DNA of 64,000 nt, taken from Vicinamibacteria bacterium (GTDB taxonomy: Bacteria > Acidobacteriota > Vicinamibacteria > Marinacidobacterales > Marinacidobacteraceae). Position 1 is the first letter of the stretch; each line of letters begins with the position of its first letter. A model generated the notes under the pieces. That model saw only the letters and a program-made list of their open reading frames with translations, did not search any database and was not told where the DNA came from. Positions 1-64,000 of this stretch are shown one piece after another. The translations under genes and the position numbers were made by a program. Where the stretch lies: the NCBI GenBank assembly GCA_965116805.1, contig OZ220713.1:2041853-2105852 (forward strand). The letters run 5' to 3'.

Positions 1-274
1 GAATGATTCCCTGCTCGCGGGCGAGCCGTTTCTTGACCAGCTTGAACATTTCCCGGTACTCGACGCCCCCCGTGCGGATCTCCTCGCCGTAACCGTCGAG
101 GAGCTTCCGGACCTCTTCGTTGAGGTCGTCTTCCTGGCGCAGATCCTCGGTGATGAGATCCACGATGGAATCCATCAGCGCGTTCGGGTCCTCCGGATCG
201 ATGTAGCCGGCAACCTGCAGGTCGTCGGTGATCCGGTACCCGAGGAACTGGATCTGGCTCTTGGTGAGGCGCAT
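1..274 (-). CDS. DUF507-family hypothetical protein (C-terminal part lies outside the window; start ATG at 272-274 on the complement)
   Basis: Reverse-strand translation reads MRLTKSQIQFLGYRITDDLQVAGYIDPEDPNALMDSIVDLITEDLRQEDDLNEEVRKLLDGYGEEIRTGGVEYREMFKLVKKRL... and stays open to the window edge. The pattern is DUF507-like. It is absent from the ORF track because it is truncated. Confidence 0.6.
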   Translation of the reverse strand, partial: MRLTKSQIQFLGYRITDDLQVAGYIDPEDPNALMDSIVDLITEDLRQEDDLNEEVRKLLDGYGEEIRTGGVEYREMFKLVKKRLAREQGII

Positions 275-409
275 GGCAGGCAACCGAAAAGGCTAACACA
301 GCGGGGGTATTCGCAGCCACCGCGAACCGGACCCGCCGGAATGCCGTGTCTTCGGTTCCTGTAATTCGGTGCGGCAAGACTGCTAGAATTCGCGGTCCTG
401 GCGAGAGAT

Positions 410-487
410 GGGGTCGTAGTTCAGTTGGTCCAGAACGCCGGCCTGTCACGCCGGAGGTCGCGGGTTCGAGTCCCGTCGGCCCCGCCA
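410..487 (+). tRNA. tRNA-Asp (anticodon GTC), CCA encoded
   Basis: Cloverleaf is readable. The 7-bp acceptor stem GGGGTCG pairs with CGGCCCC. D-arm is AGTTCAGTTGGTCCAGAAC. The anticodon stem CCGGC/GCCGG carries loop CUGUCAC with anticodon GUC. T-arm is GCGGGTTCGAGTCCCGT. Discriminator G, then CCA at 485-487. Confidence 0.9.
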
Positions 488-538
488 TCATCGCTTTTCC
501 CGCAGACGCGTTCCGGCGCCCCTTCCGTGAGGCATCTC

Positions 539-766
539 ATGAAGATCACGATTACCTACTGCGTCGTTTGAAACTACCTTCCGAACGCCTCCAGTCTGGC
601 GGCGGCAATCCGGGAGGCCCGGGGCATCGAACCCGAGCTCATCGAAGGCGGCAAGGGCATCTTCGACGTCGCGGTGGACAGCGAACTCGTCTACTCCAAG
701 TACGACACCGGCCGGTTCCCCGAGAACGACGAGATCCTCGACAAGATTCCCGTCCTCGCGAGCTGA
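539..766 (+). CDS. SelW/SelT/Rdx-family selenoprotein, 75 aa, with an in-frame TGA (569-571) read as selenocysteine in a C-x-x-U redox motif
   Basis: ATG at 539 gives MKITITYCVV-U(TGA)-NYLPNASSLAAAIREARGIEPELIEGGKGIFDVAVDSELVYSKYDTGRFPENDEILDKIPVLAS*. The N-terminal beta-strand plus CxxU, the GG motif and the 'FEV..DG.LV(Y/F)SK..TGRFP' core are the signature of Rdx/SelW proteins. The frame is continuous across the TGA to the TGA stop at 764-766. The ORF track misses it because of the internal TGA. Confidence 0.75.
586..624 (+). promoter_or_regulatory. Candidate bacterial SECIS-like stem-loop about 15 nt downstream of the Sec-UGA
   Basis: GCCTCC (587-592) can pair with GGAGGC (613-618), enclosing a roughly 20-nt GC-rich loop directly 3' of the in-frame TGA. 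Position is right for a bacterial SECIS. The structure was not computationally folded. Confidence 0.3.
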
Positions 767-808
767 GGTTAGTCCGGCCGAGAACGGCCGGTTTCGAGCG
801 CGCCTCGA

Positions 809-3118
809 CTAGAAGTCGAAGAGACGCGTGTACTTGATGATCAGCGACCGGCCCATCACGTTCGGCACCAGAAAGCCGGTCTCGTCGTCGAAGCGGTCGA
901 GGTTGGCCGTGTTCCGCAGGTCGTTGTAGACGAGGAAGAGACCGGTGCCGCTCCGGTCGAGCATCACCAGCCGGATGTTCGAGGAGACCGAGGCGGTCTG
1001 GCTGTTGTACTGGATCAGCGCTTCCAGCCGGCGAAGCGGGGTGAACGAGTAGTTCACCCGGATCGGGATCAGGTTGGTGGTGAACTTGCCCCCGGGAAGG
1101 TCCACCACGTCGCGGTTCCAGCCGACGCTGACCTGGAAGGCGGCTCCGATGCGCCCGTTCAGGCTGGAGGTGAAGGCCCGGTAGTCGCCGTCGTAGAAGC
1201 CGCCGTTCCGGAGGTAGAAGGTCGGATACAGGCGGGCGCTGGCGTTGCCGATGTAGTTGAAGTTCACCTGGGTCCAGTGGTAGAGCCCGGGCGGGATCAC
1301 CACCCGGTGGCCGTCCACCCCCGAGTAGACGACGAAGTCGTGGAGCGGCCGGTCCCGGAACCGGTCGATGAACATCCCGAAGCGGCCCCCGCCGTTCGGC
1401 TGGAACTCGATGGGGTGCCAGTGCCCGCGGCCGGACTGGACCTCGCCGTCGAAACCGTAGTAGGCGTTCCAGGTCACGTGGGGTGAAAAACGCCGCACCC
1501 AGGACATTCCCGGGATTTGGGTCGGCTGCCAGTCCAGGTAGTAGCGCCACTGGTACTTCCGGAATCCGCGCCGCGGAACGAATCCGACCTCGGGATTGAA
1601 GTCCTCGCCCACCTGGGTGAAGCCGGCGTGCCCCTGGTGGAGCTGGTCGGCGTAGTTCAGGAAGGCCCGGCCCGCGATGGTGTCCGAGGCGTTCGCCTCC
1701 GGATCCGCACCATCCGAGGCGGTCTTGGCCAGGAAGGTGAAGAAGCGGGCGTGTTCGCCGACCTGGATCGCCGCGTCGGCGCCGAACGCCCGGTTGTAGT
1801 CGCCCTCGCCGGCCCATTCGCCGGTCGCCTGCCGGTTCACCAGGATGCCGCCGAAGTTGGACCGCCCGACCTCCCGCTGGACCCGGGCGACCGTGTAGTT
1901 GTTGGCCGCGAGGGCCAGGGCGCCCGTCTCCGCGTCGAAGGCGTCGTCGGTCTGCATGTTCATGAGACCGACGTTCGTGGAGCCCACCTTCCCGGAGAGC
2001 CGGGCGCCGCCGACGATCCCCACCGGCTGGCCGCCGTAGAGCCCGATGCGGCGGCTGAAGAAGAGGTCCACCTCCTGCGGCGCCCCGAACTGGAAGGTGG
2101 AGGCGTTTTCCAGGAAGAAGGGACGCTTCTCGGGAAAGAACAGCGGAAAGCGCGTCAGGTTGATCTGCTGGTCGTCGGCCTCGACCTGAGCGAAATCGGT
2201 ATTGGCGGTGAGATCGACCGTGAGGTTCGGCGTGACTCCCCACTTCACGTCGAGCCCGATGTCGAGGCCTTCGGTCTCGCGGTTCTCGGCGCGGACCGCC
2301 AGCGGGTTCCGGTTGGCCTCGCCGAGGGCGAACGGGGTGACCTTGAGGTCGCGCCGGGAGGGGAGGTTCAGGCCGGTGATCTTCCGCGCCAGCGAGACCC
2401 GGTAGATGTTGTAGCCGCGCGGGATCGGCGCCAGGAACGACTGTTCGTTCTTGCGGCGGATGTTCCGCATGACGTTGATGCCCCAGGTCCGGTCCCCGCC
2501 GGCCTCGTAGCGCAGCGTCCGGAGGGGAATCGCGAACTCGGTCTCCCAGCCGCGGCCGGTCCGCTGCGAGCGCACCACCCAGTCGCCGTCCCAGTTGGCG
2601 TTGAAGCCGGCGATGCCGCCGCGCTGGGAGCCGCGCTGGCCGGGGCGGGGGTTGTAGCCGCCGGTCGCGCCCTCGCCGGCGATCTGGCCGTCGTACTCGA
2701 TGCCCTCCGGGTTGGTGCCGAAGAGGAAGGCGTTCTGGCTGTCGTTGAAGGTGTCGAGGATGATCTGGACCGAGTCCGACTCGTTCAGGTCGCCGTCCCG
2801 GCGGCTTTCCGACACGAGCACCTGCTCCGGCTCGCTGTCGAAGGCGATGACCCCGACGTAGAGGGTGGTCTCCGAGAGGAGGAGGCGCACTTCGGTCCGC
2901 TCGGAGGCCGGCGCGCCGTTGTTCGGCTCCTGCTGGATGAATCCGGTGAAGGGCTCGACGCCCGACCACTGCTCGTCGGTTACCAGCCCGTCCACGACCG
3001 GGCCTTCCGCGCCTTCGCCGAGCGCCTGCACCGCGCCGTCGTTCGGGGGCACGGGGGCGGCCCCGGCGAGCGGCGCGAGCAGCAGGAGAACCGGAAGCGT
3101 GCAGGGAAACCGTCGCAT
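809..3118 (-). CDS. Secreted DUF5916/CBM9-like domain protein (769 aa, N-terminal signal peptide)
   Basis: ORF-track protein trimmed to [22 protein letters not shown].... Start ATG complement at 3116-3118, stop at 809-811. Codon usage is protein-like throughout. Family assignment is from memory of the CBM9 + DUF5916 architecture. Confidence 0.85.
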
Positions 3119-3148
3119 GGTGCGCGCGTATCCTACGCGCCCACGAGC

Positions 3149-4630
3149 ATGGCCGAAACCGCGATCCTTCCCAACTTCATCGGCGGGAGCTACCTGGCCC
3201 CGTCCGCCTCCGAAACCCTGCCGGTCTTCAACCCCGCGACGGGGGAGGTCCTGTCCCGGACTCCCCTCTCGGGCGCCGAGGATGTGGGCCGCGCGGTGGC
3301 CAGCGCGAAGGACGCGCTCCGCGACTGGCGGGAGACGCCGCCGACCGACCGGGTGCAGCCGCTCTTCCGGCTGAAGGCGCTCCTCGAGCGCGATTTCGAG
3401 GAACTCTCGCGGTGCGTGACCACCGAATGCGGGAAGACCCTCGCCGAGTCCCGCGGCGAGATGCGGCGGGCCGTCGAGAACGTGGAGGTCGCCTGCGGGA
3501 TCCCCTCCCTGATGCAGGGCCGGGTGCTCGAGGACATCGCGCGCGGGATCGACGAGCTCATGATCCGCCAGCCGGTCGGCGTGGTGGCGGTGATCGCGCC
3601 GTTCAACTTCCCGGCGATGATCCCGTTCTGGTTCCTGCCCTACGCGCTCGCCTGCGGCAACACCGTCGTCATGAAGCCGTCCGAGAAGACGCCGCTGACG
3701 ATGCAGCGGGTCGCGGCGCTGATCGACGAGGCGGGCTTCCCGCCGGGGGTGGTCCAGGTGACTCACGGCGGGCACGAGGCCGTGGAGGCGCTCCTCGACC
3801 ACCCGGACGTCGCCGCGGTCAGCTTCGTGGGTTCCTCCCCGGTGGCGCGCGTCGTCTACGCGCGGGCGGCGGGGAACGGGAAGCGGGTCCAGTGCCAGGG
3901 CGGGGCCAAGAACCCGGTGGTGGTGCTGGAGGACGCCGACGTCGAGGCCGCGGTGTCCACCGTGGCCGAGAGCGCCTTCGGGTGCGCGGGGCAGCGGTGC
4001 CTCGCGGCCTCGCTGGCGATCACCGTCGGCGATGCCCACGCGCCGTTCCGCGAGCGGGTCAGCGCGGTGGCCGCGAGCCGGGTGGTGGGTTCCGGGCTCG
4101 ACGAAGCGGTGCACATGGGCCCGGTGATCCGGGGCGAGAGCCGGGAGCGGATCGAGCGGCTGATCGGGGTGGCGGTGGAGGAGGAGAACGCCCGCGCGGT
4201 GGTGGACGGCCGCGGCGTCCGGGTCCCGGGGCACGAGGACGGGTTCTTCGTCCGCCCCACCGTGCTCGACGAGCTCCCCGCGGAGGGAGAGATCGCCCGC
4301 ACCGAGATCTTCGGGCCGGTGCTCGGCATCATCCGGGTGGACAGCGTGGAGGACGCGATCGCCTTCGTGAACAGCGGCGACTTCGGGAACATGGCCTGCG
4401 TCTTCACGAACGACGGCCGGGCCGCGCGCCGCTTCCGCCACGAGGTCCTCACCGGGAACGTGGGGATCAACGTCGGCGTGGCCGCTCCGATGGCGTTCTT
4501 CCCGTTCAGCGGCTGGCGGGGCAGCTTCTTCGGCGACCTGCACGCCCAGGGCGCCCACGCGATCGAGTTCTACACGCAGACCAAGGTCGTCGTGGAGCGC
4601 TGGCCCCGGGACGCCTCGAAGCGCTTTTGA
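3149..4630 (+). CDS. mmsA: CoA-acylating methylmalonate-semialdehyde dehydrogenase (aldehyde dehydrogenase superfamily)
   Basis: [18 protein letters not shown]...; catalytic Cys region ...[15 protein letters not shown]...; typical MmsA N-terminus. 493 aa. The long upstream extension in the track (1517..) is a GC-driven artefact. Confidence 0.9.
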
Positions 4631-5343
4631 CGGCTGACCCCCCGCGCGGGAGGGGGATCCGCGGGCTGGTCCGCCGCTTCTGGCAGCCGGCGCTCTGGAC
4701 GCTGTTCGTTCTGAACGTCCTCCTCATGCCGCTGCTCTTCGGCGGGGCGGGGGACGAGCCGTTCGTACCGCCGGAGTGGATCCCGGCGAACCCGGCGGCG
4801 CTCGTTGCCGTGCACGCCCTCGCGGTGGCGGTGGCGGTGCCGAACACGATCTTCTGCCTCGCCGCCGGGTTCCTGTTCGGGCTGGGGCCGGGGATGTTCT
4901 ACGCCACTCTCGGCACCTTTCTCGGTTCGCTGGCGGCGTTCACGGTCGGCCGGCTGTTCCTCCGCCGCTGGCTCACCGGATGGCTCGGCCAGTTCCAATC
5001 GGCCACCCGGGTGCTCGCGGCGCTCGGTGATGCCGACGTGCGCACCGTCTGCCTGACCCGGCTCTCCCCCCTCTTCCCCTTCGCCTTCCAGAACTTCGGG
5101 TGGTCGGCGACTCCGGTTCGGTTCCGGAACTACGCGCTCGGCTCTCTACTGGCCGTCCCCGTGGGGGCCTCCTTCTTCGCCCACCTCGGGGCGGCAGGAA
5201 AGGCCGGCGCCACGCTCGCCACCGAGAGCTTCTCCTGGTCCGCCGCGCTCACCATCCTCGGCCTCCTCGCCACCTTCTACCTGATCCGCTGGATCTCCCG
5301 CGTCGCCAACGCCGCCCTCAAGGACGAACTCCCCACAGACTGA
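4627..5343 (+). CDS. TVP38/TMEM64 family (DedA-superfamily) membrane protein
   Basis: ...[47 protein letters not shown]... matches the TVP38/TMEM64 core. There is no ATG near the N-terminus. The proposed start is TTG at 4627 overlapping the mmsA stop, so the start is uncertain. Confidence 0.6.
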
Positions 5344-5351
5344 AGGGGTAG

Positions 5352-6003
5352 GGAGCGCCGGCCGGTTCTCGCGGTAGCGGCCTTCAGACCGGCACCCGCG
5401 GCGCCCCCCCACCGGGAGAACTGGCGCGCCGCGGAAGGGCGCAACGCCAATCCTCCCGACGGCTGAGCCAACGCTACGATCCCCTTGAGCAGGCGCTGTT
5501 CACAGCCTGATTCCCAAGCCTTCGGGAACAACCATGATCACCAGATTCTCCGAGGATGTGATTCCCATGACCGATTTCAAGACCAGTGCCGAGGAACGGG
5601 AGTTCATGCGTGCGGTCATCGCCGGTCTCGCCGACTTGGACGCTGGCCGGGATCTGTCCCTGGCGGACGCGCTGGAACGACTCGGCATCGGCTGACTCCC
5701 TGCCGACGGAGTCCTCCTACCGCCCCGAGCGGGTGGTCCAAACGCCGCGATTGCGCCGCCGGCTTGGAACGCCGGCTTCAGCCGGCACAGCCCGCCGCAG
5801 GCGGGCGGCGGGACAGACCTCACGCGCCGGGATCGCCTCGGCCGCGTGCGCCAATGTTCGCGGGGTAGCGACGAACCGCCCGCGGCCCTGCGGGCCGCTG
5901 TGCCGGCTGAAGCCGGCGTTCCAAGCCGTACGCGTCACCTCCGAGGGGAGCGCCGTGCGTGCCGGTCTGAAGGCCGCTACCGCGAGAACCGGCCGGCGGT
6001 CCC
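5352..6003. mobile_element. MITE-like or REP-bounded element: about 650 bp bracketed by about 45-bp terminal inverted repeats, with a nested second inverted-repeat pair
   Basis: GGAGCGCCGGCCGGTTCTCGCGGTAGCGGCCTTCAGACCGGCAC at 5352-5396 is the reverse complement of 5956-6003. A nested pair GGCTTGGAACGCCGGCTTCAGCCGGCAC (5758-5790) and GTGCCGGCTGAAGCCGGCGTTCCAAGCCG (5905-5937) lies inside. The same motifs recur at five or more other loci. Confidence 0.45.
5534..5695 (+). CDS. Small hypothetical protein (53 aa) with an antitoxin-like C-terminal motif, carried inside the MITE-like element
   Basis: MITRFSEDVIPMTDFKTSAEEREFMRAVIAGLADLDAGRDLSLADALERLGIG*. Too short for the ORF track. The ...LDAGR.LSL.DAL.RLGI ending resembles RHH/ParD-RelB-type antitoxin tails. 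Weak RBS. Confidence 0.3.
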   Translation: MITRFSEDVIPMTDFKTSAEEREFMRAVIAGLADLDAGRDLSLADALERLGIG

Positions 6004-6050
6004 TTGCGCCGCGGTGCGGGTAGGCTCCCGCACCGTACGAGGAGGCCGTC

Positions 6051-7289
6051 ATGCGCAGCATCGCTCTCCTGGCCGTCTGGCTCCTGACCGTGGCTCCGGT
6101 CGCGGCCCAGGAGGGCCCGGCGCTGGAGCCCATCACGCTGGCCGAGGTGCTGGCGTCCGGCCGGGCCGGATCGCCGGCGATCGCGGCGGCGCGGTCCCGC
6201 GAGCGGGCGGCCGCCGCTGCCGCCGACAGGGCCGGACGCTGGACCAACCCCTCCCTCGAGTTCCAGAGCGAGAACTGGGGGGCGCCGTCACCGGGTCTCC
6301 TCCACGACACCTTCGTCACCGTCAGCCAGCGGCTCGAGCTCGGCGGCAAGCGGGGCGCGCGGCGGGGAGCGGCGTTCGCTGGCGCGGAGGCGGCCCGGGC
6401 CGATGCCTTCGCCGCGATGCGCGCGGCCGAAGGGGAACTGGCGGCCCGTTTCCTGGACGCGGTCCGGCTCCGTGATCGGGCGCGCATCCTCTCGGAACAG
6501 CGCGACGCGCTCGACGAGCTGGTCCGCGTCCTCGAACGCCGGGTGGCCGAGGGATTCGCGCCGGACGCCGATCGCGCCCGCCTCGCCGCCGAACGGGCCG
6601 GGGTCGCCATTGCGGTGACGCGGGCAGAAACCGCGGCCGCCCGGGCGTTCCTCGATCTGCAGGCGCTCGCCGCCCTGCCGGACGGGAGCACCGCGGCGGC
6701 GCTCGTCCGGCCCGGGCCCGTCCCGCTGCCGGCCGGTGACGCGAAGGCGCTCGCGGCCGGCGCCGCGTCCGCGCGGCCCGATGTCCGCTCCGCGGCCGCG
6801 CGGGTCGAGACCGCGGAACGCGCGCTCCGCCTGGAAAACTCCCTGCGGGTCCCCGACCTGACCGTGAGGACCGGCCTGAAACGTACGCTCGACACGAACA
6901 CGGGCGTGTTGGCGGTGGGGGTGGGGCTACCGGTCTTCGACCGCAATCAGGTCGCCGCGACGCTCGCCCGCGGCGAAGCCCGCGCCGCCGAGCTCGAACG
7001 GGACTTCGTGACCCGGCGCGCCGAGGCGGACGCCACCGCCGCGCTCCTGACCGCCCGGCGGCTGGCCGAGGCGGCGGCCGGAGCCGGTGACCAGCTCCTG
7101 GAGCCCGCTACCATCGGACGGACCGCCATGCGATCTGCCTTCGACCTCGGCGCGGCGGATCCCCTCCGCGTGGTGGACGCCGAGCGCGCCTTCGCCGACG
7201 CCCGCCTGCTCGAAAACGACATTCAGATCGAAGCGGTCGCCGCCGCCATCGCGGCCCGCCTGGCGCTCGGGGAGGCGCCCCTGCCGTGA
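6051..7289 (+). CDS. czcC: TolC-family outer-membrane efflux protein (CzcC-like OMF)
   Basis: Signal peptide MRSIALLAVWLLTVAPVAAQ. Long Ala/Arg/Glu-rich coiled-coil repeats typical of OMF proteins. GGAGG RBS upstream. First gene of an OMF-MFP-RND operon. Confidence 0.85.
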   Translation: MRSIALLAVWLLTVAPVAAQEGPALEPITLAEVLASGRAGSPAIAAARSRERAAAAAADRAGRWTNPSLEFQSENWGAPSPGLLHDTFVTVSQRLELGGKRGARRGAAFAGAEAARADAFAAMRAAEGELAARFLDAVRLRDRARILSEQRDALDELVRVLERRVAEGFAPDADRARLAAERAGVAIAVTRAETAAARAFLDLQALAALPDGSTAAALVRPGPVPLPAGDAKALAAGAASARPDVRSAAARVETAERALRLENSLRVPDLTVRTGLKRTLDTNTGVLAVGVGLPVFDRNQVAATLARGEARAAELERDFVTRRAEADATAALLTARRLAEAAAGAGDQLLEPATIGRTAMRSAFDLGAADPLRVVDAERAFADARLLENDIQIEAVAAAIAARLALGEAPLP

Positions 7290-8467
7290 CCCGGGTCACC
7301 CTGTTCCCGGTTCTCGTCTTCGGGCTCGCCTGCAGCGCTCCCCCCGAAGACGCCTCCGACACCGCCGCCACCGCGGATCCCGCAACCGGCATCGTCACGA
7401 TGACCGCAGCGGGACGCGAAGCCGCCGGCATCGCGACCGCTCCGGTGCGGGAGACCGTCCACACCGACGCGCTCGAAGCCCTCGGGGTGGTGAGCCTCGA
7501 CGAGCGGCGCACCGCCCGCCTGGGCGCCATCGTGGACGGCGTCGTCGCCGAGGTGCTGGTGCAGCCCGGCGACCGGGTGGAGGAAGGCGCCGTGCTGGGG
7601 CTCATCCTCAGCCACCAGATCCACGACGTCTGGGCCGAGTACTTCGCGGCGATCGCGCACCGGCAGGAGGCCGAGGCCGAGCTGGACTACGCGCGGACCG
7701 CGGAGTCCCGCGCCGAGCGGCTGTTGAACGACAAGGCGCTCGCGGAACAGGAGTTCCACCGGGTCCGCGCCGACCGGGTCGCCGCCGAGGAGGCGCTCGC
7801 GGCGGCCCGGGCGGAGGTCCGGCGGACCGAACAGGACCTCCAGCACTACGGCCTCACCCCCGGCCCGGACGCCGACCCGCGCGAGAACGAGCACGTGCCG
7901 GTCCGGGCGCCCTTCGCCGGCGCCGTCATCGAGCGGCTCGTCTCCCCCGGGGAAGCCGTCACCCTGGGCGCCCCGCTGCTGGTGGTCTCCGACCTGTCGG
8001 GCGTCTGGATCACCGCCGAGGTCCCGGAGGCCGACCTCCATCGCCTGTCGGCGCCCGAGTCCGTGGAGTTCCGGGTGACGGCCTGGCCGGACGAGGTCTT
8101 CCCCGCCACCCTCACCACCATCGGAGACGTGATCAACCCGGAGACCCGGCGGGTCACGGTCCGCGCGGAGGCGGACAACGCGGACGGGCGCCTCAAGCCC
8201 GAGATGTTCGCGACCCTCAGCGTCGCCTCCGGGGCTCCCCGCACCCTGCTGGTCGTGCCCGCGGAGGCGGTGCAGGAGCTCGCCGGCGAGCCGGTGGTCT
8301 TCGTCGAGGCCGGCCCCGGCGAGTTCCGGCGCCGCCGTGTGGTCACCGGCGCCGGCTTCGACGGCGACATCGAGATCCGCGAGGGCCTGACGGCCGGCGA
8401 ACGGGTCGCGACCGAGGGCGCCTTCCTGCTCAAGTCGGCCCTGATCGGCCTCCCCGAAGAGGAGTAA
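7286..8467 (+). CDS. czcB: Efflux RND periplasmic adaptor (membrane fusion protein, CzcB/CusB-like)
   Basis: GTG start overlaps the czcC stop (GTGA). Lipoyl/beta-barrel MFP motifs such as ...VRAPFAGAVIERLVSPGEAV... and ...PAEAVQELAGEPVVFV. Confidence 0.85.
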   Translation: MTRVTLFPVLVFGLACSAPPEDASDTAATADPATGIVTMTAAGREAAGIATAPVRETVHTDALEALGVVSLDERRTARLGAIVDGVVAEVLVQPGDRVEEGAVLGLILSHQIHDVWAEYFAAIAHRQEAEAELDYARTAESRAERLLNDKALAEQEFHRVRADRVAAEEALAAARAEVRRTEQDLQHYGLTPGPDADPRENEHVPVRAPFAGAVIERLVSPGEAVTLGAPLLVVSDLSGVWITAEVPEADLHRLSAPESVEFRVTAWPDEVFPATLTTIGDVINPETRRVTVRAEADNADGRLKPEMFATLSVASGAPRTLLVVPAEAVQELAGEPVVFVEAGPGEFRRRRVVTGAGFDGDIEIREGLTAGERVATEGAFLLKSALIGLPEEE

Positions 8468-8471
8468 CCCG

Positions 8472-11400
8472 GTGGGCCTCGTCGAACGGTTCGTCGGCGC
8501 CGCCACCGGGCGGCGCGGGCTTGTCCTGGTGTTCGTCGCCGCGCTCGCGGCGGTCGGCGTCGCGGCGCTCTGGAACCTGCCCGTCGAGGCGTTCCCCGAC
8601 CTGACGAACAACCAGGTCGTCGTCATCACCGAAGCCCCGAGCCTCGGCGCTCCCGAGGTCGAGCAGCAGGTCTCCTATCCCATCGAGACCGCCCTCATGG
8701 GGGTGCCCGACGCCGAGGAGGTCCGTTCGGTCTCCAAGTTCGGGCTCTCGCTCGTCACCGTGGTCTTCGACGACGCGGTGCCGATGTACGTCGCCCGTCA
8801 GCTCGTGACCGAGCGGCTGACCGAAGTGCGCGGCCAGATGCCCGCCGGGCTCGAACCCACGCTCGGTCCGCCCGCCACCGCGTTCGGCGAGATCTACCAG
8901 TACGTCGTGACCGGCGACGACCCGATGGCGAACAAGACGGTCCACGACTGGGAGGTGCGGACCCGGCTGCGCTCGGTGCCGGGGGTGAGCGAGGTGAACT
9001 CCTGGGGCGGCCTCACCCAGCAGTTCGAGGTGGTCGTCCGGCCGGAGGCGCTCGAGGAGTTCGACCTCACCCTCCGCGACGTCTTCCACGCCATCGGCGA
9101 CAGCAACCGGGCGTTCAGCGGGGGGTTCATCGAGGCCCGCGACGAGCGCTACACCGTGCGCGGGATCGGGCTCCTCACCGGTGTCGAAGACCTCGAGCGG
9201 GTGGTGGTGCGCGCCGACGACGGCGTCCCGGTGCTCCTCGCCGATATCGCCGAGGTCGGGCTGGGGGCGATGCAGCGGAGCGGCGCCGTCACCGCGGGCG
9301 GCGAGGGCGAGGTCACGAGCGGCATGGTGGTCATGCTGAAGGGCGAGAACGCGCTCGAGGTCTCCGACCTGGTCAAGGAGCGGATGTCCGAGATCCTGCC
9401 CGGTTTGCCGCAGGGCATGGACATCGAGCCCTTCTACGACCAGAGCGAGGTCATCGACCGCACCTCGGCGACCGTGCGGCGGAACCTCATCGAGGGCTGC
9501 CTGCTGGTCATCCTGGTCCTCTTCATCTTCCTGCGCGACGTCCGGGCGGCGCTCATCGTCGCCGCAGTCATTCCGCTCTCGATGCTCGTGGGCTTCACCG
9601 GCATGCGCGCCTTCGGCATCTCGGCCAACCTGATGTCGCTCGGCGCCATCGACTTCGGGCTCATCGTGGACGGTGCGGTGGTCATGATGGAGAGCTTCGT
9701 CCGGCGGCGGGCGGCCTCCGGGGAAGGCGGCGGGCGCGTCGCACAGATCCGCGGCGCGGCGATGGAGGTGGCGCGGCCGGTGCTCTTCGGCGTGCTCATC
9801 ATCATCGCCGTCTATCTGCCGATCCTCACCCTCGAAGGCCTCGAGGGGAAGATGTTCCGGCCGATGGCGATCACGGTCTGCTCGGCGCTCTTCGGATCGC
9901 TCCTCCTCTCGCTCACCGGCGTCCCGGTGGTCTCGTCCTTCCTGCTGAAGTTCGGCGGGGTCCACCGGGAGGCGCGCTGGTTCGAGCGGCTCCGCGAGCG
10001 GTACCTCCGGGTGCTCCGGGTCGCCATGACGCGGAAGGCCGCAACGGTCGGCATCGCGACGGTCATCATCCTGACCGCCATCGGCTCCGTTCCCTTTCTG
10101 GGCACCGAGTTCATGCCGCGCCTCGACGAGGGCTCGATCCTGATCGAGACCCGGAAGCTGCCGTCGGTGTCGCTCGAGGAGTCGGTCGAGATCTCGACCC
10201 GGGTGGAGCGGAAGCTGCTCGCCGAGTTCGACGAGATCTCGGACATCGTCACCAAGATGGGCCGGCCGGATCTCGCCACCGAGGCGATGGGCATCTACCA
10301 GGGCGACGTGTACGTGCTGCTCCATCCCGAGGACGACTGGGAGAGCGGGCGATCCAAGGAGGAGTTGATCGACGCGCTCGCGGCTTCGCTGGCGGAGATC
10401 CCCGGGCTGTCGGTGAACTTCACCCAGCCGATGGCCATGCGGCTCGACGAGGTCGTCTCCGGAATCAAGGCGGACGTGGCAGTGAAGGTCTTCGGGCCCG
10501 ATGCAGCGGTCCTCGAACGCCTGGGAGCGGAAGTTCTGCGCGTCATCGAGGGGGTGCCGGGCGCTGCCGACGCTCAGCTCGAGGTGCTCTCCGGAGCCGC
10601 GCAACTCGAAGTCCGTCTCGACCGGGAGGCCCTCGCCCGCTACGGGCTCCACGTGGGGGACGTCCAGGAGTTCGTCGAGACCGCGGTCGCCGGCAGCACG
10701 GTCACCCAGCTCATCGACGGCGCCCGAAGGTTTCCGGTGGTGGTGCGTTTCCCGCCCGAACGGCGTGCCGACGCCGCGGCGCTGGCGTCGGTGCCCCTCA
10801 CGGCTCCCGGGGGCGAGCACATCCCGCTGGGCCGGATCGCGGAGATCGCCGCCGCGCCCACCCCGGAGGCGATCAACCACGAGAACGGGGAGCGCCGGCT
10901 GGTGGTCCAGACGAACGTCCGGGGCCGGGACGTGGGCAGCTTCGTCGCCGAGGCGGAGGACCGGATCGCGGAGCGGGTGACGCTGCCCTCCGGCTACTAC
11001 CTGACCTGGGGCGGCCAGTTCGAGAACCAGCAGCGCGCCATGTCCCGGCTGACGCTGGTGGTCCCGCTCTCCATCGCCATCATCTTCGGCCTGCTCTACG
11101 TCACCTTCCGGCGGGTGCGCTGGGCGCTCCTGATCCTCCTGAACGTGCCGTTCGCCGCGGTGGGCGGGATCGCCGCGCTCTGGATCCGTGGCCTGACGCT
11201 CAACCTGTCAGCCTCGGTGGGCCTGATCGCGCTCTTCGGGATCGCGACGCTGAACGGCATCGTCATGCTCGCCGCGATCCGGGCGCTCCGCGAGGACGAG
11301 GGGCTCGGCCTCCGCGAGGCGATCGTGACCGGAGCCGGCTCGCGGCTGAAGCCCGTGCTGATGACCGCCACCGTGGCCTCCATCGGGTTCCTGCCGATGG

Positions 11401-11549
11401 CGCTCTCGCAGGGGGCCGGCGCCGAGGTGCAGCGGCCGCTCGCCACCGTCGTGATCGGGGGCATCGTGACCTCCACGCTGCTGACCCTCGTGGTGCTCCC
11501 GACGCTCTACGAGCGGATGGAGGCGTGGGTGGCGGCGCGGGCCGGGTAG
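8472..11549 (+). CDS. czcA: Heavy-metal efflux RND transporter, CusA/CzcA family (1025 aa)
   Basis: MGLVERFVGAA...; LSLVTVVFDDAVPMYVARQLVTERL and GEIYQY HME-RND signatures; 12-TM RND topology. GTG start 5 bp after the czcB stop. Confidence 0.9.
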   Translation: MGLVERFVGAATGRRGLVLVFVAALAAVGVAALWNLPVEAFPDLTNNQVVVITEAPSLGAPEVEQQVSYPIETALMGVPDAEEVRSVSKFGLSLVTVVFDDAVPMYVARQLVTERLTEVRGQMPAGLEPTLGPPATAFGEIYQYVVTGDDPMANKTVHDWEVRTRLRSVPGVSEVNSWGGLTQQFEVVVRPEALEEFDLTLRDVFHAIGDSNRAFSGGFIEARDERYTVRGIGLLTGVEDLERVVVRADDGVPVLLADIAEVGLGAMQRSGAVTAGGEGEVTSGMVVMLKGENALEVSDLVKERMSEILPGLPQGMDIEPFYDQSEVIDRTSATVRRNLIEGCLLVILVLFIFLRDVRAALIVAAVIPLSMLVGFTGMRAFGISANLMSLGAIDFGLIVDGAVVMMESFVRRRAASGEGGGRVAQIRGAAMEVARPVLFGVLIIIAVYLPILTLEGLEGKMFRPMAITVCSALFGSLLLSLTGVPVVSSFLLKFGGVHREARWFERLRERYLRVLRVAMTRKAATVGIATVIILTAIGSVPFLGTEFMPRLDEGSILIETRKLPSVSLEESVEISTRVERKLLAEFDEISDIVTKMGRPDLATEAMGIYQGDVYVLLHPEDDWESGRSKEELIDALAASLAEIPGLSVNFTQPMAMRLDEVVSGIKADVAVKVFGPDAAVLERLGAEVLRVIEGVPGAADAQLEVLSGAAQLEVRLDREALARYGLHVGDVQEFVETAVAGSTVTQLIDGARRFPVVVRFPPERRADAAALASVPLTAPGGEHIPLGRIAEIAAAPTPEAINHENGERRLVVQTNVRGRDVGSFVAEAEDRIAERVTLPSGYYLTWGGQFENQQRAMSRLTLVVPLSIAIIFGLLYVTFRRVRWALLILLNVPFAAVGGIAALWIRGLTLNLSASVGLIALFGIATLNGIVMLAAIRALREDEGLGLREAIVTGAGSRLKPVLMTATVASIGFLPMALSQGAGAEVQRPLATVVIGGIVTSTLLTLVVLPTLYERMEAWVAARAG

Positions 11550-11566
11550 CGGCCGGCGTTCCCGGC

Positions 11567-12808
11567 CTACCGGTCGCGGACGTCGTAGGCGACCAGCACG
11601 TCCTGGTCGCGCAGGTAGAGGAGGCCGTTCGCGACCACCGGATGGCTCCAGGTGTTCTCTCCCGAGCGGTCCCGCTGGCGCAGTTCGAAGCGGCCGTGTT
11701 GCCGGTAGCCGGCGCGCGAAGGTTCCACCAGGGCGACGTCGCCGCGTTCGCTGAACACGTAGAGCCGGTTGTCCGCGAAGGTGAGGGAGCCCTTCCGGAT
11801 CGAGCGGTCGCGCCAGAAGAGCGCCCCGGTCTCGATGTCGACGGCGCTGAAGATGGACCCCGAGAACCCGTAGAGGACGCCCTCGTGGAGCACGGGCGTC
11901 ATGTGGTGGGCCCGCATGTTCCGGGTGAAGTACTTCTCGCTGGCGGTGACTCCGCCGGCGCTGTCGGCCTGCAGCTCGAGCAGGGCGCCCCCCGTGCCGT
12001 AGTCCGAGGACAGGAAGACCTCCGCGGTGCCCCCGCGGTTCGAGACCAGGACCGGCGTCGCGATGTTGGCCGTCCGGTTCGAGGCGCGGCGGTAGCTCCA
12101 GAGCAGGGCGCCGTCGTCCGCGCGGATGCCCGCGGCGCGCTCGCCGCTGAAATAGACGATGTGCGGCGCGCCCGCGAGATCCACCGGCAGCGGTGAGGAG
12201 TAGCCCGCCTCGTCGCCGGCGGTCCCCCAGAGGAGTTCGCCGGACTCCCGGTCGAAGGCGGCGAACCCGACCTGCCGGCTGCCGGGCGAGACCAGCACCC
12301 GGTCACCCAGCACGAGCGGCGATTCGCTGATGCCCCAACTGATGTTCCTCCCCCGGAAGCGCTCGAGGAGGTTGAGGGTCCAGAGGACCTGCCCGCTGGC
12401 GGCGTCGAGGGCGGTGAGCTGCCCCCGGGCGCCGAGGGCGTACACCGTCCCGTCCACCACCGTCGGGACGCCGCGGGGGCCGTCCCCCCGGCCGTCCCGA
12501 TAGGCGTCGGCGTGCGGCGTCGCCCAGAGCTGGGCGCCGGTGGCGGCGTCCAGCGTGACGATCCACTCCCGGCCGGAGAACATGCCCTGGGTGTGGATGC
12601 GGCCGTCGGCCACCGCCACCGTCGAGTAGCCGGCGCCGAGGCCGTCGGCCCGGAAGACGAGCGGCGGGCCGCCGTCGGGCCAGCTCTGCCGGAGACCCGT
12701 TTCGAGGGAGATGCCGTCCCGGTTCGGTCCCCGCCACTGCGGCCAGTCGTCGCCGGCGGTGGCGGGAAGGGGAAGGAGGAGCAGGGCGGCGAGGGCGGCG
12801 AACCTCAT
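11567..12808 (-). CDS. PQQ-like beta-propeller repeat protein (BamB-like), secreted
   Basis: Signal peptide MRFAALAALLLLPLPATAG. Repeated 'G.V(Y/L)A.D..(T/S)G..LW' PQQ/WD-like blades. Confidence 0.85.
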   Translation of the reverse strand: MRFAALAALLLLPLPATAGDDWPQWRGPNRDGISLETGLRQSWPDGGPPLVFRADGLGAGYSTVAVADGRIHTQGMFSGREWIVTLDAATGAQLWATPHADAYRDGRGDGPRGVPTVVDGTVYALGARGQLTALDAASGQVLWTLNLLERFRGRNISWGISESPLVLGDRVLVSPGSRQVGFAAFDRESGELLWGTAGDEAGYSSPLPVDLAGAPHIVYFSGERAAGIRADDGALLWSYRRASNRTANIATPVLVSNRGGTAEVFLSSDYGTGGALLELQADSAGGVTASEKYFTRNMRAHHMTPVLHEGVLYGFSGSIFSAVDIETGALFWRDRSIRKGSLTFADNRLYVFSERGDVALVEPSRAGYRQHGRFELRQRDRSGENTWSHPVVANGLLYLRDQDVLVAYDVRDR

Positions 12809-13779
12809 TCGGAACCCTCCCGGCTGCTCGCCACCGGCAACGCGGCTTCCCGAAGCGCTTCGAGATAGTCCTGGAGGCGCCGGCCTGCATCGCCCGGCTC
12901 AAGATCGCCCGGCGCGACGCTGTCGGGTCCGGGGATCTCGGCCATGAAGGCGTAAACGAGTGCCCGGCCGGCAGGTTCCCCGGGGGCCGCGTAGTACCCC
13001 GAGAGCACGCGGGTGATGGGGCTCGAGTTGAGCGAGCCCCCCTTGTAGAAGTGGCGGCCGTCCTCCGTGTCCTCGAGGAAGAGGATGTCCCGCATCGCGG
13101 CGTGAGTCTGGGGCGAGATCCCGGGGACGTCGCCCCGGGCGACGGCGGCGAGGACCGCGGTGAGCGAGCCGGCCGTCGCGGTGTTGTCCCCGGTCACGTC
13201 CCGCGCGGCGAGCATGTAGCGGCGCGAGTCGATGCCGGAGAAATCCGGGTGGCGGGCCTGGATCCTGTCGGTGAGTTCGGGTGGCCCCCCGAGGAACGCG
13301 GTCACCAGGTTCGCCGCCGCGTTGTAGACCGGGTTCGAGACCCCGGTCCCCCGGATCATGTGGCGCCCCACCGTCCGCGCGGTGGCGGTTTCCAGGTGTT
13401 CCCGGATCTCCGCCTGGGTGTCCGCGTCGAAGTGGACGATGGCGGGATGTTCCGGATCGCCGACGACGTCCACCGCACCCGGGACGGGCTCGTCGAGCGC
13501 GTCGGCGCGGTCCGAGAAGAACTCGACCAGGTAGGCCGTCTTGATGGAGCTCGCCGCGGGGCGGGGGACGTCGGCGGACTCCGTGTAGAGCGCCTCGCCG
13601 TCCGCCGTCCCGATCCAGATGCTCCGGCCGAGGCCGGTGAACGCCGCGGCGTCCACGCCGTCGAGAGCGGCGGCGACCGCCTCGCGTCCATCGAGCGGGG
13701 CAGGGGCCGGAGCGGCCCCGTTGCAACCGGCCGCGAGGGCAACAAATGCCGCTAAGGTGTTCCGAAGGAGGATCCGCAT
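12805..13779 (-). CDS. Serine hydrolase, class A beta-lactamase-like lipoprotein
   Basis: Trimmed to MRILLRNTLAAFVALAAGC (lipobox). S-x-x-K motif SSIKTAYL, KGG box. Stop overlaps the downstream PQQ gene start (ATGA). The upstream Arg-rich 105 codons in the track ORF are judged non-coding. Confidence 0.7.
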   Translation of the reverse strand: MRILLRNTLAAFVALAAGCNGAAPAPAPLDGREAVAAALDGVDAAAFTGLGRSIWIGTADGEALYTESADVPRPAASSIKTAYLVEFFSDRADALDEPVPGAVDVVGDPEHPAIVHFDADTQAEIREHLETATARTVGRHMIRGTGVSNPVYNAAANLVTAFLGGPPELTDRIQARHPDFSGIDSRRYMLAARDVTGDNTATAGSLTAVLAAVARGDVPGISPQTHAAMRDILFLEDTEDGRHFYKGGSLNSSPITRVLSGYYAAPGEPAGRALVYAFMAEIPGPDSVAPGDLEPGDAGRRLQDYLEALREAALPVASSREGSE

Positions 13780-13816
13780 GGACGCGGTGAGCATATTCCG
13801 TGTTGATTGAACCGTC

Positions 13817-14629
13817 ATGTGGGTAACCCGGCCGCTCGCGCGGGGCTTCGACCCGGCCCGGATCAGGGACCCGGAACGTTCGGGAGCGGTGGACTGGGCG
13901 CTCTTCAACGCCAACTTCGAGCGGTTCCTGAACACCCCCTGGTGGCGCGTCAACCAGGGACATCGCGGCCCCGCGTGGCTCCGCGCTCTCCGTCTCGGCA
14001 TCGCGTACGCGCAGCAGCGGCGCGACGCGATCCACGACTTCACAGGCAAGGCGGCGGCGCTTTCCCGCCTGCGCGTCCCGCCCGACCCCAGCATCGTGTT
14101 CTTCGGCGCCGAGGCGGGCTGGGAGGCGGCGATCCTCCAGGCGCTCTTCGGAGCCGGCGGCGAAGTCGTCCTGATCGACGAGGACCCCGCGGCCCACGAC
14201 CGCTTCCGCCACGCGCCGCTCGCCGTTCGCGTCCGGGCGCCCCGCGGTTCGGCCCGCCACGAACTCCTCGTGAAGCGCGACCCCGACCGCTGGCGCTACC
14301 TCCGCCAGAACTTCTTCGACGTGCCCCCCGAGCCCCGTTTCGACGTCGGCATCGACTGGGGCCTCATCGAGCACTTCCCCGACCCCGGCAAGGCCAGGCT
14401 CATCGCCCACTTCCGGCGGTTCCTGAAACCCGGAGCCCTCCAGATCTCCAGCACCCCCCGGGACCGCTTCGCCGTCCGCCTCTTCTACCGCGCCTTCGCC
14501 GACGAACTCAACACCGGCTACCGCGAACTCATGACACTCCCCGAGCTAACGGACCGCATCGAGTCGGCAGGCGGCACAATCGAAACCCAACTCACCCTCC
14601 CCGCCCACAACATCGTCGCCTACCGATAA
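13817..14629 (+). CDS. Class I SAM-dependent methyltransferase-like protein
   Basis: Rossmann motif I ...SIVFFGAEAGWEAA..., acidic strand VVLIDEDP, post-II ...IEHFPDPGKARLIAHFRRFLKPGALQIS.... Confidence 0.6.
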   Translation: MWVTRPLARGFDPARIRDPERSGAVDWALFNANFERFLNTPWWRVNQGHRGPAWLRALRLGIAYAQQRRDAIHDFTGKAAALSRLRVPPDPSIVFFGAEAGWEAAILQALFGAGGEVVLIDEDPAAHDRFRHAPLAVRVRAPRGSARHELLVKRDPDRWRYLRQNFFDVPPEPRFDVGIDWGLIEHFPDPGKARLIAHFRRFLKPGALQISSTPRDRFAVRLFYRAFADELNTGYRELMTLPELTDRIESAGGTIETQLTLPAHNIVAYR

Positions 14630-15040
14630 CGCTCGGAGCGCCGGCCTCCGGCCGGCATCGACCGCCCCCAGGCGGTCGAAACCGCACCCCGCCTCCCGCC
14701 CTCTCCGCAGCAACGGCTGGGACCGCCGGTCTTCAGACCGGCAGCGGCCCGCAGGGCCGCAAAGCGCGCGGCCCCGATCCGCGTGGATGACGCGTACGGC
14801 TTGGAACGCCGGCTTCAGCCGGCACGCGGCCCGCAGGGCCGCAGAGCGCGCGGCGCTGATCCGCGCTGATGGCGCGTACGGCTTGGAACGCCGGCTTCAG
14901 CCGGCACGCGGCCCACAGGGCCGCAGAGCGCGCGGCGTTGATCGCGGGGAGAACACGCACGGCTGGGAGCGCCGGTCTTCAGACCGGCACGCGCGGCGCC
15001 CCCCCACCGGGAGAACTGGCGCGCCGCGCGCTTCGTACGC
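14630..15040. repeat. Cluster of REP/BIME-like palindromic units, including two about 80-bp tandem copies
   Basis: GTACGGCTTGGAACGCCGGCTTCAGCCGGCACGCGGCC(C/A)CAGGGCCGCAGAGCGCGCGGCG occurs twice in tandem at 14797-14960. Also GCCGGTCTTCAGACCGGCAC and CGCGGCGCCCCCCCACCGGGAGAACTGGCGCGCCGCG hairpins. The same units are found at 5.35-6.0 kb, 28.6 kb, 33.4-33.8 kb and 37.2 kb. Confidence 0.8.
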
Positions 15041-15044
15041 GGAA

Positions 15045-16147
15045 GCTCCGGTCAATAGCGACGAGGCTCCGGTCGATATCGAGGGCCTCGGGCTCCCAGC
15101 TCCAGTCGATAACTTCGGAGGTCCGGTCGATATCGGGCGTCTCGGATTCCCAGCTCCGGTCGATAACGCCGGGGGTCCGGTCGATATCGGATGTCTCGGA
15201 TTCCGAGCTCCGGTCGATATCGAGGATCGGTGGCGGAGTTGGCAATAGGATGAGGGCGCGATGATGCGCCACCTGACCGCAATCGTCGAACGGGAGGCCG
15301 ACGGATACGTCGCCCTGTGCCCGGAAGTAGATGTCGCGAGCCAGGGAGACACCGTTGCCGAGGCACGCGCGAACCTGAAGGAAGCGCTGACCCTATTCTT
15401 CGAGACGGCCCCCGCAGAGGAAATCGACCGGCGACGTGTCTCGGGATTCCAGCTCCGGTCGATAACTGTGGGGGTCCGGTCGATATCGGGGGTCTCGGAT
15501 TCCCAGCTCCGGTCGATAACGTCGGGGGTCCGGTCGATATGCGGTGTCTCGGATCTCAACTCCGGTCGATATCGAGGGTTGGCGGCGACAGGTCCGGTCG
15601 ATATCGATGGAGCTCCGGTCGATAACGCCAGCCGGCCAGTCGAGCTCCGGTCGATAACGCGCAGCTCCGGTCGATATCCGGGGTCGGCGGGCTGGAAGCT
15701 CCGGTCGATAACGTGGAGCTCCGGTCGATATCCGGGGTCGGCGGGCTGGAAGCTCCGGTCGATAACGTGGAGCTCCGGTCGATATCCGGGGTCGGCGGGC
15801 TGGAAGCTCCGGTCGATAACGTGGAGCTCCGGTCGATATCGGAGGCCGGCGGGCTGGAGGCTCCGGTCGATAACGTGGAGCTCCGGTCGATATCCGGGGT
15901 CGGCGGTTGGAAGCTCCGGTCGATAAACGTGGAGCTCCGGTCGATATCGGAGGCCGGCGGGTGGAGGCTCCGGTCGATAACGTGGAGCTCCGGTCGATAT
16001 CGGAGGCTGGCGGGTGGAGGCTCCGGTCGATAACGCGGTGTAGGAGACGCCCGTAGAGTCGGAGTTGGGAGACACCAACTTTTGCGCACGGGGGAGGCGA
16101 GGCTCCGGTCGATAGCGATGGTCAGCGAAGGGAGCTCCGGTCGATAA
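15045..16147. repeat. Tandem array of about 31 copies of a 16-bp motif GCTCCGGTCGATA(A/T)CG alternating the ATAACG and ATATCG variants, in two clusters (15045-15221 and 15452-16147). Includes a 54-bp higher-order repeat of about 6 copies at 15699-16030.
   Basis: Directly visible: ...gctccggtcgataacgtggagctccggtcgatatccggggtcggcgggctggaa... repeated with period 54. Copies are spaced 20-33 bp apart. The core contains the palindrome CGATATCG. One isolated copy sits at 17079-17095. Confidence 0.9.
15261..15926 (+). CDS. HicB-like (UPF0150) antitoxin-domain protein. The N-terminal roughly 58 aa form a genuine domain. The rest of the ORF is read-through of the tandem array.
   Basis: MMRHLTAIVEREADGYVALCPEVDVASQGDTVAEARANLKEALTLFFETAPAEEIDRR matches the HicB/UPF0150 N-terminal fold. 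From residue about 60 the frame is translated repeat (QLRSITVGVRSISGVSD...). No HicA partner adjacent. The true C-terminus is unknown. Confidence 0.4.
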   Translation: MMRHLTAIVEREADGYVALCPEVDVASQGDTVAEARANLKEALTLFFETAPAEEIDRRRVSGFQLRSITVGVRSISGVSDSQLRSITSGVRSICGVSDLNSGRYRGLAATGPVDIDGAPVDNASRPVELRSITRSSGRYPGSAGWKLRSITWSSGRYPGSAGWKLRSITWSSGRYPGSAGWKLRSITWSSGRYRRPAGWRLRSITWSSGRYPGSAVGSSGR

Positions 16148-16148
16148 C

Positions 16149-16931
16149 ATGAGACTCGTGACTCTTCGTCGAGCGGCGCTTGGCGCCGTGCTGGCGCTCA
16201 TGGCGGTCGTGGTGACGCTCGCCGTGATCCGGCGGTCGGCCACTCCGCCAGCGCCCACGACTTCGGCAGACGAGGCGCTTGCCCTGGAGTCACCGTCCTA
16301 CGGCACGCGTGAACCAGCGGTGGACGCTGCCGAGCCGGAAACCGAGGTCCCCGATGAAGTCCTGGCCGTTCAAACGCCACCGGACAGCAGTCCGGCGGGA
16401 CTCCTGGTGGCAGCCGCCGGGGCGGGCGACGCCGCGCGCGTTCGGGAACTCCTCGCTGCCGGAGTGCCGCCGGATTCCGAGAGTCAGGGAACGTTCGCCA
16501 TTCACCGCGCCGCGGTCGCTGGTTCGGTCGCGGTACTCCAGGTTCTCGTGGAGGCCGGAGCGCACCTCGAAGCGCTCAACCAGTACGGGCAGACGGCCCT
16601 GACCCAGGCTGCGTTCTACGGCAATGCGGAAGCGGTGGTGTTCCTGCTGAGCGCGGGCGCCGACCCGAACGCCCACGCCGAACCGAACCATCAGACACCC
16701 CTGAGGGCGATCCTGAGCGGCTGGACAATGACTCTCTCGAGTCGCTCGCGGCTCCCGCCGAAGGACGAGGAACGCTTCGCGGCGGCCTGGGCGCTCATTC
16801 AGGCGGGGGCCGATCCACACTTCGGTCCCGGAGACCATCCACCGCCAGTGGTGATGGCGGAAGCCCTCGGCGGCGAAGTCGGGCGGCTCTTCGCCCAGGA
16901 TCCGACCGATCCCGGGCAGCGCCCGCGCTGA
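16149..16931 (+). CDS. Ankyrin-repeat protein with N-terminal signal/TM anchor
   Basis: MRLVTLRRAALGAVLALMAVVVTLAV...; repeated ANK units (..TPLHRAA..G....VLVEAGA..). The ATG sits immediately after the last array copy (...gctccggtcgataacATG). Confidence 0.8.
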   Translation: MRLVTLRRAALGAVLALMAVVVTLAVIRRSATPPAPTTSADEALALESPSYGTREPAVDAAEPETEVPDEVLAVQTPPDSSPAGLLVAAAGAGDAARVRELLAAGVPPDSESQGTFAIHRAAVAGSVAVLQVLVEAGAHLEALNQYGQTALTQAAFYGNAEAVVFLLSAGADPNAHAEPNHQTPLRAILSGWTMTLSSRSRLPPKDEERFAAAWALIQAGADPHFGPGDHPPPVVMAEALGGEVGRLFAQDPTDPGQRPR

Positions 16932-17163
16932 ACGGGCAGGTGCCCCAGGGCCCGGGTTCGGCGCTGTCCGGTCCCCCGCTCCGGACTAGAGCGAGCCGAG
17001 CGTGGCCCAGGGGTCTCCGCGCAGCGTCCTGAGCCCGGCGATCGCCGAAGCGAGGAGCATCAGTCGACAGCGACGGAGGCTCCCGTCGATATCGGATTCG
17101 AAGTCCTGTTCGGCCGCGCCGTAGGACCGACGTCAAACCGAAGCGGCGATGGGCGCGGTTGAT

Positions 17164-17436
17164 CTATTTCGGCACGTGGTGCCGCCGATATGCCTGACTC
17201 CGGTGGAGGACGGCTTCGATGGCCACGGAGCCAGTCTGCGGATCATGTCGGTAGATCACGCGCCAATCCCCGACCCGGAGCCGCGCCATGTTGCCCGGCC
17301 CCTTCAGTCTCTTCACATCGCCCTGATCTTGCTCGACATAACGGTCGATCGCCTCAACTACCCGAATGCGAGCCGGCCGATCAAGCCGCTTCAGGTCGCG
17401 AAGCGCGCGATTCGTATAGGACGCGCGTTCGGTCAG
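17164..17436 (-). CDS. RelE/ParE-family type II toxin lacking a canonical start codon (possible pseudogene, or CTG start overlapping the antitoxin stop)
   Basis: Reverse frame gives LTERASYTNRALRDLKRLDRPARIRVVEAIDRYVEQDQGDVKRLKGPGNMARLRVGDWRVIYRHDPQTGSVAIEAVLHRSQAYRRHHVPK*, a classic RelE/ParE core. The in-frame upstream stretch back to a TGA contains no ATG/GTG/TTG. Confidence 0.5.
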   Translation of the reverse strand: MTERASYTNRALRDLKRLDRPARIRVVEAIDRYVEQDQGDVKRLKGPGNMARLRVGDWRVIYRHDPQTGSVAIEAVLHRSQAYRRHHVPK

Positions 17437-17687
17437 ATGCCTAGTTCTCGCTTCACCTCGGCCGAGGTGTGAGTCCGTCCGGCCATGCGATCCGCGCGGG
17501 CCTCTTCAATCGCTCGCAGCGCCTCACCGCTCAACTCGTCCTCATCGAGTGGCAGCGTCGCCACCGGCCTGCGTCCGAGACGGGGTTGCCTAGCCAAGGA
17601 TTCAAGCACCCTCGTGGCGAGGGGGGTCTGCGTATCCGGGAGTCGATCCACCAAGTCGTGGAGCCTGGCCCTGGCTGCCCCTTTCAT
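17433..17687 (-). CDS. Type II antitoxin (RelB/ParD-like or addiction-module component) paired with the RelE/ParE toxin
   Basis: 84 aa, ...LPLDEDELSGEALRAIEEARADRMAGRTHTSAEVKRELGI*, acidic C-terminal region typical of antitoxins. Its stop overlaps the toxin's first codons. Confidence 0.6.
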   Translation of the reverse strand: MKGAARARLHDLVDRLPDTQTPLATRVLESLARQPRLGRRPVATLPLDEDELSGEALRAIEEARADRMAGRTHTSAEVKRELGI

Positions 17688-17800
17688 GAGCCGAATCTAG
17701 CACATGGATCACGGCTGAACCCGATGGTCCGGCACGGAAGAGAGGGCCCGGTGCTTCCACGATGGGCCGCCTGGGTTGAGACCGGTCTGCCTGACGGCGA

Positions 17801-18619
17801 TCACGTCCCCCCACGCGAAGCCCAGGGCTCCGGCGCCCACAGTCTCCAGCGAGTGATGAGCCGGGGGCACTCCAGCGCCGCATCCAGCTGTGTATTCCCA
17901 GCGGTGAGGCGCTGGCGGCAGGATTCCAACAGTTCCGGGCCTGACGGATCGCGTTCGGCGAGAAAGCCCAGCCGCTTGAAGACCGCACCGTTGCCGAGCC
18001 GGACGGCGTAGCGGATCAGGAGGTCGTCGTCGCGGCGGTCCGACTTGAGGTAGACCGACAGACAGTCGGCCACGTGCTGGATTCCGCCTCCGAGTTCCGG
18101 ATCGGCGAGCATGTCCAGGATGGTCCGGTGCATGTCCGCCACCGCGACCCGGGTTCTGCCACGCCAGACGCTGGCGGTCCCGAAGATCTTTCCCGGGCGG
18201 ACGTGGGTGACGCTGAACTCGGCGCCGTGGCAACGCCGGCTCTTCTGCCGCACGGTCTGCGCCGTCATGACCACGATGTCACGGAAGATCTGTTCGGTCA
18301 GATCCCAGTGCTCGGCGGCCGTGCGGCCACCGATGTAGGCCGGATCAAAGAGCGGCGGCACCAGGATCCACGGATCGTCCAGCACACGGATGCTGCCGAG
18401 CGTGGTGAGTGAGGCAGGGAGGTAGACGCCGCGGGCTGCGCGCCGCAGCCATGCCTGTTTCACCCAGCGCGAGAGCAACTTCGCAGCCTCGGCGCGCGAC
18501 ACCTCGAGGGCGTTCACGACATCCTCTATCCGCACGACGTCCCCGGCTTCGTTGAGGACGGCGCTGAGGCGACGGCGCGATTCCGGAACGACGGGATCCG
18601 ATGTGGTGGTGGTTCTCAT
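17801..18619 (-). CDS. AbiEi-like (COG5340) antitoxin/transcriptional-regulator domain protein
   Basis: N-terminal wHTH ...DVVRIEDVVNALEVSRAEAAKLLSRWVKQAWLRRAARGVYLP.. followed by AbiEi_4-like ...FDPAYIGGRTAAEHWDLTEQIF....VTHVRPGKIFG.... No cognate AbiEii nucleotidyltransferase downstream. Confidence 0.6.
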   Translation of the reverse strand: MRTTTTSDPVVPESRRRLSAVLNEAGDVVRIEDVVNALEVSRAEAAKLLSRWVKQAWLRRAARGVYLPASLTTLGSIRVLDDPWILVPPLFDPAYIGGRTAAEHWDLTEQIFRDIVVMTAQTVRQKSRRCHGAEFSVTHVRPGKIFGTASVWRGRTRVAVADMHRTILDMLADPELGGGIQHVADCLSVYLKSDRRDDDLLIRYAVRLGNGAVFKRLGFLAERDPSGPELLESCRQRLTAGNTQLDAALECPRLITRWRLWAPEPWASRGGT

Positions 18620-19172
18620 GGTCGGCGAATCACGGAGGCTACGTCCTGGCGTGGCGGTGGCGTCTGCGTCTACTCGTGACTTCAGTTGTCCGGAACTACA
18701 TTACATTGTCATTTGATCGCACTAGTCGGGAAATTCAGACATCTCCATATATCCCAAGTCAATCCTGTCCAACTCGACACACCGTTGATCTCTCCCGCAA
18801 TCCGACCGGTCACCGCGACCCGGTCATTCCCGGATCAAACGCAAAACCTGTGGTTGGTCAGCGGTTTGTGGGGTTGTGTGCTCTCTCTAATATCGCTTTC
18901 CAGTCAAATAGATAAACCACGTTTTAACAATGACTTAGCGTGCTTTGTGCTCCAGGCGAGCGTTTCCGGTCAAGTAAACGCGGGTCGTCGGCTCGGAGTT
19001 CGGACGGGAGCAGCCGGCACCCGGCGGCCGCACCGCCGCCGGATCTGGAGCGCGAGCTCGCTCAGGCCGAGACTCAGTGCGATTCGGACTGATTCACTTC
19101 AGGACTGGAGGGCGGCAAGAGTCGCCACCAGGACGAATCCGGCAGGAACCCCCTGAAACAATACGCCGCCGC

Positions 19173-21992
19173 ATGCGCCTCTCCTGGAACGAGATCCGCG
19201 CCCGCGCCGGGTCCTTCGCCCGCAAGTGGGCGGACGCCGGATACGAGAAAGGCGAGACCCAGAGCTTCTACAACGACTTCTTCCGCATCTTCGGGGTGCG
19301 CCGGGAGTCGGTGGCCCGCTACGAGGAGCGGGTGGAGAAGCTCGACGACACCAGCGGGTTCATCGACCTCTTCTGGCCGGGAGTCCTGATCGTCGAACAG
19401 AAGAGCGCCGGGCGCAACCTGTCCGCTGCATACGAGCAGGCGGGAGGCTACTTCGACGCGCTGACGGAGACCGAGCGGCCTCGCTACATCCTGGTCAGCG
19501 ACTTCCAGCACTTCGAACTCCACGACCTGCTCCAGCGGGACGAGGTGTCCTTCCGGCTCGACCAGTTGCCGGAACACGTCGAGAAGTTCGGCTTCATCCT
19601 GGGTGTCGCCAGCCGCACCTTCCGGGACCAGGACCCGGCGAACATCGAGGCCGCCGAACTGGTCGGGAAGCTCCACGATTCGCTCCGGGACGCCGGCTAT
19701 CCGGCCCACGACCTCGAACGCTTCCTCGTCCGGATCGTCTTCTGCCTGTTCGCCGACGACACCGGAGTCTTCGAGCCCCGGGACATCCTGCTCGACTTCC
19801 TGGAGACGCGGACCCGCGAGGACGGTACGGACCTCGGACCACTGCTCGCCCAACTCTTCCAGGTGCTGGACACCCCCGAAGACCAGCGAATCGCAACTCT
19901 GGACGAGGATCTGGCCCGCTTTCCGTACATCGACGGCGAACTCTTCGCCGCCACCATCCGGATTCCAGCGTTCACCGCGGAGATGCGGGAGCACCTGCTG
20001 ACCGCCTGCCGGTTCAACTGGTCAACGATCTCCCCGGCGATCTTCGGGTCGCTTTTCCAGTCGGTGATGGACCCGGTGGAGCGTCGGGCGCAGGGGGCGC
20101 ACTACACCACCGAGCAGAACATCCTCAAGGTCATCGAGCCGCTCTTCCTCGACGATCTGTGGGAGGAGTTCACCCGGATCAGAGCCCTCCGCCGCGATCG
20201 GCTTCGGCGGCTGCGCGAGTTCCAGGAGAAGCTCGGCAGGCTCACTTTCTTCGATCCGGCGTGCGGCTGCGGCAACTTCCTGGTGATCGCGTATCGCGAG
20301 CTTCGGCGGCTGGAAGTCGAAGTACTCCGCGAGCTCCTGGGGAGGGAGGAACAGCAGGTCCTCCAGTTTGACGTGAGTTCGCTCTCCCGGCTCGACGTAG
20401 ACCAGTTCTACGGGATCGAGATCGGGGAGTTCCCGGCCCGGATCGCCGAGGTGGCTCTCTGGATGATGGACCACCTGATGAACAACGAGCTCAGCCTTGA
20501 GTTCGGTCAGTCCTACGCCCGCATCCCCCTGAAGCGCTCGCCGCACATCCACTGCGGGGATGCGCTGGAGATGGACTGGGAGGATCTGCTGCCGGCGAAG
20601 GAGTGTTCGTTCGTCTTCGGGAATCCCCCGTTCGGAGGCGCCAAGTTCCAGTCACCGGCGCAGCGGGCGCAGGTCCGGCGGATCGCCGCGCTCGGGGGCT
20701 CCGGCGGCACACTCGACTACGTGACCGCGTGGTTCATCACAGCGGGTGGATATATCCAGAAGAGCGGCCCGCCGGGCGAGCGGGCAAGGATCGGCTTCGT
20801 GGCGACGAACTCGATCACCCAGGGGGAGCAGGTGGCGCAGCTCTGGCCGATCCTGTTCGGCCGGTGCGGGCTTGAGATTGCCTTTGCCCACCGGACGTTC
20901 GCGTGGGGTTCGGACGCGCGGGGCATGGCGCATGTACACGTCGTCATCGTCGGGTTTGACGACCGGGCGGGGATTCCGGCGACGCGGCGGCTGTTTTCGT
21001 ACGACGACGTGAAGGGGAATCCGCATGAGAGTGGCCACGCGGTCTTGTCACCGTATCTGTTCGATGGCGGGGGACTGGCCGATCCGCATCTCGTGGTGCG
21101 GGAGGAGAGCCGGCCGATCAACGGGATGTCACAGTTGGTGACGGGCACCCAGCCGCTGGAAGACGGTCATCTCACTTTCTCGACCGAAGAGAGAGCGGTC
21201 TTTCTGTCTCGAGAGCCGGCCGCCGCGTCAATTCTCCGTCCGTTCCCGGGAGCACGTGAGTTCATTCGGCGTCAGACTCGGTGGATCCTTCACACCGGCA
21301 ACCTTGAGCCACAGGAACTCCGTGCTTTACCGCTCGTGCGCGAGCGACTGAGATTGGTGCGCGAGTTCCGCTCGAAGAGCAAGCGCACTACGACGCGGAA
21401 ACTGGCGGACTACCCGAGCATGTACGGTGTCACCGTGGTTCCGAACTCACCGTTCCTCGTGGTGCCTCAGGTGAGTTCAGAGCGGCGCGAATACGTGCCA
21501 ATCGGTTGGTTGGAACCTCCGACAATCCCGAGCGAAAAGCTGCGACTCCTTCTCGATGCGTCTCTTGCCGACTTCGCTCTCCTGACATCAGCAATGCATA
21601 TGGCATGGATGCGCGCGGTCACGGGCCGATTGGAGAGCCGTTACATGTATTCTGTGGGAGTGGTCTACAACACCTTCCCGCTACCTCCGAAGGACGCGGA
21701 TCTGGGTCCCCTCGACCCGCTCGCCCAAGCTGTCCTCGATGCCCGCGCCGCTCATCCCAACGCCACTCTCGCGGATCTCTACGACCCGGACCTCATGCCG
21801 GTGGACCTCCGCCGTGCCCACGAGGCACTCGACCGCGCCGTGGACCGTCTCTACCGGCCCCGCAAGTTTGCCTCCGAGCGGGAACGCGTCGAGCACCTCT
21901 TCACGCTCTACGAGCGGATGCGCACGCCGCTGGCCGCCACCACCACGAAGAAGCGCAAACGCCGTCGGACTAGCCGCCTATCCGCCATTTGA
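19173..21992 (+). CDS. MmeI-family type IIL (IIG) restriction-modification enzyme: single-chain endonuclease + N6-adenine methyltransferase + TRD (939 aa)
   Basis: MRLSWNEIRARAG... aligns by eye along its length with MmeI as I remember it (not database-checked). PD-ExK nuclease IDLFWPGVLIVEQKS; MTase motif I FFDPACGCGNFLVIAYRELRRLEVEVLRELL; motif IV FVFGNPPFGG; downstream ...ATNSITQGEQVAQLWP... and ...SERREYVPIGW.... The first Met of the track ORF (19077) is rejected in favour of Met33 (19173). Confidence 0.85.
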   Translation: MRLSWNEIRARAGSFARKWADAGYEKGETQSFYNDFFRIFGVRRESVARYEERVEKLDDTSGFIDLFWPGVLIVEQKSAGRNLSAAYEQAGGYFDALTETERPRYILVSDFQHFELHDLLQRDEVSFRLDQLPEHVEKFGFILGVASRTFRDQDPANIEAAELVGKLHDSLRDAGYPAHDLERFLVRIVFCLFADDTGVFEPRDILLDFLETRTREDGTDLGPLLAQLFQVLDTPEDQRIATLDEDLARFPYIDGELFAATIRIPAFTAEMREHLLTACRFNWSTISPAIFGSLFQSVMDPVERRAQGAHYTTEQNILKVIEPLFLDDLWEEFTRIRALRRDRLRRLREFQEKLGRLTFFDPACGCGNFLVIAYRELRRLEVEVLRELLGREEQQVLQFDVSSLSRLDVDQFYGIEIGEFPARIAEVALWMMDHLMNNELSLEFGQSYARIPLKRSPHIHCGDALEMDWEDLLPAKECSFVFGNPPFGGAKFQSPAQRAQVRRIAALGGSGGTLDYVTAWFITAGGYIQKSGPPGERARIGFVATNSITQGEQVAQLWPILFGRCGLEIAFAHRTFAWGSDARGMAHVHVVIVGFDDRAGIPATRRLFSYDDVKGNPHESGHAVLSPYLFDGGGLADPHLVVREESRPINGMSQLVTGTQPLEDGHLTFSTEERAVFLSREPAAASILRPFPGAREFIRRQTRWILHTGNLEPQELRALPLVRERLRLVREFRSKSKRTTTRKLADYPSMYGVTVVPNSPFLVVPQVSSERREYVPIGWLEPPTIPSEKLRLLLDASLADFALLTSAMHMAWMRAVTGRLESRYMYSVGVVYNTFPLPPKDADLGPLDPLAQAVLDARAAHPNATLADLYDPDLMPVDLRRAHEALDRAVDRLYRPRKFASERERVEHLFTLYERMRTPLAATTTKKRKRRRTSRLSAI

Positions 21993-22170
21993 GAACCTAG
22001 GTGGGTCGCAGCGGGCTCGCCCACCCGGACTTCCGTGTGGGTTGTCTCTGAGTGAAGGAGCGGCCGGCCTGTCTGGGGCTAAGGTTTTCCGGGACGAGCC
22101 CACAAGCCGGCATACTCAACGCCCCGGCGACACCTTGTGAATACGCCAGGAATGAGCGGGGAGACCTAGC

Positions 22171-23262
22171 GTGACGGACATCATTGAGCCGGCACAGAGT
22201 GAACTGATGGTGTACCGCCCCCTCTCGCAAATGGTGCAGCTGTTCGTGCTGCCAGAGATTGATAGACGCGTCGATTCCGGCGCGATCCCAGAAGTCGATC
22301 TGCCGCTGCAGCTGCTTCAGTTCAGGGTCGTCGAGCCCGGACCCAGGCATACCGTTGAACTCAATGACGAGGTTCAGCTCACGTTTCGTGTCAAGGCGAA
22401 GAAGGCCGTCAAAGCCGGGGAGCCCGTCCACCTCGACGAGATTGACGCTGCCTCCACCGTGCTACTGCCGCCCATCGTGGATGGGACGCCTAGGTCGTTC
22501 TTTCTCCTCCTATCGGCGTTCCTAAACCTGCAGACGGCGTTTGACTTTACCCAGGGCGGACCTGGTCCCATCGGACCACCAATGCTGTTTCCGGCTGCCC
22601 AGTTGGTCCAGATGCAGCGATTTCTTGAGACGGTACAGCCAGTGGAGAAGTTCAGGGAGTTGGCACGGCTCAACTGGCCACCGGCACCGGGGTACTTCCC
22701 TAGTGTCATCGCGCATGCGCATGAGAATCCCGACGATCTGAAGAGGCCGCAGTTCGCGGCCAAGGTTGCAGATACGTACGATGCGGACTTCTGGCAGCAA
22801 CAGCTGGATCTCTGGGGGCAGACCAAACTCTTTCCAGGCCGGTCGCAGTACATCCGTAAAGCCGTCGACGAGTATTGCGAAGACGACTGGATAAGCTCCA
22901 TTTGCGTCATCGTCCCTCAGTTTGAGGGCATCATCTCGGACTACCTACGGACTGTCGGTGAGGAGCCGAAATCCAGGTTCAAAGAAATGGTGTCTCAGCT
23001 CCGGACGCTTGTGTTTTCGCGGAAAGTATTGCTATTCCCGTCGCCTGTCCTTGAGTTGATTCTCGGATTCCTCGAAACGGGAACATTCTGGCAGAACGCG
23101 GATAGCATCGACGATCCGAAACAACAGATCAACCGGCATGGAATTGTCCACGGAGTATTCACCGGTTTTGAGACAAGGGACGTAGCTCTAAAGTACCTGG
23201 TACTCGTCGATGCGCTCGCGCTGCTGATTTTGCACGACAGGATTGTGACCGGCACTCTCTAG
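22171..23262 (+). CDS. Hypothetical protein (363 aa), low-GC, no recognisable family. C-terminal R-x4-H (RHGIVH) could be a HEPN-like motif.
   Basis: GTG start with RBS. Clean 1.09 kb ORF in a roughly 52% GC segment. Convergent with the 4-TM gene. Confidence 0.7.
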   Translation: MTDIIEPAQSELMVYRPLSQMVQLFVLPEIDRRVDSGAIPEVDLPLQLLQFRVVEPGPRHTVELNDEVQLTFRVKAKKAVKAGEPVHLDEIDAASTVLLPPIVDGTPRSFFLLLSAFLNLQTAFDFTQGGPGPIGPPMLFPAAQLVQMQRFLETVQPVEKFRELARLNWPPAPGYFPSVIAHAHENPDDLKRPQFAAKVADTYDADFWQQQLDLWGQTKLFPGRSQYIRKAVDEYCEDDWISSICVIVPQFEGIISDYLRTVGEEPKSRFKEMVSQLRTLVFSRKVLLFPSPVLELILGFLETGTFWQNADSIDDPKQQINRHGIVHGVFTGFETRDVALKYLVLVDALALLILHDRIVTGTL

Positions 23263-23327
23263 CCGCATGGCTCCAGAGACCGAAGTCGGTCGCAGTCCGC
23301 CATGTGCAAGAGCGTTGGTGCACGTCG

Positions 23328-24194
23328 TCAGTCGCGATCTTCCGTCCTCGATAGCGTGTCATTCCAAACGCGCTGCAACGGTTCCTCGTAATAGCGCTTA
23401 AGGCTGTCCGGGATAAGTGGTCCTTCCTTACGTGCCCACTGATAGCCTGAGACGGCAAGAATCACGTCAAGATTGGACACACTGCCGACTCGATCCAGGA
23501 GCTCTGTGAGCCTCTTCATTGATTCCTCCGCCGCCACGCTCAACCGATGGTACTTCGTCCCTAGATTCACAGCGTCCAGAAGGACAAGTAGAGAAATGGC
23601 CAAGCCATAACTGCGCCGGAGGATTCCTGAGGCACCCATAGTTGCTCGCTCGTCCTGTACTTCCAGTCCCCCTAGCGTTATAGCTGAGACGGAAACCACT
23701 AGCGCGGCCCCCGTCACGATGAAGACAATCAGCGATGCCTTCTTGGCTAGCTGCTCGGTCCACCAGGCGGACTCGCGTTCCATTCTGATGAGCAGAGAAT
23801 GTGAGGGCTCGCCCGACGCTTCATAGTAATCGTCGTAGCTCACAGAGGGACCTTGTCTCGGCAACCTGTTGACATACTTCAACTTCACTCTGGCCAACTT
23901 CGCCGCGTCAATCTTGTACCCGATGCCACGGCTTAGTTCGATAGCCCGAATGGTCCATTCCGCGTCTTCCCGATAGTTTTCTGACCTCCAAACACAGATC
24001 CGCCCGGAGATCGCAAACACGACCGCACCCAGCGGTCCGACCCACCCTTGCCATCCAATCGACCATGCGATCGGAACGGCCACAATAGCCAGATAGCCAA
24101 GACTGACGCCGAAACCCCACAACAGCTTTGCCCGAGAGGACACCCAGGTCCGGAGGTGGTGAAGTTGCTTCAAATCTGGCTCACCAATGCTCAT
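23328..24194 (-). CDS. Four-TM membrane protein (288 aa), candidate membrane-disrupting effector (SLATT/4TM-like)
   Basis: TM pairs LLWGFGVSLGYLAIVAVPIAW / WVGPLGAVVFAISGRICVW and ASLIVFIVTGAALVVSVSAITLGG / LAISLLVLLDAVNLG separated by soluble segments. Low GC. Downstream of the nucleotidyltransferase on the same strand. Confidence 0.7.
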   Translation of the reverse strand: MSIGEPDLKQLHHLRTWVSSRAKLLWGFGVSLGYLAIVAVPIAWSIGWQGWVGPLGAVVFAISGRICVWRSENYREDAEWTIRAIELSRGIGYKIDAAKLARVKLKYVNRLPRQGPSVSYDDYYEASGEPSHSLLIRMERESAWWTEQLAKKASLIVFIVTGAALVVSVSAITLGGLEVQDERATMGASGILRRSYGLAISLLVLLDAVNLGTKYHRLSVAAEESMKRLTELLDRVGSVSNLDVILAVSGYQWARKEGPLIPDSLKRYYEEPLQRVWNDTLSRTEDRD

Positions 24195-24423
24195 GTCAGT
24201 CTAAGTTCGAGGTGTAAAGAAAGGCTGTCGCGCAAATCGTGTCCACTTCAAGCGAGCATGCTCAGAGACCCGGCAATCCTACGACCCGCTATGTTCTCAG
24301 GAACTCCTCGATACGCAAGCGATGCTGGAGAGCAACGGGCCCACGATGCTTCTAGACGGCGTGGTTGCCGACCTCCAGCCGTTGCCCACAGGCTGCTCCA
24401 CTCGCCAGTCACGACACAGCAAT

Positions 24424-24453
24424 CGCGAGGAGTACCCGCGCGAGGAGTACCCG
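24424..24453. repeat. Perfect tandem duplication of a 15-bp unit CGCGAGGAGTACCCG x2 in the spacer between the nucleotidyltransferase and 4-TM genes
   Basis: ...aatCGCGAGGAGTACCCGCGCGAGGAGTACCCGgtgatg... read directly. Confidence 0.9.
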
Positions 24454-24495
24454 GTGATGACTAAATGGTCCGAGAGCCCTCGCCGCCCACCGCGC

Positions 24496-25368
24496 TTATT
24501 TGTAATAGCTCGGGAACTGCCCATCGAACAGTAAGTTCCACCAATAAAAGGCGTCCTTGATTTCCCCGCTGCTCTCCGCCGCCCTCGCCTTCGCGGCCCG
24601 TGAGGCTGCGGTTGCCAGCTTGCTCTTCGCCTCCTTCAGCTGTGCCTCCGTCCTGGATGGTGAGATGTACCCCGATACACCCATGGGATCTTGGATCTTG
24701 GCCAGTCCGATCCGTTGGAGCTCACGGAACACGCGCTCTACGTCAATCGCATACACGATCGACGACTCTCCGGACGCGTACTTGGCCACGCGGAGCTCCA
24801 GATAGAACGACAAGACCGGCACATCGCGGAAACACTTCCAGGCCTTGATGAATCTCACGAGCGGCTTCACCTTGTTCGACAGCGATTGGTCAATGCCCCG
24901 GACGTAACTGTTATGTGCGTCCGGACTCGACTTCATCCAACCCCCATCGCAATCCGGGATCTCGTACACGCGATGGTCACCACTCTTCCCGACGTAATCC
25001 GCCGGCGTCACCTCCGTCGTCTCCTTCTTGTCGGTGCCGAACGGCACAACCACTGCGGGACAGGCCGACCGCACACCCGTGTCGGGGAATCTTTCGGCCA
25101 GTGCGTCGCGTAGCTCCGTTAGCGAAGTCGTCGAGTTCCGCTTTAGCTTGTCCGTTGGGATACTCGCCATGTAGTCAACGTCGCTGTACCCAGAGATCGA
25201 CGTGCCGTTGCCGAACGATCCCGTACGCCAGAAGCGTTTGAGTCCAAATTTGGAGCGGATGCACTGTTCAATCGACTTGCGGTGCCTCGTGGCGGCGGCC
25301 GTTTCGCCACTCGACGGAGTGAGCTTGGTCAGAAAATCTCGGAATCCCTCATCAACTGTCCTAGGCAT
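24496..25368 (-). CDS. cGAS/DncV-like (CD-NTase / SMODS-type) nucleotidyltransferase, 290 aa
   Basis: Pol-beta NTase motif WRTGSFGNGTSISGYSDVDYM (GS...[DE]h[DE]h); third acidic strand VYEIPDCD; followed by the OAS/cGAS-type helix ...LVRFIKAWKCF.... Low GC. Confidence 0.65.
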   Translation of the reverse strand: MPRTVDEGFRDFLTKLTPSSGETAAATRHRKSIEQCIRSKFGLKRFWRTGSFGNGTSISGYSDVDYMASIPTDKLKRNSTTSLTELRDALAERFPDTGVRSACPAVVVPFGTDKKETTEVTPADYVGKSGDHRVYEIPDCDGGWMKSSPDAHNSYVRGIDQSLSNKVKPLVRFIKAWKCFRDVPVLSFYLELRVAKYASGESSIVYAIDVERVFRELQRIGLAKIQDPMGVSGYISPSRTEAQLKEAKSKLATAASRAAKARAAESSGEIKDAFYWWNLLFDGQFPSYYK

Positions 25369-25533
25369 TACATTCTCCCGTGAAGTTCAACGGTCTCGCG
25401 ACGCAAGGCCGGGCCGCAGCTAGTGTTCCCCTTCAGGCCTCGCATCCAAGAGTCGACCTCCAGGGAAGAACGCCTAAGTACGCCCTTTCGCCGTTCGAGG
25501 GCGTCGTAAGGGCTCTGCATCAAGTCGCAATCG

Positions 25534-25562
25534 GAGCGATAGCGGATTTCGCTATCGCTCCG
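25534..25562 (-). terminator. Perfect 12-bp stem hairpin (GGAGCGATAGCG-GATTT-CGCTATCGCTCC) 45 bp downstream of groEL; probable operon terminator (no U-tract)
   Basis: Inverted repeat read directly. It sits between the groEL 3' end and the nucleotidyltransferase start. Confidence 0.4.
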
Positions 25563-25606
25563 CGCCAAAACGAATGATCTGAGGCGTAGCCGGTGGTTAC
25601 CTTGGA

Positions 25607-27268
<1,662 letters not shown>

Positions 27269-27282
27269 TCAGTGGGGGCCGT

Positions 27283-27570
27283 CTACTCGACGATGCCCAG
27301 AATCTCGTCCTCGCGGACGATGATGAAGTCCTCGCCGTCGAGCTTGACCTCGGATCCGGAGTACTTTCCGATCAGCACGGTCTGCCCGGGCTTGACCTCG
27401 GGAGCCTGACGGCCGCCGTCCTTCAGGACCTTGCCGGCGCCCACCTCGACCACTTCGGCGGTCATCGGTTTTTCCTTCGCGGTATCGGGAACGATGATGG
27501 AGCCGATCTTCTCCTCGGCCGCCTCGAGCCGGCGAAGCAGAACGTTCTCCCTCAGAGGCTTGAACTTCAT
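27283..27570 (-). CDS. groS: Co-chaperonin GroES (95 aa)
   Basis: MKFKPLRENVLLRRLEAAEEKIGSIIVPDTAKEKPMTAEVVEVGAGKVLKDG...; 35 bp upstream of groEL. The track ORF is trimmed to this Met. Confidence 0.95.
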   Translation of the reverse strand: MKFKPLRENVLLRRLEAAEEKIGSIIVPDTAKEKPMTAEVVEVGAGKVLKDGGRQAPEVKPGQTVLIGKYSGSEVKLDGEDFIIVREDEILGIVE

Positions 27571-27723
27571 CGGAATGGGTCTCCTCTTTCTGGATGGACG
27601 CCACACGGCGTCCATGACTGGGTTGCGATGCGTCCGGTCGGCCGGGCTTCGGGGCCTCGGGCCGTCCTCGCCGGTCCGCGCGGCGGGCCGGCGGCGCCGG
27701 TCAAGGGCGCCGGACAGCGGGAA

Positions 27724-27751
27724 CGATACTTGCGAGTGCGGTCCCTGTCAA
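27724..27751 (-). promoter_or_regulatory. Sigma70-like promoter for groES-groEL: -35 TTGACA (complement of 27746-27751), 16-nt spacer, -10 TATCGT (complement of 27724-27729)
   Basis: Reverse strand reads cTTGACAgggaccgcactcgcaagTATCGTtcc about 150 nt upstream of groES. No canonical CIRCE (TTAGCACTC-N9-GAGTGCTAA) found. Confidence 0.4.
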
Positions 27752-27809
27752 GTACTTTTTAGCCGCGGCTTACTACATAAAGTTGAGTCAAATCGACTCC
27801 GATTCTGAC

Positions 27810-28592
27810 TCAGGCCGAATCCTGGCCCCGCACGACGACCTCGAAGCCCGCCACCCCGGCCGGTATCCGCAGCTCCCGCCCGCCGTTCGTGGATGCGGCC
27901 TCGACCGGAGTCCCCGCCGACTCCAGCGCCCGGCGGTCCGCGTCGAGGTCCGTGGTTTCGAGCACCAGGCTCCGGAGTCCGGGTTGATCCCGCTGGAAAC
28001 GGAGCACGCAGCCGTTCCCGAAGGGGACCCGGGCGCTCCCGCCGTCCATCTCGAAACCCACGTCGAAGAGTTCCTCGAACCGCCGCCCCGCCGCTTCGGG
28101 ATCGGCGGCGCCCGCGACCACTTCGGCGAGGTGCGTCACCGAGAGCAGCGGGCTGACGCGCGCCGGCGGCGGATCGGGCCAGTTCCAGCTCGAGGCGTGC
28201 GGCTGGATCAGTTCGACGGTGAACCCGCAGCCGTCGTCGGGATAGACGAACGCCTCGAACCCGTCCGCCGCGTGGAAGATGCGGTCCTCGAAGATCGGGG
28301 CCGATTCCCTGACCCGGGCGACCGCGCCCTCGATGTCGTCGGTCTCGATGGCGATGTGCTCGAGTCCCTCGCCGATGGTCCGCAGGTACTGGCAGACCCG
28401 CGCCTCCGGGTTCCAGTTGTGGACCACGTGGAGCCAGCACTCGTTGCCGAGGAGCTTGCGGGAGTCGAGCTGGAAGCCGCGTCCCTGGTCGGTGCGGAGC
28501 TCGGCGGGTTCGAGGCCGACCTGGCGGAGGCGCTCGGCGGCGGAGGCGTGGCTCTGGTGGGCGGTGCCGATGTGCTGGAGGCGGAGGATCAT
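27810..28592 (-). CDS. VOC-family protein (two glyoxalase/bleomycin-resistance/dioxygenase-like domains)
   Basis: MILRLQHIGTAHQSH...LEHIAIETDDIEGAVARVRE... and a second ...VTHLAEVVAGAADPEAAGRRFEELF... module. Confidence 0.75.
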   Translation of the reverse strand: MILRLQHIGTAHQSHASAAERLRQVGLEPAELRTDQGRGFQLDSRKLLGNECWLHVVHNWNPEARVCQYLRTIGEGLEHIAIETDDIEGAVARVRESAPIFEDRIFHAADGFEAFVYPDDGCGFTVELIQPHASSWNWPDPPPARVSPLLSVTHLAEVVAGAADPEAAGRRFEELFDVGFEMDGGSARVPFGNGCVLRFQRDQPGLRSLVLETTDLDADRRALESAGTPVEAASTNGGRELRIPAGVAGFEVVVRGQDSA

Positions 28593-28599
28593 TGGGGTG

Positions 28600-28860
28600 G
28601 TCCCTTCAGGGGTTCGGCGTCATCAGTGCGGGTTTCGCGCTCCCGCGTGGCTCCCGCCGGGAGGACTGGGCCGGCCGGTGGCCGGCGGTCCGAGCCGGTG
28701 CGTCATGCGGGCGAGCACCACCGTGCGGTTCGCGGCCTGCGGCCGCGGTGCCGGCTGAAGCCGGCGTTCCAAGCCGTTGCGCGATGCGGAGGAACGGCCC
28801 TGTGCGGTTCGCGGCCTGCGGCCGCGGTGCCGGTCTGAAGACCGGCGCTCCCAGCTGAGG
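28600..28860. repeat. Composite REP/BIME-like repeat. An about 100-bp unit (CATCAGTGCGGGTTTCGCGCTCCCGCG...GGGAGGACTGGGCCGGCCGG...) plus GCCGGCTGAAGCCGGCGTTCCAAGCCG and GTGCCGGTCTGAAGACCGGCGCTCCCAGC hairpin units.
   Basis: About 85% identical in inverted orientation to 33540-33660. Hairpin units are shared with 5.4-6.0, 14.7-15.0, 33.5 and 37.2 kb. Confidence 0.8.
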
Positions 28861-28879
28861 TGGACGTTCCCATGGGCGT

Positions 28880-31057
28880 TCAGCCGACCCCGAGGTGGTG
28901 GAGGACGAAGGCCCAGCGGTCGGCTTCGAGCTCGACGCGCATGGAGACGGGCATGCCGCCGCCGTGTCCGGCGCTCTTCTGGATGCGGATGAAGACCGGG
29001 TTCGGGCCGTCGCCGTGGATCTCCTGGATGCGCGCCGCGTACTTGAAGGAGTGCCCCGGGGCCACCCGGTCGTCGTGGTCGGCGGTGGTGACGAGCGTGG
29101 GCGGGAAGTCCTGGCCGGGCTCGACGTTGTGGTACGGCGAGTAGGCGCGCAGGACCTCGAACATCTCCGGATCGTCCGGGCTCCCGTAGTCCGAGGCCCA
29201 GGCCCAGCCGATCGTGAACTTGTGGAAGCGGAGCATGTCCATGACCCCGACCGCGGGGAGCGCCGCCCCGAAGAGCTCGGGCCGCTGGTTCAGCACCGCC
29301 CCCACGAGCAGGCCGCCGTTCGACCCCCCCGCGATGGCGAGCCGGGCCGGCTGGGTGACCGAGTCGTGGATCAGGAACTCGGCGGCGGCGATGAAATCGT
29401 CGAAAACGTTCTGCTTGTTCTCCAGCTTGCCCGCCCGGTGCCAGCTCTCGCCGTACTCCCCGCCGCCCCGCAGGTTCACCTGCGCGTAGACCCCGCCGCG
29501 TTCGAGGAACACGAGGTTCGACGGGTTGAAGCTCGGCGTCAGGCTGATGTTGAACCCGCCATAGCCGTAGAGGAGGGTCGGGTTGTCGCCGTCGCGCGAC
29601 ATGTCCTTCCGGTGGGTGAGGAACATGGGGATCTGGGTGCCGTCCTCCGAGGCGAAGAACACCTGATTGGTCTCGTACTGCTCGAAGTCGAAGGGGACCT
29701 CGGGAGCCCAGTGAGGCTCGGTCTCGCCCGAGTCGAGGTCGTAGCGATAGACCGACGGCGGGAAGAGGAACGAGGAGAAGGTGAAGTGGAGGACATCGTC
29801 CTTCCGGGTCCCGCTCAACTGTCCGACCGAGCCGATGCCCGGTAGCGGCACGTCCCGCTCGAAGGCGCCGTCCATGGTGTGGACGGCGAGGCGGCTTTTC
29901 GCGTCGTCGAGATAGCCGAGGACGAAGCGGTCCCCCACGATGCGCGCGATGAGCAGGGTGTCCTCGGACTCCGGGACGATCTCCAGCCAGTTGCCGGGAT
30001 CCGGCCGCCGGATGTTGATCGCCACCACCCGGTAGCGCGGCGCGTCGTTGTCGGTCAGGAAGTAGAAGCGCTCGCCGTCGTTGCCCAGGAAGTCGTAGGA
30101 GGCGTCGGGCTCGTCGAGGACGGGCACGATCTCGCCGTCGAAGCTCGGTGATGCCGGCCGCCCCAGGTCCAGGACGTGGATGCGGTTCCGCTGCTCGGTG
30201 CCCTCGCCGATCGAGAAGACCGCGTAGCGGCCGTCGTCGGAGACCTGGGCTCCCACCATGCGGTTCGGGAACTCGGGGTTGGCGTAGATCAGGGTGTCAT
30301 CGTCCTGGGCGGTCCCGAGCGCGTGGTACCAGACGGTGAGGTTCAGGTTGATGCCGCCCTGTGCCGCGTCCGGATCGGGCTCGGGATAGCGGCTGTAGAA
30401 GAAGCCCCGGTTGTCGTGGGTCCAGGAAGCGCCCGAGAACTTGATCCAGCGGAGGTGGTCGGAGAGCTTCTCGCCGCTCGCGACCTCCATCACGTGGAAC
30501 TCCCGCCAGTCGGAGCCCGCTTCGCCCAGCCCGTAGGCGAGCAGCGCGCCGTCCTCCGAGAATGCCGTCATGCCCACGCTGGTCGTGCCGTCCTCGGACA
30601 GCTCGTTCGGGTCGAGCAGCACCTCCCAGCCGGTCGGGTCCTCGCCCGGCGAGTCGATCCGGTAGAGGATGTCCTGGTCCTGGAGCCCGTCGTTCGCCCG
30701 CACGAACCACTGCTCGCCGAAGCGGAAGGGGGCGCTCTGCCGCGCGTGGTCCTGGAGTTCGAGCAGCCGGGTCCGGATCGCCTCGCGCTCCGGAAGCGAA
30801 CGGAGGTGGTCGAAGGTGACCTCGTTCTGGGCGTCCACCCACTCGAGGACCTCGGGGGCCTGGTCGTCCTCGAGCCAGCGGTAGGGGTCCTCGACGGTGA
30901 CGCCGTGGAGTTCCTCGGAGACGTCGTCCTTCCGGGTGTCCGGGTAGTCGTAGCCGCCGCCGCAGGCGACGAGGGCGGGGAGCAGCACCGCGAGCAGCGC
31001 GGCCCGGCCGCTGATGCGCCGGTGGTTGCCGGGGATGCGGTGTCTGGAATCGTTCAT
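28880..31057 (-). CDS. Prolyl oligopeptidase (S9A family) lipoprotein, 725 aa
   Basis: MNDSRHRIPGNHRRISGRAALLAVLLPALVACGG (lipobox). N-terminal beta-propeller. Catalytic region GGSNGGLL (Ser), ...DHDDRV..., ...KSAGHGGG. Trimmed from the 911-aa track ORF. Confidence 0.85.
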   Translation of the reverse strand: MNDSRHRIPGNHRRISGRAALLAVLLPALVACGGGYDYPDTRKDDVSEELHGVTVEDPYRWLEDDQAPEVLEWVDAQNEVTFDHLRSLPEREAIRTRLLELQDHARQSAPFRFGEQWFVRANDGLQDQDILYRIDSPGEDPTGWEVLLDPNELSEDGTTSVGMTAFSEDGALLAYGLGEAGSDWREFHVMEVASGEKLSDHLRWIKFSGASWTHDNRGFFYSRYPEPDPDAAQGGINLNLTVWYHALGTAQDDDTLIYANPEFPNRMVGAQVSDDGRYAVFSIGEGTEQRNRIHVLDLGRPASPSFDGEIVPVLDEPDASYDFLGNDGERFYFLTDNDAPRYRVVAINIRRPDPGNWLEIVPESEDTLLIARIVGDRFVLGYLDDAKSRLAVHTMDGAFERDVPLPGIGSVGQLSGTRKDDVLHFTFSSFLFPPSVYRYDLDSGETEPHWAPEVPFDFEQYETNQVFFASEDGTQIPMFLTHRKDMSRDGDNPTLLYGYGGFNISLTPSFNPSNLVFLERGGVYAQVNLRGGGEYGESWHRAGKLENKQNVFDDFIAAAEFLIHDSVTQPARLAIAGGSNGGLLVGAVLNQRPELFGAALPAVGVMDMLRFHKFTIGWAWASDYGSPDDPEMFEVLRAYSPYHNVEPGQDFPPTLVTTADHDDRVAPGHSFKYAARIQEIHGDGPNPVFIRIQKSAGHGGGMPVSMRVELEADRWAFVLHHLGVG

Positions 31058-31196
31058 GGCCTCTTCACCCGCCTTGTGGCCGGCAAGCGTAACCCGGCCC
31101 GGTATCGGTCCGGCGTCCCGACCTGCCGGTCGTGCTGGCGCCTGGTTGCGACGGTCGCCGGGTCTGTTCCATCCTGTGTCCGTGGCCAGGGGACGG

Positions 31197-31631
31197 ATGC
31201 GACCCACGCTCCGACTGGGTTCGTGCGCGGCGCTCGCCTGCGGCCTCCTCTGCCTCCCGGGATGCGCTGAGGATGCGGGTGTCCCGCGGTTGGCGCCGCC
31301 CGCTCCGGATCCGGCACCGGAGCGAACGAACCGGCGTCCCATCGCGGACGCCGGCCCCACGCAGCGGGCCCGCGAAGGCGACCACGTTGTCCTGGACGGG
31401 ACCGGGAGCACGGATCCCGACGGGACGATCGTGAGTTTCCGGTGGACACCGCGAGTCGACAACGAAGCCGTCGTCCTCCTGGAGAACGCCGAAACCGCGA
31501 CTCCGAGTTTCACCGTGCCGGCACTCGAGGAGGACACCACCTTCGTGTTCGACCTGGTGGTGGTCGACGACCGGGGGGCTTCGTCGGCGGACGCCGCCGA
31601 GGTATTCGTCACCACCTACGACGACCTGTAA
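31197..31631 (+). CDS. Small PKD-domain lipoprotein (144 aa)
   Basis: MRPTLRLGSCAALACGLLCLPGCAE signal/lipobox. PKD-like ...DGTIVSFRWTP....TATPSFTVP...TTFVFDLVVVDDRGASS. Confidence 0.65.
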   Translation: MRPTLRLGSCAALACGLLCLPGCAEDAGVPRLAPPAPDPAPERTNRRPIADAGPTQRAREGDHVVLDGTGSTDPDGTIVSFRWTPRVDNEAVVLLENAETATPSFTVPALEEDTTFVFDLVVVDDRGASSADAAEVFVTTYDDL

Positions 31632-31692
31632 CGCGCCGGGTCATCCGTTCGAGGAGCAACTCAAAGCGCGACCAGCGCGTAGACTGGTCTGG

Positions 31693-32016
31693 ATGCCTAC
31701 CCACCGGCCCGAACGGGGCAACGTTCCCGATTCCGACAACGCCGCCGCTCCGGAAGACATCTGGACCGTCGCCGAGGCGAAGTCACGGCTCCCGGAGGTG
31801 CTGCGGCGAGCCAGCGCGGTGAGGCCGCAGCAGATCGGGGTGCACCGACCCCACGTCGTCGTGCCGCTCGATCAGTGGCTCGCCCTCGGGCGGCCCGAGC
31901 GCAAATTCGGGGAGTGGCTGGTCGAGAACGCCCCTCGCGGCTGCGAGATCGAGCTGCCGAGCCGGCAGGACGGCGACCGGGAGATTCCCTTCGCGGAGCA
32001 AGCTGGCGGGGAATGA
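31693..32016 (+). CDS. Phd/YefM-like type II antitoxin-domain protein (orphan, with about 22-aa N-terminal extension)
   Basis: ...IWTVAEAKSRLPEVLRRASAV.PQQIGVHRPHVVVPLDQWLAL... matches the Phd/YefM core. No toxin gene follows. Confidence 0.5.
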   Translation: MPTHRPERGNVPDSDNAAAPEDIWTVAEAKSRLPEVLRRASAVRPQQIGVHRPHVVVPLDQWLALGRPERKFGEWLVENAPRGCEIELPSRQDGDREIPFAEQAGGE

Positions 32017-32168
32017 CTCCCTCGCCACCCGGAACGTCCACGGCTTTGGAGGGCTCGGAGTCAGTCTCGAATCCCGCGGAGGCCCCTTCGCGCGTCCTCT
32101 GAATGGACGCCGGACTCAGCAGCGAGCGGGGCGAATAGTCATAACCTGCCGCGTTTATGCGGTAGACT

Positions 32169-33407
32169 ATGACCACTCTGTCACATTACCGGACCCGACT
32201 GCTCGACCGGAGTCTTCCGGAACTCCTTGCGCTCCATCCGGCACTCATGATCGTCGGCTCCCGCGGCGTCGGGAAGACGACAACGGCGGTCCGCCACGCC
32301 GCCACCGTCGTTCGCCTTGACGACCCCCGGCAGGCGGGCGCCTTCCGGGTGGATCCGGATGCGGCGCTCGACGGTCTTCCCGAACCGGTGCTGCTGGACG
32401 AGTGGCAGGTGGTACCCGGCCTTCTGGGCGCGGTGAAACGCGCCGTGGACACCGTTCCCCGGCGCGGGCGCTTTCTGCTCGCGGGTTCCGCCAGCGCTGA
32501 AGTGGATCCCGCGACCTGGCCGGGGGTCGGGCGCGTAATCCGGATCCCCATGCATCCGCTCACCGTGGCCGAACGGTCGGGGCGCCGGACCGCACCGTTC
32601 CTCGAACGGGTCGCAGCGGACGCGCCCCTGTCGGCGGCTCCGGAAGCGCCGGACCTGCGCGAGCTGGTTCGGATCGCGGTCGCGGGAGGGTTTCCGGAGC
32701 CGCTGTTCGGCGCGGGAAGTGCGGGGGCGGCGCAGTGGTACCGCAGCTATGCGGACCACATCGCGATCCGGGGGGCGCCGGGGTTGGTCCGGCGGTTCGA
32801 CGCGGGGAGACTGCGGAACTTCCTGGATGCCTGCGCCCTCGGCTCCATGAGGGGCATGTCCGTCGAAACGCTCCACGCATCGGCGGGAGTGAACCGGCGG
32901 ACGGGCGTGGACTACTGGGGCCATCTGGAACGCCTGGGCGTCGTCTGGGAGATCCCCGCCTGGGCTTCAAATCGGCTCAAACGGCTGGTGCGCCGGCCGA
33001 AGCGGTCCATCGCCGACTGCGGACTCTGGGCGTCGCTGCTGGATGTCGGCCCGGAAGCGGTCATGGCGGAGGGTGACCTGCTCGGCCCTGCGCTCGAGAT
33101 CCTGGTGGCGTCCCAGCTGCGCGCCGAGACGGAGATTCCCGATGGCCGGTACGCCGTGCACCACCTCCGCGAGGCGCAGGGGAGGCGCGAGGTGGATTTC
33201 GTGGCCGAGGGGCCGCGGGGGCGGGTCGTCGGGGTCGAGGTGAAGGCGACGGCGGCGCCGGAACCCCGGGACGCGCGTCACCTGGCCTGGTTGCGCGACG
33301 AATTCGGCGACCGGTTTGCCGGCGGGGTGGTCCTCCACGCCGGGCAGGCGACGTATTCCCTCGGCGAGCGGATCCGCGCGGCGCCGATCTCCACGCTGTG
33401 GGCTTGA
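32169..33407 (+). CDS. AAA+ ATPase with DUF4143 domain (COG1373 family)
   Basis: Walker A MIVGSRGVGKTT; ...LLDEWQ... Walker B; C-terminal DUF4143-like region. Confidence 0.8.
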   Translation: MTTLSHYRTRLLDRSLPELLALHPALMIVGSRGVGKTTTAVRHAATVVRLDDPRQAGAFRVDPDAALDGLPEPVLLDEWQVVPGLLGAVKRAVDTVPRRGRFLLAGSASAEVDPATWPGVGRVIRIPMHPLTVAERSGRRTAPFLERVAADAPLSAAPEAPDLRELVRIAVAGGFPEPLFGAGSAGAAQWYRSYADHIAIRGAPGLVRRFDAGRLRNFLDACALGSMRGMSVETLHASAGVNRRTGVDYWGHLERLGVVWEIPAWASNRLKRLVRRPKRSIADCGLWASLLDVGPEAVMAEGDLLGPALEILVASQLRAETEIPDGRYAVHHLREAQGRREVDFVAEGPRGRVVGVEVKATAAPEPRDARHLAWLRDEFGDRFAGGVVLHAGQATYSLGERIRAAPISTLWA

Positions 33408-33409
33408 GC

Positions 33410-33810
33410 AGAAGACGCGAACCCGCCCGTCTGGCGGCCGCCAAACCGCCTTCCGGACTGGATGCCGTGATGGATCATCGAGGTGTTTGCGCCCTCCCGG
33501 CGAGTTGAGTCCTTCCCGCCGCCCGCCTTCGGCGGGCTGTGCCGGTCTGAAGACCGGCGCTCCCAGCCGTGGGCGTCATCTCCGCTCGGAGCGCCGGCCT
33601 CCGGCCGGCCCAGTCCTCCCGGTGGGGGCCGCGCGGGAGCGCGAAACCCGCGGTGATGGCGCCAGGCCATGCGAACGGGAGAACCGCCGCCGGCTCCGTT
33701 GGCGGGTGCGGTTTCGACCGCCTCTCGGCGGTCGATGCCGGCTGGAAGCCGGCGCTCCGAGCCCGCAAAACGGTAGAGAGTCCAAGCGGTTGCGGCGCCG
33801 GCGCTCGGGG
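33410..33810. repeat. Composite REP/BIME-like repeat (inverted copy of the 28.6 kb unit plus hairpin units)
   Basis: 33539-33570 TGTGCCGGTCTGAAGACCGGCGCTCCCAGCC. 33560-33660 is the reverse complement of the about 100-bp unit at 28630-28730. 33727-33750 GCCGGCTGGAAGCCGGCGCTCCGAGCC. Confidence 0.8.
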
Positions 33811-33821
33811 AGGACGTTCCG

Positions 33822-36800
33822 CTATCGATTGGCGCCCGCCATGCCCGGCGGGTTGTCGTCCACCCAGAAGCGGTCCGGCGCCGGGCGTTCCACCGGCCAC
33901 AACTGGGCCATTGTGTTCGCGTCGAAGAGTTCGCCGTTCACCATCACGAAGCGCACCGAGTTCGTGTTCCGGATGTCCGCGAGTGGGTCGAGGTCGAGGA
34001 TCTGGATGTCGGCCAGCTTCCCGGCTTCGAGCGTCCCCAGGTCCTCGCGGAACCCGATCGCTTCCGCCCCGAAGAACGTGGCGGCGATCAGGGTCTCGTG
34101 CTCGGTGAGGCCGCCCGACTGGAGCGCCCAGATCTCCCAGTGGGCCCCGAGGCCCTGGAGCTGGCCGTGGCTGCCCAGCGCGCACCGCCCGCCGGCGCGC
34201 ATCACCTTCGTGCAGCCCTCGGAAATCCCTTCGTGGACGTATTCCTCGGGGAGGAACCACTGGCCGCGGCGGCGCACCATGTTGTCGAGGATGGCGGCCG
34301 GAATGAAGCGGGCGAGCTTCTCGTCTCCCACCACGTCGGTGTTCTGGAAGTAGTAGTTCTCGCTCCAGGGTCCGCCGTAGGCGACCAGGATCGTCGGCGT
34401 GTAGTAGGTGTCGGTGCGCGCCACGTACTGCGCCACGTCGTCGTAGATCGGGACGATGGGGAGGCTGTGCTCGTGGCCGGAGTAGCCGTCGGCCATCTGG
34501 GTCAGGTTGAGCTTGAGGTCGAGGGCGCCCTCGGTGGTCGGGATGAGCTGGTGTTTCATCGAAGCCATCGCGACCCACTGCCGGACGATGCGGTCCCCGA
34601 CGATGTACTGCTTGATGGTGACCGCGTCGTAGGCTTCGGCGTAGCGCTTCAGGAAGTCGTCGGCGGCGTCCGCGTCGTACACCCCCGAGCGGGAGAAGAT
34701 CCCCGGTCCGGTGGCGTAAATCCGCGGGGCCAGGATCCGCCCGATCTCCTGGAGGTCGCGGTAGGCGAAGACGTCCGCGGTGGAGGTCTGGGGATCCCGG
34801 GTGGTCGTGACCCCGTAGGCCAGGTTCGCGAGGTGCTGGAACACCTGGCGCTGGTGGACGCCGCGCGGCGCCCACATGTGGGCGTGGGCGTCCACGTAGC
34901 CCGGCATCACGGTCTTTCCGGAGACGTCGAAGACCCGGGCGCCCTCGGGGGCGTCGAGGTCCGGTCCCACGGCGGCGATCCGGTTGTCCTCGACGAGCAC
35001 GTCGCCGCCGCGGATGATCTCCTCGCCGTTCATGGTGAGCACTTGCGCCGCGTCCTTGAGCAGGATTTGGCCGGTGGGGCGCGCCCGCGGCTCGGTCACC
35101 ACCGCGTCGAAGGTGTCCGGCGTGAGGTCGTCCTCGCCGCCGATGGCGGCCGCGGCCTGCCGGTAGACGCGGTTCCCGAGCGACCAGACCACCGCATCGC
35201 CGGAGGCCGACCAGGCCAGGTGGTCCCCGCCCTCGGGGGCCACTTCCCGCACCGGCACCGGGGTCTCCCCGCCCCCGACCTTGATCTCGAGGGTGTTCTT
35301 CCCGAAGCTCGGGACTTCGACGAGGTAGTGGCGGTTCTGCAGCTCGAAGAACGCCCGGTTGCCGGTCGGCGAGAGCATGATCTGGCTCGCTGGAGGCGGG
35401 TTCGCCCCGGCGCCGCGGCCGTTGACCTTGAGGTGCGTCTTCCGGTCGCTGCCGTCGAGCTGCAGCGAGTAGAGCCCCGCGCTCGACCCGGTGAGATAGA
35501 CCCGGTCCGGATCGTTCGTGAAGTGGGGGAAGCGGCCGCCCTCGGCCGGGCCGATGACGGTGAGGTCACCGCCGGTGGCCGGCACGAGCAGCAACTCGCT
35601 CAGTTCGGCCGGTCGCATGCCGCCGATCTCGTCGTCCATCGCGGCTGCGCCTGGGTCGGCATAGAGATCGGTCTTTCCCCAGCCTTCCCGGAGGAAGGAG
35701 TAGAGATGCTCCTTGACCGGCGCCCGCCGGATCACGAGGGCGTCGCCCGCCGGGTTCCACGCCGGCTCCGCGTAGAAGGCGAGGTCCGTGGTCAGCGCCA
35801 TGCCCGAACCGCCGGCCGCGGGGACCGTCTTGAGATGGCCGCCGGTGCTCGACCAGGTGACGTAGGCGATCGAGTTCCCGTCCGGTGACCAGGCGGGCAT
35901 GAACTCGTCCTCGTCGGAATCGGTCAGCCGGGCCGGAGCGCCGCCTGGCAGGTCCATCCGGTAGAGGCGGCTGAACGCCGAGAAGACCACGGCGCTGCCG
36001 TCCGGCGCGATGCGCGGCCAGCGGATGATGCGGGCGGTGACCGTCGGCCCGTCGTCCACGCGGCGGGGGAAGTAGAGGCGGGGCGCCACCTCGGCCTCCA
36101 CCTGCGCCTCGAAGGGAATGGCGGTCATGGCGCCCGTCTCGAAATCGATCCGGCGGAAACCGCCGTCCACGGTGGCGATCAGCGCCGAGCCGTCCGGGGT
36201 GAAGGCGTAGCCGGGCATCGTGTCGCGGCTGGCGCGGGACTCCTGGTCGTCGCGGGTGACCCCGTTCGCCAGCCAGCGCTCCTCGCCGGTTTCGAGGTCG
36301 CGCACCCGGAGCGCCGTCCGGGTGCGGTGGCGGGTGGCGTAGACCAGGTGGCGGCCGTCCGGATGCAGGACCGGGCGCATCGCGCTGCCCGGGGCGCTGG
36401 TGATGGTGGTCTCCTCGCCACTTTCGCGGTCGAAGCGCACCACCTGCCAGATCGGGAACTGCGCGTTGTAGTTGAAGGTGCCGCGCCGCTCAGAGAAATA
36501 GACGTGGCGGCCGTCCGCCGAGGCGACGGCGCCGAGACGGTTCGGCGGCTGCGCGCCGGGAACGCCCGGGGTGGGCTCGGGAGGCTTGTCGCCGAGCCGG
36601 ACGCCGGTCCCGCCGTCGCGGTGGATCAGGAAGACGGCGGCGGTGCGCTCCGGAGGCCGGGACTTCGAGACGAGGAGGTACTGACCGTCGGCGGTCCAGC
36701 TCGGCGAGACCATGAGCTGCGGCCGGTCACGGGTCGGGCCATCCTTGGTGACCGCCCGCGGCTCGCTCCCGTCGGCGTTCGCGATCCAGAGGTTCTCGAC

Positions 36801-37151
36801 GCCGTTGCGGTCGCTCAGGAACGCGATCTCGCTCCCGTCGGGGGAGAAGACTGGCTGGCTCTCGAAGGAGATGTCTCCCATGATCCGGGTCGCGGCGCCC
36901 CCCGTGATCGGCAGGGTGTAGAGGTCGCCGAGCAGCTCGAAGACGATCGTCTGTCCGTCGGGGGAGACGTCGAGGGACATCCAGGTGCCCTCGGTGACGG
37001 TGAAGGACAGGGTCTCGGAGGCTGCCAGCGGCAGTCCCTCGTCCTTTTCTTCAGCGTCGCCGTCGTCCTGCAGGGCGGCGGCGGCCGGCGCCGGCAGCAG
37101 GAGGCCCGCAAGGACAAACAGCAAGGACAACAGACGAAATCGCACGGGCAC
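33822..37151 (-). CDS. Secreted TolB-like beta-propeller + amidohydrolase fusion protein (1109 aa)
   Basis: Signal peptide MPVRFRLLSLLFVLAGLLLPAPAAAA. Repeated ...SP(D/S)G..(I/L)(A/V)F.... WD40-like TolB blades. C-terminal metal-dependent amidohydrolase motifs (...PGYVDAHAHMW..., ...LGSHGQLQGLGAHWE...). Confidence 0.85.
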   Translation of the reverse strand: MPVRFRLLSLLFVLAGLLLPAPAAAALQDDGDAEEKDEGLPLAASETLSFTVTEGTWMSLDVSPDGQTIVFELLGDLYTLPITGGAATRIMGDISFESQPVFSPDGSEIAFLSDRNGVENLWIANADGSEPRAVTKDGPTRDRPQLMVSPSWTADGQYLLVSKSRPPERTAAVFLIHRDGGTGVRLGDKPPEPTPGVPGAQPPNRLGAVASADGRHVYFSERRGTFNYNAQFPIWQVVRFDRESGEETTITSAPGSAMRPVLHPDGRHLVYATRHRTRTALRVRDLETGEERWLANGVTRDDQESRASRDTMPGYAFTPDGSALIATVDGGFRRIDFETGAMTAIPFEAQVEAEVAPRLYFPRRVDDGPTVTARIIRWPRIAPDGSAVVFSAFSRLYRMDLPGGAPARLTDSDEDEFMPAWSPDGNSIAYVTWSSTGGHLKTVPAAGGSGMALTTDLAFYAEPAWNPAGDALVIRRAPVKEHLYSFLREGWGKTDLYADPGAAAMDDEIGGMRPAELSELLLVPATGGDLTVIGPAEGGRFPHFTNDPDRVYLTGSSAGLYSLQLDGSDRKTHLKVNGRGAGANPPPASQIMLSPTGNRAFFELQNRHYLVEVPSFGKNTLEIKVGGGETPVPVREVAPEGGDHLAWSASGDAVVWSLGNRVYRQAAAAIGGEDDLTPDTFDAVVTEPRARPTGQILLKDAAQVLTMNGEEIIRGGDVLVEDNRIAAVGPDLDAPEGARVFDVSGKTVMPGYVDAHAHMWAPRGVHQRQVFQHLANLAYGVTTTRDPQTSTADVFAYRDLQEIGRILAPRIYATGPGIFSRSGVYDADAADDFLKRYAEAYDAVTIKQYIVGDRIVRQWVAMASMKHQLIPTTEGALDLKLNLTQMADGYSGHEHSLPIVPIYDDVAQYVARTDTYYTPTILVAYGGPWSENYYFQNTDVVGDEKLARFIPAAILDNMVRRRGQWFLPEEYVHEGISEGCTKVMRAGGRCALGSHGQLQGLGAHWEIWALQSGGLTEHETLIAATFFGAEAIGFREDLGTLEAGKLADIQILDLDPLADIRNTNSVRFVMVNGELFDANTMAQLWPVERPAPDRFWVDDNPPGMAGANR

Positions 37152-37194
37152 TACCTCCGACGGCTTTCGAGCCCGCCGATTCTATTTGTGGCGG

Positions 37195-37250
37195 GACGGC
37201 TTGGAACGCCGACCTCTGGTCGGCACAGCGGGCCGGAGGCCCGCGGACGA
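37195..37250. repeat. Degenerate REP unit (GACGGCTTGGAACGCCGACCTCTGGTCGGCACAGCGGGCCGGAGGCCCGCGGAC)
   Basis: Variant of the GGCTTGGAACGCCGGCTTCAGCCGGCAC unit, in the intergenic space upstream of the amidohydrolase gene. Confidence 0.6.
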
Positions 37251-37432
37251 CGTACTCCTATCCGCCCTGGGTCGCGCGGGCCGGGACCGTCCCGTTGGTT
37301 GCGTTGGACCGGGAGCAGAGCCCCATCGGGCGGGTCAGCGCTGTGCCGTGCGCGGTGCGGAGCCCCGCGCGTGCCGACCGGAGGTCGGCGTTCCCGGCCG
37401 GCGGCGCCATCACGGCTGCCGGTTTGCCCCGG

Positions 37433-37780
37433 TCAGCCCTCCACGGGTTCGTCGCCCATCCCGCAGGCGAGTCCGTCCTCGTTTGTGTCGAGGTGCTCGT
37501 TCGCCTGATAGACGCGACCCTCGGAGCGGGTGACGCCGGACACCTTGCCGGCGGAGATGGCGCCGGTGGTGTCCCCGCCATAGCCGCCCGCTCCCGCTCC
37601 TCCGGGCATGCCGGCGCGATCACCCATCGTGGCGTACCGGGAACGCACCCCGTTCGGCCAGTAATCGAGCAGCGAGGCGCAATCGGTAAAGACCTGCTCC
37701 GCCGGATCATTCGGGTCGAGCCTGCCGGAACACCCGGCAAGAAGCCCGAGGGTCACCAGGATCAGTACGGTGTTTCTCAT
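37433..37780 (-). CDS. Small lipoprotein with C-terminal Excalibur (Ca-binding) domain, 115 aa
   Basis: MRNTVLILVTLGLLAGCSG lipobox. ...EHLDTNEDGLACGM... Excalibur DxDxDGxxCE-type motif. Trimmed from the track ORF. Confidence 0.7.
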   Translation of the reverse strand: MRNTVLILVTLGLLAGCSGRLDPNDPAEQVFTDCASLLDYWPNGVRSRYATMGDRAGMPGGAGAGGYGGDTTGAISAGKVSGVTRSEGRVYQANEHLDTNEDGLACGMGDEPVEG

Positions 37781-37827
37781 CGCGTTCTCCCTTGCCCGGC
37801 CCCCATGCAAGCCGGAGGCCGGGGCTC

Positions 37828-39471
37828 TTACGCGGTCGTCACCGCGCCCCGGCTCGCCGAGGAGACCGTGCGCGCGTACTTGGCGAGCGCGCCGACCCGG
37901 AACTCGGACTCCGGCGGGGCCGCCACGCGCGACTCCGCGTCCGGCATCTCCACGTCCAGCCGCCGCGATTCCAGGTCGATGGTGATCCGGTCGCCGTCCC
38001 GGACCAGCCCGATGGGGCCGCCGGCAGCGGCCTCGGGGGCCACGTGGCAAATCATGAAGCCGTAGGTGGCGCCGCTGAAGCGGCCGTCGGTGACGAGCGC
38101 GACGCTGTCACCGAGTCCGCGCCCGATGATCGCGGCGGTGACGCCGAGCATCTCGCGCATGCCGGGCCCTCCCTGCGGACCCTCGTAGCGGATCACCACG
38201 ACGTCCCCGGGCTGGATGCGGCCTTCCTGGACCGCGGCGAAGGCGGACTCCTCCGAATCGAAGACCCGCGCCGGACCCTCGTGCCGCGTCTTGGCGTGCC
38301 CGGCCAGCTTCAGGACGCAGCCTTCGGGAGCGAGGCTGCCGGTGAGGATGGCGAGGCCTCCCCGGGCCTTGACCGGCTCCGCCGCCGGCCGGATCACCTC
38401 CTGGCCGGGCGCTTCCGCGGCCTGCTCCGCGAGCTCGAACAGGGTGTCGCCGGAGACCGTCGGGGTGTCGGTGACCAGCCCGCGTTCACGGAGGCGTGAC
38501 GCGAGCAGCCGCATTCCCCCGGCGGCCTCCATGTCGGGCGCGGTGAACCGGCCCCCGGGTTTGAGGTCGGTGAGGACGGGAGTGCCGGCTCCGATCTCGT
38601 CGAGGTCCTCCAGGGTCAGGTCGCTGCCGGCTTCGTGGGCGATGGCGAGCAGATGGAGCACGGCGTTCGTGGAGCCGGCGGTCGCCGAAACCGAGCGGTA
38701 GGCGTTCCGGAGCGCCTCCCGCGACAGGAAGTCCCGGGCGGTCCTGCCTTCCCGCAGCAGTTCCATCACGCGTTCGCCGACGCGCCGCGCCGCGGCGGGT
38801 TTCCGCGGGTCCATCGCCGGCACCTCGTTGCCCACCATGGGCGAGATCCCGAGGAACGCGGTGGCCACCGACATGGTGTTGGCCGTGAACTGCCCGCCGC
38901 AGGCGCCCGGGCCCGGACAGGCGGCGTCCTCGATCTCCCGGAGCTCCTCGTCGGTAATGTTGCCGGCGGCGTGGGCGCCCACCGCCTCGTAGACCTCCTG
39001 CAGCGTGATCGCCTCGCCCCGGTAGCTCCCCGCCGCGATGGACCCGCCGTAGAGCATGAGCGAGGGAAGGTCCAGCCGGGCGAGCGCCATGACCGTCCCC
39101 GGGATGGTCTTGTCGCATCCCGAAATCGCCACGACTCCGTCGAGCAGGTGGCCGCGCGCCACGAGTTCGATGGAGTCCGCCACCACCTCGCGGGAGACGA
39201 GCGACGCCCGCATCCCCGACGTTCCCATCGCGATCCCGTCGGTCACCACGATGGTGTTGAACTCGAGGGGGGTCCCGCCCGCCTCGCGCACTCCGATCTT
39301 CACCTGCTCCGCGAGCGCGCGCAGGTGCCAGTTGCAGGGGGTGACCTCGGTCCAGGTGTTCGCGATCCCGATGAGCGGCCGCGCGATCGCCTCGTCCGTC
39401 AGCCCGATCGCCTTCCACATGGCGCGGGCGCCGGCGCGGGCCGGGCCGCTCTTGACTTCGTCGCTTCGCAT
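37828..39471 (-). CDS. ilvD: Dihydroxy-acid dehydratase
   Basis: [50 protein letters not shown]...; Fe-S Cys ligands (..SGCDKTIPG.., ..CPGPGACGG..). Confidence 0.95.
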
Positions 39472-39544
39472 GGGGTCCTCCTCGGGGCGGCCGCCCTGTG
39501 GGCGGGACGGCAGAGGGCCGCTACTCTGTCATGAACCCGGTCCG

Positions 39545-40465
39545 ATGACGCCCAAAGAGCCTGTCCGTTTCCTCGTCTTCGGCGCGGGAGCGACCGGCAG
39601 CGTGTTCGCCGCCCGCCTCGCGGCCCGCCATCCGGTGGCGGTCGTGGCCCGCGGCGAGCGGCTGGGCCAGATCGCGCGGGACGGCATCCGCGTGGAGGGA
39701 GCGACGGACGCGGCGATCCGTCCGCCCGCCGCGCCCCTGGCCCGGGATTTCGCCGACTTTCGGCCCGACTACGTGCTGGTCACCGTCAAGGCGCATTCGA
39801 CCCGCGCTGCGGCGCCCCTGCTCGAACCCCTCGGCCCGCGGCCGGTCCGTGTCTCGCTGCAGAACGGTCTCGGGAACGAGGAGACGCTCGCGGCAGGGGG
39901 CTTTCCCGTGATTGGCGCCGTCTCCAACAACGGGGCGACCCTGCTCGATTCCGGACGCGTCTTCCACGCCGGGCTCGGCGAGGTCATTCTCAGCGGGTTC
40001 CAGGCGGTGTCCGGCGGCCCGGTGGAGGTCCTCGCCCGGTGCCTGTCCGATGCCGGGTTTCCGGTCGAGCGCGTTCCGGACATCCGGAAGCCGCTGTGGG
40101 ACAAGACCATCCTGAACGCCGCGGTCAATCCCGTCACCGCGCTGCTCGGTATCCGCACGGGGCAGTTGCTCAAGGATCCCGGCACCGAGGTCCTGGTCCG
40201 CATGCTGGTCCGGGAGGCGGTGGCCGTCGCCGGCGCGGAGGGCGTCGCCACCTCGGAAACCGAGGTCTGGGAAATGATCCGACGGATCGTGGCGCGCACC
40301 GCCGGGAACAAGACGAGCATGCTCCAGGACCTGGAGCGCGGAGTGCCGACCGAAGTGGAGGCGATGAACGGGGTCATCGTCGCCAGGGGCGCGACGCGGG
40401 GGATCGAGACCCCCTGGAACCGGCTCATGCTCCGGCTGATCCGGAGTCGCGAGCGCGGCGGCTAG
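39545..40465 (+). CDS. panE: 2-dehydropantoate 2-reductase (ketopantoate reductase, ApbA/PanE family)
   Basis: MTPKEPVRFLVFGAGATGSVFAARLA (Rossmann GxGxxG) ... C-terminal KPR domain ...KTSMLQDLERGVPTEVEAMNG.... Trimmed from the 469-aa track ORF. Confidence 0.85.
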   Translation: MTPKEPVRFLVFGAGATGSVFAARLAARHPVAVVARGERLGQIARDGIRVEGATDAAIRPPAAPLARDFADFRPDYVLVTVKAHSTRAAAPLLEPLGPRPVRVSLQNGLGNEETLAAGGFPVIGAVSNNGATLLDSGRVFHAGLGEVILSGFQAVSGGPVEVLARCLSDAGFPVERVPDIRKPLWDKTILNAAVNPVTALLGIRTGQLLKDPGTEVLVRMLVREAVAVAGAEGVATSETEVWEMIRRIVARTAGNKTSMLQDLERGVPTEVEAMNGVIVARGATRGIETPWNRLMLRLIRSRERGG

Positions 40466-41343
40466 CCGCCGGCGTCGTCCGGGTCGCGCGGCCAGTGCCA
40501 CGCCACCCGTCCGAGGACATCGTCCTCCGCGGACAGGGGACGGACGGGGTGGCGCGGGTTGTCGGCGACCACGGTCCAGCGGTCCCGGCGGGAAAGACGC
40601 CGGACCACCGGGCCGCTCCCGGCAGCGAGGGCGAAGAGCGCCTGGTCGACGGGCTCGGTGCAACCCGGATCGAAAGCGACGACGTCTCCCTCCCGGACGG
40701 TGACGTCCATGAGGTCGTCAGCGGCCCGCATGCAGACCAAACGATCCGGCTGCGCCCAGGACGGGAGCGCCTCCCGCGCCACTCCCACCGCCAGTTCCGG
40801 GGATTCCTGGAACACGGGCGCTCGGGGATCGCCGCCGCGGATTCCGGAGGCGAAGGGGATCATCACCAGACGATCCCCGGCCGGCGCGGTCCGGCTGGTC
40901 CCGGCGGGGGCGTCCGGCGGGGGCTCCCAGCCGGCGACCACCTGCAGCAGCGACTGCGCCGCCGTTGCCAACCGGTCGGCCATTCCCTTCACGACGGCGA
41001 CTCCATCGCTGAGCGGCGCCGCGACGGCAGCGCCGTACTTCTCCGGAAACACCGCTGACGCCGACCCGCGCTCCGGTGTCCGGCCGGCAGCCGCAGCGTG
41101 CCCGGGGTACGGCGGCGCCGACGCGAGATCGCCGGTTCCGGGGCCGATCATGAGCGGCACGCCGAGCACCTCCGTCATGGACTGGATGGTCGTGACGCGG
41201 ACCGCCCGCCCGTCGAGCAGGCTCCGGATCTGACCCACCGGGATCCCCGTTCTCGCGGCGAGCGGCCGAAGTCCCTCTGCTTCCACCAACTCGCGGAATG
41301 CGTTTCTTAATCTCTCTATTCCGTTGAGTGTCACATCCGTCAC
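40462..41343 (-). CDS. XRE-HTH + S24 (LexA/CI-like) peptidase-domain transcriptional regulator. Start uncertain (GTG chosen). Catalytic Ser position apparently Leu (ADDLMD versus GDSM).
   Basis: (V)TDVTLNGIERLRNAFRELVEAEGLRPLAARTGIPVGQIRSLL (HTH) ... C-terminal ...MDVTVREGDVVAFDP... S24-like. The 50 Arg/Gly/His-rich codons upstream in the track ORF are judged non-coding. Confidence 0.5.
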   Translation of the reverse strand: MTDVTLNGIERLRNAFRELVEAEGLRPLAARTGIPVGQIRSLLDGRAVRVTTIQSMTEVLGVPLMIGPGTGDLASAPPYPGHAAAAGRTPERGSASAVFPEKYGAAVAAPLSDGVAVVKGMADRLATAAQSLLQVVAGWEPPPDAPAGTSRTAPAGDRLVMIPFASGIRGGDPRAPVFQESPELAVGVAREALPSWAQPDRLVCMRAADDLMDVTVREGDVVAFDPGCTEPVDQALFALAAGSGPVVRRLSRRDRWTVVADNPRHPVRPLSAEDDVLGRVAWHWPRDPDDAGG

Positions 41344-41772
41344 ATTACACCAAGCTTCCGTCGCGCCGGGGTCGCGGCGGGTCGGCCCGCCAACCGGAAT
41401 CCACTTGCTGCGGCCGTGCCCTCTGTGGCATGCTTGCGTGCCATGGATGACACGGCGCGACAGCTCGTCAGGCTCTGCGGCCTCTTTGCCGAACACACCG
41501 GCCGGAGCGTGTCCACGGTGTCGCGCTACGCCACCGGGAGCGGGGAGACCGTGGCCCGGCTCTGCCGCGGCAAGACGATCACGACCCGCCGGGCGGAGCG
41601 TGCGTTTCGATTCCTCTCGGAGAACTGGCCGGACCCGGCGGAATGGCCCGACGGGATTCCGCGCCCGGCCCCGATCCGGACAGCGGATTCAGGAGTCGAC
41701 GCCCGGACGGCGTAGCTCCGTACGGCGGACCGGCCGTTCGTCTTCCCGGACGGCGAACCCCCGCCGGAGCCG

Positions 41773-42636
41773 CTACGGCGTTCCCCGCGCGACCGGCCGG
41801 CGCGGATCGGCGCACCACTCGGACCAGGACCCCGAGTACACCGCCACGTCCCGGATGCCGGCGAGCTCCAGCGCCAGTGCGTTGTGCGCCGCGCTCAGGC
41901 CGGAGCCGCAGTAGCAGACGATGGGACGTCCCGCCCGGTCTCCCGTGAGGGCGCCGAGGCTTTCGCGGAGGTCGGCCGGCGGGCGGAAGCGGCCGTCCGA
42001 GCCGAGGTTGTGCTTCCAGAGATGGTTCCTGGCCCCCGGGATCCGTCCCGCGACGGGGTCGATGGGTTCGTGCTCGCCACGCCAGCGGACCGGTTCCCGG
42101 GCATCCACGAGCAGGTGCGCACCGCCGGCGAGACCGGCCTCGACTTCGGCGAGGCCGAGCGCCATCCCCGGCTGCGGCTTCGGGATGAAATGCCGGGGCG
42201 CCCGCGTCTCCTCTCCCGAGACCAGGGATCCTCCGGCCCGCTCCCAGGCGTCCAGGCCGCCGTCCAGCACCGCGGCCTGGCGGTGCCCGAGATAGCGGAG
42301 CATCCACCAGAGCCGGGCCGCGAACAGTCCCGCGGCGTGGTCGTAAGCGACCACCACGCGGTCCGGCCCGATGCCGAGGCGTCCGAAGACCTCCGCCATG
42401 CGCTCCACCGTGGGGAGCGGGTGACGCCCGTTGGTCCCGGTCTTCGGCGCCGAGAGGTCGCGGTCGGTATCCGCGAACACCGCTCCCGGGAGGTGCCCCT
42501 CGAGATAGCGGGCGCGCCCCCAGGCGGGGTCCGCGAGGTCGGCCCGCACGTCGACCAGCAGGAGCCGGGAGTCGCCGGCAGCGAGCTGCTCGCGCACCCA
42601 GGCGGCGGAAACGATGGACTGCGGAACGCCGTTCAT
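41773..42636 (-). CDS. sseA: Rhodanese-domain sulfurtransferase (thiosulfate/3-mercaptopyruvate sulfurtransferase)
   Basis: Two rhodanese modules. Active-site loop CYCGSGLSA. Confidence 0.8.
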   Translation of the reverse strand: MNGVPQSIVSAAWVREQLAAGDSRLLLVDVRADLADPAWGRARYLEGHLPGAVFADTDRDLSAPKTGTNGRHPLPTVERMAEVFGRLGIGPDRVVVAYDHAAGLFAARLWWMLRYLGHRQAAVLDGGLDAWERAGGSLVSGEETRAPRHFIPKPQPGMALGLAEVEAGLAGGAHLLVDAREPVRWRGEHEPIDPVAGRIPGARNHLWKHNLGSDGRFRPPADLRESLGALTGDRAGRPIVCYCGSGLSAAHNALALELAGIRDVAVYSGSWSEWCADPRRPVARGTP

Positions 42637-42697
42637 CGCGACAGCGTACCGGCTGACCCTCCCGCGCGAACGTGCCCTCCGCCCGGACGGCGGCCCG

Positions 42698-44413
42698 TCA
42701 GCGCTCCGGATCCGCCCGATAGGTGGCCGTTCCGCCGAGCCAGGTGGAATCGACCCGCAGATCGAGGATCGAGGCGTCCGGCGGGTCCGGCGCCGCGCCG
42801 CTCAGCACGACGAAATCGGCCCATTTCCCCACCTCGATCGAGCCGATCTCCCCGTCCCAGCCGGCGGCGGCGGCCGGCGCCAGCGTGTAGGCGGTCAGGG
42901 CTTCCCGCCACGAGACGCGCTGCCCCGGATGCCATCCGCCCGCCGGTCCGCCGGCAGGCTTTTCCCGGACCGTCGCGGCGTAGAGCTGGCGCAGCGGGTC
43001 GAGCGGCGCGGTGGACCAGTCGCTCCCGAACACCAGGGTGGCCCCGGCGTCGCGCGCCGCCCCCCAGGCGAAGGACCAGGCCGCCCGTTCTTCGCCCAGG
43101 CGGTCGGTGTTGTAGACGTCGATCCCGGTGATGCAGTGGTGCGGATTGAAGGAGGCGAGCACTCCGAGCTCCGCGAAGCGCGGGGCGTCCTGCGGGTCCA
43201 GCACCTCGATGTGTTCGATGCGGTCGGCGAGCGGGGGACGCGGTCCCTGGTCGGCGGCGTGCTCGAAGGCGTCGAGGGAAGCGCGTACCGCGCGGTCGCC
43301 GATCGCGTGGATCGCCACCGGGAAGCCGGCTTCGTGGATCCGGGTCACGGCGCTGGCGAGGCCGTCGAATTCGGTCACCATGAACCCGGATTCGCCGGGA
43401 GCGTCGGCGTAGGGAGCGAGCAGCGCCGCCGTCCGGGCGGACAGCACTCCGTCCGCCATCAGCTTCGCGTAACCGACGTCGAACGTAGGCCCCCGCTCCG
43501 CGGTTATGGCCGCCAGGGCGCCGCGCGCGCCGTCGCGGGCCGCGGCCAGCTCGTCGACCCGGTCCTCGGCTCCGAACGCGCCGTACCAGACCCGCAGCGG
43601 CAGCTCGCCGGCGGCCGCGAACCCGACGTAGGCCGGAATCCGGTCCAATCCCGCCATCGTGTGGACTCCGGTGAGTCCGAGCCGGGCGGCGGCCCGGAAG
43701 GTCCGGCGCATGATCTCGCGCTCCTCGTCGGCGCTGAGCTGCGGGACATGGTCTCGGACGAGGCCGCCGGCCGTCTCCAGCAGAATTCCGGTCGGATCGC
43801 CCGACGCGTAGCGGAGGATGCGGCCGCCCGGGGGATCCGGGGTGGCGGCGTCCACGCCGGCGATCTCCAGCGCGAGGCTGTTGGCCCAGGTGGTGTGGCC
43901 GTCGATGTCGGACAGCACCACCGGATTCTCGGGGGTGACGGGATCGAGCTCCTCGAGGGAAGGGAACTCGCCGCCGGACAGGGTGTGGTCCCAGCGCCCG
44001 CCCACGATCCACGCCCCCGGACCCAGTTCGGCGGCGCGCGCGGCAATCCGGCGCATCCATTCCTCCCGGTCCGCGATTCCGGTCAGGTCCACCCCGCGGA
44101 TCAGGGAGAGTCCGGACTCGAGGTGCACGTGTCCGTCGATCAGTCCCGGAATGACCGCTCGTCCGTCGAGTTCGATCACTTCCGTGGCCTCGCCGATCCA
44201 GCGTTCCGCCTCGCGCGCAACTCCCACGAAGACGAACCGGCCGTCCCGCACCGCGAGGGCCTCCGCGGCCGGGTTCCGGACATCCACGGTGTGGATCACG
44301 CCCCCCCGCACGACGAGGTCCGCGGGTTCCCGATCGAGTGGACCGGTGCAGGCGGCGGCGAGGGCGGCCACCACGGCGGGGAGCACGGCGCGACCGGGAA
44401 GGGAACTCGTCAT
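42698..44413 (-). CDS. Amidohydrolase-3 family metal-dependent hydrolase lipoprotein (YtcJ-like)
   Basis: MTSSLPGRAVLPAVVAALAAAC...; ...PGLIDGHVHLESG...; ...VAIHAIGDRAV...; ...FGSDWSTAPLDP.... Confidence 0.8.
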   Translation of the reverse strand: MTSSLPGRAVLPAVVAALAAACTGPLDREPADLVVRGGVIHTVDVRNPAAEALAVRDGRFVFVGVAREAERWIGEATEVIELDGRAVIPGLIDGHVHLESGLSLIRGVDLTGIADREEWMRRIAARAAELGPGAWIVGGRWDHTLSGGEFPSLEELDPVTPENPVVLSDIDGHTTWANSLALEIAGVDAATPDPPGGRILRYASGDPTGILLETAGGLVRDHVPQLSADEEREIMRRTFRAAARLGLTGVHTMAGLDRIPAYVGFAAAGELPLRVWYGAFGAEDRVDELAAARDGARGALAAITAERGPTFDVGYAKLMADGVLSARTAALLAPYADAPGESGFMVTEFDGLASAVTRIHEAGFPVAIHAIGDRAVRASLDAFEHAADQGPRPPLADRIEHIEVLDPQDAPRFAELGVLASFNPHHCITGIDVYNTDRLGEERAAWSFAWGAARDAGATLVFGSDWSTAPLDPLRQLYAATVREKPAGGPAGGWHPGQRVSWREALTAYTLAPAAAAGWDGEIGSIEVGKWADFVVLSGAAPDPPDASILDLRVDSTWLGGTATYRADPER

Positions 44414-44463
44414 GGCCCTATTCTGGATGCCGTTCGGGCGCCACGGCGCCCGAACCGGCGGGA

Positions 44464-45150
44464 TCAGCGGAATTCGCGGGCGGCGAGGGAGCCGCGCAGC
44501 GCGTGAGAGTTGGCAATGACTTCCCCGAGTTCGGTCATGGCGTCTTCGATGGCGGCTTCGACGGTGCGGCCGAGAAGTTCGGCGCCGGTATCGCAGAAGG
44601 CGCCGCTCCGGTGCCCGGTTCCGTTGCCGAGGATCACCTCCCGCAGCTTCAGGCCGTCACGCGTGAACGCCGACACCGAGAGGGCCAGTTCGACGCCCGC
44701 CTGGAACGTCAGGAGAGCGCCGCTCGCGAGCCCGGCATGGAACGTGTCCACCCGCACCACGATGACGGAATCGAATCCGCGAGCCTCCATCGTCTCGCCG
44801 TCGGGTGGAGCGGAGACCGGCTCGACCCGGCGCACCAGCCGCTCCATGGTGCCCAGTACCGATACCTCGAGCGCTTCGCGGGCGTCCACCGGGTATCGCG
44901 AGCCGATGCAGTGCTCTCCGTCCCCCGACGGATGGGGCACCACGTGGACCTCCCGAAGCAGTTGACCGGCGTCCACGAAGACCGCTGCCGATGCCGGCAG
45001 CGGCGCCTCGAACGCGAAGGCATCGTAGGAGGGCGCCGGCCGCACCACGACGGCGTGCGAGCAGGCCGCCACCCCCAGGCACCCGGCGAGGAGCGCCGCG
45101 GGAAGCGCGACGGTCGGCGGATTCCCCAGACGGCTAGGGGCCCGCATCAC
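44464..45150 (-). CDS. Hypothetical lipoprotein, paralog A (228 aa)
   Basis: Lipobox ...AALLAGCLGVAAC...; about 60% identical to the adjacent upstream gene (shared ...AVVVRPAPSYDAFAFEA.LPA.AAVFVDA.QL..., ..YPVDAREALEVSV.GT.ERLVR.V....). Confidence 0.75.
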   Translation of the reverse strand: MMRAPSRLGNPPTVALPAALLAGCLGVAACSHAVVVRPAPSYDAFAFEAPLPASAAVFVDAGQLLREVHVVPHPSGDGEHCIGSRYPVDAREALEVSVLGTMERLVRRVEPVSAPPDGETMEARGFDSVIVVRVDTFHAGLASGALLTFQAGVELALSVSAFTRDGLKLREVILGNGTGHRSGAFCDTGAELLGRTVEAAIEDAMTELGEVIANSHALRGSLAAREFR

Positions 45151-45802
45151 CCAGGGACGCGCGTAGCTCGGGCGAGTTCGCGATCAGCTCCCCGAGCTCG
45201 GTCATCGCGTTCTCGATGGCGATCTCGACCGCCGCTCCGAGCGCCTCCGAGCCGTTGCCGCAGGTGATGCCGCTCTCGGTCTGGACGGCGTTGCCGAACA
45301 CCACGTCGCGCAGCTGCAGTCCGTCGCCGGTGAACGCGGAGACCGAAAGCGTGAGTTCGGCGCCGGCCTCGAAGCTCAGGAACGCCCCGCTCGTCAGGCC
45401 CACGTTGAACGTGTCGGCGCGGACCACGACCACGGCGTCGAGGCCGCGCGCCTCCATCGCCGCCCGGTCCAGCGGCGCCGCGGTCGGCACGACGTCGCGC
45501 ACCAGCCGCTCCAGGGTGCCGATCACCGACACCTCGAGCGCTTCGCGGGCGTCCACCGGATAGGTCACTTCGTCGCAGAGGGAGTCCCCGTCCACCGGGT
45601 CGGGCGTCATCCGGACCTGCCGATAGAGCTGGTCGGCGTCCACGAAGACCGCGGCGGCGGCCGGCAACGACGCCTCGAACGCGAACGCCTCGTAGGACGG
45701 GGCCGGCCGCACCACCACGGCCTGTGAGCAGGCCGCGAGGGCGAGCACCAGACCGGCGCCGGTCACCAGGACCGCGCGCCGGGAAATACCGAGGGTCGTC
45801 AT
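45134..45802 (-). CDS. Hypothetical lipoprotein, paralog B (222 aa)
   Basis: MTTLGISRRAVLVTGAGLVLALAAC... Tandem duplicate of the downstream gene, overlapping it by 17 bp. Confidence 0.75.
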   Translation of the reverse strand: MTTLGISRRAVLVTGAGLVLALAACSQAVVVRPAPSYEAFAFEASLPAAAAVFVDADQLYRQVRMTPDPVDGDSLCDEVTYPVDAREALEVSVIGTLERLVRDVVPTAAPLDRAAMEARGLDAVVVVRADTFNVGLTSGAFLSFEAGAELTLSVSAFTGDGLQLRDVVFGNAVQTESGITCGNGSEALGAAVEIAIENAMTELGELIANSPELRASLGDAGP

Positions 45803-45803
45803 C

Positions 45804-46865
45804 TCACGTCCTCCTCGTCGCGGCGAGCTTCGCGATCCGGTCGCACAGCGCCGGAAAGCTGATCCCCATGACCGCCGCCGACTGCGGCAGCAGGCTGCGG
45901 GTCGTCATTCCCGGGAGCGTGTTGGCCTCCAGCACGAACGGATCGCCGTGCGCGTCGAGGCGAAAGTCCACACGGGAGAAGTCCCGCAGGCCGAGCGCCC
46001 GATGGGTCTTGACGGTCAGCTCGCGCAGTTCCCCCGCCAGCGACTCCGCGATGTCCGCGGGGAAGATCTCCTCGGCCACGCCCGGGGTGTACTTGGCGTG
46101 GTAGTCGAAGAGCCCGGAGCCGGTCACGATCTCGCCCACGCCGAGCGGTTCGAGACCGACACCGTCGGATTCGCCGACAGCGCCAACGGTGAATTCGCGA
46201 CCAGGGAGCATTTCCTCGACCAAAACGCAACGATCGTGCCAGCGGGCTTCGGCGACGGCGGAGCAGATGTCGTCGAAGTCGTAGGCGACCCGGAGCCCCA
46301 CCGACGAACCCACCCGGGAAGGCTTGACGACCACCGGGGCGCCAAGGGCCTCGATCTCACCCCGCCGGTCCTCCGGGGTCTGGAACTCCAGCATCTCGAA
46401 GCGCGGGGTGGGAATCCCGGCGCCCTGCAGGACGCGCTTGGCCGAGGCCTTCTCCATCGCCAGGGCGCTCGCCAGGACCCCGCTGCCGGTGTAGGGAAGG
46501 CCTCCGAGCTCGAGGACCGCCTGCAGAAGCCCGCCCTCGCCGTCGAGCCCGTGGAGGACCAGGAAGGCCAGATCAGCCTCGCCGACCGGCTTCAGGCGAA
46601 GGAGGCCCGGGACGTCCTCGCGGTCGCGCGCCAGCGCCAGCTCCTCGTCCGCGGGCGGCTTGCGGCCCACCCGAAGCGCCAGAAACTGGCCTTCCTGCTC
46701 GGGTCCCAGGGCGCCGTGCACGGTATCCACCGCCGTAACCTCGTGCCCCGCCACCCGCAGGGCGCGAAGGACCTCGCCGGCGCCGGCCAGCGCCACGTCG
46801 CGCTCCGGAGTGGAGCCGCCGGTGATCAGCGCGATGCGGAGGCGCTCGCCCGATCCGCCGGTCAC
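45804..46865 (-). CDS. ddl: D-alanine--D-alanine ligase
   Basis: MTGGSGERLRIALITGGSTPERDVALAGAGEVLRAL...; ATP-grasp ...PVVVKPSRVGSSVGL... ...ANTLPGMT.... Confidence 0.9.
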   Translation of the reverse strand: MTGGSGERLRIALITGGSTPERDVALAGAGEVLRALRVAGHEVTAVDTVHGALGPEQEGQFLALRVGRKPPADEELALARDREDVPGLLRLKPVGEADLAFLVLHGLDGEGGLLQAVLELGGLPYTGSGVLASALAMEKASAKRVLQGAGIPTPRFEMLEFQTPEDRRGEIEALGAPVVVKPSRVGSSVGLRVAYDFDDICSAVAEARWHDRCVLVEEMLPGREFTVGAVGESDGVGLEPLGVGEIVTGSGLFDYHAKYTPGVAEEIFPADIAESLAGELRELTVKTHRALGLRDFSRVDFRLDAHGDPFVLEANTLPGMTTRSLLPQSAAVMGISFPALCDRIAKLAATRRT

Positions 46866-48307
46866 AGCGTCATCGCGAGCCGTACGGGCTCGGGGACCGG
46901 CTGCGGCCGGGAGAGGAGACCGGCGGCGAGCAGGACGAGAAAGCCCGCCGCCATGGCGATCAGCGCCGAGGGGACCGGCAGTCCCGGCAGCAGGCTCTCG
47001 ATCGCGGCCAGCGAACCGAGTCCCGTCGCCATGGAGAGGACCGCGGCGCGCGCCGTGATCCGCTGCCAGGCGAGCCCGAGCAGCAGCGTGGGTGCGAGGG
47101 ACGCGGCGAACGCGCCGAACCCGAGCGTCCCGAGGAGCGCGATGAGGCCTCCTCCCGCGAGGTGCCAGGCGGCGATCCCCAGTGCCGCAAGCCCCACGAT
47201 CAGGGCCGCCAACCGGGCAGCGGCGAGGTTCGAGAACCGTTCCCGACGGAATGCCCGCGGGAGATCCCGGCAGAGGGCGGCCGCCCCCAGGTTCAGGAAC
47301 GCGTCGCTCGTGGACATGATGGCGGCGAGCACCGCGGCGGCGACGAGGCCGGCCAGCAGTTCCGGAGTGCCCGGCAGGCCGAGGACCGCGAGCGCCGCCT
47401 CGTCGGGGTGTGCGGAAGCGTTCCCCGGAGCGCCGCCGAGCAGGAGCATGGCGCCGGTTCCGAGGCCGATCCAGACGAGGATGCTGAGTCCCTGGGCGCC
47501 GCCGATCACCGCGGGCAGATAGCGGAGCGCCTCCGGGCTCTTCAGCATCAGGAACTTGTGGAGCATATGGGGTTGCCCGAGGGTGCCGATCGAGAAGAGC
47601 AGCAGGAAACCGAACCCCGTGGCGGGGTCCAGGACCCCCAGCGGCTCGAGGAATCCGCCGGCTTCCGGTCCCCGGGCGTTCACGCTCGCGGCGATGCCCG
47701 CCGGACCCCCGACTGCCGTCATGACCCAGCAGAACGCCGCCACCGCCGCCACCACCATCACGGCTGCCTGCAGCGCGTCGGTGTTCACCGAGGCCACCAT
47801 TCCGCCGGCGAGCGAGTAGGCGAGCACCACCGCCAGGCCGAGCACGAGACAGGTCGTCAGACTTACGTCAGGGAAAGCGAAGCGGGCGGCGCGGGCGAGC
47901 GCCGCGAGCTGGACTCCCAGATAGATCACGCTCCCGGTCAGGATGGCGACCGCCGCCAGCGCGGCGGGAGCCCGGCCTCCGAAGCGGAAGGCGATGGACT
48001 CCGGCAGGGTCTGGGCGCCGCTTGCTTCGGCGATCAGCACGAGCCGCCGGCCCACGGTACGGCACAGGAGCGCCGCCGTGAACCCGGCGGGAACTACGAT
48101 GAACAGCGAACCGAAGCCGACCTGGGCGGTCAGCCCCGGTCCGCCGAGGAACACGAAACCGCTGAAGGCGGAGGCGGCGACCGCGAGCCCCGCGCGGAGC
48201 GCGCCCAATCGGCGTCCGGCGACGAAGAAGTCCGACGAATCCCGCGTCTTCCGGACCGCGGCGACCCCGATCGCCAGGGTCAGGAGCAGCAGGAGCGCCG
48301 GGATCAA
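46862..48307 (-). CDS. Sodium:solute symporter (SSS family) transporter. TTG start overlaps the stop of the upstream small membrane protein (TTGA).
   Basis: (M)IPALLLLLTLAIGVAAVRKTRDSSDFFVAGRRLGAL... typical SSS N-terminus, about 13 TM. No in-frame ATG near the N-terminus. The far-upstream Met (48598) would add a non-membrane Arg-rich leader. Confidence 0.7.
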   Translation of the reverse strand: MIPALLLLLTLAIGVAAVRKTRDSSDFFVAGRRLGALRAGLAVAASAFSGFVFLGGPGLTAQVGFGSLFIVVPAGFTAALLCRTVGRRLVLIAEASGAQTLPESIAFRFGGRAPAALAAVAILTGSVIYLGVQLAALARAARFAFPDVSLTTCLVLGLAVVLAYSLAGGMVASVNTDALQAAVMVVAAVAAFCWVMTAVGGPAGIAASVNARGPEAGGFLEPLGVLDPATGFGFLLLFSIGTLGQPHMLHKFLMLKSPEALRYLPAVIGGAQGLSILVWIGLGTGAMLLLGGAPGNASAHPDEAALAVLGLPGTPELLAGLVAAAVLAAIMSTSDAFLNLGAAALCRDLPRAFRRERFSNLAAARLAALIVGLAALGIAAWHLAGGGLIALLGTLGFGAFAASLAPTLLLGLAWQRITARAAVLSMATGLGSLAAIESLLPGLPVPSALIAMAAGFLVLLAAGLLSRPQPVPEPVRLAMTL

Positions 48308-48732
48308 GAGTCTTCCCGCGATCGCGCGCGGAGCCGCTCCAGTTCCGCGGGAGTCGGCGGCGCGAACGAGACCGCGAAACCGAGGCTCGTCAGTACCAGG
48401 GGAACCAGCCAGACCCCGAGCAGGAGTCCCCAGAGCGACCGGGGCAGGCCGGAGAAGCCGGGGCCGTCCGCGAGGCCCGCCGCGAGCAGCGCGCCGGAGG
48501 CGAGGGAAAGCCCGAACCCGATGCCGATCGCACGACGGATCCGCTTCTGCCGCTGCCCCGCACCGGTCTCCGGGCGGCCGGCGGAGCCGACGCTCCACAC
48601 GGCGATGACGGCGGCGCTCACCGCGGCGGCAGCGAGCAGACCCGCGGATTCACCGGGCAGGAGAAGCGCCGCCGCCGCGGCAACCACCAGGGACGCCGCG
48701 AGAATTCGGGACCGGCCCCCTTTGGCTAGCAT
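48304..48732 (-). CDS. Small 4-TM membrane protein, probable SSS-transporter accessory subunit
   Basis: MLAKGGRSRILAASLVVAAAAALLLPG...; all-hydrophobic helices. Stop overlaps the transporter start. Confidence 0.55.
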   Translation of the reverse strand: MLAKGGRSRILAASLVVAAAAALLLPGESAGLLAAAAVSAAVIAVWSVGSAGRPETGAGQRQKRIRRAIGIGFGLSLASGALLAAGLADGPGFSGLPRSLWGLLLGVWLVPLVLTSLGFAVSFAPPTPAELERLRARSREDS

Positions 48733-48755
48733 TTCCTCATCCAGGCAGGTTTTTC

Positions 48756-49577
48756 ATGGTAGCCCGATTGTCCCCCGCCGCCGTTGTCATCGCCGCCCTG
48801 GGCGCCGCCTCCTGCGAGGCTCCCCCGGAACCGTCCCCGCCACCCGGCCCCGAGACCGTCGCCGGCTGGACGATGGTGGATCTCAGTCACGAATACGGCG
48901 AGAACACGCTCTACTGGCCCACCGACCAGAAGGGGTTCCAGCTCGACACCCTGGCGGAAGGAATGACCCCGGCCGGCTTCTTCTACGCCATGAAGGAGTT
49001 CGCGACCGCCGAGCACGGCGGAACGCACCTCGACGCGCCGTACCACTTCTACGAGGGCGCCGACCTCGTCGGCGATATTCCGCTCCGCCGGCTGATCGCT
49101 CCCGGGGCGGTGGTGGACGTGAGCGCGCAGGCCGCGGCGGACGCGGACTACCGGGCGAGTGCGGAGGACATCCGGAATTGGGAGGCGGAACACGGGGTCA
49201 TCGCTCCGGGCACCGCCGTCCTCTTCCGGACCGGGTGGGCTGCCCGCTGGCCGGATGCGCTCACCTATCTCGGTGACGACGAGCCGGGGAGCGCCGACAA
49301 CCTGCACTTCCCGGGGCTCGCGGAGGATGCAATGCGGCTCCTGGTGGAGCGGGACGTGGGGCTCGTGGGCATCGACACCGCGAGCGTGGACTACGGCCCC
49401 TCCACCGACTTCATCGTGCACCAGGTCGGCGGCGCGGCCGGGATTCCCAACCTCGAGAACGTCGGGGATCTTTCCGAAGTGCCGGAGACGGGATTCCTGC
49501 TGATCGCCCTGCCCATGAAGATCGAGGCCGGCACCGGCGCCCCGGTGCGGATCGTCGCGCTGATTCCGCCAGCCTGA
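48756..49577 (+). CDS. Cyclase-family protein (kynurenine formamidase-like)
   Basis: ...EHGGTHLDAPYHF... HxGTHxDxPxH cyclase motif. Signal peptide. Confidence 0.8.
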   Translation: MVARLSPAAVVIAALGAASCEAPPEPSPPPGPETVAGWTMVDLSHEYGENTLYWPTDQKGFQLDTLAEGMTPAGFFYAMKEFATAEHGGTHLDAPYHFYEGADLVGDIPLRRLIAPGAVVDVSAQAAADADYRASAEDIRNWEAEHGVIAPGTAVLFRTGWAARWPDALTYLGDDEPGSADNLHFPGLAEDAMRLLVERDVGLVGIDTASVDYGPSTDFIVHQVGGAAGIPNLENVGDLSEVPETGFLLIALPMKIEAGTGAPVRIVALIPPA

Positions 49578-49662
49578 CCCGGTACCCGAGAGTGCGCCCC
49601 AACCGCGCCAAGGCCGGCTGTACGGGCGGCGGTAGCTGACCACCCGGCTTTCCGGTTTCATC

Positions 49663-51060
49663 ATGCCCCTGGGCTTGAAGACGCGGCGCCTGCTCGCACT
49701 CGTCGTCGAATCGCTGCGGGGTTCCGACCGCGACCTGACGTCCGGGCCGCTCACCCCCGCGGTGTTCGTCCTCGCCGTGCCGATGGCGCTCGAAATGGTG
49801 GGCGAGTCCATCTTCGCCGTGGTGGACGCGTTCTTCATCGCGCGCCTGGGCGCGCCGTCGCTCGCGTCCGCGGGGATCACCGAGACCGCGCTCGATCTGG
49901 TGTACGCCATCGCGATCGGCTTTTCGTTCGCGGTGACCGCGGTGGTGTCCCGCCGGTTCGGGGAAGGGGACCGGCGGGGAGCGGCGCGCGCGGGCGTCCA
50001 GGCGATCGGGCTCGGACTCGTGGTTTCGGTCGCCCTCGGAGTGCTCGGGGTGATCTTCGCGCCCCGGGTGCTGGGCCTCATGGGGGCGGATGCCGAGACG
50101 GTCGCCGTCGGTACGACCCACGCCCGGATCATGTATGCCGGGATGGCCACGATCATCCTCCTGTTCCTGAACAACGCGATCCTGCGGGGGGCGGGAGACG
50201 CCCAAGCGGCCATGCGGGCGCTTTGGCTCTCGAACGGAATCAACATCGTGCTGGATCCCTGTCTGATCTTCGGACTGGGACCGTTCCCCGAACTCGGGCT
50301 TCCGGGGGCCGCCGTGGCCACCACGATCGGCCGGGGAACCGGGGTCCTCTACCAGTTCTGGATCCTCACCCACGGGTCGCGGCTCCGGATCCGGCGCGAG
50401 GACATCCGGACCCAGTGGGGAGTGCTCCGGAACCTCTGCCGGGTGTCAGTCGGCGGGATCGCGCAGATGCTCGCCGACATGCTGCCGTGGATCCTGCTCA
50501 TCCGCATCATCGCGAGCTTCGGCACCCTCGCGGTCGCCGGCTGGGTCATCGCCATCCGGGTGGCGCTCTTCGTCATCCTCCCGTGCTGGGGACTCTCGAA
50601 TGCGGCGTCCACGCTCGTCGGCCAGAACCTCGGGGCCGGGAAGCCGGACCGCGCCGAACGGGCGGTCTGGATCACCGCCGGCTGGAACATGGCGTTCATG
50701 GGCCTGGTGACGGGGGGCTTCGTGTTCTTCGCTCCGGACATCGCCCGGATCTTCACCGACGATCCGGAGGTGCTCGGCATCGCCGCCACCGCGCTGCGCG
50801 TGGTCAGCTACGGCTATGTCTTCTACGCGCTGGGCATGGTCACCCGGCAGGCCTTCAACGGCGCGGGGGACACCCGCACCCCGACCTGGATCGACCTCGT
50901 CTGCTTCTGGCTCTTCGAAATCCCGGCGGCCTGGCTGCTGTCCCGCACCGACCTCGGCGTGGACGGGGTGTTCTGGGCGGTGGCGCTCGCCTATTCCCTG
51001 TCCGCGGTGGTCAGCACGCTCGTCTTCCGGCGGGGCGGCTGGAAGACGACGTCCGTCTGA
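49663..51060 (+). CDS. MATE-family efflux transporter
   Basis: 12-TM topology, MatE repeats (...GAGDAQAAMRALWLSN..., ...GAGDTRTPTWIDLV...). Confidence 0.85.
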   Translation: MPLGLKTRRLLALVVESLRGSDRDLTSGPLTPAVFVLAVPMALEMVGESIFAVVDAFFIARLGAPSLASAGITETALDLVYAIAIGFSFAVTAVVSRRFGEGDRRGAARAGVQAIGLGLVVSVALGVLGVIFAPRVLGLMGADAETVAVGTTHARIMYAGMATIILLFLNNAILRGAGDAQAAMRALWLSNGINIVLDPCLIFGLGPFPELGLPGAAVATTIGRGTGVLYQFWILTHGSRLRIRREDIRTQWGVLRNLCRVSVGGIAQMLADMLPWILLIRIIASFGTLAVAGWVIAIRVALFVILPCWGLSNAASTLVGQNLGAGKPDRAERAVWITAGWNMAFMGLVTGGFVFFAPDIARIFTDDPEVLGIAATALRVVSYGYVFYALGMVTRQAFNGAGDTRTPTWIDLVCFWLFEIPAAWLLSRTDLGVDGVFWAVALAYSLSAVVSTLVFRRGGWKTTSV

Positions 51061-51091
51061 GCCCGGGACGTCGTTGCCGTGGGGACGGCCG

Positions 51092-53185
51092 CTACTCCCC
51101 GGCGAGCCCGATGAGGAACGCGTAGATCTCCGCGGTCTCTTCAAGTCCCCGGTAGCGCCCCGAGCGGCCGCCGTGGCCGGCGTCGAGGTTCGTGCGCAGG
51201 AGGATCCGCGCGTCCGGATCGGTGTTGTGTTCCCGCAGGCGCTGCACCCATTTCGTGGGCTCCCAGAACTGCACCTGCGAGTCGTGGAGCCCGCTGGTGA
51301 CCAGGATGTGGGGCAGGGGGGCCTCGGGGACGTTCTCGTAGGGGGCATAGCCGGCCAGCAGTTCGAAGAACTCCTTCCGGTTGGGATCGCCCCACTCGTC
51401 GTACTCGGCGGTGGTGAGGGGAATGTCCGGGTCGAGCATCGTGTTCAGCACGTCCACGAAGGGGACGATCGCCACCATCCCGGCGAAGAGTTCGGGTTCC
51501 TCGTTGAGGACCGCTCCCATCAGGAGCCCCCCGGCGCTGCCCCCCATGGCGAACATCCGGCGCGGATCGCACATCCGGCGCTTTCGGAGATGGTGCGCGC
51601 AGGCGATGAAGTCGCGGAAGGTGTTCGCCTTCCGCTCCTGCCGTCCCGCCTCGTACCAGGCGCGGCCGAGTTCCTGGCCCCCGCGGATGTGCGCGACCGC
51701 GAAGGCGAAACCCCGGTCAAGCAGGCTGGGGCGCGCCCGGGAGAAGGCGGGATCCATGGAGATGCCGTAGGCGCCGTAGCCGTAGAGCAGCAGGGGCGAC
51801 GACGGCGACGGCGGATGGTCCCGGTGGTGGGCCAGCGAAATGGGGATTCGGGTCCCGTCGTCCGCTCTCGCCGAAAGCCGGCGCACCCGGTAGTCCGCGG
51901 AGCGGAAGCCGGGCACCTCTTCCCGCTTCAGCGTGCGCCGCCGGCCCGTTGCGAGGGAGACCGCGAGGGTGGTCGGCGGCGTTTTGGGGGTGCTCACCAC
52001 CACCCGTACCTCACCGGAGCCGGGTTCCGGGTTGCTTTCCTCGTCGAGCGCCCGCACCGGGCCCGGCAGCGCCACCCGCCGGCCCGCGCCGCCGTCCCAG
52101 TCCAGCAGGCGGAGTTCCTGGCGCCCGGCGCGCCGCTCGAAGAGCGCCAGGTGGGTGTCGAAGAGCTCGAAGCCTTCGAGCTGGACATCCTTCCGCGACG
52201 GAACGAGGTCCTGCCACATCGTTTCGTCCGCGGGGTTCTCCTCGGGTGCGGCCACCAGCCGGAAATCGGGAGCGCCGCGGTTGGTCCGGATCAGGAAGCG
52301 GCCCCGGAAGTGATCGAGTTCGAACTCGTGGGGTCCACCCCTCGGAATCAGCCGGCGGAGTGGCGCCTCCGGCTCGCCGCTCGGGATCGCCCAGGCCTCC
52401 GCCCGGTCCGTCTGCTCGCAGTGGAGCAGCACGAACTCCCGGGAGCGGCTCTCGTGGGCAGCCACCCAGAAGGTCTCGTCCGTCTCCTCGTACACCAGGG
52501 CGTCCTGCTCGACGGGCTGTCCGAGGCGGTGCAGCATCACCTTCGACCAGCGCAGGGTCTCGGGATCGGGTCGGGTGTAGAACACCGCGTCCCCGGCGGC
52601 CGCCCAGACGACGTTCGGCGCGGCGCCCGGGATCCGGTCCGGGAGGACGCCCCCCGAGCGCATGTCCAGGAAACGGAGTTCGTAGAGGCGCCGCCCCACG
52701 GTGTCGGCCGCGAAGGCCAGGATCTCGTGGTTGGGGGAGACTTCGAGAGCCCCCATCGAGAAGTAGCCGTCGGCCGCCTCCCCGTGCGCCTCGCGGGCCA
52801 GTTGGTTCCCGTCCAGCAGGAGTTCTTCCCGGCCCGCCCGGCGGCCCTCCGATCCGGCCCGGCGGCGGCAGAACACCGGGTACTCCTCGCCGCGGCGGTA
52901 GCGTGAGGAGTACAGGAAGGGGCCGTGCCGGACCGGCGGAGAGGCGGTGTCCGGGACGATGCGGGACTTCATCTCCTCGAGCACCGCGTCGCGAATGCCG
53001 GACCAGGGGGCGAGACACCGTTCGGTCCAGGCGTTCTCCGCCCTGAGGTGGCGGAGGACTTCCGGGTCCTCGCGATCCCGGATCCAGGCCCAGGGATCCG
53101 TCCAGCGCCGCCCGAACTTCTCGTAGGACGCGGGGCGGCGAGCCGCGCGCGGCGGCCCGGAGCGCGAGTCGCCGCTGGAGGTCAT
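51092..53185 (-). CDS. ptrB: Oligopeptidase B (protease II, S9A family)
   Basis: ...DPWAWIRDREDPEVLRHLRAENAWTE... PtrB N-terminus. Ser nucleophile GGSAGGLLMGAV. ...TSGLHDSQV... and ...DAGHGG. Confidence 0.85.
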   Translation of the reverse strand: MTSSGDSRSGPPRAARRPASYEKFGRRWTDPWAWIRDREDPEVLRHLRAENAWTERCLAPWSGIRDAVLEEMKSRIVPDTASPPVRHGPFLYSSRYRRGEEYPVFCRRRAGSEGRRAGREELLLDGNQLAREAHGEAADGYFSMGALEVSPNHEILAFAADTVGRRLYELRFLDMRSGGVLPDRIPGAAPNVVWAAAGDAVFYTRPDPETLRWSKVMLHRLGQPVEQDALVYEETDETFWVAAHESRSREFVLLHCEQTDRAEAWAIPSGEPEAPLRRLIPRGGPHEFELDHFRGRFLIRTNRGAPDFRLVAAPEENPADETMWQDLVPSRKDVQLEGFELFDTHLALFERRAGRQELRLLDWDGGAGRRVALPGPVRALDEESNPEPGSGEVRVVVSTPKTPPTTLAVSLATGRRRTLKREEVPGFRSADYRVRRLSARADDGTRIPISLAHHRDHPPSPSSPLLLYGYGAYGISMDPAFSRARPSLLDRGFAFAVAHIRGGQELGRAWYEAGRQERKANTFRDFIACAHHLRKRRMCDPRRMFAMGGSAGGLLMGAVLNEEPELFAGMVAIVPFVDVLNTMLDPDIPLTTAEYDEWGDPNRKEFFELLAGYAPYENVPEAPLPHILVTSGLHDSQVQFWEPTKWVQRLREHNTDPDARILLRTNLDAGHGGRSGRYRGLEETAEIYAFLIGLAGE

Positions 53186-53307
53186 GCGGCGGGAAGGGTA
53201 GCCGGGGCGACTCCGAGACTCCTGATGGCTGCAATGAGATGCGTCGCAGGTGGTGTCGGCACACCAGGTACTTCTTCGAGCGGGTGCATCCGAAGTACGT
53301 TTTCCCT

Positions 53308-53508
53308 GTGCGAACCACGCTCGATCTTCCCGCTGAACGGCTCGCCGAAGCGCAACGATTGCTCGGCTCCAAGTCGAAGACCGACACGGTGGTGCAGTCC
53401 CTACGGGAGCTGATCCGACGGAAACGGACCGAAGAACTCAGGGAACTGCTCGGAAGCGTCACCCTCGATGTGGATGTTCCGAGATCACGGCGTCGTGCCA
53501 GTCAATAG
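53308..53508 (+). CDS. VapB-family (RHH, DUF2191-like) type II antitoxin, orphan. C-terminus may carry a fused remnant of a vapC start.
   Basis: (V)RTTLDLPAERLAEAQRLLGSKSKTDTVVQSLRELIRRKRTEELRELLGS then VTLDVDV... (VapC proteins typically begin M.LDTNVLI). GTG start at 53308. No PIN gene follows. Confidence 0.5.
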   Translation: MRTTLDLPAERLAEAQRLLGSKSKTDTVVQSLRELIRRKRTEELRELLGSVTLDVDVPRSRRRASQ

Positions 53509-53654
53509 GGACTGGCTGCCATCGCGGCAAAGCGGACCCTGATTCCGGGCGGAAGCCCGAGCGGCGGCTCCGTTGGGAGAAACGCGCCTGGTCCGGTGCT
53601 ACTGCACATCCCGCCGGTCACGAACCGGCGCTCCCATGCGCCGTCGGGAACGCC

Positions 53655-56072
53655 TTAAGGATTCAACTGAAGCCGGTGTTCCGTCACCGACTCGACCTTG
53701 GCGCGCGTGTAGGCGAGCGGGAAGTACTGGTTGCGGACCCAGAGCTCGAAGAGGTCGCGGTAGTGCGGGTTCATCGGGTCGCCGGACTGGCCGGGGGCGC
53801 TCGTGGCGATGGAGTTGTCCCAGTTGGACGGGTCCAGGATGACGCGGAAGCTGCCCCCGGAACGCTGGTTGTCGCTGCCTCCGGTGTTGTTCACCGTGGA
53901 CTCGTAGCCGCCCCGCGGGTAGGGGCCGACCTCGAGGAGCTGCCGGGTCTCTTCGTTCACGGCCTGGGCCATGTAGTGGGTGATGTGCACGTGCTTCATG
54001 GCGTTCTGGCCGTAGTGCCAGTTCGCCATGTCGGCGCCGAGCCGCTCCGTCACGTCCTGCACCCCGTCGGCGAAGGCCTGTACCAGCAGCGCGTCCCGCG
54101 CCGTGATCGGGTCGTCCCCGAACTGGCCGAGGGGCGCCATCAGGTGGTCGAGCATGCGCTTCTTGTTCACCCCCCGGACCAGTCCGCGGGCGGCCTCGGG
54201 AATGAAGAGCTCGCGCATCGCCTCGGAAACCCGCCGCTCGAAGTGGAGGTAGATGGTGGCCGCCACGGAGTCCTTGTCCATCACGAAGTCCCAGTCGGCC
54301 AGGGCGGCCATCGCGGCGCTCTCCGGCGGCTCCGCCTGCATCAGCAGCGGCACCAGGTTCCGGGCCACCACGCTGAGCTCGTCGTGCTGGTAGGCCATCA
54401 TGTCCTGGACGGTGTGGCGCTGGCCGTTCCGCATCAGTTCGTCCACCCGCAGGCCGCGCATCTCGTCGCCCCAGGTGAAGTGCAGGGCTTCGGGGTGGGG
54501 GTAGTGGGAAGCCACCGCGGGCGCCATCAGGTTGTTCGCCGTGCCCCAGAAGCCCTTCTCGGGGTTCTTGACCGCGGGCAGCGCCTTGATCGGCAGGTAT
54601 CCCTGCCACTCGTAGCGTCCGTCTCCGGGCACGGGGACGAGTCCGCTCCAGTTGGCGTTCCGGATGGGCGAGACGCCCACCGCCTGGTACCCGATGTTCC
54701 CGTCCACGTCGCCCCAGATCATGTTCTCGGCGGGGATGCCGCTGTAGTTGCAGGCCTCGACGAACTCCTCCCAGGTCTGCGCCTGGTCCATCCGCAGGCT
54801 GGCGAGGTAGGGGGAGTTGCCGATCTCGAGCCAGGCGGCGCGGAGCGCGTAGGCCTTGTTGTTCTCCGCGTCCTCGTAGACCACCGGGCCGTGGCGGGTG
54901 TACTTCAGCGTTGCCTCGTGGTCGGCGGCTCCCTTGACCTCGATGGTCTCGGCGCGGACGGTCATGGACTCCCAACCGCCGAGGTAGCGGTACTGGTTCG
55001 GGTCGTCGGGATTCGTGTCGTAGACCATCAGGTCCTCGTTGTCCTGGCCGAAGACGGTCAGGCCCCAGCCGCCCTTCTCGTTGTGGCCGATCGAAAGGCC
55101 GGGGAGGACCGGTTCGCCGCCCCCGATGACGTCCCAGCCCGGCGCCTTCAGGTGGACGAAGTAGCGGAGCGAGGGCGCCACGATCGTGCGGTGGGGGTCG
55201 TTCACGATGAGCGGCAGCCCGGTCCAGGTCCGCTCCCCGTGCGCCACCCAGTTGTTCGAACCGATGTGCTCCCCGAGGTCCACCATGGTCAGTTCGGAGG
55301 GGATTTCCCGGAGGAGCGCCAGCCGTTCGGCGTCCCGGTTCCGGTAGTCGGCGGCGATCTGTTCCGGCTTGAAGACCACCGGACCGCGGAAAGCGCGGTA
55401 GATGTCGAGGATCTCGGGCTTCAGCAGCGATCCGTCGATCGCCGGGTCGAGTTCTAGCTGGGGCACCCCCGGCCGGAACCAGTCGATCTCCATGAGCGTT
55501 TCGGCGCCCACCGCGGCCACCGCCATTCCGTAGTTGAGCTCCTGGTTCACGTTGGACAGGAGTCCCTGGTGGCGGGAGATCACCACCTCCTCCGTCCAGG
55601 GCTCCGGGAGGATGCCGAGCAGGCGGAACTCGAGGGGCAGGGAATCCGGGTCCTGCCGGGCGCGTTCCACGGCAGCGTTGATGCCGCGTACGAAGGCCGG
55701 GATGATCTTGTCCCCGCGCGGGTGGTACCACCGCATCTCCTCGCCCATGTCCTTCCGGAACATGTGGAGACGGGTGCCGATGTCCCGCTGCAGTTCCGAC
55801 GGGCCCAGGATGGCCGCGACGGTCCCGGTCGCCTGCCGCCGCCACATCTCGAACTGGAACAGGCGGCTCTCGGCGGCGCGGTAGCCCTGGACGAAGAACA
55901 GGTCGTCCTCGTTCTCGGCGTAGATGTGGTCGAGTCCCCAGCGGTCGGTCAGAACCTCGACGGGAGCATGGAGCCCCGAAACCTGGCGGGTCTCGTCCTG
56001 GGCTGCGGCCCCGGCGGCGAGAAGAGCGCTGACGAGCAGCGGCCGGAAAACGCGGACGGCGGAAAGACGCAT
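53655..56072 (-). CDS. Penicillin-acylase-family (S45, Ntn-hydrolase) protein, secreted, 805 aa
   Basis: Signal peptide MRLSAVRVFRPLLVSALLAAGAAAQ. ...GSNNWVAHGERTWTGLPLIVNDPH... contains the S45 autoproteolytic nucleophile region. Confidence 0.85.
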   Translation of the reverse strand: MRLSAVRVFRPLLVSALLAAGAAAQDETRQVSGLHAPVEVLTDRWGLDHIYAENEDDLFFVQGYRAAESRLFQFEMWRRQATGTVAAILGPSELQRDIGTRLHMFRKDMGEEMRWYHPRGDKIIPAFVRGINAAVERARQDPDSLPLEFRLLGILPEPWTEEVVISRHQGLLSNVNQELNYGMAVAAVGAETLMEIDWFRPGVPQLELDPAIDGSLLKPEILDIYRAFRGPVVFKPEQIAADYRNRDAERLALLREIPSELTMVDLGEHIGSNNWVAHGERTWTGLPLIVNDPHRTIVAPSLRYFVHLKAPGWDVIGGGEPVLPGLSIGHNEKGGWGLTVFGQDNEDLMVYDTNPDDPNQYRYLGGWESMTVRAETIEVKGAADHEATLKYTRHGPVVYEDAENNKAYALRAAWLEIGNSPYLASLRMDQAQTWEEFVEACNYSGIPAENMIWGDVDGNIGYQAVGVSPIRNANWSGLVPVPGDGRYEWQGYLPIKALPAVKNPEKGFWGTANNLMAPAVASHYPHPEALHFTWGDEMRGLRVDELMRNGQRHTVQDMMAYQHDELSVVARNLVPLLMQAEPPESAAMAALADWDFVMDKDSVAATIYLHFERRVSEAMRELFIPEAARGLVRGVNKKRMLDHLMAPLGQFGDDPITARDALLVQAFADGVQDVTERLGADMANWHYGQNAMKHVHITHYMAQAVNEETRQLLEVGPYPRGGYESTVNNTGGSDNQRSGGSFRVILDPSNWDNSIATSAPGQSGDPMNPHYRDLFELWVRNQYFPLAYTRAKVESVTEHRLQLNP

Positions 56073-56162
56073 GGCCTGACTCCTTCGGGTGGACTTGAGC
56101 GGGGCCGATGATACGGGAGAGCACCGTTTTCTTTTGCCGAAACCGCCGTATCCGCTGATAAC

Positions 56163-57392
56163 TTGCGATCCATGACCGCGACGCGTCGCCTCCCCTCGCT
56201 CGGCAACCTGATGCTGATCGGAATGGGCGTCGGGGTGGCTGCCGGGATCCTCTTTGGCGAGAGCGCAACGCGGGCTTCGTTCCTCGGCGACATCTTCATC
56301 CGGCTGCTGACCCTGGTCGCGGTGCCGCTGGTCTTCTTCAACCTCATTACGGCGCTCGCCTCATCGGCTGCCTCGGGAGGAGTGAGCCGGCTGCTGCTCC
56401 GGATCGGGGCTTTCTTTGCGCTCACCACCGTGGCCGCCCAACTGATCGCCCTGGCGGTCGTCGGCCTGCTTCGTCCCGGAGCCGGCCTTGCTCCTTCGGG
56501 AGGGGGCGAAACAGGTGCGGGACCGATCGCCGCCCCGGGTTTCGAGGACTTCCTGTTCACCATGATCCCCGACAACGCACTCCGGGTCTTCGTGGACGAC
56601 CGGGTCACGGCAGTGGTGGTGCTCGGCCTGATGGTGGGTTTCGCCACCTGGGGCCTGGACCCGGAACGGCGCGCGGACATCACCCGTTTCTTCGCTTCGG
56701 GGACCGCCCTGCTGCGCCAGCTGGTCTCCGGCGTTCTCTGGTTCGGACCGGTCGGAGTCGCGGCGCTCGCCGCGGCCAGCGTGGGCGAATACGGAAGCTC
56801 GATTTTCGGTCCGCTCGGCGTATATATTGCGGCCGTCTGGATCGCGGACATCGCGATCTTCGCTCTGTATTTCGCCGCCCTGCGCTTCCTGGCGGCGACT
56901 TCGCCGCTGTCGTTCGTACGGCGAACGGCAACCGTGTGGACGACCACCGTATCCACCTGCAGCAGTCTCGCGAGTCTCGGCGCCTCGCTCAACGCCGCCG
57001 AAAAGATGGGTTTGCCCCGTTCGACCTATGCCCTCACCCTGCCGCTCGGCGCCCAGTTCAACAAGGACGGGAGTTCCGTTCTGCTCGCCGGGATCGTTCT
57101 GTTCACCGCGCAGGCCGTCGGAGTGTCGTTCGGGGTCGGGGAACTGCTGGTGTTGATCGCCCTGGGAGCCCTCTTCTCGGCCGCCGCCCCGGGAGTGCCC
57201 AACGGCGGGCTGGTGAACCAGTTCCTGCTGCTCCGCGCCTTCGGGCTGCCGGTGGAGATTGGTGTGCTCGTCGCGGGCATCTATCGCCTCGTGGACATGC
57301 CCACCACGACCGCCAACATCATGGGTGACCTCGTGGGGACGATGGTCGTCACTACCAAGGAAAAGGAGGAATCGGGCGGTGTCGCATCCTGA
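56163..57392 (+). CDS. Dicarboxylate/amino-acid:cation symporter (DAACS, GltP-like)
   Basis: ...PLGAQFNKDGSSVLLAGIVLFTAQAVG... and ...VPNGGLVNQFLLLRAFGLP... DAACS hairpin motifs. Confidence 0.85.
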   Translation: MRSMTATRRLPSLGNLMLIGMGVGVAAGILFGESATRASFLGDIFIRLLTLVAVPLVFFNLITALASSAASGGVSRLLLRIGAFFALTTVAAQLIALAVVGLLRPGAGLAPSGGGETGAGPIAAPGFEDFLFTMIPDNALRVFVDDRVTAVVVLGLMVGFATWGLDPERRADITRFFASGTALLRQLVSGVLWFGPVGVAALAAASVGEYGSSIFGPLGVYIAAVWIADIAIFALYFAALRFLAATSPLSFVRRTATVWTTTVSTCSSLASLGASLNAAEKMGLPRSTYALTLPLGAQFNKDGSSVLLAGIVLFTAQAVGVSFGVGELLVLIALGALFSAAAPGVPNGGLVNQFLLLRAFGLPVEIGVLVAGIYRLVDMPTTTANIMGDLVGTMVVTTKEKEESGGVAS

Positions 57393-58602
57393 ATCCCGAT
57401 CCGTGCTGACCGCGCGGGAGCTCTATCCCGGCGCTCCCGTCCGGCCCTACCTGAACGTCGCGGTGCGAAGCCTGCTCGCCCGCCCGGTGCGGGAGGTGTG
57501 CGACCGCTACCTCGACGGCGCCATGGAAGGGGGACCCGACAAGGACGAACTGTTCAACACCGTGGAGCGGGGCCGCGCCCGCTTCGCCCGCTGGATCGGC
57601 GCGGACCCGGACGAGGTGACCTGGACACGCAACGTCACCGACGGAATGAACCTCTTCCTCACCGCCCTCGACTGGCGGGATGGAGACGAGGTGGTCTATT
57701 GCCCGGACCTCGAGCACCCCGCGAACGTGTTGCCGTGGCGGAACCTGGCGCTCCGGCGCGGCGTGCGGCTGAAGGCGGTGCCGGCCGACGGCGGACGGCT
57801 GCCGTCGGTCCGGATGGCGGAGGCGGTGGGGCCGCGGACCCGGGTGATCGCCGCCGCGGCGGTGTCGTATTCGCCTGGCTTCGTCGCCGATCTCGCCCCG
57901 CTCAAGGAAGCGCGGGATCTGCATGGGGCCCTCCTGGTGGTGGATGCGGCCCAGTCGGTGGGCGTGCTTCGTACCGATGTGGACCGGGTCGGCGCCGACG
58001 TGCTGGCGGTGGCCACCCAGAAGTCGCTCTCGGCGTTCTATGGCACCGGCTTTCTGTATTGCCGCCGGGGGGTCGCGGAGGCGCTCAAGCCCGCCGCGCT
58101 CGGCCGTCACGGAGTGCTCTTCAACGCCTCCGAGACCGCGCTTCCCGACGCCGGTATCCCCTACGCGCCGGGCGCCCGCCGTTTCGACCTCGGCAACTAC
58201 AACTACCTAGGCGCGGTCGCCGCCGACCGGGCTCTGGAGCTGCTCGAATCCTTCGGAGCGGCGGCCATCGAGGAGCGGAGCCTGGGGCTGGCGCGCCGCC
58301 TCGCGGATGGCCTGGTGGAGCTGGGCCTACCCCTGACCGGGGGCGCCCCCGGCCCCTGGCTCTCCCACATCGTCACCGTCGGCAAACTCGGCCGCCAGGG
58401 CGAACGCACGGTGAAGGATCCCGGGCTGGCCGATCTCTGGGTCCGCCTGAAGGCCGCCGATGTGGTGATGTCCGTCCGCCGTGCCGTTCTCCGCCTGTCC
58501 TGTTTCATCCACAACGACGAGGGTGATATCGACCGGGTGCTCGAGGTGGCGCGCGAGTGGCGCCGCGAGACCGCCCCGCCGGTACTCAGTGGAGTGGCCT
58601 AG
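57379..58602 (+). CDS. Aminotransferase class V-fold PLP-dependent enzyme (cysteine-desulfurase-like)
   Basis: Strong RBS AAGGAGGA 8 nt before GTG 57379. ...LLVVDAAQSVGVLRTDVDRVGADVLAVATQKSLSAFYGTGFLY... (PLP Lys). Overlaps the transporter stop by 14 bp. Confidence 0.8.
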   Translation: MSHPESRSVLTARELYPGAPVRPYLNVAVRSLLARPVREVCDRYLDGAMEGGPDKDELFNTVERGRARFARWIGADPDEVTWTRNVTDGMNLFLTALDWRDGDEVVYCPDLEHPANVLPWRNLALRRGVRLKAVPADGGRLPSVRMAEAVGPRTRVIAAAAVSYSPGFVADLAPLKEARDLHGALLVVDAAQSVGVLRTDVDRVGADVLAVATQKSLSAFYGTGFLYCRRGVAEALKPAALGRHGVLFNASETALPDAGIPYAPGARRFDLGNYNYLGAVAADRALELLESFGAAAIEERSLGLARRLADGLVELGLPLTGGAPGPWLSHIVTVGKLGRQGERTVKDPGLADLWVRLKAADVVMSVRRAVLRLSCFIHNDEGDIDRVLEVAREWRRETAPPVLSGVA

Positions 58603-58666
58603 AATTTCCGACCCGCCGTCATCGCCGCCGAGAGCGGCCCTCAACTTCCTCAACGGAGAACGATCC

Positions 58667-59164
58667 ATGACCCGCATCGCTTCCTTCGCGCTGGCCGCCC
58701 TGGCCGTCGCCGCGCTGGCTTTCGCCCATCCGCACTTCAACAAGACGGTTTCCACCACCATCGGCGAGGTGGAAGTCTCCGTCTCCTACAACTCCACCGA
58801 CGCCAACATGGAGCGGGTGGCCGCGGTCGAGGCCGGGACTTTCGTCAGCCCCCGCGGGCCGCGCCTGAATATCTCGGCCGACGTGATGGCCGGCGACATG
58901 ACGATTTCGGCCGGGGAATACACCATCGGCGTCATCAAGGGTGACGACGGTTCCTGGACCATGGCGCTCCACGAGGGACGGATCCCCCGGGGCGAGATGC
59001 CGGACATGGGCAAGGTGATGAAGCTGGATTCCCGCTATTCCGACCAGATGGGGACCGCCGATCACATGCTGATCGACATCACCGCCGGCTCGGGCGACTT
59101 CGCCGGGAAGCCGGTGCTGACGATCCACTTCGGCAACATGCACCTCCAGGCCGCCATCGGCTAG
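58667..59164 (+). CDS. Secreted DUF2911-family protein (165 aa)
   Basis: MTRIASFALAALAVAALAFAHPHFNKTV... signal peptide. Trimmed from the track ORF 58481... Confidence 0.6.
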   Translation: MTRIASFALAALAVAALAFAHPHFNKTVSTTIGEVEVSVSYNSTDANMERVAAVEAGTFVSPRGPRLNISADVMAGDMTISAGEYTIGVIKGDDGSWTMALHEGRIPRGEMPDMGKVMKLDSRYSDQMGTADHMLIDITAGSGDFAGKPVLTIHFGNMHLQAAIG

Positions 59165-59232
59165 ACCGGCGCCCGTACGGGCAAACGCTCCGCCTGCCGG
59201 AACGGCAGGCGGGCCCACGGAGGCCGGACCGA

Positions 59233-60039
59233 CTACCGGTCGATGACCAGCGTCACGGACAGCCCCGGTCCGCCGCCGCGGACGCTCGTGGGAACGGTGA
59301 CCCGCACCTCGGGGAAGTCGGCGACCCAGCTCTCTTCGCCGTAGCCCGCGTAGCGGCCCTCGGCGCGGATCGCGACACGCTCGCCAAGACCCTTTTCGAA
59401 CCCCACGCCCATCGTCCACGCAAAGAAGTCCAGGTCGCGGGGGTCGGTGCCGGACGTGAACTGGTCCGGCGTGCAAGGGATCGGTGAAAGGCACCCGTGC
59501 CAGTTGACCGTCACCCGGGCGGCGACCCGGCGCAGCCCGGCCAGGACATAGACGCTCTCGTCGCGCGAACCCAGTCCGCCAGGGCTGCCTCCGAGACGTA
59601 GCGTCACGCCGTAGCTGCGCTGCTTCTCGAAGGACCAATCGTCCGGCCACACTTCGCCGAGCTGTCTCCCGGACGGTGAGGTCCCCGAACCTTCGAGTTG
59701 TGCTTCGAGCGTGCCGCCGTGAAACGCGAAGTCCGCTTCGGCGCTGAGAAACGTCCCGCCGCCCAATGGCCAGCGGTAGCCCGCCAGCAGCGCCAATCCG
59801 GGCAAGGGACCGCTAACGGAACCCTCGTCTTCGAAGACTTCACCGCGCCGCGGCGTCGGGACGAGCGTCGCCGGGTCGGTGTTGTCCACGGCTTTTTCGT
59901 ACGTGACTCCGGCGCGCTCCAGGGGAATGCCGATCCCGAAGCGAAAACCGCGCCGGTCCTGCGCGGAGGCGAGCTCGGCCGGGCCGAGCCCTGCGGTCAG
60001 GCCGAGGGATATCGCGAGCAGCGATCCGGCCCGGCTCAT
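59233..60039 (-). CDS. Outer-membrane beta-barrel protein (OmpW/OmpA-like), hypothetical
   Basis: Signal peptide MSRAGSLLAISLGLTAGLGPAELASAQ. Alternating amphipathic beta-strands. C-terminal aromatic-rich end. Confidence 0.65.
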   Translation of the reverse strand: MSRAGSLLAISLGLTAGLGPAELASAQDRRGFRFGIGIPLERAGVTYEKAVDNTDPATLVPTPRRGEVFEDEGSVSGPLPGLALLAGYRWPLGGGTFLSAEADFAFHGGTLEAQLEGSGTSPSGRQLGEVWPDDWSFEKQRSYGVTLRLGGSPGGLGSRDESVYVLAGLRRVAARVTVNWHGCLSPIPCTPDQFTSGTDPRDLDFFAWTMGVGFEKGLGERVAIRAEGRYAGYGEESWVADFPEVRVTVPTSVRGGGPGLSVTLVIDR

Positions 60040-60061
60040 TCCTGCTCGCTCCTCTCCCGCC

Positions 60062-62077
60062 TCAGGGTTCCAGCTGGCGGAGCAGGTTCTGCGCTTCCTG
60101 GGCGAAGGGGTCTTCCGCGGGAACGGAGCGCAGCAGTTCCCGCGCCTCCGGGATCCGCTGCTGCGAGAGGCGGGTCACCGCCATGAAGAAGCGGATCCCG
60201 GGCTGGCTGGAGTCCAGGTTGTAACTCTGTTCGAACGCCCTGCCGGCCGCCGCGGAGTTGCCGTCGAGGACATGCAGCCGTCCGAGGTTGAGCTGCTGCG
60301 GCGCGTCGTCGGCGAAGAAATTTCCCCGGATCGCGTGCAGGCGCTTCGCCAGTTCGAAGCTCTGCTCGGCTTCTCCCGGAAGGGTCCGGATGCCGAGGTT
60401 GAGAAGCGAGATCGCCGCGTTCATCCGCACGGACCGGCGTTCGTCCTGGACGCGGGCGACGAGGGTGTCCCGGATCTCGGCGGACTCGGTGTTCCCGGTC
60501 TCCCCCAGTTTCAGCGCGGCGACGGCCCTCACCAGGGGATGGGGATCTCCCGAGGCGGCGAGCAGAGCCTCGGTTGCCGGCTCCCGGGTCGCCGGGTCGG
60601 CGAGGTAGCGGCCGAGATGTCCGGCGGCGTTCGCGCGGTTGATGGGACCCTCGCCCTCGTCGGCCGACATGGCAAGCAGGAGATCGAGCGCCTCCCGGCT
60701 CAGTTCGCGGGCGCCGGTGTAGGCATCGGCCCGCCGTTCGATCTTCCGCCGCCGCGCGGTCTCGCCCCACCACTCGTCCATCCGCTCGGTCGCCCATTCG
60801 GGGCTCTCGGCAGAGTGACACTCGTTACACGCATTGGGCACTCCGTATCGGGCAGTGTTCCGGGGCGACGGGATCGAGATGCTGTGGTCGCGCATCTTCG
60901 CCCGGATGCTGGTGACGCTGCGCGGCATGTGGCACTCGACGCACGAACTGCCCTCGCTCTGGGCCGGGTGGAAGGTGTGCGCCGTGAGATCGGCGCCGAT
61001 CGCCTCGTGACAGCCCGTGCAGAGCCCGTTGTTCGTCGGCAGGAGCTGTTCGTTCTGCTCGATGTCCGGACGGTGGGGGTCGATATGGCAACCCGTGCAG
61101 GTGGCGCTCCCCTCCACGAAGCACTCGCTCTGCCAGATGCCGAGGGTGTTGGTGGAGAACCGGCGGGTCTTCCCGTCCGGGTACCAGGTCGGGTCCTCGG
61201 AGGGCTCCTGGGTGTACTCGAGGATCGGGAAGAAATGGTCGAAGTAGTTGTCGCCGGCGGCGAATCCGAAGGCCATCTGGTCCCGGAACGAGTGGCACTG
61301 GGCGCAGACCATCGAGTTCGTCTCGTGGTCGAGCCGGGTCTGCTGCACAATGTAGCTCGCGGGATCGTCCCCGTAGAAGTCGAGGTTCATGTACTTGTCC
61401 ACGTGCCGGCTGCCCGGTCCGTGGCAGCGCTCGCAGGTGGTGCCGAAGTCGAGCCAGGTGGTGTCGTAGCGGTTTTCCCCCGGGCGGAAGCCCTTCATCT
61501 GGTCGCTCACGTGACAGCCGAAACAGTTCTTGTTCCAGAGCTGCACCGGGACGATGCCCTCCGCCTGGTCGGGAGCCGCGATCTCGAGGTTGTGGAACCA
61601 CTCCCGGCGCAGCACGTCCCAGGTCGGCGGCAGCACGATGACCCGGCCGTCCTCGAGCGTCGTCAGGTAGTGCTGGATGCGGCGGTTCCCCAGCGTGTAG
61701 TCCACCTGGTGCTCGACGGGTTCGCCCGTGAAGAAGGGCTCGGTGATGAAGTACTTCGAGCCCACGCGCCGGATCCGGTACTCCTCGCCGCGGAGCCTGA
61801 GGACCTCCTGGGAGAAGTCTCCGAGAACCTGGCCGGGGACGGCCGGCTGCACCATCTTGGAGTGGCGGGAGGAGGTCCAGTCATCGTGGGCCTGCTCGTG
61901 GCAGGTCAGGCACTCGGCCGAACCCACCATCATGGCGGGCTGTTCGGACAGCGGCGGGGGGACCGGCTGCGCCGCCTGAGCGGCGGCCGCGGCGACCGGA
62001 GGCGAGCCGACGGAGGTGGCGAACAGTCCGAGCGCCGCCAGGGTGGCCGCGCCGGCACACGCCAGCGTGAACCTCAC
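60062..62077 (-). CDS. Octahaem c-type cytochrome with C-terminal TPR/HEAT-like repeats (671 aa)
   Basis: Eight CxxCH motifs (CLTCH, CFGCH, CERCH, CAQCH, CTGCH, CTGCH, CVECH, CNECH). GTG start preceded by GGAGGAG, overlapping the upstream gene's stop (GTGA). The track ORF (to 63166) is a frame read-through into the upstream gene. Confidence 0.8.
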   Translation of the reverse strand: MRFTLACAGAATLAALGLFATSVGSPPVAAAAAQAAQPVPPPLSEQPAMMVGSAECLTCHEQAHDDWTSSRHSKMVQPAVPGQVLGDFSQEVLRLRGEEYRIRRVGSKYFITEPFFTGEPVEHQVDYTLGNRRIQHYLTTLEDGRVIVLPPTWDVLRREWFHNLEIAAPDQAEGIVPVQLWNKNCFGCHVSDQMKGFRPGENRYDTTWLDFGTTCERCHGPGSRHVDKYMNLDFYGDDPASYIVQQTRLDHETNSMVCAQCHSFRDQMAFGFAAGDNYFDHFFPILEYTQEPSEDPTWYPDGKTRRFSTNTLGIWQSECFVEGSATCTGCHIDPHRPDIEQNEQLLPTNNGLCTGCHEAIGADLTAHTFHPAQSEGSSCVECHMPRSVTSIRAKMRDHSISIPSPRNTARYGVPNACNECHSAESPEWATERMDEWWGETARRRKIERRADAYTGARELSREALDLLLAMSADEGEGPINRANAAGHLGRYLADPATREPATEALLAASGDPHPLVRAVAALKLGETGNTESAEIRDTLVARVQDERRSVRMNAAISLLNLGIRTLPGEAEQSFELAKRLHAIRGNFFADDAPQQLNLGRLHVLDGNSAAAGRAFEQSYNLDSSQPGIRFFMAVTRLSQQRIPEARELLRSVPAEDPFAQEAQNLLRQLEP

Positions 62078-63735
62078 GACGGCGGCTCCTCCACGATGTG
62101 TATCCGGCGCGCCGCCGGGGCCTCGACTTCGCTCCGGGCTCCCGAAGGCCAGAGCACTGCCGCGGAAACCGCCCGCCCCCCGGAGCCCAGGCCGAAGACC
62201 ACCTCGAGCTGGTTCTGCGAGGCGTATCCGGTGGCGCTCTTCACGACGCGGGTCTCGCTGCGGGTCATGCCGGCATCCTCGATGGCAACGGTGATCTTCG
62301 CACCGATTCCGTCCCGGTTCGAATTTTCTCCCCGGAGCCGGAAGCCCACCCAGCCGTTCCGCTCGCCGCCGTCGTTGCGGAAGAGGCGCGCCGGGCCGCC
62401 GTTCCCGCTGACCGCGAGGTCCGGATCGCCGTCCCCGTCGATGTCGCCGAAGGCCGCTCCCCGGGCCACCATGGGTTGTGCGAGATCCGGGGAGCCGGTG
62501 GTTACCTCTTCGAAGCCGCCGTCGCCCCGGTTCCGGAAGAGATGGGGGGCCTGGCGGTAGCTGACCCGCTGCTGGACGGCGGCGATGTCGTTTTCGACGT
62601 GCCCGTTCGCGACGAAGATGTCCTGGCGTCCGTCGAGGTCGTAGTCGAAGAAGAAGGCCCCGAACGCGAGGGTGAGGAGACTGTTGCGGCCGATCTCCGA
62701 GACCGGCGCCTGGTCGATGAAGAAGCCGACGCCCTCGTTGTGGTAGAGCGAGACCATCTCGTTCGAGAAGTTCCCGATGACGAGGTCGGGCATGCCGTCG
62801 CCGTCGTAGTCGGAGGCGTCGATCCCCATGGCGCCCCGGGCGGCCCCGTTCTCCGCGAACGCGATGCCGGAAAGCACGCCGGCGTCCTCGAACCGCCCGC
62901 CGCCGAGATTCCGGTAGAGGTAGTTGGGCTGGGTGTCGTTGGCCACCGCGAGGTCGAAGAGCCCGTCGGCATCGAAATCGAGGACCGCGACGCCGAGGCC
63001 CTTCCCCCGGGGGTTGAAGAGTCCCGCCTCCCGCGTGACGTCGGTGAACCCCGCCGCGCCGTCGTTCCGGTAGAGGATGGCGCTCGCCCCGTTGTACGAC
63101 TCCGGGGTGCAGTAGCTCTTGTTCACCCCGTCGAGGGCGCAGAAGATGTCCTCCTCGATGGACCACTCCACGTAGTTCAGCAAGAAGAGATCCAGGTCCC
63201 CGTCACCGTCGGCGTCGAGCCAGGTGGCGACGCTCGAAAAGCCGGGGTCCGCCACCGAGGCGGCGTGCGGCGCCTCCCGGAACACCCCGCCGCCGGTGTT
63301 CTCGAGCAGGCGGTTCGGCCCGAGGACGGTGAGGTAGAGGTCCTGGTCCCCGTCGGCGTCGTAGTCGGCGATCGCCACGCCCATGCCGTAGAACGGGACG
63401 TCGAGGCCCGAACCGGCGGTCGCGTCCTCGAAGGTCCCGTCGCCCCGGTTCAGGTAGAGCGCCGCGGTGGGCTCCGGTTCCGTCCGGTGGCCCGGCCAGC
63501 GCCGGCTGTTGACGAAGAGCAGGTCCTGGTCGCCGTCGCCGTCGGCGTCGAAGAAGGCCACCCCAGAGCCCATGGTCTCGGGCAGGTACTTCTCGCCGAA
63601 GGCCCCGTTCTCGTGGACGAAGTCGATCCCGGCGGCCTCGGTCACGTCCACGAAGCGCGGTTCCTGGGACTCCGCGGGGACGGCGAAAAGGCAGAGCACG
63701 GCGACCGGCAGGCCGCGGGGCACGCACTGGCTCAC
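62074..63735 (-). CDS. CRTAC1-family (ASPIC/UnbV + FG-GAP/VCBS repeat) protein, secreted
   Basis: Repeated ...D.D.DGD.DL... FG-GAP Ca-binding blades. C-terminal UnbV/ASPIC-like region. GTG start overlaps the TPR gene stop. Confidence 0.8.
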   Translation of the reverse strand: MSQCVPRGLPVAVLCLFAVPAESQEPRFVDVTEAAGIDFVHENGAFGEKYLPETMGSGVAFFDADGDGDQDLLFVNSRRWPGHRTEPEPTAALYLNRGDGTFEDATAGSGLDVPFYGMGVAIADYDADGDQDLYLTVLGPNRLLENTGGGVFREAPHAASVADPGFSSVATWLDADGDGDLDLFLLNYVEWSIEEDIFCALDGVNKSYCTPESYNGASAILYRNDGAAGFTDVTREAGLFNPRGKGLGVAVLDFDADGLFDLAVANDTQPNYLYRNLGGGRFEDAGVLSGIAFAENGAARGAMGIDASDYDGDGMPDLVIGNFSNEMVSLYHNEGVGFFIDQAPVSEIGRNSLLTLAFGAFFFDYDLDGRQDIFVANGHVENDIAAVQQRVSYRQAPHLFRNRGDGGFEEVTTGSPDLAQPMVARGAAFGDIDGDGDPDLAVSGNGGPARLFRNDGGERNGWVGFRLRGENSNRDGIGAKITVAIEDAGMTRSETRVVKSATGYASQNQLEVVFGLGSGGRAVSAAVLWPSGARSEVEAPAARRIHIVEEPPS

Positions 63736-64000
63736 TGCGCGGAAGGCGCGAGCCCGTTGCGGTGTTCGTGGATCGGCAAGCGTTCGTTGTTGTCGTCGGG
63801 ATGGGTGCGCCGGTAGTCCCCGGTGACGAACTGCGAGGCCTCGTCGGCCTTGAAGCGCAGGTAGAGCTCGCGGTGGCGGGCGGCGCGTTCCGGATCCCGG
63901 AGGCCCTGGGAAGCGAGCATCAGGTTGTAGTGGGCCTCGAGGTCCTCGGGATCGATGGCGAGCGTCTTCTCGAGGACCGCGACCGCCTCGGCGAACTCGC
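63732..64000 (-). CDS. TPR-repeat protein (C-terminal part only; N-terminus beyond the window edge)
   Basis: ...EFAEAVAVLEKTLAIDPEDLEAHYNLMLASQGLRDPERAARHRELYLRFKADE... TPR helices. Frame open to the window edge. Confidence 0.6.
   Translation of the reverse strand, partial: EFAEAVAVLEKTLAIDPEDLEAHYNLMLASQGLRDPERAARHRELYLRFKADEASQFVTGDYRRTHPDDNNERLPIHEHRNGLAPSAQ

Follow-up and report, generated by a model that had tools for sequence, protein, structure and literature searches.

Restriction–modification enzyme of the MmeI family

Within the 64-kb stretch of DNA analyzed here (the window), we find a gene that very probably encodes a functional-looking restriction–modification enzyme of the MmeI family (Type IIL/IIG), with nuclease, N6-adenine methyltransferase (MTase) and recognition domain in one polypeptide; we put the probability of this reading at roughly 0.9. 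A phmmer search against crystallized MmeI (PDB 5HR4) aligns residues 1–924 of the query with residues 1–910 at 47% identity and an E-value of 1.2e-268. The PADLOC model for Type IIG enzymes (REase_MTase_IIG, PDLC03598) scores 1128.9 bits, with residues 2–918 spanning positions 2–909 of the 912-position profile. In addition, Pfam recognizes five MmeI domains in the same sequence as in MmeI itself (nuclease, helical spacer, MTase, target recognition domain (TRD) and C-terminal domain), with E-values from 1e-23 to 5e-81 and scores that all far exceed the gathering scores. These results bear out the alignment along the length of MmeI that a first-pass annotation had made by eye. The enzyme is an ordinary further member of a well-studied and very large family, which comprises 12,078 cluster representatives at 50% identity.

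The open reading frame consists of 939 codons and a stop and begins with ATG (Table 1), and its translation contains no frameshifts or internal stops. The ORF listing also holds a longer frame on the same strand (19077..21992, 971 aa) that opens with GTG; this start was ruled out, as MmeI, the gene call in ENA and the homologues all begin at the methionine at 19173. The N terminus, MRLSWNEIR, matches the MALSWNEIR of MmeI. An identical 939-aa gene call with the same start is present on ENA contig ERZ25072195:contig_7, and the exact protein is already deposited in NCBI/ENA. The length is in line with more than 100 close homologues of 938–945 aa that have similar starts. The ORF list, the ENA call and the homologue starts together confirm the complete 939-aa frame of the earlier annotation. 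In the databases, close relatives carry only the label "class I SAM-dependent DNA methyltransferase."

Table 1. Features of the predicted enzyme and its upstream flank, in window coordinates; residues are those of the 939-aa protein
Feature	Position	Strand	Basis
MmeI-family Type IIL restriction–modification enzyme, complete CDS	19173..21992	+	5HR4 full-length match, PADLOC REase_MTase_IIG
PD-(D/E)XK endonuclease domain, residues 11–173	19203..19691	+	Pfam MmeI_N, E 5e-43
Catalytic D65, E75, K77	19365–19367, 19395–19397, 19401–19403	+	Align with MmeI D70/E80/K82
Helical spacer domain, residues 179–258	19707..19946	+	Pfam MmeI_hel, E 1.2e-23, profile 1–75 of 75
Gamma-class N6-adenine MTase domain, residues 342–608	20196..20996	+	Pfam MmeI_Mtase, E 5.1e-81
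MTase motif I, FFDPACGCGNFLV, residues 359–371	20247–20285	+	Aligned with and conserved relative to MmeI
MTase motif IV, NPPF, residues 484–487	20622–20633	+	Aligned with and conserved relative to MmeI
TRD, residues 638–838	21084..21686	+	Pfam MmeI_TRD, E 9.7e-63
TRD contacts, base position 1: R738, G752, V753			
TRD contacts, base position 2: T657, Q660			
TRD contacts, base position 3: Q766, E788			
TRD contacts, base position 4: K789, M825			
TRD contacts, opposite flipped A5: V767, L820			
TRD contacts, base position 6: E821, R823			
C-terminal helical domain, residues 846–918	21708..21926	+	Pfam MmeI_C, E 2e-26
AbiEi-like wHTH gene	17801–18619	-	Divergent neighbor of enzyme gene
Divergent intergenic region, 553 bp, presumed promoter region	18620..19172	.	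Between AbiEi-like and enzyme genes

Domain architecture and catalytic residues

MmeI from Methylophilus methylotrophus (919 aa; TCCRAC 20/18) has the same five-domain layout and agrees exactly with the enzyme in the nuclease triad and in MTase motifs I and IV. Identity to MmeI runs 47, 54, 54, 38 and 41% from the nuclease to the C-terminal domain, with the TRD lowest. The nuclease residues lie within FIDLFWPGVLIVEQKS (residues 63–78); E25 and E51 are conserved relative to MmeI as well. D70/E80/K82 of MmeI and the associated nuclease residues are reported to be invariant and needed for cleavage; an equivalent PD-ExK nuclease was the basis on which Morgan et al. 2009 selected family members (PMC2731913), and the enzyme possesses one. 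Both signatures of a gamma-class MTase, the motif I consensus xxDPACGxGxFL and NPPF/Y in motif IV, are likewise present. The nuclease and the two MTase motifs that the first-pass annotation had recognized are therefore in place with their catalytic residues intact on alignment, and its estimate of about 620–820 for the TRD falls close to the Pfam match.

Compared with MmeI, the nuclease domain has a deletion of 5 residues, the TRD opens with an insertion of 5 residues, and the MmeI_C domain is followed by a short basic tail, KKRKRRR, that is absent from MmeI. The helical spacer, which sets the distance from site to cut, differs in length by only one residue, at query position 202.

By homology to MmeI, the TRD would bind an asymmetric 6-bp site, and the penultimate adenine would be flipped out and methylated with AdoMet on the top strand alone, leaving a lone-strand m6A mark that would protect the host. 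Unmethylated DNA would be cut about 20 nt (top) and 18 nt (bottom) downstream in an AdoMet-dependent reaction, and efficient cutting would be expected to take two sites. We infer activity, cut distance, one-strand methylation and site alike from the family.

Prediction of the recognition site

To map the TRD residues onto MmeI numbering, we used a MAFFT alignment of 196 sequences and checked the numbering with every published residue; the residues were then read with the residue-to-base code of PMC2731914 and PMC4833311. At positions 1, 4 and 6, the residues in the contact columns form combinations previously reported for the family. We read C at position 6 because E821/R823 correspond to E806/R808 of MmeI, C at position 4 because K789 with M825 reproduces the reported pairing of K774 with Met, Val, Ser or Gln, and C at position 1 because R738 fits "Arg or Lys at 723." The predicted site is 5'-C-N-N-C-(m6)A-C-3', with positions 1, 4, 5 and 6 assigned. 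The residues at position 2 (T657/Q660) and position 3 (Q766/E788) carry no stated meaning in the code of these two papers; for position 3, T, or G/T, is no more than a weak chemical guess. The correlations at positions 1 and 2 are noisy according to their own authors, with Ile/Lys, for example, going with A in three enzymes but with C in a fourth. The TRD alignment that the first-pass annotation had suggested as a route to the site thus gives a prediction for positions 1, 4, 5 and 6 and leaves positions 2 and 3 as N.

As a positive control, the same columns in CstMI (sequence from pTP10) read A-A-G-G-A-G, which is its published site, and show F642/M645 as published. A second control, the homologue on a plasmid of M. 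extorquens CM4 that we take to be MchCM4I, shows the published I642/K645; among 262 plasmid records in a tblastn search, this homologue is the sole one tied to a characterized enzyme. Plasmid pMAQU01 encodes a 1151-aa relative that is probably MaqI, as it has the residues published for that enzyme, T/R for position 4 and E/R for position 6; at an identity of only 22%, its TRD-N columns are unreliable. A homologue is absent from the portion of pAQ7 examined.

Relative to MmeI, the contact residues differ at four of the five base pairs that the TRD reads (positions 1–4, YK/AFY/EN/AR in MmeI versus TQ/RGV/QE/KM here), whereas the E/R pair at position 6 is the same. Because of these differences at positions 1–4, the predicted site is CNNCAC rather than TCCRAC. 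The pair opposite the flipped adenine is T752/L805 in MmeI and V767/L820 in the enzyme, with the leucine in common.

The predicted site covers the known sites of NlaCI (CATCAC) and BsbI (CAACAC). These two and EsaSSI (GACCAC) have C at positions 4 and 6, and their sites fit or nearly fit CNNCAC. The pattern reported for sites ending in C-A-C, namely Lys at 774, a residue other than Arg at 810 and E..R at 806/808, is also followed by the enzyme. At position 2, Tyr642/Met645 is reported for NlaCI, as compared with Thr/Gln here, and EsaSSI, with G at position 1, uses Ile/Lys. NlaCI and BsbI are likened to the enzyme by their reported sites and residues rather than by sequence alignment, BsbI being without a published sequence.

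None of the 32 words of the form CNNCA[CG] is depleted in the 64-kb window beyond |z| 2.3 relative to a maximal-order Markov expectation, and the candidate sites themselves show no depletion; such avoidance is not expected for the MmeI family.

Relatives and their specificities

The closest database relatives are encoded in a Vicinamibacteria MAG, OY821641.1 (L002, 89% identity), and in P0002 (88%). The L002 gene occupies the same chromosomal locus, in the order PQQ-repeat and beta-lactamase-like genes, AbiEi, enzyme and groEL, and the TRD that it encodes shares 93% identity with that of the enzyme. Both relatives agree with the enzyme at 9 of 11 specificity positions and differ at position 6, where they carry K/D in place of E/R. 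In MmeI, the engineered change E806K/R808D switches position 6 from C to G. As K/D is the natural counterpart of that change, L002 and P0002 are predicted to cut CNNCAG.

Across 195 close relatives we count 58 contact-residue signatures, and the 11-residue signature of the enzyme (TQ/RGV/QE/KM/ER) recurs in nine further proteins of this aligned set. The clade displays whole-TRD swaps as well as the E/R versus K/D difference between genes at the same locus. Its members come mostly from apparently sponge-associated MAGs, and the host acidobacterium is itself a probable sponge associate. The divergent TRD of the first-pass annotation stands, in that this is the least conserved domain and its contacts depart from MmeI at positions 1–4. 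That the recognition sequence is uncharacterized, as also claimed there, is not established, given a standard MmeI_TRD match, a predicted site that includes those of NlaCI and BsbI, and a signature shared with nine relatives.

We also consider a combined reading in which the enzyme and the nine proteins that share its signature read a CNNCAC-form site outside the characterized Type II specificities, Gln766/Glu788 is an undescribed reader of position 3 (T or G/T), and the clade is a natural combinatorial library. This reading is tentative, and in our judgment its chances fall short of even.

Genomic neighborhood

The enzyme gene sits within a defense-gene island that constitutes a variable defense hotspot. 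Scans of the ORFs from 8.4 to 31.6 kb with Pfam, PADLOC and NCBIfam detected no other DNA methyltransferase gene in the roughly 10 kb that flank the gene to each side, in agreement with the earlier annotation that no separate methyltransferase is present. The only other MTase-like match in this range is weak and sub-threshold, to the small-molecule family Methyltransf_23 (13817–14629). Absence of a companion MTase is described for the MmeI family (Morgan et al. 2009, PMC2731913).

Nucleotide similarity to L002 is about 87% in the intergenic region from 18886 on, continues along the gene and stops at 21952, shortly before the end of the enzyme tail. A consensus scan found no sigma-70-like promoter sites and terminator-like sites at background level; such scans are uninformative for this phylum. 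Phase variation and a shufflon were considered and rejected, since the window contains no homopolymers of at least 7 nt, no simple repeats of more than four units and no extra TRD copies. A 363-aa ORF without an assigned identity lies near the enzyme gene at 22171–23262.

On the other side of the intergenic region, a tblastn search with the L002 AbiEii protein shows that AbiEii has been reduced to a 29-codon stub in the window while AbiEi is intact; L002 retains a complete AbiEi–AbiEii pair. Because the AbiE module is visibly decayed beside the enzyme gene, the island is evidently subject to gene loss.

Alternative explanations

Such decay next door raises the question of whether the enzyme gene is itself an inactive or methylase-only relic, at most an orphan one-strand adenine methyltransferase, through substitutions outside the catalytic triad. 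The family offers precedent, as NmeAIII, DraRI and ApyPI are disrupted in their sequenced hosts (PMC2731913). Known inactive members, however, bear stops or frameshifts, which this ORF does not, and D65/E75/K77, E25, E51 and motifs I and IV are all conserved. Two related genomes also keep the gene at this locus, with 84–89% identity, and its GC3 of 0.82 (codon-position GC) is typical of an expressed gene in this genome. We consider a relic improbable. Still harder to credit is the idea that the protein is the MTase/recognition subunit of a multi-gene defense system, such as BREX PglX/BrxX, DISARM DrmMI, MADS or YeeA–YeeB–YeeC. Proteins of this kind are homologous to MmeI across the MTase–TRD part, and BREX PglX (BrxX) and YeeA-type proteins share the MTase–TRD–C-terminal module and set m6A in a single strand of their asymmetric sites. 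PADLOC accordingly returns partial matches to mad2 (1.9e-40, residues 29–506) and DrmMI (6.4e-24, residues 481–917), and NCBIfam a trace match to BREX-6 PglX. The latter scores 17.1 bits where the cut-off is 900, though, and no other model exceeds 137 bits, compared with 1128.9 for the Type IIG model. BREX PglX and YeeA-type proteins lack a PD-ExK domain (PMC2731913 for the YeeA-type homologues) and need partner genes, and the enzyme is the opposite on both counts: its N-terminal PD-ExK domain is present, and its neighbors include no brxA/B/C, pglZ, brxL, helicase, DISARM or YeeB/YeeC-like genes.

AbiEi proteins are autoregulatory DNA-binding repressors, and a third proposal, an addition to the Type IIL reading rather than a replacement for it, is that an otherwise normal enzyme is controlled by the AbiEi-like wHTH protein, kept after loss of the AbiEii toxin. 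The two genes diverge from a common 553-bp region, AbiEi has outlasted AbiEii, and the pair persists in the syntenic relatives L002 and L006 (AbiEi 91–92% identical). The adjacency is limited, however, to one lineage in which the whole locus is syntenic and may reflect plain inheritance; AbiEi lies beside the homologue in 0 of 77 other loci compared, and the complete AbiEi–AbiEii pair in L002 fits an independent toxin–antitoxin module. Morgan et al. likewise report no consistently flanking gene across family members (PMC2731913). Control of this kind seems unlikely to us.

Implications

For annotation, the gene merits the label Type IIL restriction–modification enzyme. For enzyme discovery, it provides one more natural member of the MmeI family, with a partly predictable site (CNNCAC). 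The gene alone leaves the understanding of the family unchanged, since its mechanism, its structure and the rapid pace at which specificity evolves are established. Were positions 2 and 3 to prove new, the engineering code would gain a specificity and a residue pair (Gln/Glu) from the enzyme. Should the clade indeed be a combinatorial library of natural origin, it could help to bring positions 2 and 3 within the published MmeI code.

Identity of the gene product

Translation and the upstream DNA place an ATG at the start of a 939-residue protein with the N terminus MRLSWNEIR. This start is correct because MmeI (MALSWNEIR) aligns with it from residue 1, an ENA contig carries an identical 939-residue gene call, and more than 100 close homologues measure 938–945 residues. 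These observations rule out the GTG that opens the listed reading frame (971 residues). The coordinates, length and motifs given in the first-pass annotation agree with the ORF listing, translation and motif positions, with the nuclease motif FIDLFWPGVLIVEQKS at residues 63–78, the methyltransferase (MTase) motif FFDPACGCGNFLV at residues 359–371 and NPPF at residues 484–487.

Judged by its sequence, the product is a complete MmeI-family Type IIL enzyme, as had been proposed. All five MmeI-specific Pfam domains are present in canonical order, the sole solved structure matched is MmeI (5HR4; E 1.2e-268, residues 1–924 against 1–910), and the top PADLOC model, a stand-alone Type IIG enzyme, matches end to end with 1128.9 bits. 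For residue-level comparison, we recovered the MmeI sequence from the 5HR4 alignment, with a numbering that reproduces every published residue, and entered it into a multiple alignment together with the query and 194 relatives. The query residues D65, E75 and K77 correspond to the MmeI nuclease triad D70/E80/K82, and the conserved family residues E25 and E51 are present too. Morgan et al. 2009 (PMC2731913) report that none of these residues varies among active family members and that cleavage depends on the triad. Substituted catalytic residues would have spoken against the assignment; the triad, E25, E51, FFDPACGCGNFLV and NPPF are all intact.

By analogy with the family mechanism (PMC2731913, PMC4833311), the target recognition domain (TRD) would read an asymmetric site via the major groove, and the penultimate adenine would flip into the MTase pocket and receive an N6 methyl group, leaving the other strand unmodified. 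The N-terminal nuclease would cut ~20/18 nt downstream once AdoMet is bound and the enzyme has access to a second site. The helical spacer differs from that of MmeI by only one residue in length, other small indels falling within the nuclease, MTase and TRD parts, and its length is indirectly consistent with an MmeI-like reach of the cut.

Features of the locus (window positions) and of the encoded enzyme (residues)
Feature	Position	Strand	Evidence
PQQ-repeat and beta-lactamase-like genes	11567-14094		
Lower-GC island	14630-25600		GC 0.55-0.66; flanks 0.70-0.75
Ankyrin-repeat protein	16149-16931	+	Pfam Ank_2 2.8e-13
AbiEii remnant, first 29 codons	17870-17784		
AbiEi-like protein, 272 aa	17801-18619	-	PADLOC 2e-121
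Listed ORF, GTG start, 971 aa (start rejected)	19077-21992	+	ORF listing
MmeI-family enzyme, ATG start, 939 aa	19173-21992	+	
363-aa ORF	22171-23262	+	directly downstream of enzyme gene
Putative 4TM effector	23328-24194	-	PADLOC 5.9e-06 only
CD-NTase/SMODS cyclase	24496-25368	-	PADLOC 3.7e-118; NCBIfam CBASS_cyclase_b 2.3e-33, below cut-off
groES-groEL	25607-27615		
MmeI_N	11-173		Pfam 5e-43
MmeI_hel	179-258		Pfam 1.2e-23
MmeI_Mtase	342-608		Pfam 5.1e-81
MmeI_TRD	638-838		Pfam 9.7e-63
MmeI_C	846-918		Pfam 2e-26

Genomic context and alternative readings

The enzyme gene lies in a lower-GC segment that is a defence hotspot between conserved genes, with housekeeping-type genes for an AcrB-type pump and PQQ-repeat and beta-lactamase-like proteins on one side and groES-groEL on the other. 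The same insertion point in two syntenic relatives, L002 (Vicinamibacteria MAG OY821641.1, 89% identical) and L006, holds AbiEi and an MmeI homologue followed by different downstream cargo, which in L002 encodes a WYL protein together with a CD-NTase–HORMA pair. Given this shared synteny and the 89% best hit, the host of the window is probably a Vicinamibacteria relative of OY821641.1. AbiEi is an orphan in the window, its AbiEii partner being cut short, whereas L002 carries a full 433-residue AbiEii fused to a WYL domain. The cyclase and putative effector genes (23328–25368, reverse strand) appear to form a CBASS-like two-gene module. Neither Pfam, PADLOC, NCBIfam nor the PDB sequences gave a match for the 363-aa ORF, which may be another defence gene; its sole relative is a weak tblastn match (27% over 122 residues, E 1e-6) downstream of another MmeI homologue (L077). 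The island also encodes an ankyrin-repeat protein. Such eukaryote-like repeat proteins are a typical feature of sponge symbionts, and this one fits the inferred sponge habitat.

That AbiEi controls expression of the neighbouring enzyme is improbable: AbiEi has been retained though AbiEii has shrunk to a stub, but the adjacency is limited to one lineage. We give slightly less credence still to an inactive or methylase-only relic, for which we found no positive support; the reading frame and catalytic residues are intact, codon bias is native-like, and the gene is conserved in related genomes. Least probable is a component of a BREX/YeeA-type system, a reading at odds with the nuclease domain and with the absence of partner genes. 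The MADS, DISARM and BREX methylase models of PADLOC and NCBIfam match the query partially or negligibly, and Pfam, PADLOC and NCBIfam scans of the neighbours revealed no DNA methyltransferase, BREX, DISARM or helicase partner, in keeping with the expectation that no separate methyltransferase is present.

Predicted recognition site

We mapped the MmeI specificity code, as set out in the available text of PMC2731914 and PMC4833311, onto the query through the multiple alignment. The TRD alignment that the first-pass annotation had proposed gives C at positions 1, 4 and 6 and the methylated A at position 5, for a predicted site of 5'-C-N-N-C-A-C-3'.

Contact residues and predicted bases
Position	MmeI	Query	Reading
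1	A723/F737/Y738	R738/G752/V753	C
2	Y642/K645	T657/Q660	N
3	E751/N773	Q766/E788	N
4	A774/R810	K789/M825	C
5 (opposite flipped base)	T752/L805	V767/L820	methylated A
6	E806/R808	E821/R823	C, same as MmeI

According to the same text, C:G at position 1 goes with Arg or Lys at 723, a call made less certain because the Glu described as typical at 738 is absent from the query. C at position 4 is reported where Lys774 pairs with Met, Val, Ser or Gln, and the MmeI A774K/R810S mutant recognises TCCCAC; at position 6, experiments showed that the E806K/R808D swap turns recognition of C into recognition of G. Position 2 is called noisy by the code's authors, with Gln645 mentioned there only alongside Lys/Arg642, for G. 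The available code text describes no pair of the Q766/E788 type. Chemical reasoning leads us to guess that the top strand has G or T at position 3; G-readers within the family carry Lys/Arg and Asp. T has circumstantial support because Gln751 co-occurs with Lys774, the residue for C at position 4 (9 of the 12 representatives with Gln751 among 120 distant cluster representatives), and because the characterised enzymes NlaCI and PlaDI pair T at position 3 with C at position 4. A CATCAC-like site is our tentative best guess within CNNCAC.

Two controls support the column mapping. CstMI (plasmid pTP10) gave the signature FM/AGQ/KD/LR/KD, which spells out the site published for this enzyme, A-A-G-G-A-G; Phe642/Met645 also appear in the expected columns, as published. 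Plasmid pCMU01 of M. extorquens CM4 encodes a homologue that we take to be MchCM4I; it has Ile642/Lys645, as published for that enzyme. A distant family member on pMAQU01 (L082, 42491–45946; 1151 residues, 22% identity), labelled just 'DNA methyltransferase', has the position-4 Thr/Arg and position-6 Glu/Arg that the literature gives for MaqI (CRTTGAC), and is probably MaqI.

The divergent TRD had been taken to imply an uncharacterised site. The divergence is borne out, the TRD being the domain least similar to MmeI (38% identity; others 41–54%), but the implication does not follow: CNNCAC covers the known sites of NlaCI (CATCAC) and BsbI (CAACAC), and nine other proteins among 195 aligned relatives share the full 11-residue signature TQ/RGV/QE/KM/ER (positions 2/1/3/4/6). 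The query may recognise the same site as NlaCI. Tyr/Met is reported at position 2 of NlaCI whereas the query has Thr/Gln, so a mechanism identical to that of NlaCI is not supported.

Relatives and evolution of specificity

The exact protein is already present in NCBI and ENA, where its contig measures 3.56 Mb, and close relatives are named only 'class I SAM-dependent DNA methyltransferase'. A word-indexed search returned at least 8000 matches with E < 1e-50; when 1.84 billion 50%-identity representatives were scanned exhaustively with HMMER, 12,078 relatives scored E ≤1e-3 and 2,347 scored E ≤1e-30. Species-representative genomes yielded at least 583, of which the best 80 (65–89% identical, all from MAGs) span about ten phyla, including Acidobacteriota, Alpha- and Gammaproteobacteria, Nitrospirales, Chloroflexota, Latescibacterota, Gemmatimonadota, Bacteroidota and Cyanobacteria. 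Many are apparently sponge symbionts: several MAG names hint at sponges (e.g. Ca. Poriferihabitaceae, Ca. Synechococcus spongiarum), and the SB06xx and RHO3 bins are sponge-derived. A literature search on sponge symbionts and MmeI gave nothing beyond a general review. Some genomes, such as OY762445.1 (L009, L027) and OZ246946.1 (L025, L044), carry two paralogues.

The syntenic homologues, all between PQQ/beta-lactamase-like genes with AbiEi and groEL, differ in their specificity residues: QE/KM/ER in the window, QE/KM/KD in L002 and a different TRD altogether in L006. The KD pair of L002 is a natural counterpart of the engineered position-6 C-to-G switch. Across its nuclease, spacer and MTase domains L006 (8001–10820) is 91–95% identical to the query, against 63% in the TRD; for L006 and the mosaic protein P0003 together the ranges are 91–98% versus only 63–65%. 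This pattern indicates whole-TRD replacement by recombination besides point changes in contact residues.

The query is an unexceptional addition to a large family with understood structure and mechanism. Across the 195 sequences, 58 different 11-residue signatures draw on a limited repertoire of residue pairs, and mean column entropy is highest in the TRD (1.15 versus 0.62–0.73 in other domains). Rather than establishing a new principle, this diversity matches and illustrates the rapid evolution of specificity in the family proposed earlier by Morgan and colleagues.

Follow-up and report, generated by a model that had tools for sequence, protein, structure and literature searches.

A minimal type I CBASS cassette and a probably independent HEPN-domain gene in a lower-GC defence island of a Vicinamibacteria bacterium

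Two kinds of CBASS are the nearest described relatives of the locus analysed here. Type III CBASS of the Pseudomonas aeruginosa type reportedly comprises Trip13/Cap6, HORMA3/Cap8, HORMA2/Cap7, CdnD and an effector, the last said to be the NucC nuclease with cAAA. Among type I systems, the EcCdnD12-4TM operon restricts phage at least 10,000-fold, dependent on the catalytic aspartates (bioRxiv 10.1101/2023.05.21.541620). The cyclase plus 4TM architecture, which our locus shares, has thus already been validated experimentally. The locus lies in a 64-kb stretch of DNA from a Vicinamibacteria bacterium (the window; 64,000 nucleotides), where a 290-aa cyclase (cyc290) and a 288-aa membrane protein (TM288) form a minimal type I CBASS of known architecture, next to a gene for a 363-aa HEPN-domain protein (Table 1). 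We are fairly confident that the island holds two defence systems independent of one another, the type I CBASS and the stand-alone HEPN gene.

Table 1. Features of the defence island, in window coordinates
Feature	Coordinates	Strand	Reading or basis
HEPN gene, 363 aa	22171-23262	+	stand-alone HEPN-domain protein, probably outside CBASS
TM288, 288 aa	23328-24194	-	predicted CBASS membrane effector, a divergent S-4TM-type protein
cyc290, 290 aa	24496-25368	-	CD-NTase (cGAS/DncV-like cyclase) that opens the type I CBASS cassette
Cyclase-effector spacer, 301 bp, non-coding	24195-24495	-	
Perfect 15-bp x2 tandem duplication CGCGAGGAGTACCCG in the spacer	24424-24453	.	TRF score 60, 100% match
Leader 5' of cyc290	25369-25606	-	sequence reading
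MmeI-type IIG restriction-modification gene (context only)	19077-21992	+	Pfam, PADLOC
AbiEi-family gene (context only)	17801-18619	-	PADLOC

The three ORFs have exactly the coordinates first assigned to them, and each has many full-length homologues. Codon positions 1, 2 and 3 are conserved at 0.89, 0.93 and 0.70 in cyc290 and at 0.75, 0.78 and 0.61 in TM288; as the first two positions are far more conserved than the third, selection is purifying and the genes are genuine. The GC content of the three-gene interval is 57.4%, against a whole-window average of 69.1% and flanks of about 70%. There is a genuine difference of about 12 points, yet the original prediction overstated it, giving 50-53% for genes that measure 56.7% (363-aa gene), 55.9% (TM288) and 58.3% (cyc290). 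The interval is part of a horizontally acquired, lower-GC island that carries AbiEi, MmeI-type restriction-modification, HEPN and CBASS genes beside groESL. The restriction-modification gene noted immediately upstream encodes all five Pfam MmeI domains and matches PADLOC REase_MTase_IIG at 1128.7 bits, and the AbiEi gene matches PADLOC AbiEi PDLC02271 at E = 2e-121. No AbiEii-sized ORF lies downstream of AbiEi, nor is there any long ORF between 16932 and 17800. When the 16-28 kb interval was searched with Rfam at E <= 1, the sole match was to a snoRNA, at chance level.

The 290-aa protein is a CD-NTase/SMODS enzyme, as had been proposed. It scores 47.9 bits against Pfam SMODS PF18144 (cut-off 26.5) and matches the PADLOC Cyclase model PDLC00776 at E = 3.7e-118 over residues 1-289 of 290. 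Against NCBIfam NF041117 (CBASS_cyclase_b) it reaches 116 bits (E = 2.3e-33), below the 200-bit equivalog cut-off, and is a relative of that group and not a member. Its nearest solved structure, aligned over the full length, is PaCdnD (6P82, E = 1.8e-20), which belongs to clade D (PMC8096243). We therefore describe cyc290 as clade-D-like, by its nearest solved match. The predicted Pol-beta signature, IPDCD and RFIKAWK elements are all present, the motifs being GSFGNG at 50-55, DVD at 63-65, IPDCD at 137-141 and RFIKAWK at 172-178. Fourteen relatives share G50-S51 and D63/D65, and the third acidic residue, D139 (IPD, 137-139), aligns with PaCdnD. With the GS...DxD...D catalytic residues intact, cyc290 is predicted to synthesise a cyclic nucleotide.

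The two pairs of TM helices ascribed to the 288-aa protein are borne out by hydropathy peaks at 24-40, 52-68, 156-172 and 197-213 in a 2+2 arrangement. Its AF2 model consists of two long helical hairpins, with helices at 8-45/52-88 and 132-179/189-234. TM288 matches the PADLOC 4TM effector PDLC00724 at E = 5.9e-6. The window's own protein has no match to Pfam S_4TM PF18159 at E <= 1, a threshold at which 19 of the 22 members of its subfamily do match (best E = 5.8e-9). Alignment of the subfamily with classical cyclase-adjacent 4TM proteins, themselves PADLOC 4TM at 1e-43 to 1e-73, gave 95.3% probability (hhalign, E = 2.2e-8, 236 columns). The subfamily is rare (34 clusters), and each of the 10 other loci examined has a SMODS gene, or its remnant, directly upstream of the TM288-type gene. 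Profile homology, hairpins and this linkage together uphold the view that the downstream protein is the membrane effector of the cyclase, and TM288 is best described as a predicted divergent S-4TM effector of a rare subfamily. No nucleotide-sensing domain is recognisable in TM288; PHROGs and plasmid collections (tblastn) gave no match, and a metagenome scan with the effector alignment gave no confirmed locus.

The type I assignment follows from the gene content of the window, where the cyclase is adjacent to a same-strand effector and no Cap2/Cap3, HORMA/Trip13 or Cap9/Cap10-type genes accompany the pair, which lies between groEL and the HEPN and MmeI genes. The lack of HORMA and TRIP13 genes had been noted from the outset, and tblastn with Trip13-like, Cap8, HORMA2 and cyc285 proteins found nothing else in the 64-kb window. 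Cyclase and effector likewise occur without HORMA/Trip13 genes in L003 and L096, two genomes unrelated to each other and to the window. HORMA and Trip13-like genes lie beside the cassette in L001, L092, L093 and L008. In related genomes, type III modules that lack an effector sit directly upstream of the cassette; in L001/L002 and L092 the module is followed by the whole array of cyc290, spacer and effector, while in L093 and L091 the cassette behind it has decayed, through a frameshift in cyc290 in the former and an interruption of cyc290 in the latter, with IS1595 genes in the gap. About half of the sampled contexts place the cassette behind a type III module, so in this genome it is only presumably autonomous.

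Sister cyclases (L004-L014) have a 4TM-type gene directly downstream wherever the downstream gene was examined, and type III genes were not seen in most of these loci, the exception being L008. The cyc290 clade nests within such cyclases, mostly from plain type I pairs. Cyclases are 84% identical against 57-67% for effectors, and as third-codon divergence is similar in both genes, different constraint explains the gap; the same similarity led us to reject a recent spread of cyc290 into older operons. A 280-aa ORF 5' of the L096 cassette was also set aside as a partner, because it is Arg/Ser-rich and has no homologues and is probably a spurious high-GC ORF. No relevant publication on dual-cyclase CBASS operons emerged from a literature search.

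The gap of roughly 300 bp between the cyclase and TM genes, with its perfect 15-bp tandem repeat, is as first described; it measures 301 bp. Because the genes of sister type I systems overlap or abut, such a spacer is atypical, and it makes the coupling of cyclase and effector expression uncertain. Homologous spacers are 273-297 bp long in L001, L092, L091 and L093 and 110 bp in L003, and their identity between loci is about that of third-codon positions. The spacer contains no conserved ORF (indels are not in threes and frames differ among loci), no supported RNA structure (RNAalifold covariation term +3.16), no promoter or terminator consensus and no Rfam family, and HMM searches of its six-frame translations gave no trace of a former 4TM or cyclase gene. 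In the absence of a detectable ORF, RNA structure, promoter or terminator, or gene remnant, we treat it as inherited non-coding DNA, which travels with the cassette and drifts near-neutrally with no function detected. The significance originally attached to it as an oddity was not upheld. The 15-bp unit is single-copy in L001, L092, L093 and L091, so the duplication is private to this genome and looks like a recent replication slip.

In the leader, about 165 nt separate a perfect 12-bp hairpin (25533-25561) from the GGGAGA that precedes the cyc290 ATG. The hairpin is probably the groESL terminator, and GGGAGA resembles a Shine-Dalgarno sequence. The leader aligns only loosely with those 5' of cyc290 in L092 and L093, and no sigma-70 consensus was found.

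These features bear on the rival explanation that survives best, namely that the cassette was left stranded when a composite type III CBASS lost Trip13-HORMA-CdnD, and no longer works alone. A stranded remnant would agree with the odd spacer and with the absence of any recognisable promoter, and also with L001/L002 and L092, where the same cassette stands after a type III module, and L093 and L091, where it does so in decayed form. However, neither ORF is disrupted, both evolve under purifying selection, and the cassette stands alone in three unrelated genomes. Moreover, the plain type I pairs among which cyc290 nests argue against such an origin, and the decay seen elsewhere strikes cyc290 in its type III context and not the free cassette. 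We accordingly regard a stranded remnant as unlikely, though it deserves more weight than any other alternative, and favour a working type I CBASS.

The 363-aa protein consists of an N-terminal long helix and beta-domain and a C-terminal HEPN domain with NRHGIVHG. The suggestion that QINRHGIVHG is a HEPN-type R-x4-H motif proved sound: R322-H-G-I-V-H327 is invariant in 45 family members, 56 distant relatives likewise keep its Arg and second His without exception, and the protein matches the all-alpha HEPN fold. No named HEPN family in Pfam, PADLOC or NCBIfam matches the protein, and the 56 distant relatives yielded just two HEPN matches, both insignificant (E ~0.085). PHROGs and the plasmid and phage collections (tblastn) gave no match, a PDB profile search with the family alignment gave nothing, and Foldseek against PDB returned nothing significant, including for the N-terminal beta-domain. 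The family is large and unnamed, with about 1,550 clusters.

Neighbours of this family include SIR2, HerA, a retron RT with PRTase, ThsB, IIG restriction-modification, MADS and PDC candidates, in a survey that is descriptive rather than statistical. No adjacent antitoxin or MNT partner was found. The HEPN gene could instead be an accessory of the upstream MmeI-type enzyme, whose gene is on the same strand and ends 178 bp away. IIG or methyltransferase neighbours do occur at a few family loci, and L049 has a weak MmeI methyltransferase match near its HEPN-family gene. Yet that weak match is the only one at another family locus in tblastn with the window's MmeI protein, the PADLOC IIG models each match 2 of 144 neighbour ORFs, just a few in all, and no neighbour cluster spans more than three loci. 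The MmeI gene also differs in GC and GC3 (64.6% and 0.82, against 56.7% and 0.70 for the HEPN gene), which suggests separate acquisition, and we consider an accessory role very improbable.

It is just as improbable that the trio forms one three-component system, with the HEPN protein as second effector or regulator of the CBASS, given that its gene is missing from 16 of 16 cyclase loci and 6 of 6 additional effector loci, that none of the 65 family loci has a cyclase or 4TM gene or a recurrent neighbour, that its convergent orientation keeps it out of the CBASS operon, and that the protein showed no known nucleotide-sensor fold, CARF and SAVED included. The three-gene module, or novel system, of the original prediction is therefore not sustained, as the HEPN gene never co-occurs in the other loci examined; the alternative offered there, a separate abortive-infection gene, is the reading that the data favour. 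The 363-aa protein is a candidate single-gene abortive-infection RNase outside CBASS.

With two independent systems as the preferred reading, we envisage that a phage cue would switch on the clade-D-like cyc290 without HORMA proteins; if EcCdnD12-4TM is a guide, a virion-assembly protein is a possible cue. Activated cyc290 is predicted from its catalytic residues to make a cyclic oligonucleotide, which would activate the downstream TM288, and the hairpins of TM288 would then abort the infection by disrupting the inner membrane. The spacer would uncouple the cyclase and effector ORFs. The HEPN protein is most likely a dimeric R-x4-H RNase, which its N-terminal helix and beta-domain may hold inactive until a phage trigger; it would work apart from CBASS, as a single-gene abortive-infection module.

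What the window shows is thus biology already known, namely a type I CBASS beside a HEPN gene in a defence island, and its effector subfamily and cyclase show how CBASS parts recombine. More tentatively, and with slightly greater doubt than belief when both parts are taken jointly, the cassette may be a portable arm onto which effector-less type III modules have docked, and the HEPN protein may found a superfamily of single-gene abortive-infection RNases. If so, the docked module would be Trip13-Cap8-HORMA2-CdnD, and the composite loci would be two-input CBASS operons, with one membrane effector fed by two cyclases, of which one depends on HORMA and the other does not, and the window would show their autonomous ancestral state; the unnamed HEPN superfamily would number about 1,550 clusters. 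The cassette by itself, the cassette joined to type III modules that lack an effector, and its decaying forms make up a natural series, which could test whether two cyclases share an effector and whether 4TM effectors have a common signal. Because the HEPN family lies beside many different defence systems, it can reasonably be put forward as a candidate single-gene anti-phage RNase of a new kind. This large superfamily is without a Pfam model, and with no PADLOC, NCBIfam or PHROG match to the 363-aa protein, it merits a profile model in defence-annotation tools.

Compared with known HEPN proteins, namely AbiV, the AbiA C-terminal HEPN, HEPN/MNT toxins and RnlA/LsoA, the 363-aa protein stands apart in that it has no detectable sequence similarity to any named HEPN family of Pfam, PADLOC, NCBIfam or PHROGs, and its N-terminal helix and beta-domain are unique; its gene is without an adjacent antitoxin or MNT partner. 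The gene set of P. aeruginosa-type type III CBASS carries the TM288 subfamily at its 3' end in L001, L092, L094 and L095, often as the whole array of cyc290, spacer and effector. The 285-aa cyclase of these loci matches PaCdnD at E = 1e-37 and is only 23-26% identical to cyc290. The type III genes are absent from the window, and its effector is a membrane protein, in contrast to the NucC nuclease. The closest parallel is the EcCdnD12-4TM type I CBASS. The window effector is a profile-level homologue of classical S-4TM but falls in a rare divergent subfamily, and the 301-bp spacer sets the cassette apart from its type I sisters. Like EcCdnD12-4TM, the window cassette has no Cap2/Cap3/HORMA/Trip13, and both are two-gene operons in which a CD-NTase is followed by a same-strand protein of about 290 aa with 2+2 TM helices.

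The 290-aa cyclase (cyc290) and the 288-aa membrane protein (TM288) form a type I CBASS whose effector is a divergent S-4TM protein, bearing out the CBASS assignment of the original prediction, while the 363-aa gene next to them is an unrelated HEPN gene, all within a horizontally acquired defence island. The three predicted ORFs were recovered at their predicted positions. The predicted drop in GC content is real (57.4% for the module vs 69.1% for the window and ~70% for the flanks); the proposed 50-53% was too low, as the 363-aa, 288-aa and 290-aa genes measured 56.7%, 55.9% and 58.3%, respectively. The restriction-modification neighbour was also correctly predicted, an MmeI-type IIG gene with all five MmeI Pfam domains adjoining upstream, and groEL and groES adjoin the module on the opposite side. 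Directly past the groEL stop codon lies a perfect 12-bp inverted repeat, and the hairpin it forms probably terminates groESL and marks where the core genome gives way to the lower-GC island; a cyclase leader of ~165 nt follows, including a Shine-Dalgarno-like GGGAGA. Beyond the MmeI gene is an AbiEi gene with no AbiEii-sized ORF downstream (16932-17800 holds short ORFs without domain matches); the gene is perhaps an orphan antitoxin/regulator, or its toxin partner could have decayed. AbiEi and MmeI are divergently oriented, and the sequence separating them, with a GC content (56.9%) as low as that of the CBASS and HEPN genes, probably represents either promoter DNA or a seam of the island.

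Features of the window and of homologous loci in other genomes
Feature	Locus	Position	Strand	Remark
AbiEi-family gene	window	17801-18619	-	PADLOC AbiEi E = 2e-121
AbiEi-MmeI intergenic region	window	18620-19076		
363-aa ORF	window	22171-23262	+	
288-aa ORF (effector)	window	23328-24194	-	
15-bp x2 perfect tandem repeat	window	24424-24453		in spacer
290-aa ORF (cyclase)	window	24496-25368	-	
Inverted repeat	window	25533-25561	-	GGAGCGATAGCG-AAATC-CGCTATCGCTCC
cyc290, spacer and effector alone	window, L003, L096			110-bp spacer in L003
Composite CBASS operon	L001/L002	2962-8031		Trip13-like AAA, Cap8, bacHORMA_2, 285-aa CdnD-like cyclase, then cyc290, ~280-bp spacer, effector
Composite CBASS operon	L092	730-5867		order as in L001/L002
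Composite CBASS operon	L008	2213-7715		
Type III module and cassette	L093			cyc290 frameshifted
Interrupted cyc290	L091			IS1595 transposase genes in gap; 285-aa cyclase only as C-terminal fragments
Effector directly after type III module	L094, L095			
332-aa SMODS-domain gene	L014	4982-5980		
HTH + M78-peptidase gene, fused	L005	4067-5302		411 aa
M78 gene	L006	4495-5754		
HTH gene	L008	5351-5872		

As proposed, cyc290 is a CD-NTase of the SMODS family: it passes the Pfam SMODS cut-off (47.9 bits against 26.5) and is covered end to end by the PADLOC cyclase model PDLC00776 (E = 3.7e-118). With NCBIfam CBASS_cyclase_b it scored 116 bits, under the equivalog cut-off of 200 bits. The closest solved structures, 6P82, 6P8U and 6P8J (E = 1.8e-20, full length), are of the clade D enzyme CdnD of P. 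aeruginosa (PMC8096243). The predicted motifs are present (GSFGNG 50-55, DVD 63-65, IPDCD 137-141 and RFIKAWK 172-178) and the catalytic residues are intact, GS and DxD being kept across 14 relatives and the third acidic residue, in IPD, aligning with that of PaCdnD. A genome scan for relatives found 16 loci in very different phyla, including Alphaproteobacteria and Pseudohongiella MAGs (84% identity), a Spirochaetia MAG (79%) and a Bathyarchaeota MAG (54%), which fits horizontal spread.

TM288 matched nothing in Pfam or NCBIfam, its match to the PADLOC 4TM effector was weak (E = 5.9e-6), and its subfamily is small, with 34 clusters among 5.8 billion proteins. Across that subfamily, Pfam S_4TM was found at E <= 1 in 19 of 22 members (best E = 5.8e-9). 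A profile-profile comparison with classical 4TM proteins, taken from after related cyclases and matching PADLOC 4TM at 1e-43 to 1e-73, gave 95.3% probability (E = 2.2e-8, 236 columns). Hydropathy places four segments in a 2+2 pattern, and in the AF2 model (pLDDT 77) shorter cytoplasmic helices accompany two long helical hairpins. By homology and topology, together with its linkage to the cyclase, TM288 is thus the membrane effector that had been predicted, a divergent member of the S-4TM (SMODS-associating 4TM; bioRxiv 10.1101/2023.02.27.530311) group.

The linkage of cyclase and effector is conserved, as seen in ten other loci with the effector subfamily. The cyc290 copies in these loci form a tight clade (82-88% identity) nested among cyclases partnered with classical S-4TM proteins, whose genes abut or overlap the cyclase gene; its sister is the cyclase of L004 (77-79%). 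The effector tree is star-like (56-68% identity). Between the window and L001, third-codon identities are similar (cyclase 0.70, effector 0.61) and first/second-codon identities unequal (0.89/0.93 and 0.75/0.78), so the cassette is read as co-diverging with the effector less constrained. The 301-bp gap and its tandem repeat were confirmed, the duplication occurring in the window only among the loci compared. The window, L001, L092, L091 and L093 share a homologous spacer (273-301 bp), and L003 retains just ~40 nt of its 5' end and 70 nt of its 3' end; the ~70-nt 3' part before the effector start is the sole part kept in all loci. Between the window and L001 the spacer (identity 0.63) is about as conserved as synonymous sites, indel lengths are not divisible by three, and the RNAalifold covariation term is unfavourable (+3.16). 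No ORF shared between loci, promoter-like or terminator-like site, Rfam match, or degenerate 4TM or cyclase gene was found in the spacer, which we treat as inherited non-coding DNA, unusually long and apparently functionless.

We infer that cyclase and effector together make an autonomous type I unit, onto which type III modules docked in some lineages, with cyc290 sometimes lost afterwards. The 285-aa cyclase of those modules matches PaCdnD (E = 1e-37) but shares only 23-26% identity with cyc290. In L008, a complete effector-less type III module lies directly upstream of a cyc290-like and classical 4TM pair. Composite operons of an effector-less type III module, a cyc290-like second cyclase and one 4TM effector may be two-input CBASS, and a text search of the literature found no paper on such operons sharing one effector. 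L093 and L091 hold decayed forms of these composites. Another tandem-cyclase arrangement was seen in a Microscillaceae MAG (L014), where the 332-aa SMODS-domain gene directly precedes a cyc290-like and classical 4TM pair and no type III genes were detected.

The 363-aa gene, suggested as a possible third component, is not part of the CBASS, and the reading of the three genes as one novel system is not supported. It runs convergently with the CBASS operon and is absent from all 16 cyclase loci and from six further effector loci, and neither a cyclase nor a TM288 homologue was found in 65 loci of its own family. No neighbour cluster was common to more than three of the family's loci, and near-identical gene spacing suggests that those three are near-identical copies. 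Obligate linkage to the MmeI gene upstream is also unlikely, as the window's MmeI protein directly matched the family's other loci just once, through a weak MTase hit in L049, PADLOC type IIG models matched just a few neighbouring ORFs, and GC3 differs between the two genes. In a descriptive survey, the neighbours were heterogeneous and rich in defence and mobility genes (SIR2, HerA, retron RT with PRTase, ThsB TIR, type IIG and type II R-M, MADS components, PDC candidates, RES toxins and integrases), a pattern that befits a defence-island gene acting alone.

The protein itself matched nothing in Pfam, PADLOC, NCBIfam or PHROGs. A word-indexed search found 130 homologues (E <= 0.001), and an exhaustive profile search found 1,548 cluster representatives, among them a second tier of full-length relatives with the same PQxEG and NRHxxxHG hallmarks. 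Its confident AF2 model, from 45 sequences (pLDDT 90.4, pTM 0.88), opens with a long helix, followed by a beta-domain (50-125), and is all-alpha in its C-terminal region; the protein has a HEPN fold with an invariant motif. No Pfam model falls on the family core, distant tier included, and matches in that tier are confined to rare fusions with Fic or TPR. Among 56 distant relatives scanned, Fic/DOC was found in one (E = 5.5e-16) and TPR repeats in one, and a few far exceed the core in length (741, 526 and 577 aa), a hint that sensor or effector modules are swapped within the superfamily. Outside the original claim, this large unnamed superfamily and the composites of related genomes, where one 4TM effector is shared by an effector-less type III module and cyc290, are the more interesting leads.

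By analogy with characterised CBASS and HEPN systems, a phage cue would switch on cyc290, its cyclic oligonucleotide would activate the 4TM protein, and membrane disruption would abort infection; the HEPN protein would work independently, as an RNase that forms dimers and is gated by the N-terminal domain. Accessory CBASS genes are absent, and the window lacks an HTH/M78 regulator like CapH/CapP, the CBASS transcriptional regulators that the HTH and M78 genes upstream of type I cyclase relatives in L005, L006 and L008 resemble. The type I EcCdnD12-4TM operon restricts phage at least 10,000-fold and needs its catalytic aspartates (bioRxiv 10.1101/2023.05.21.541620); cyclase plus 4TM is therefore an already known, validated architecture.
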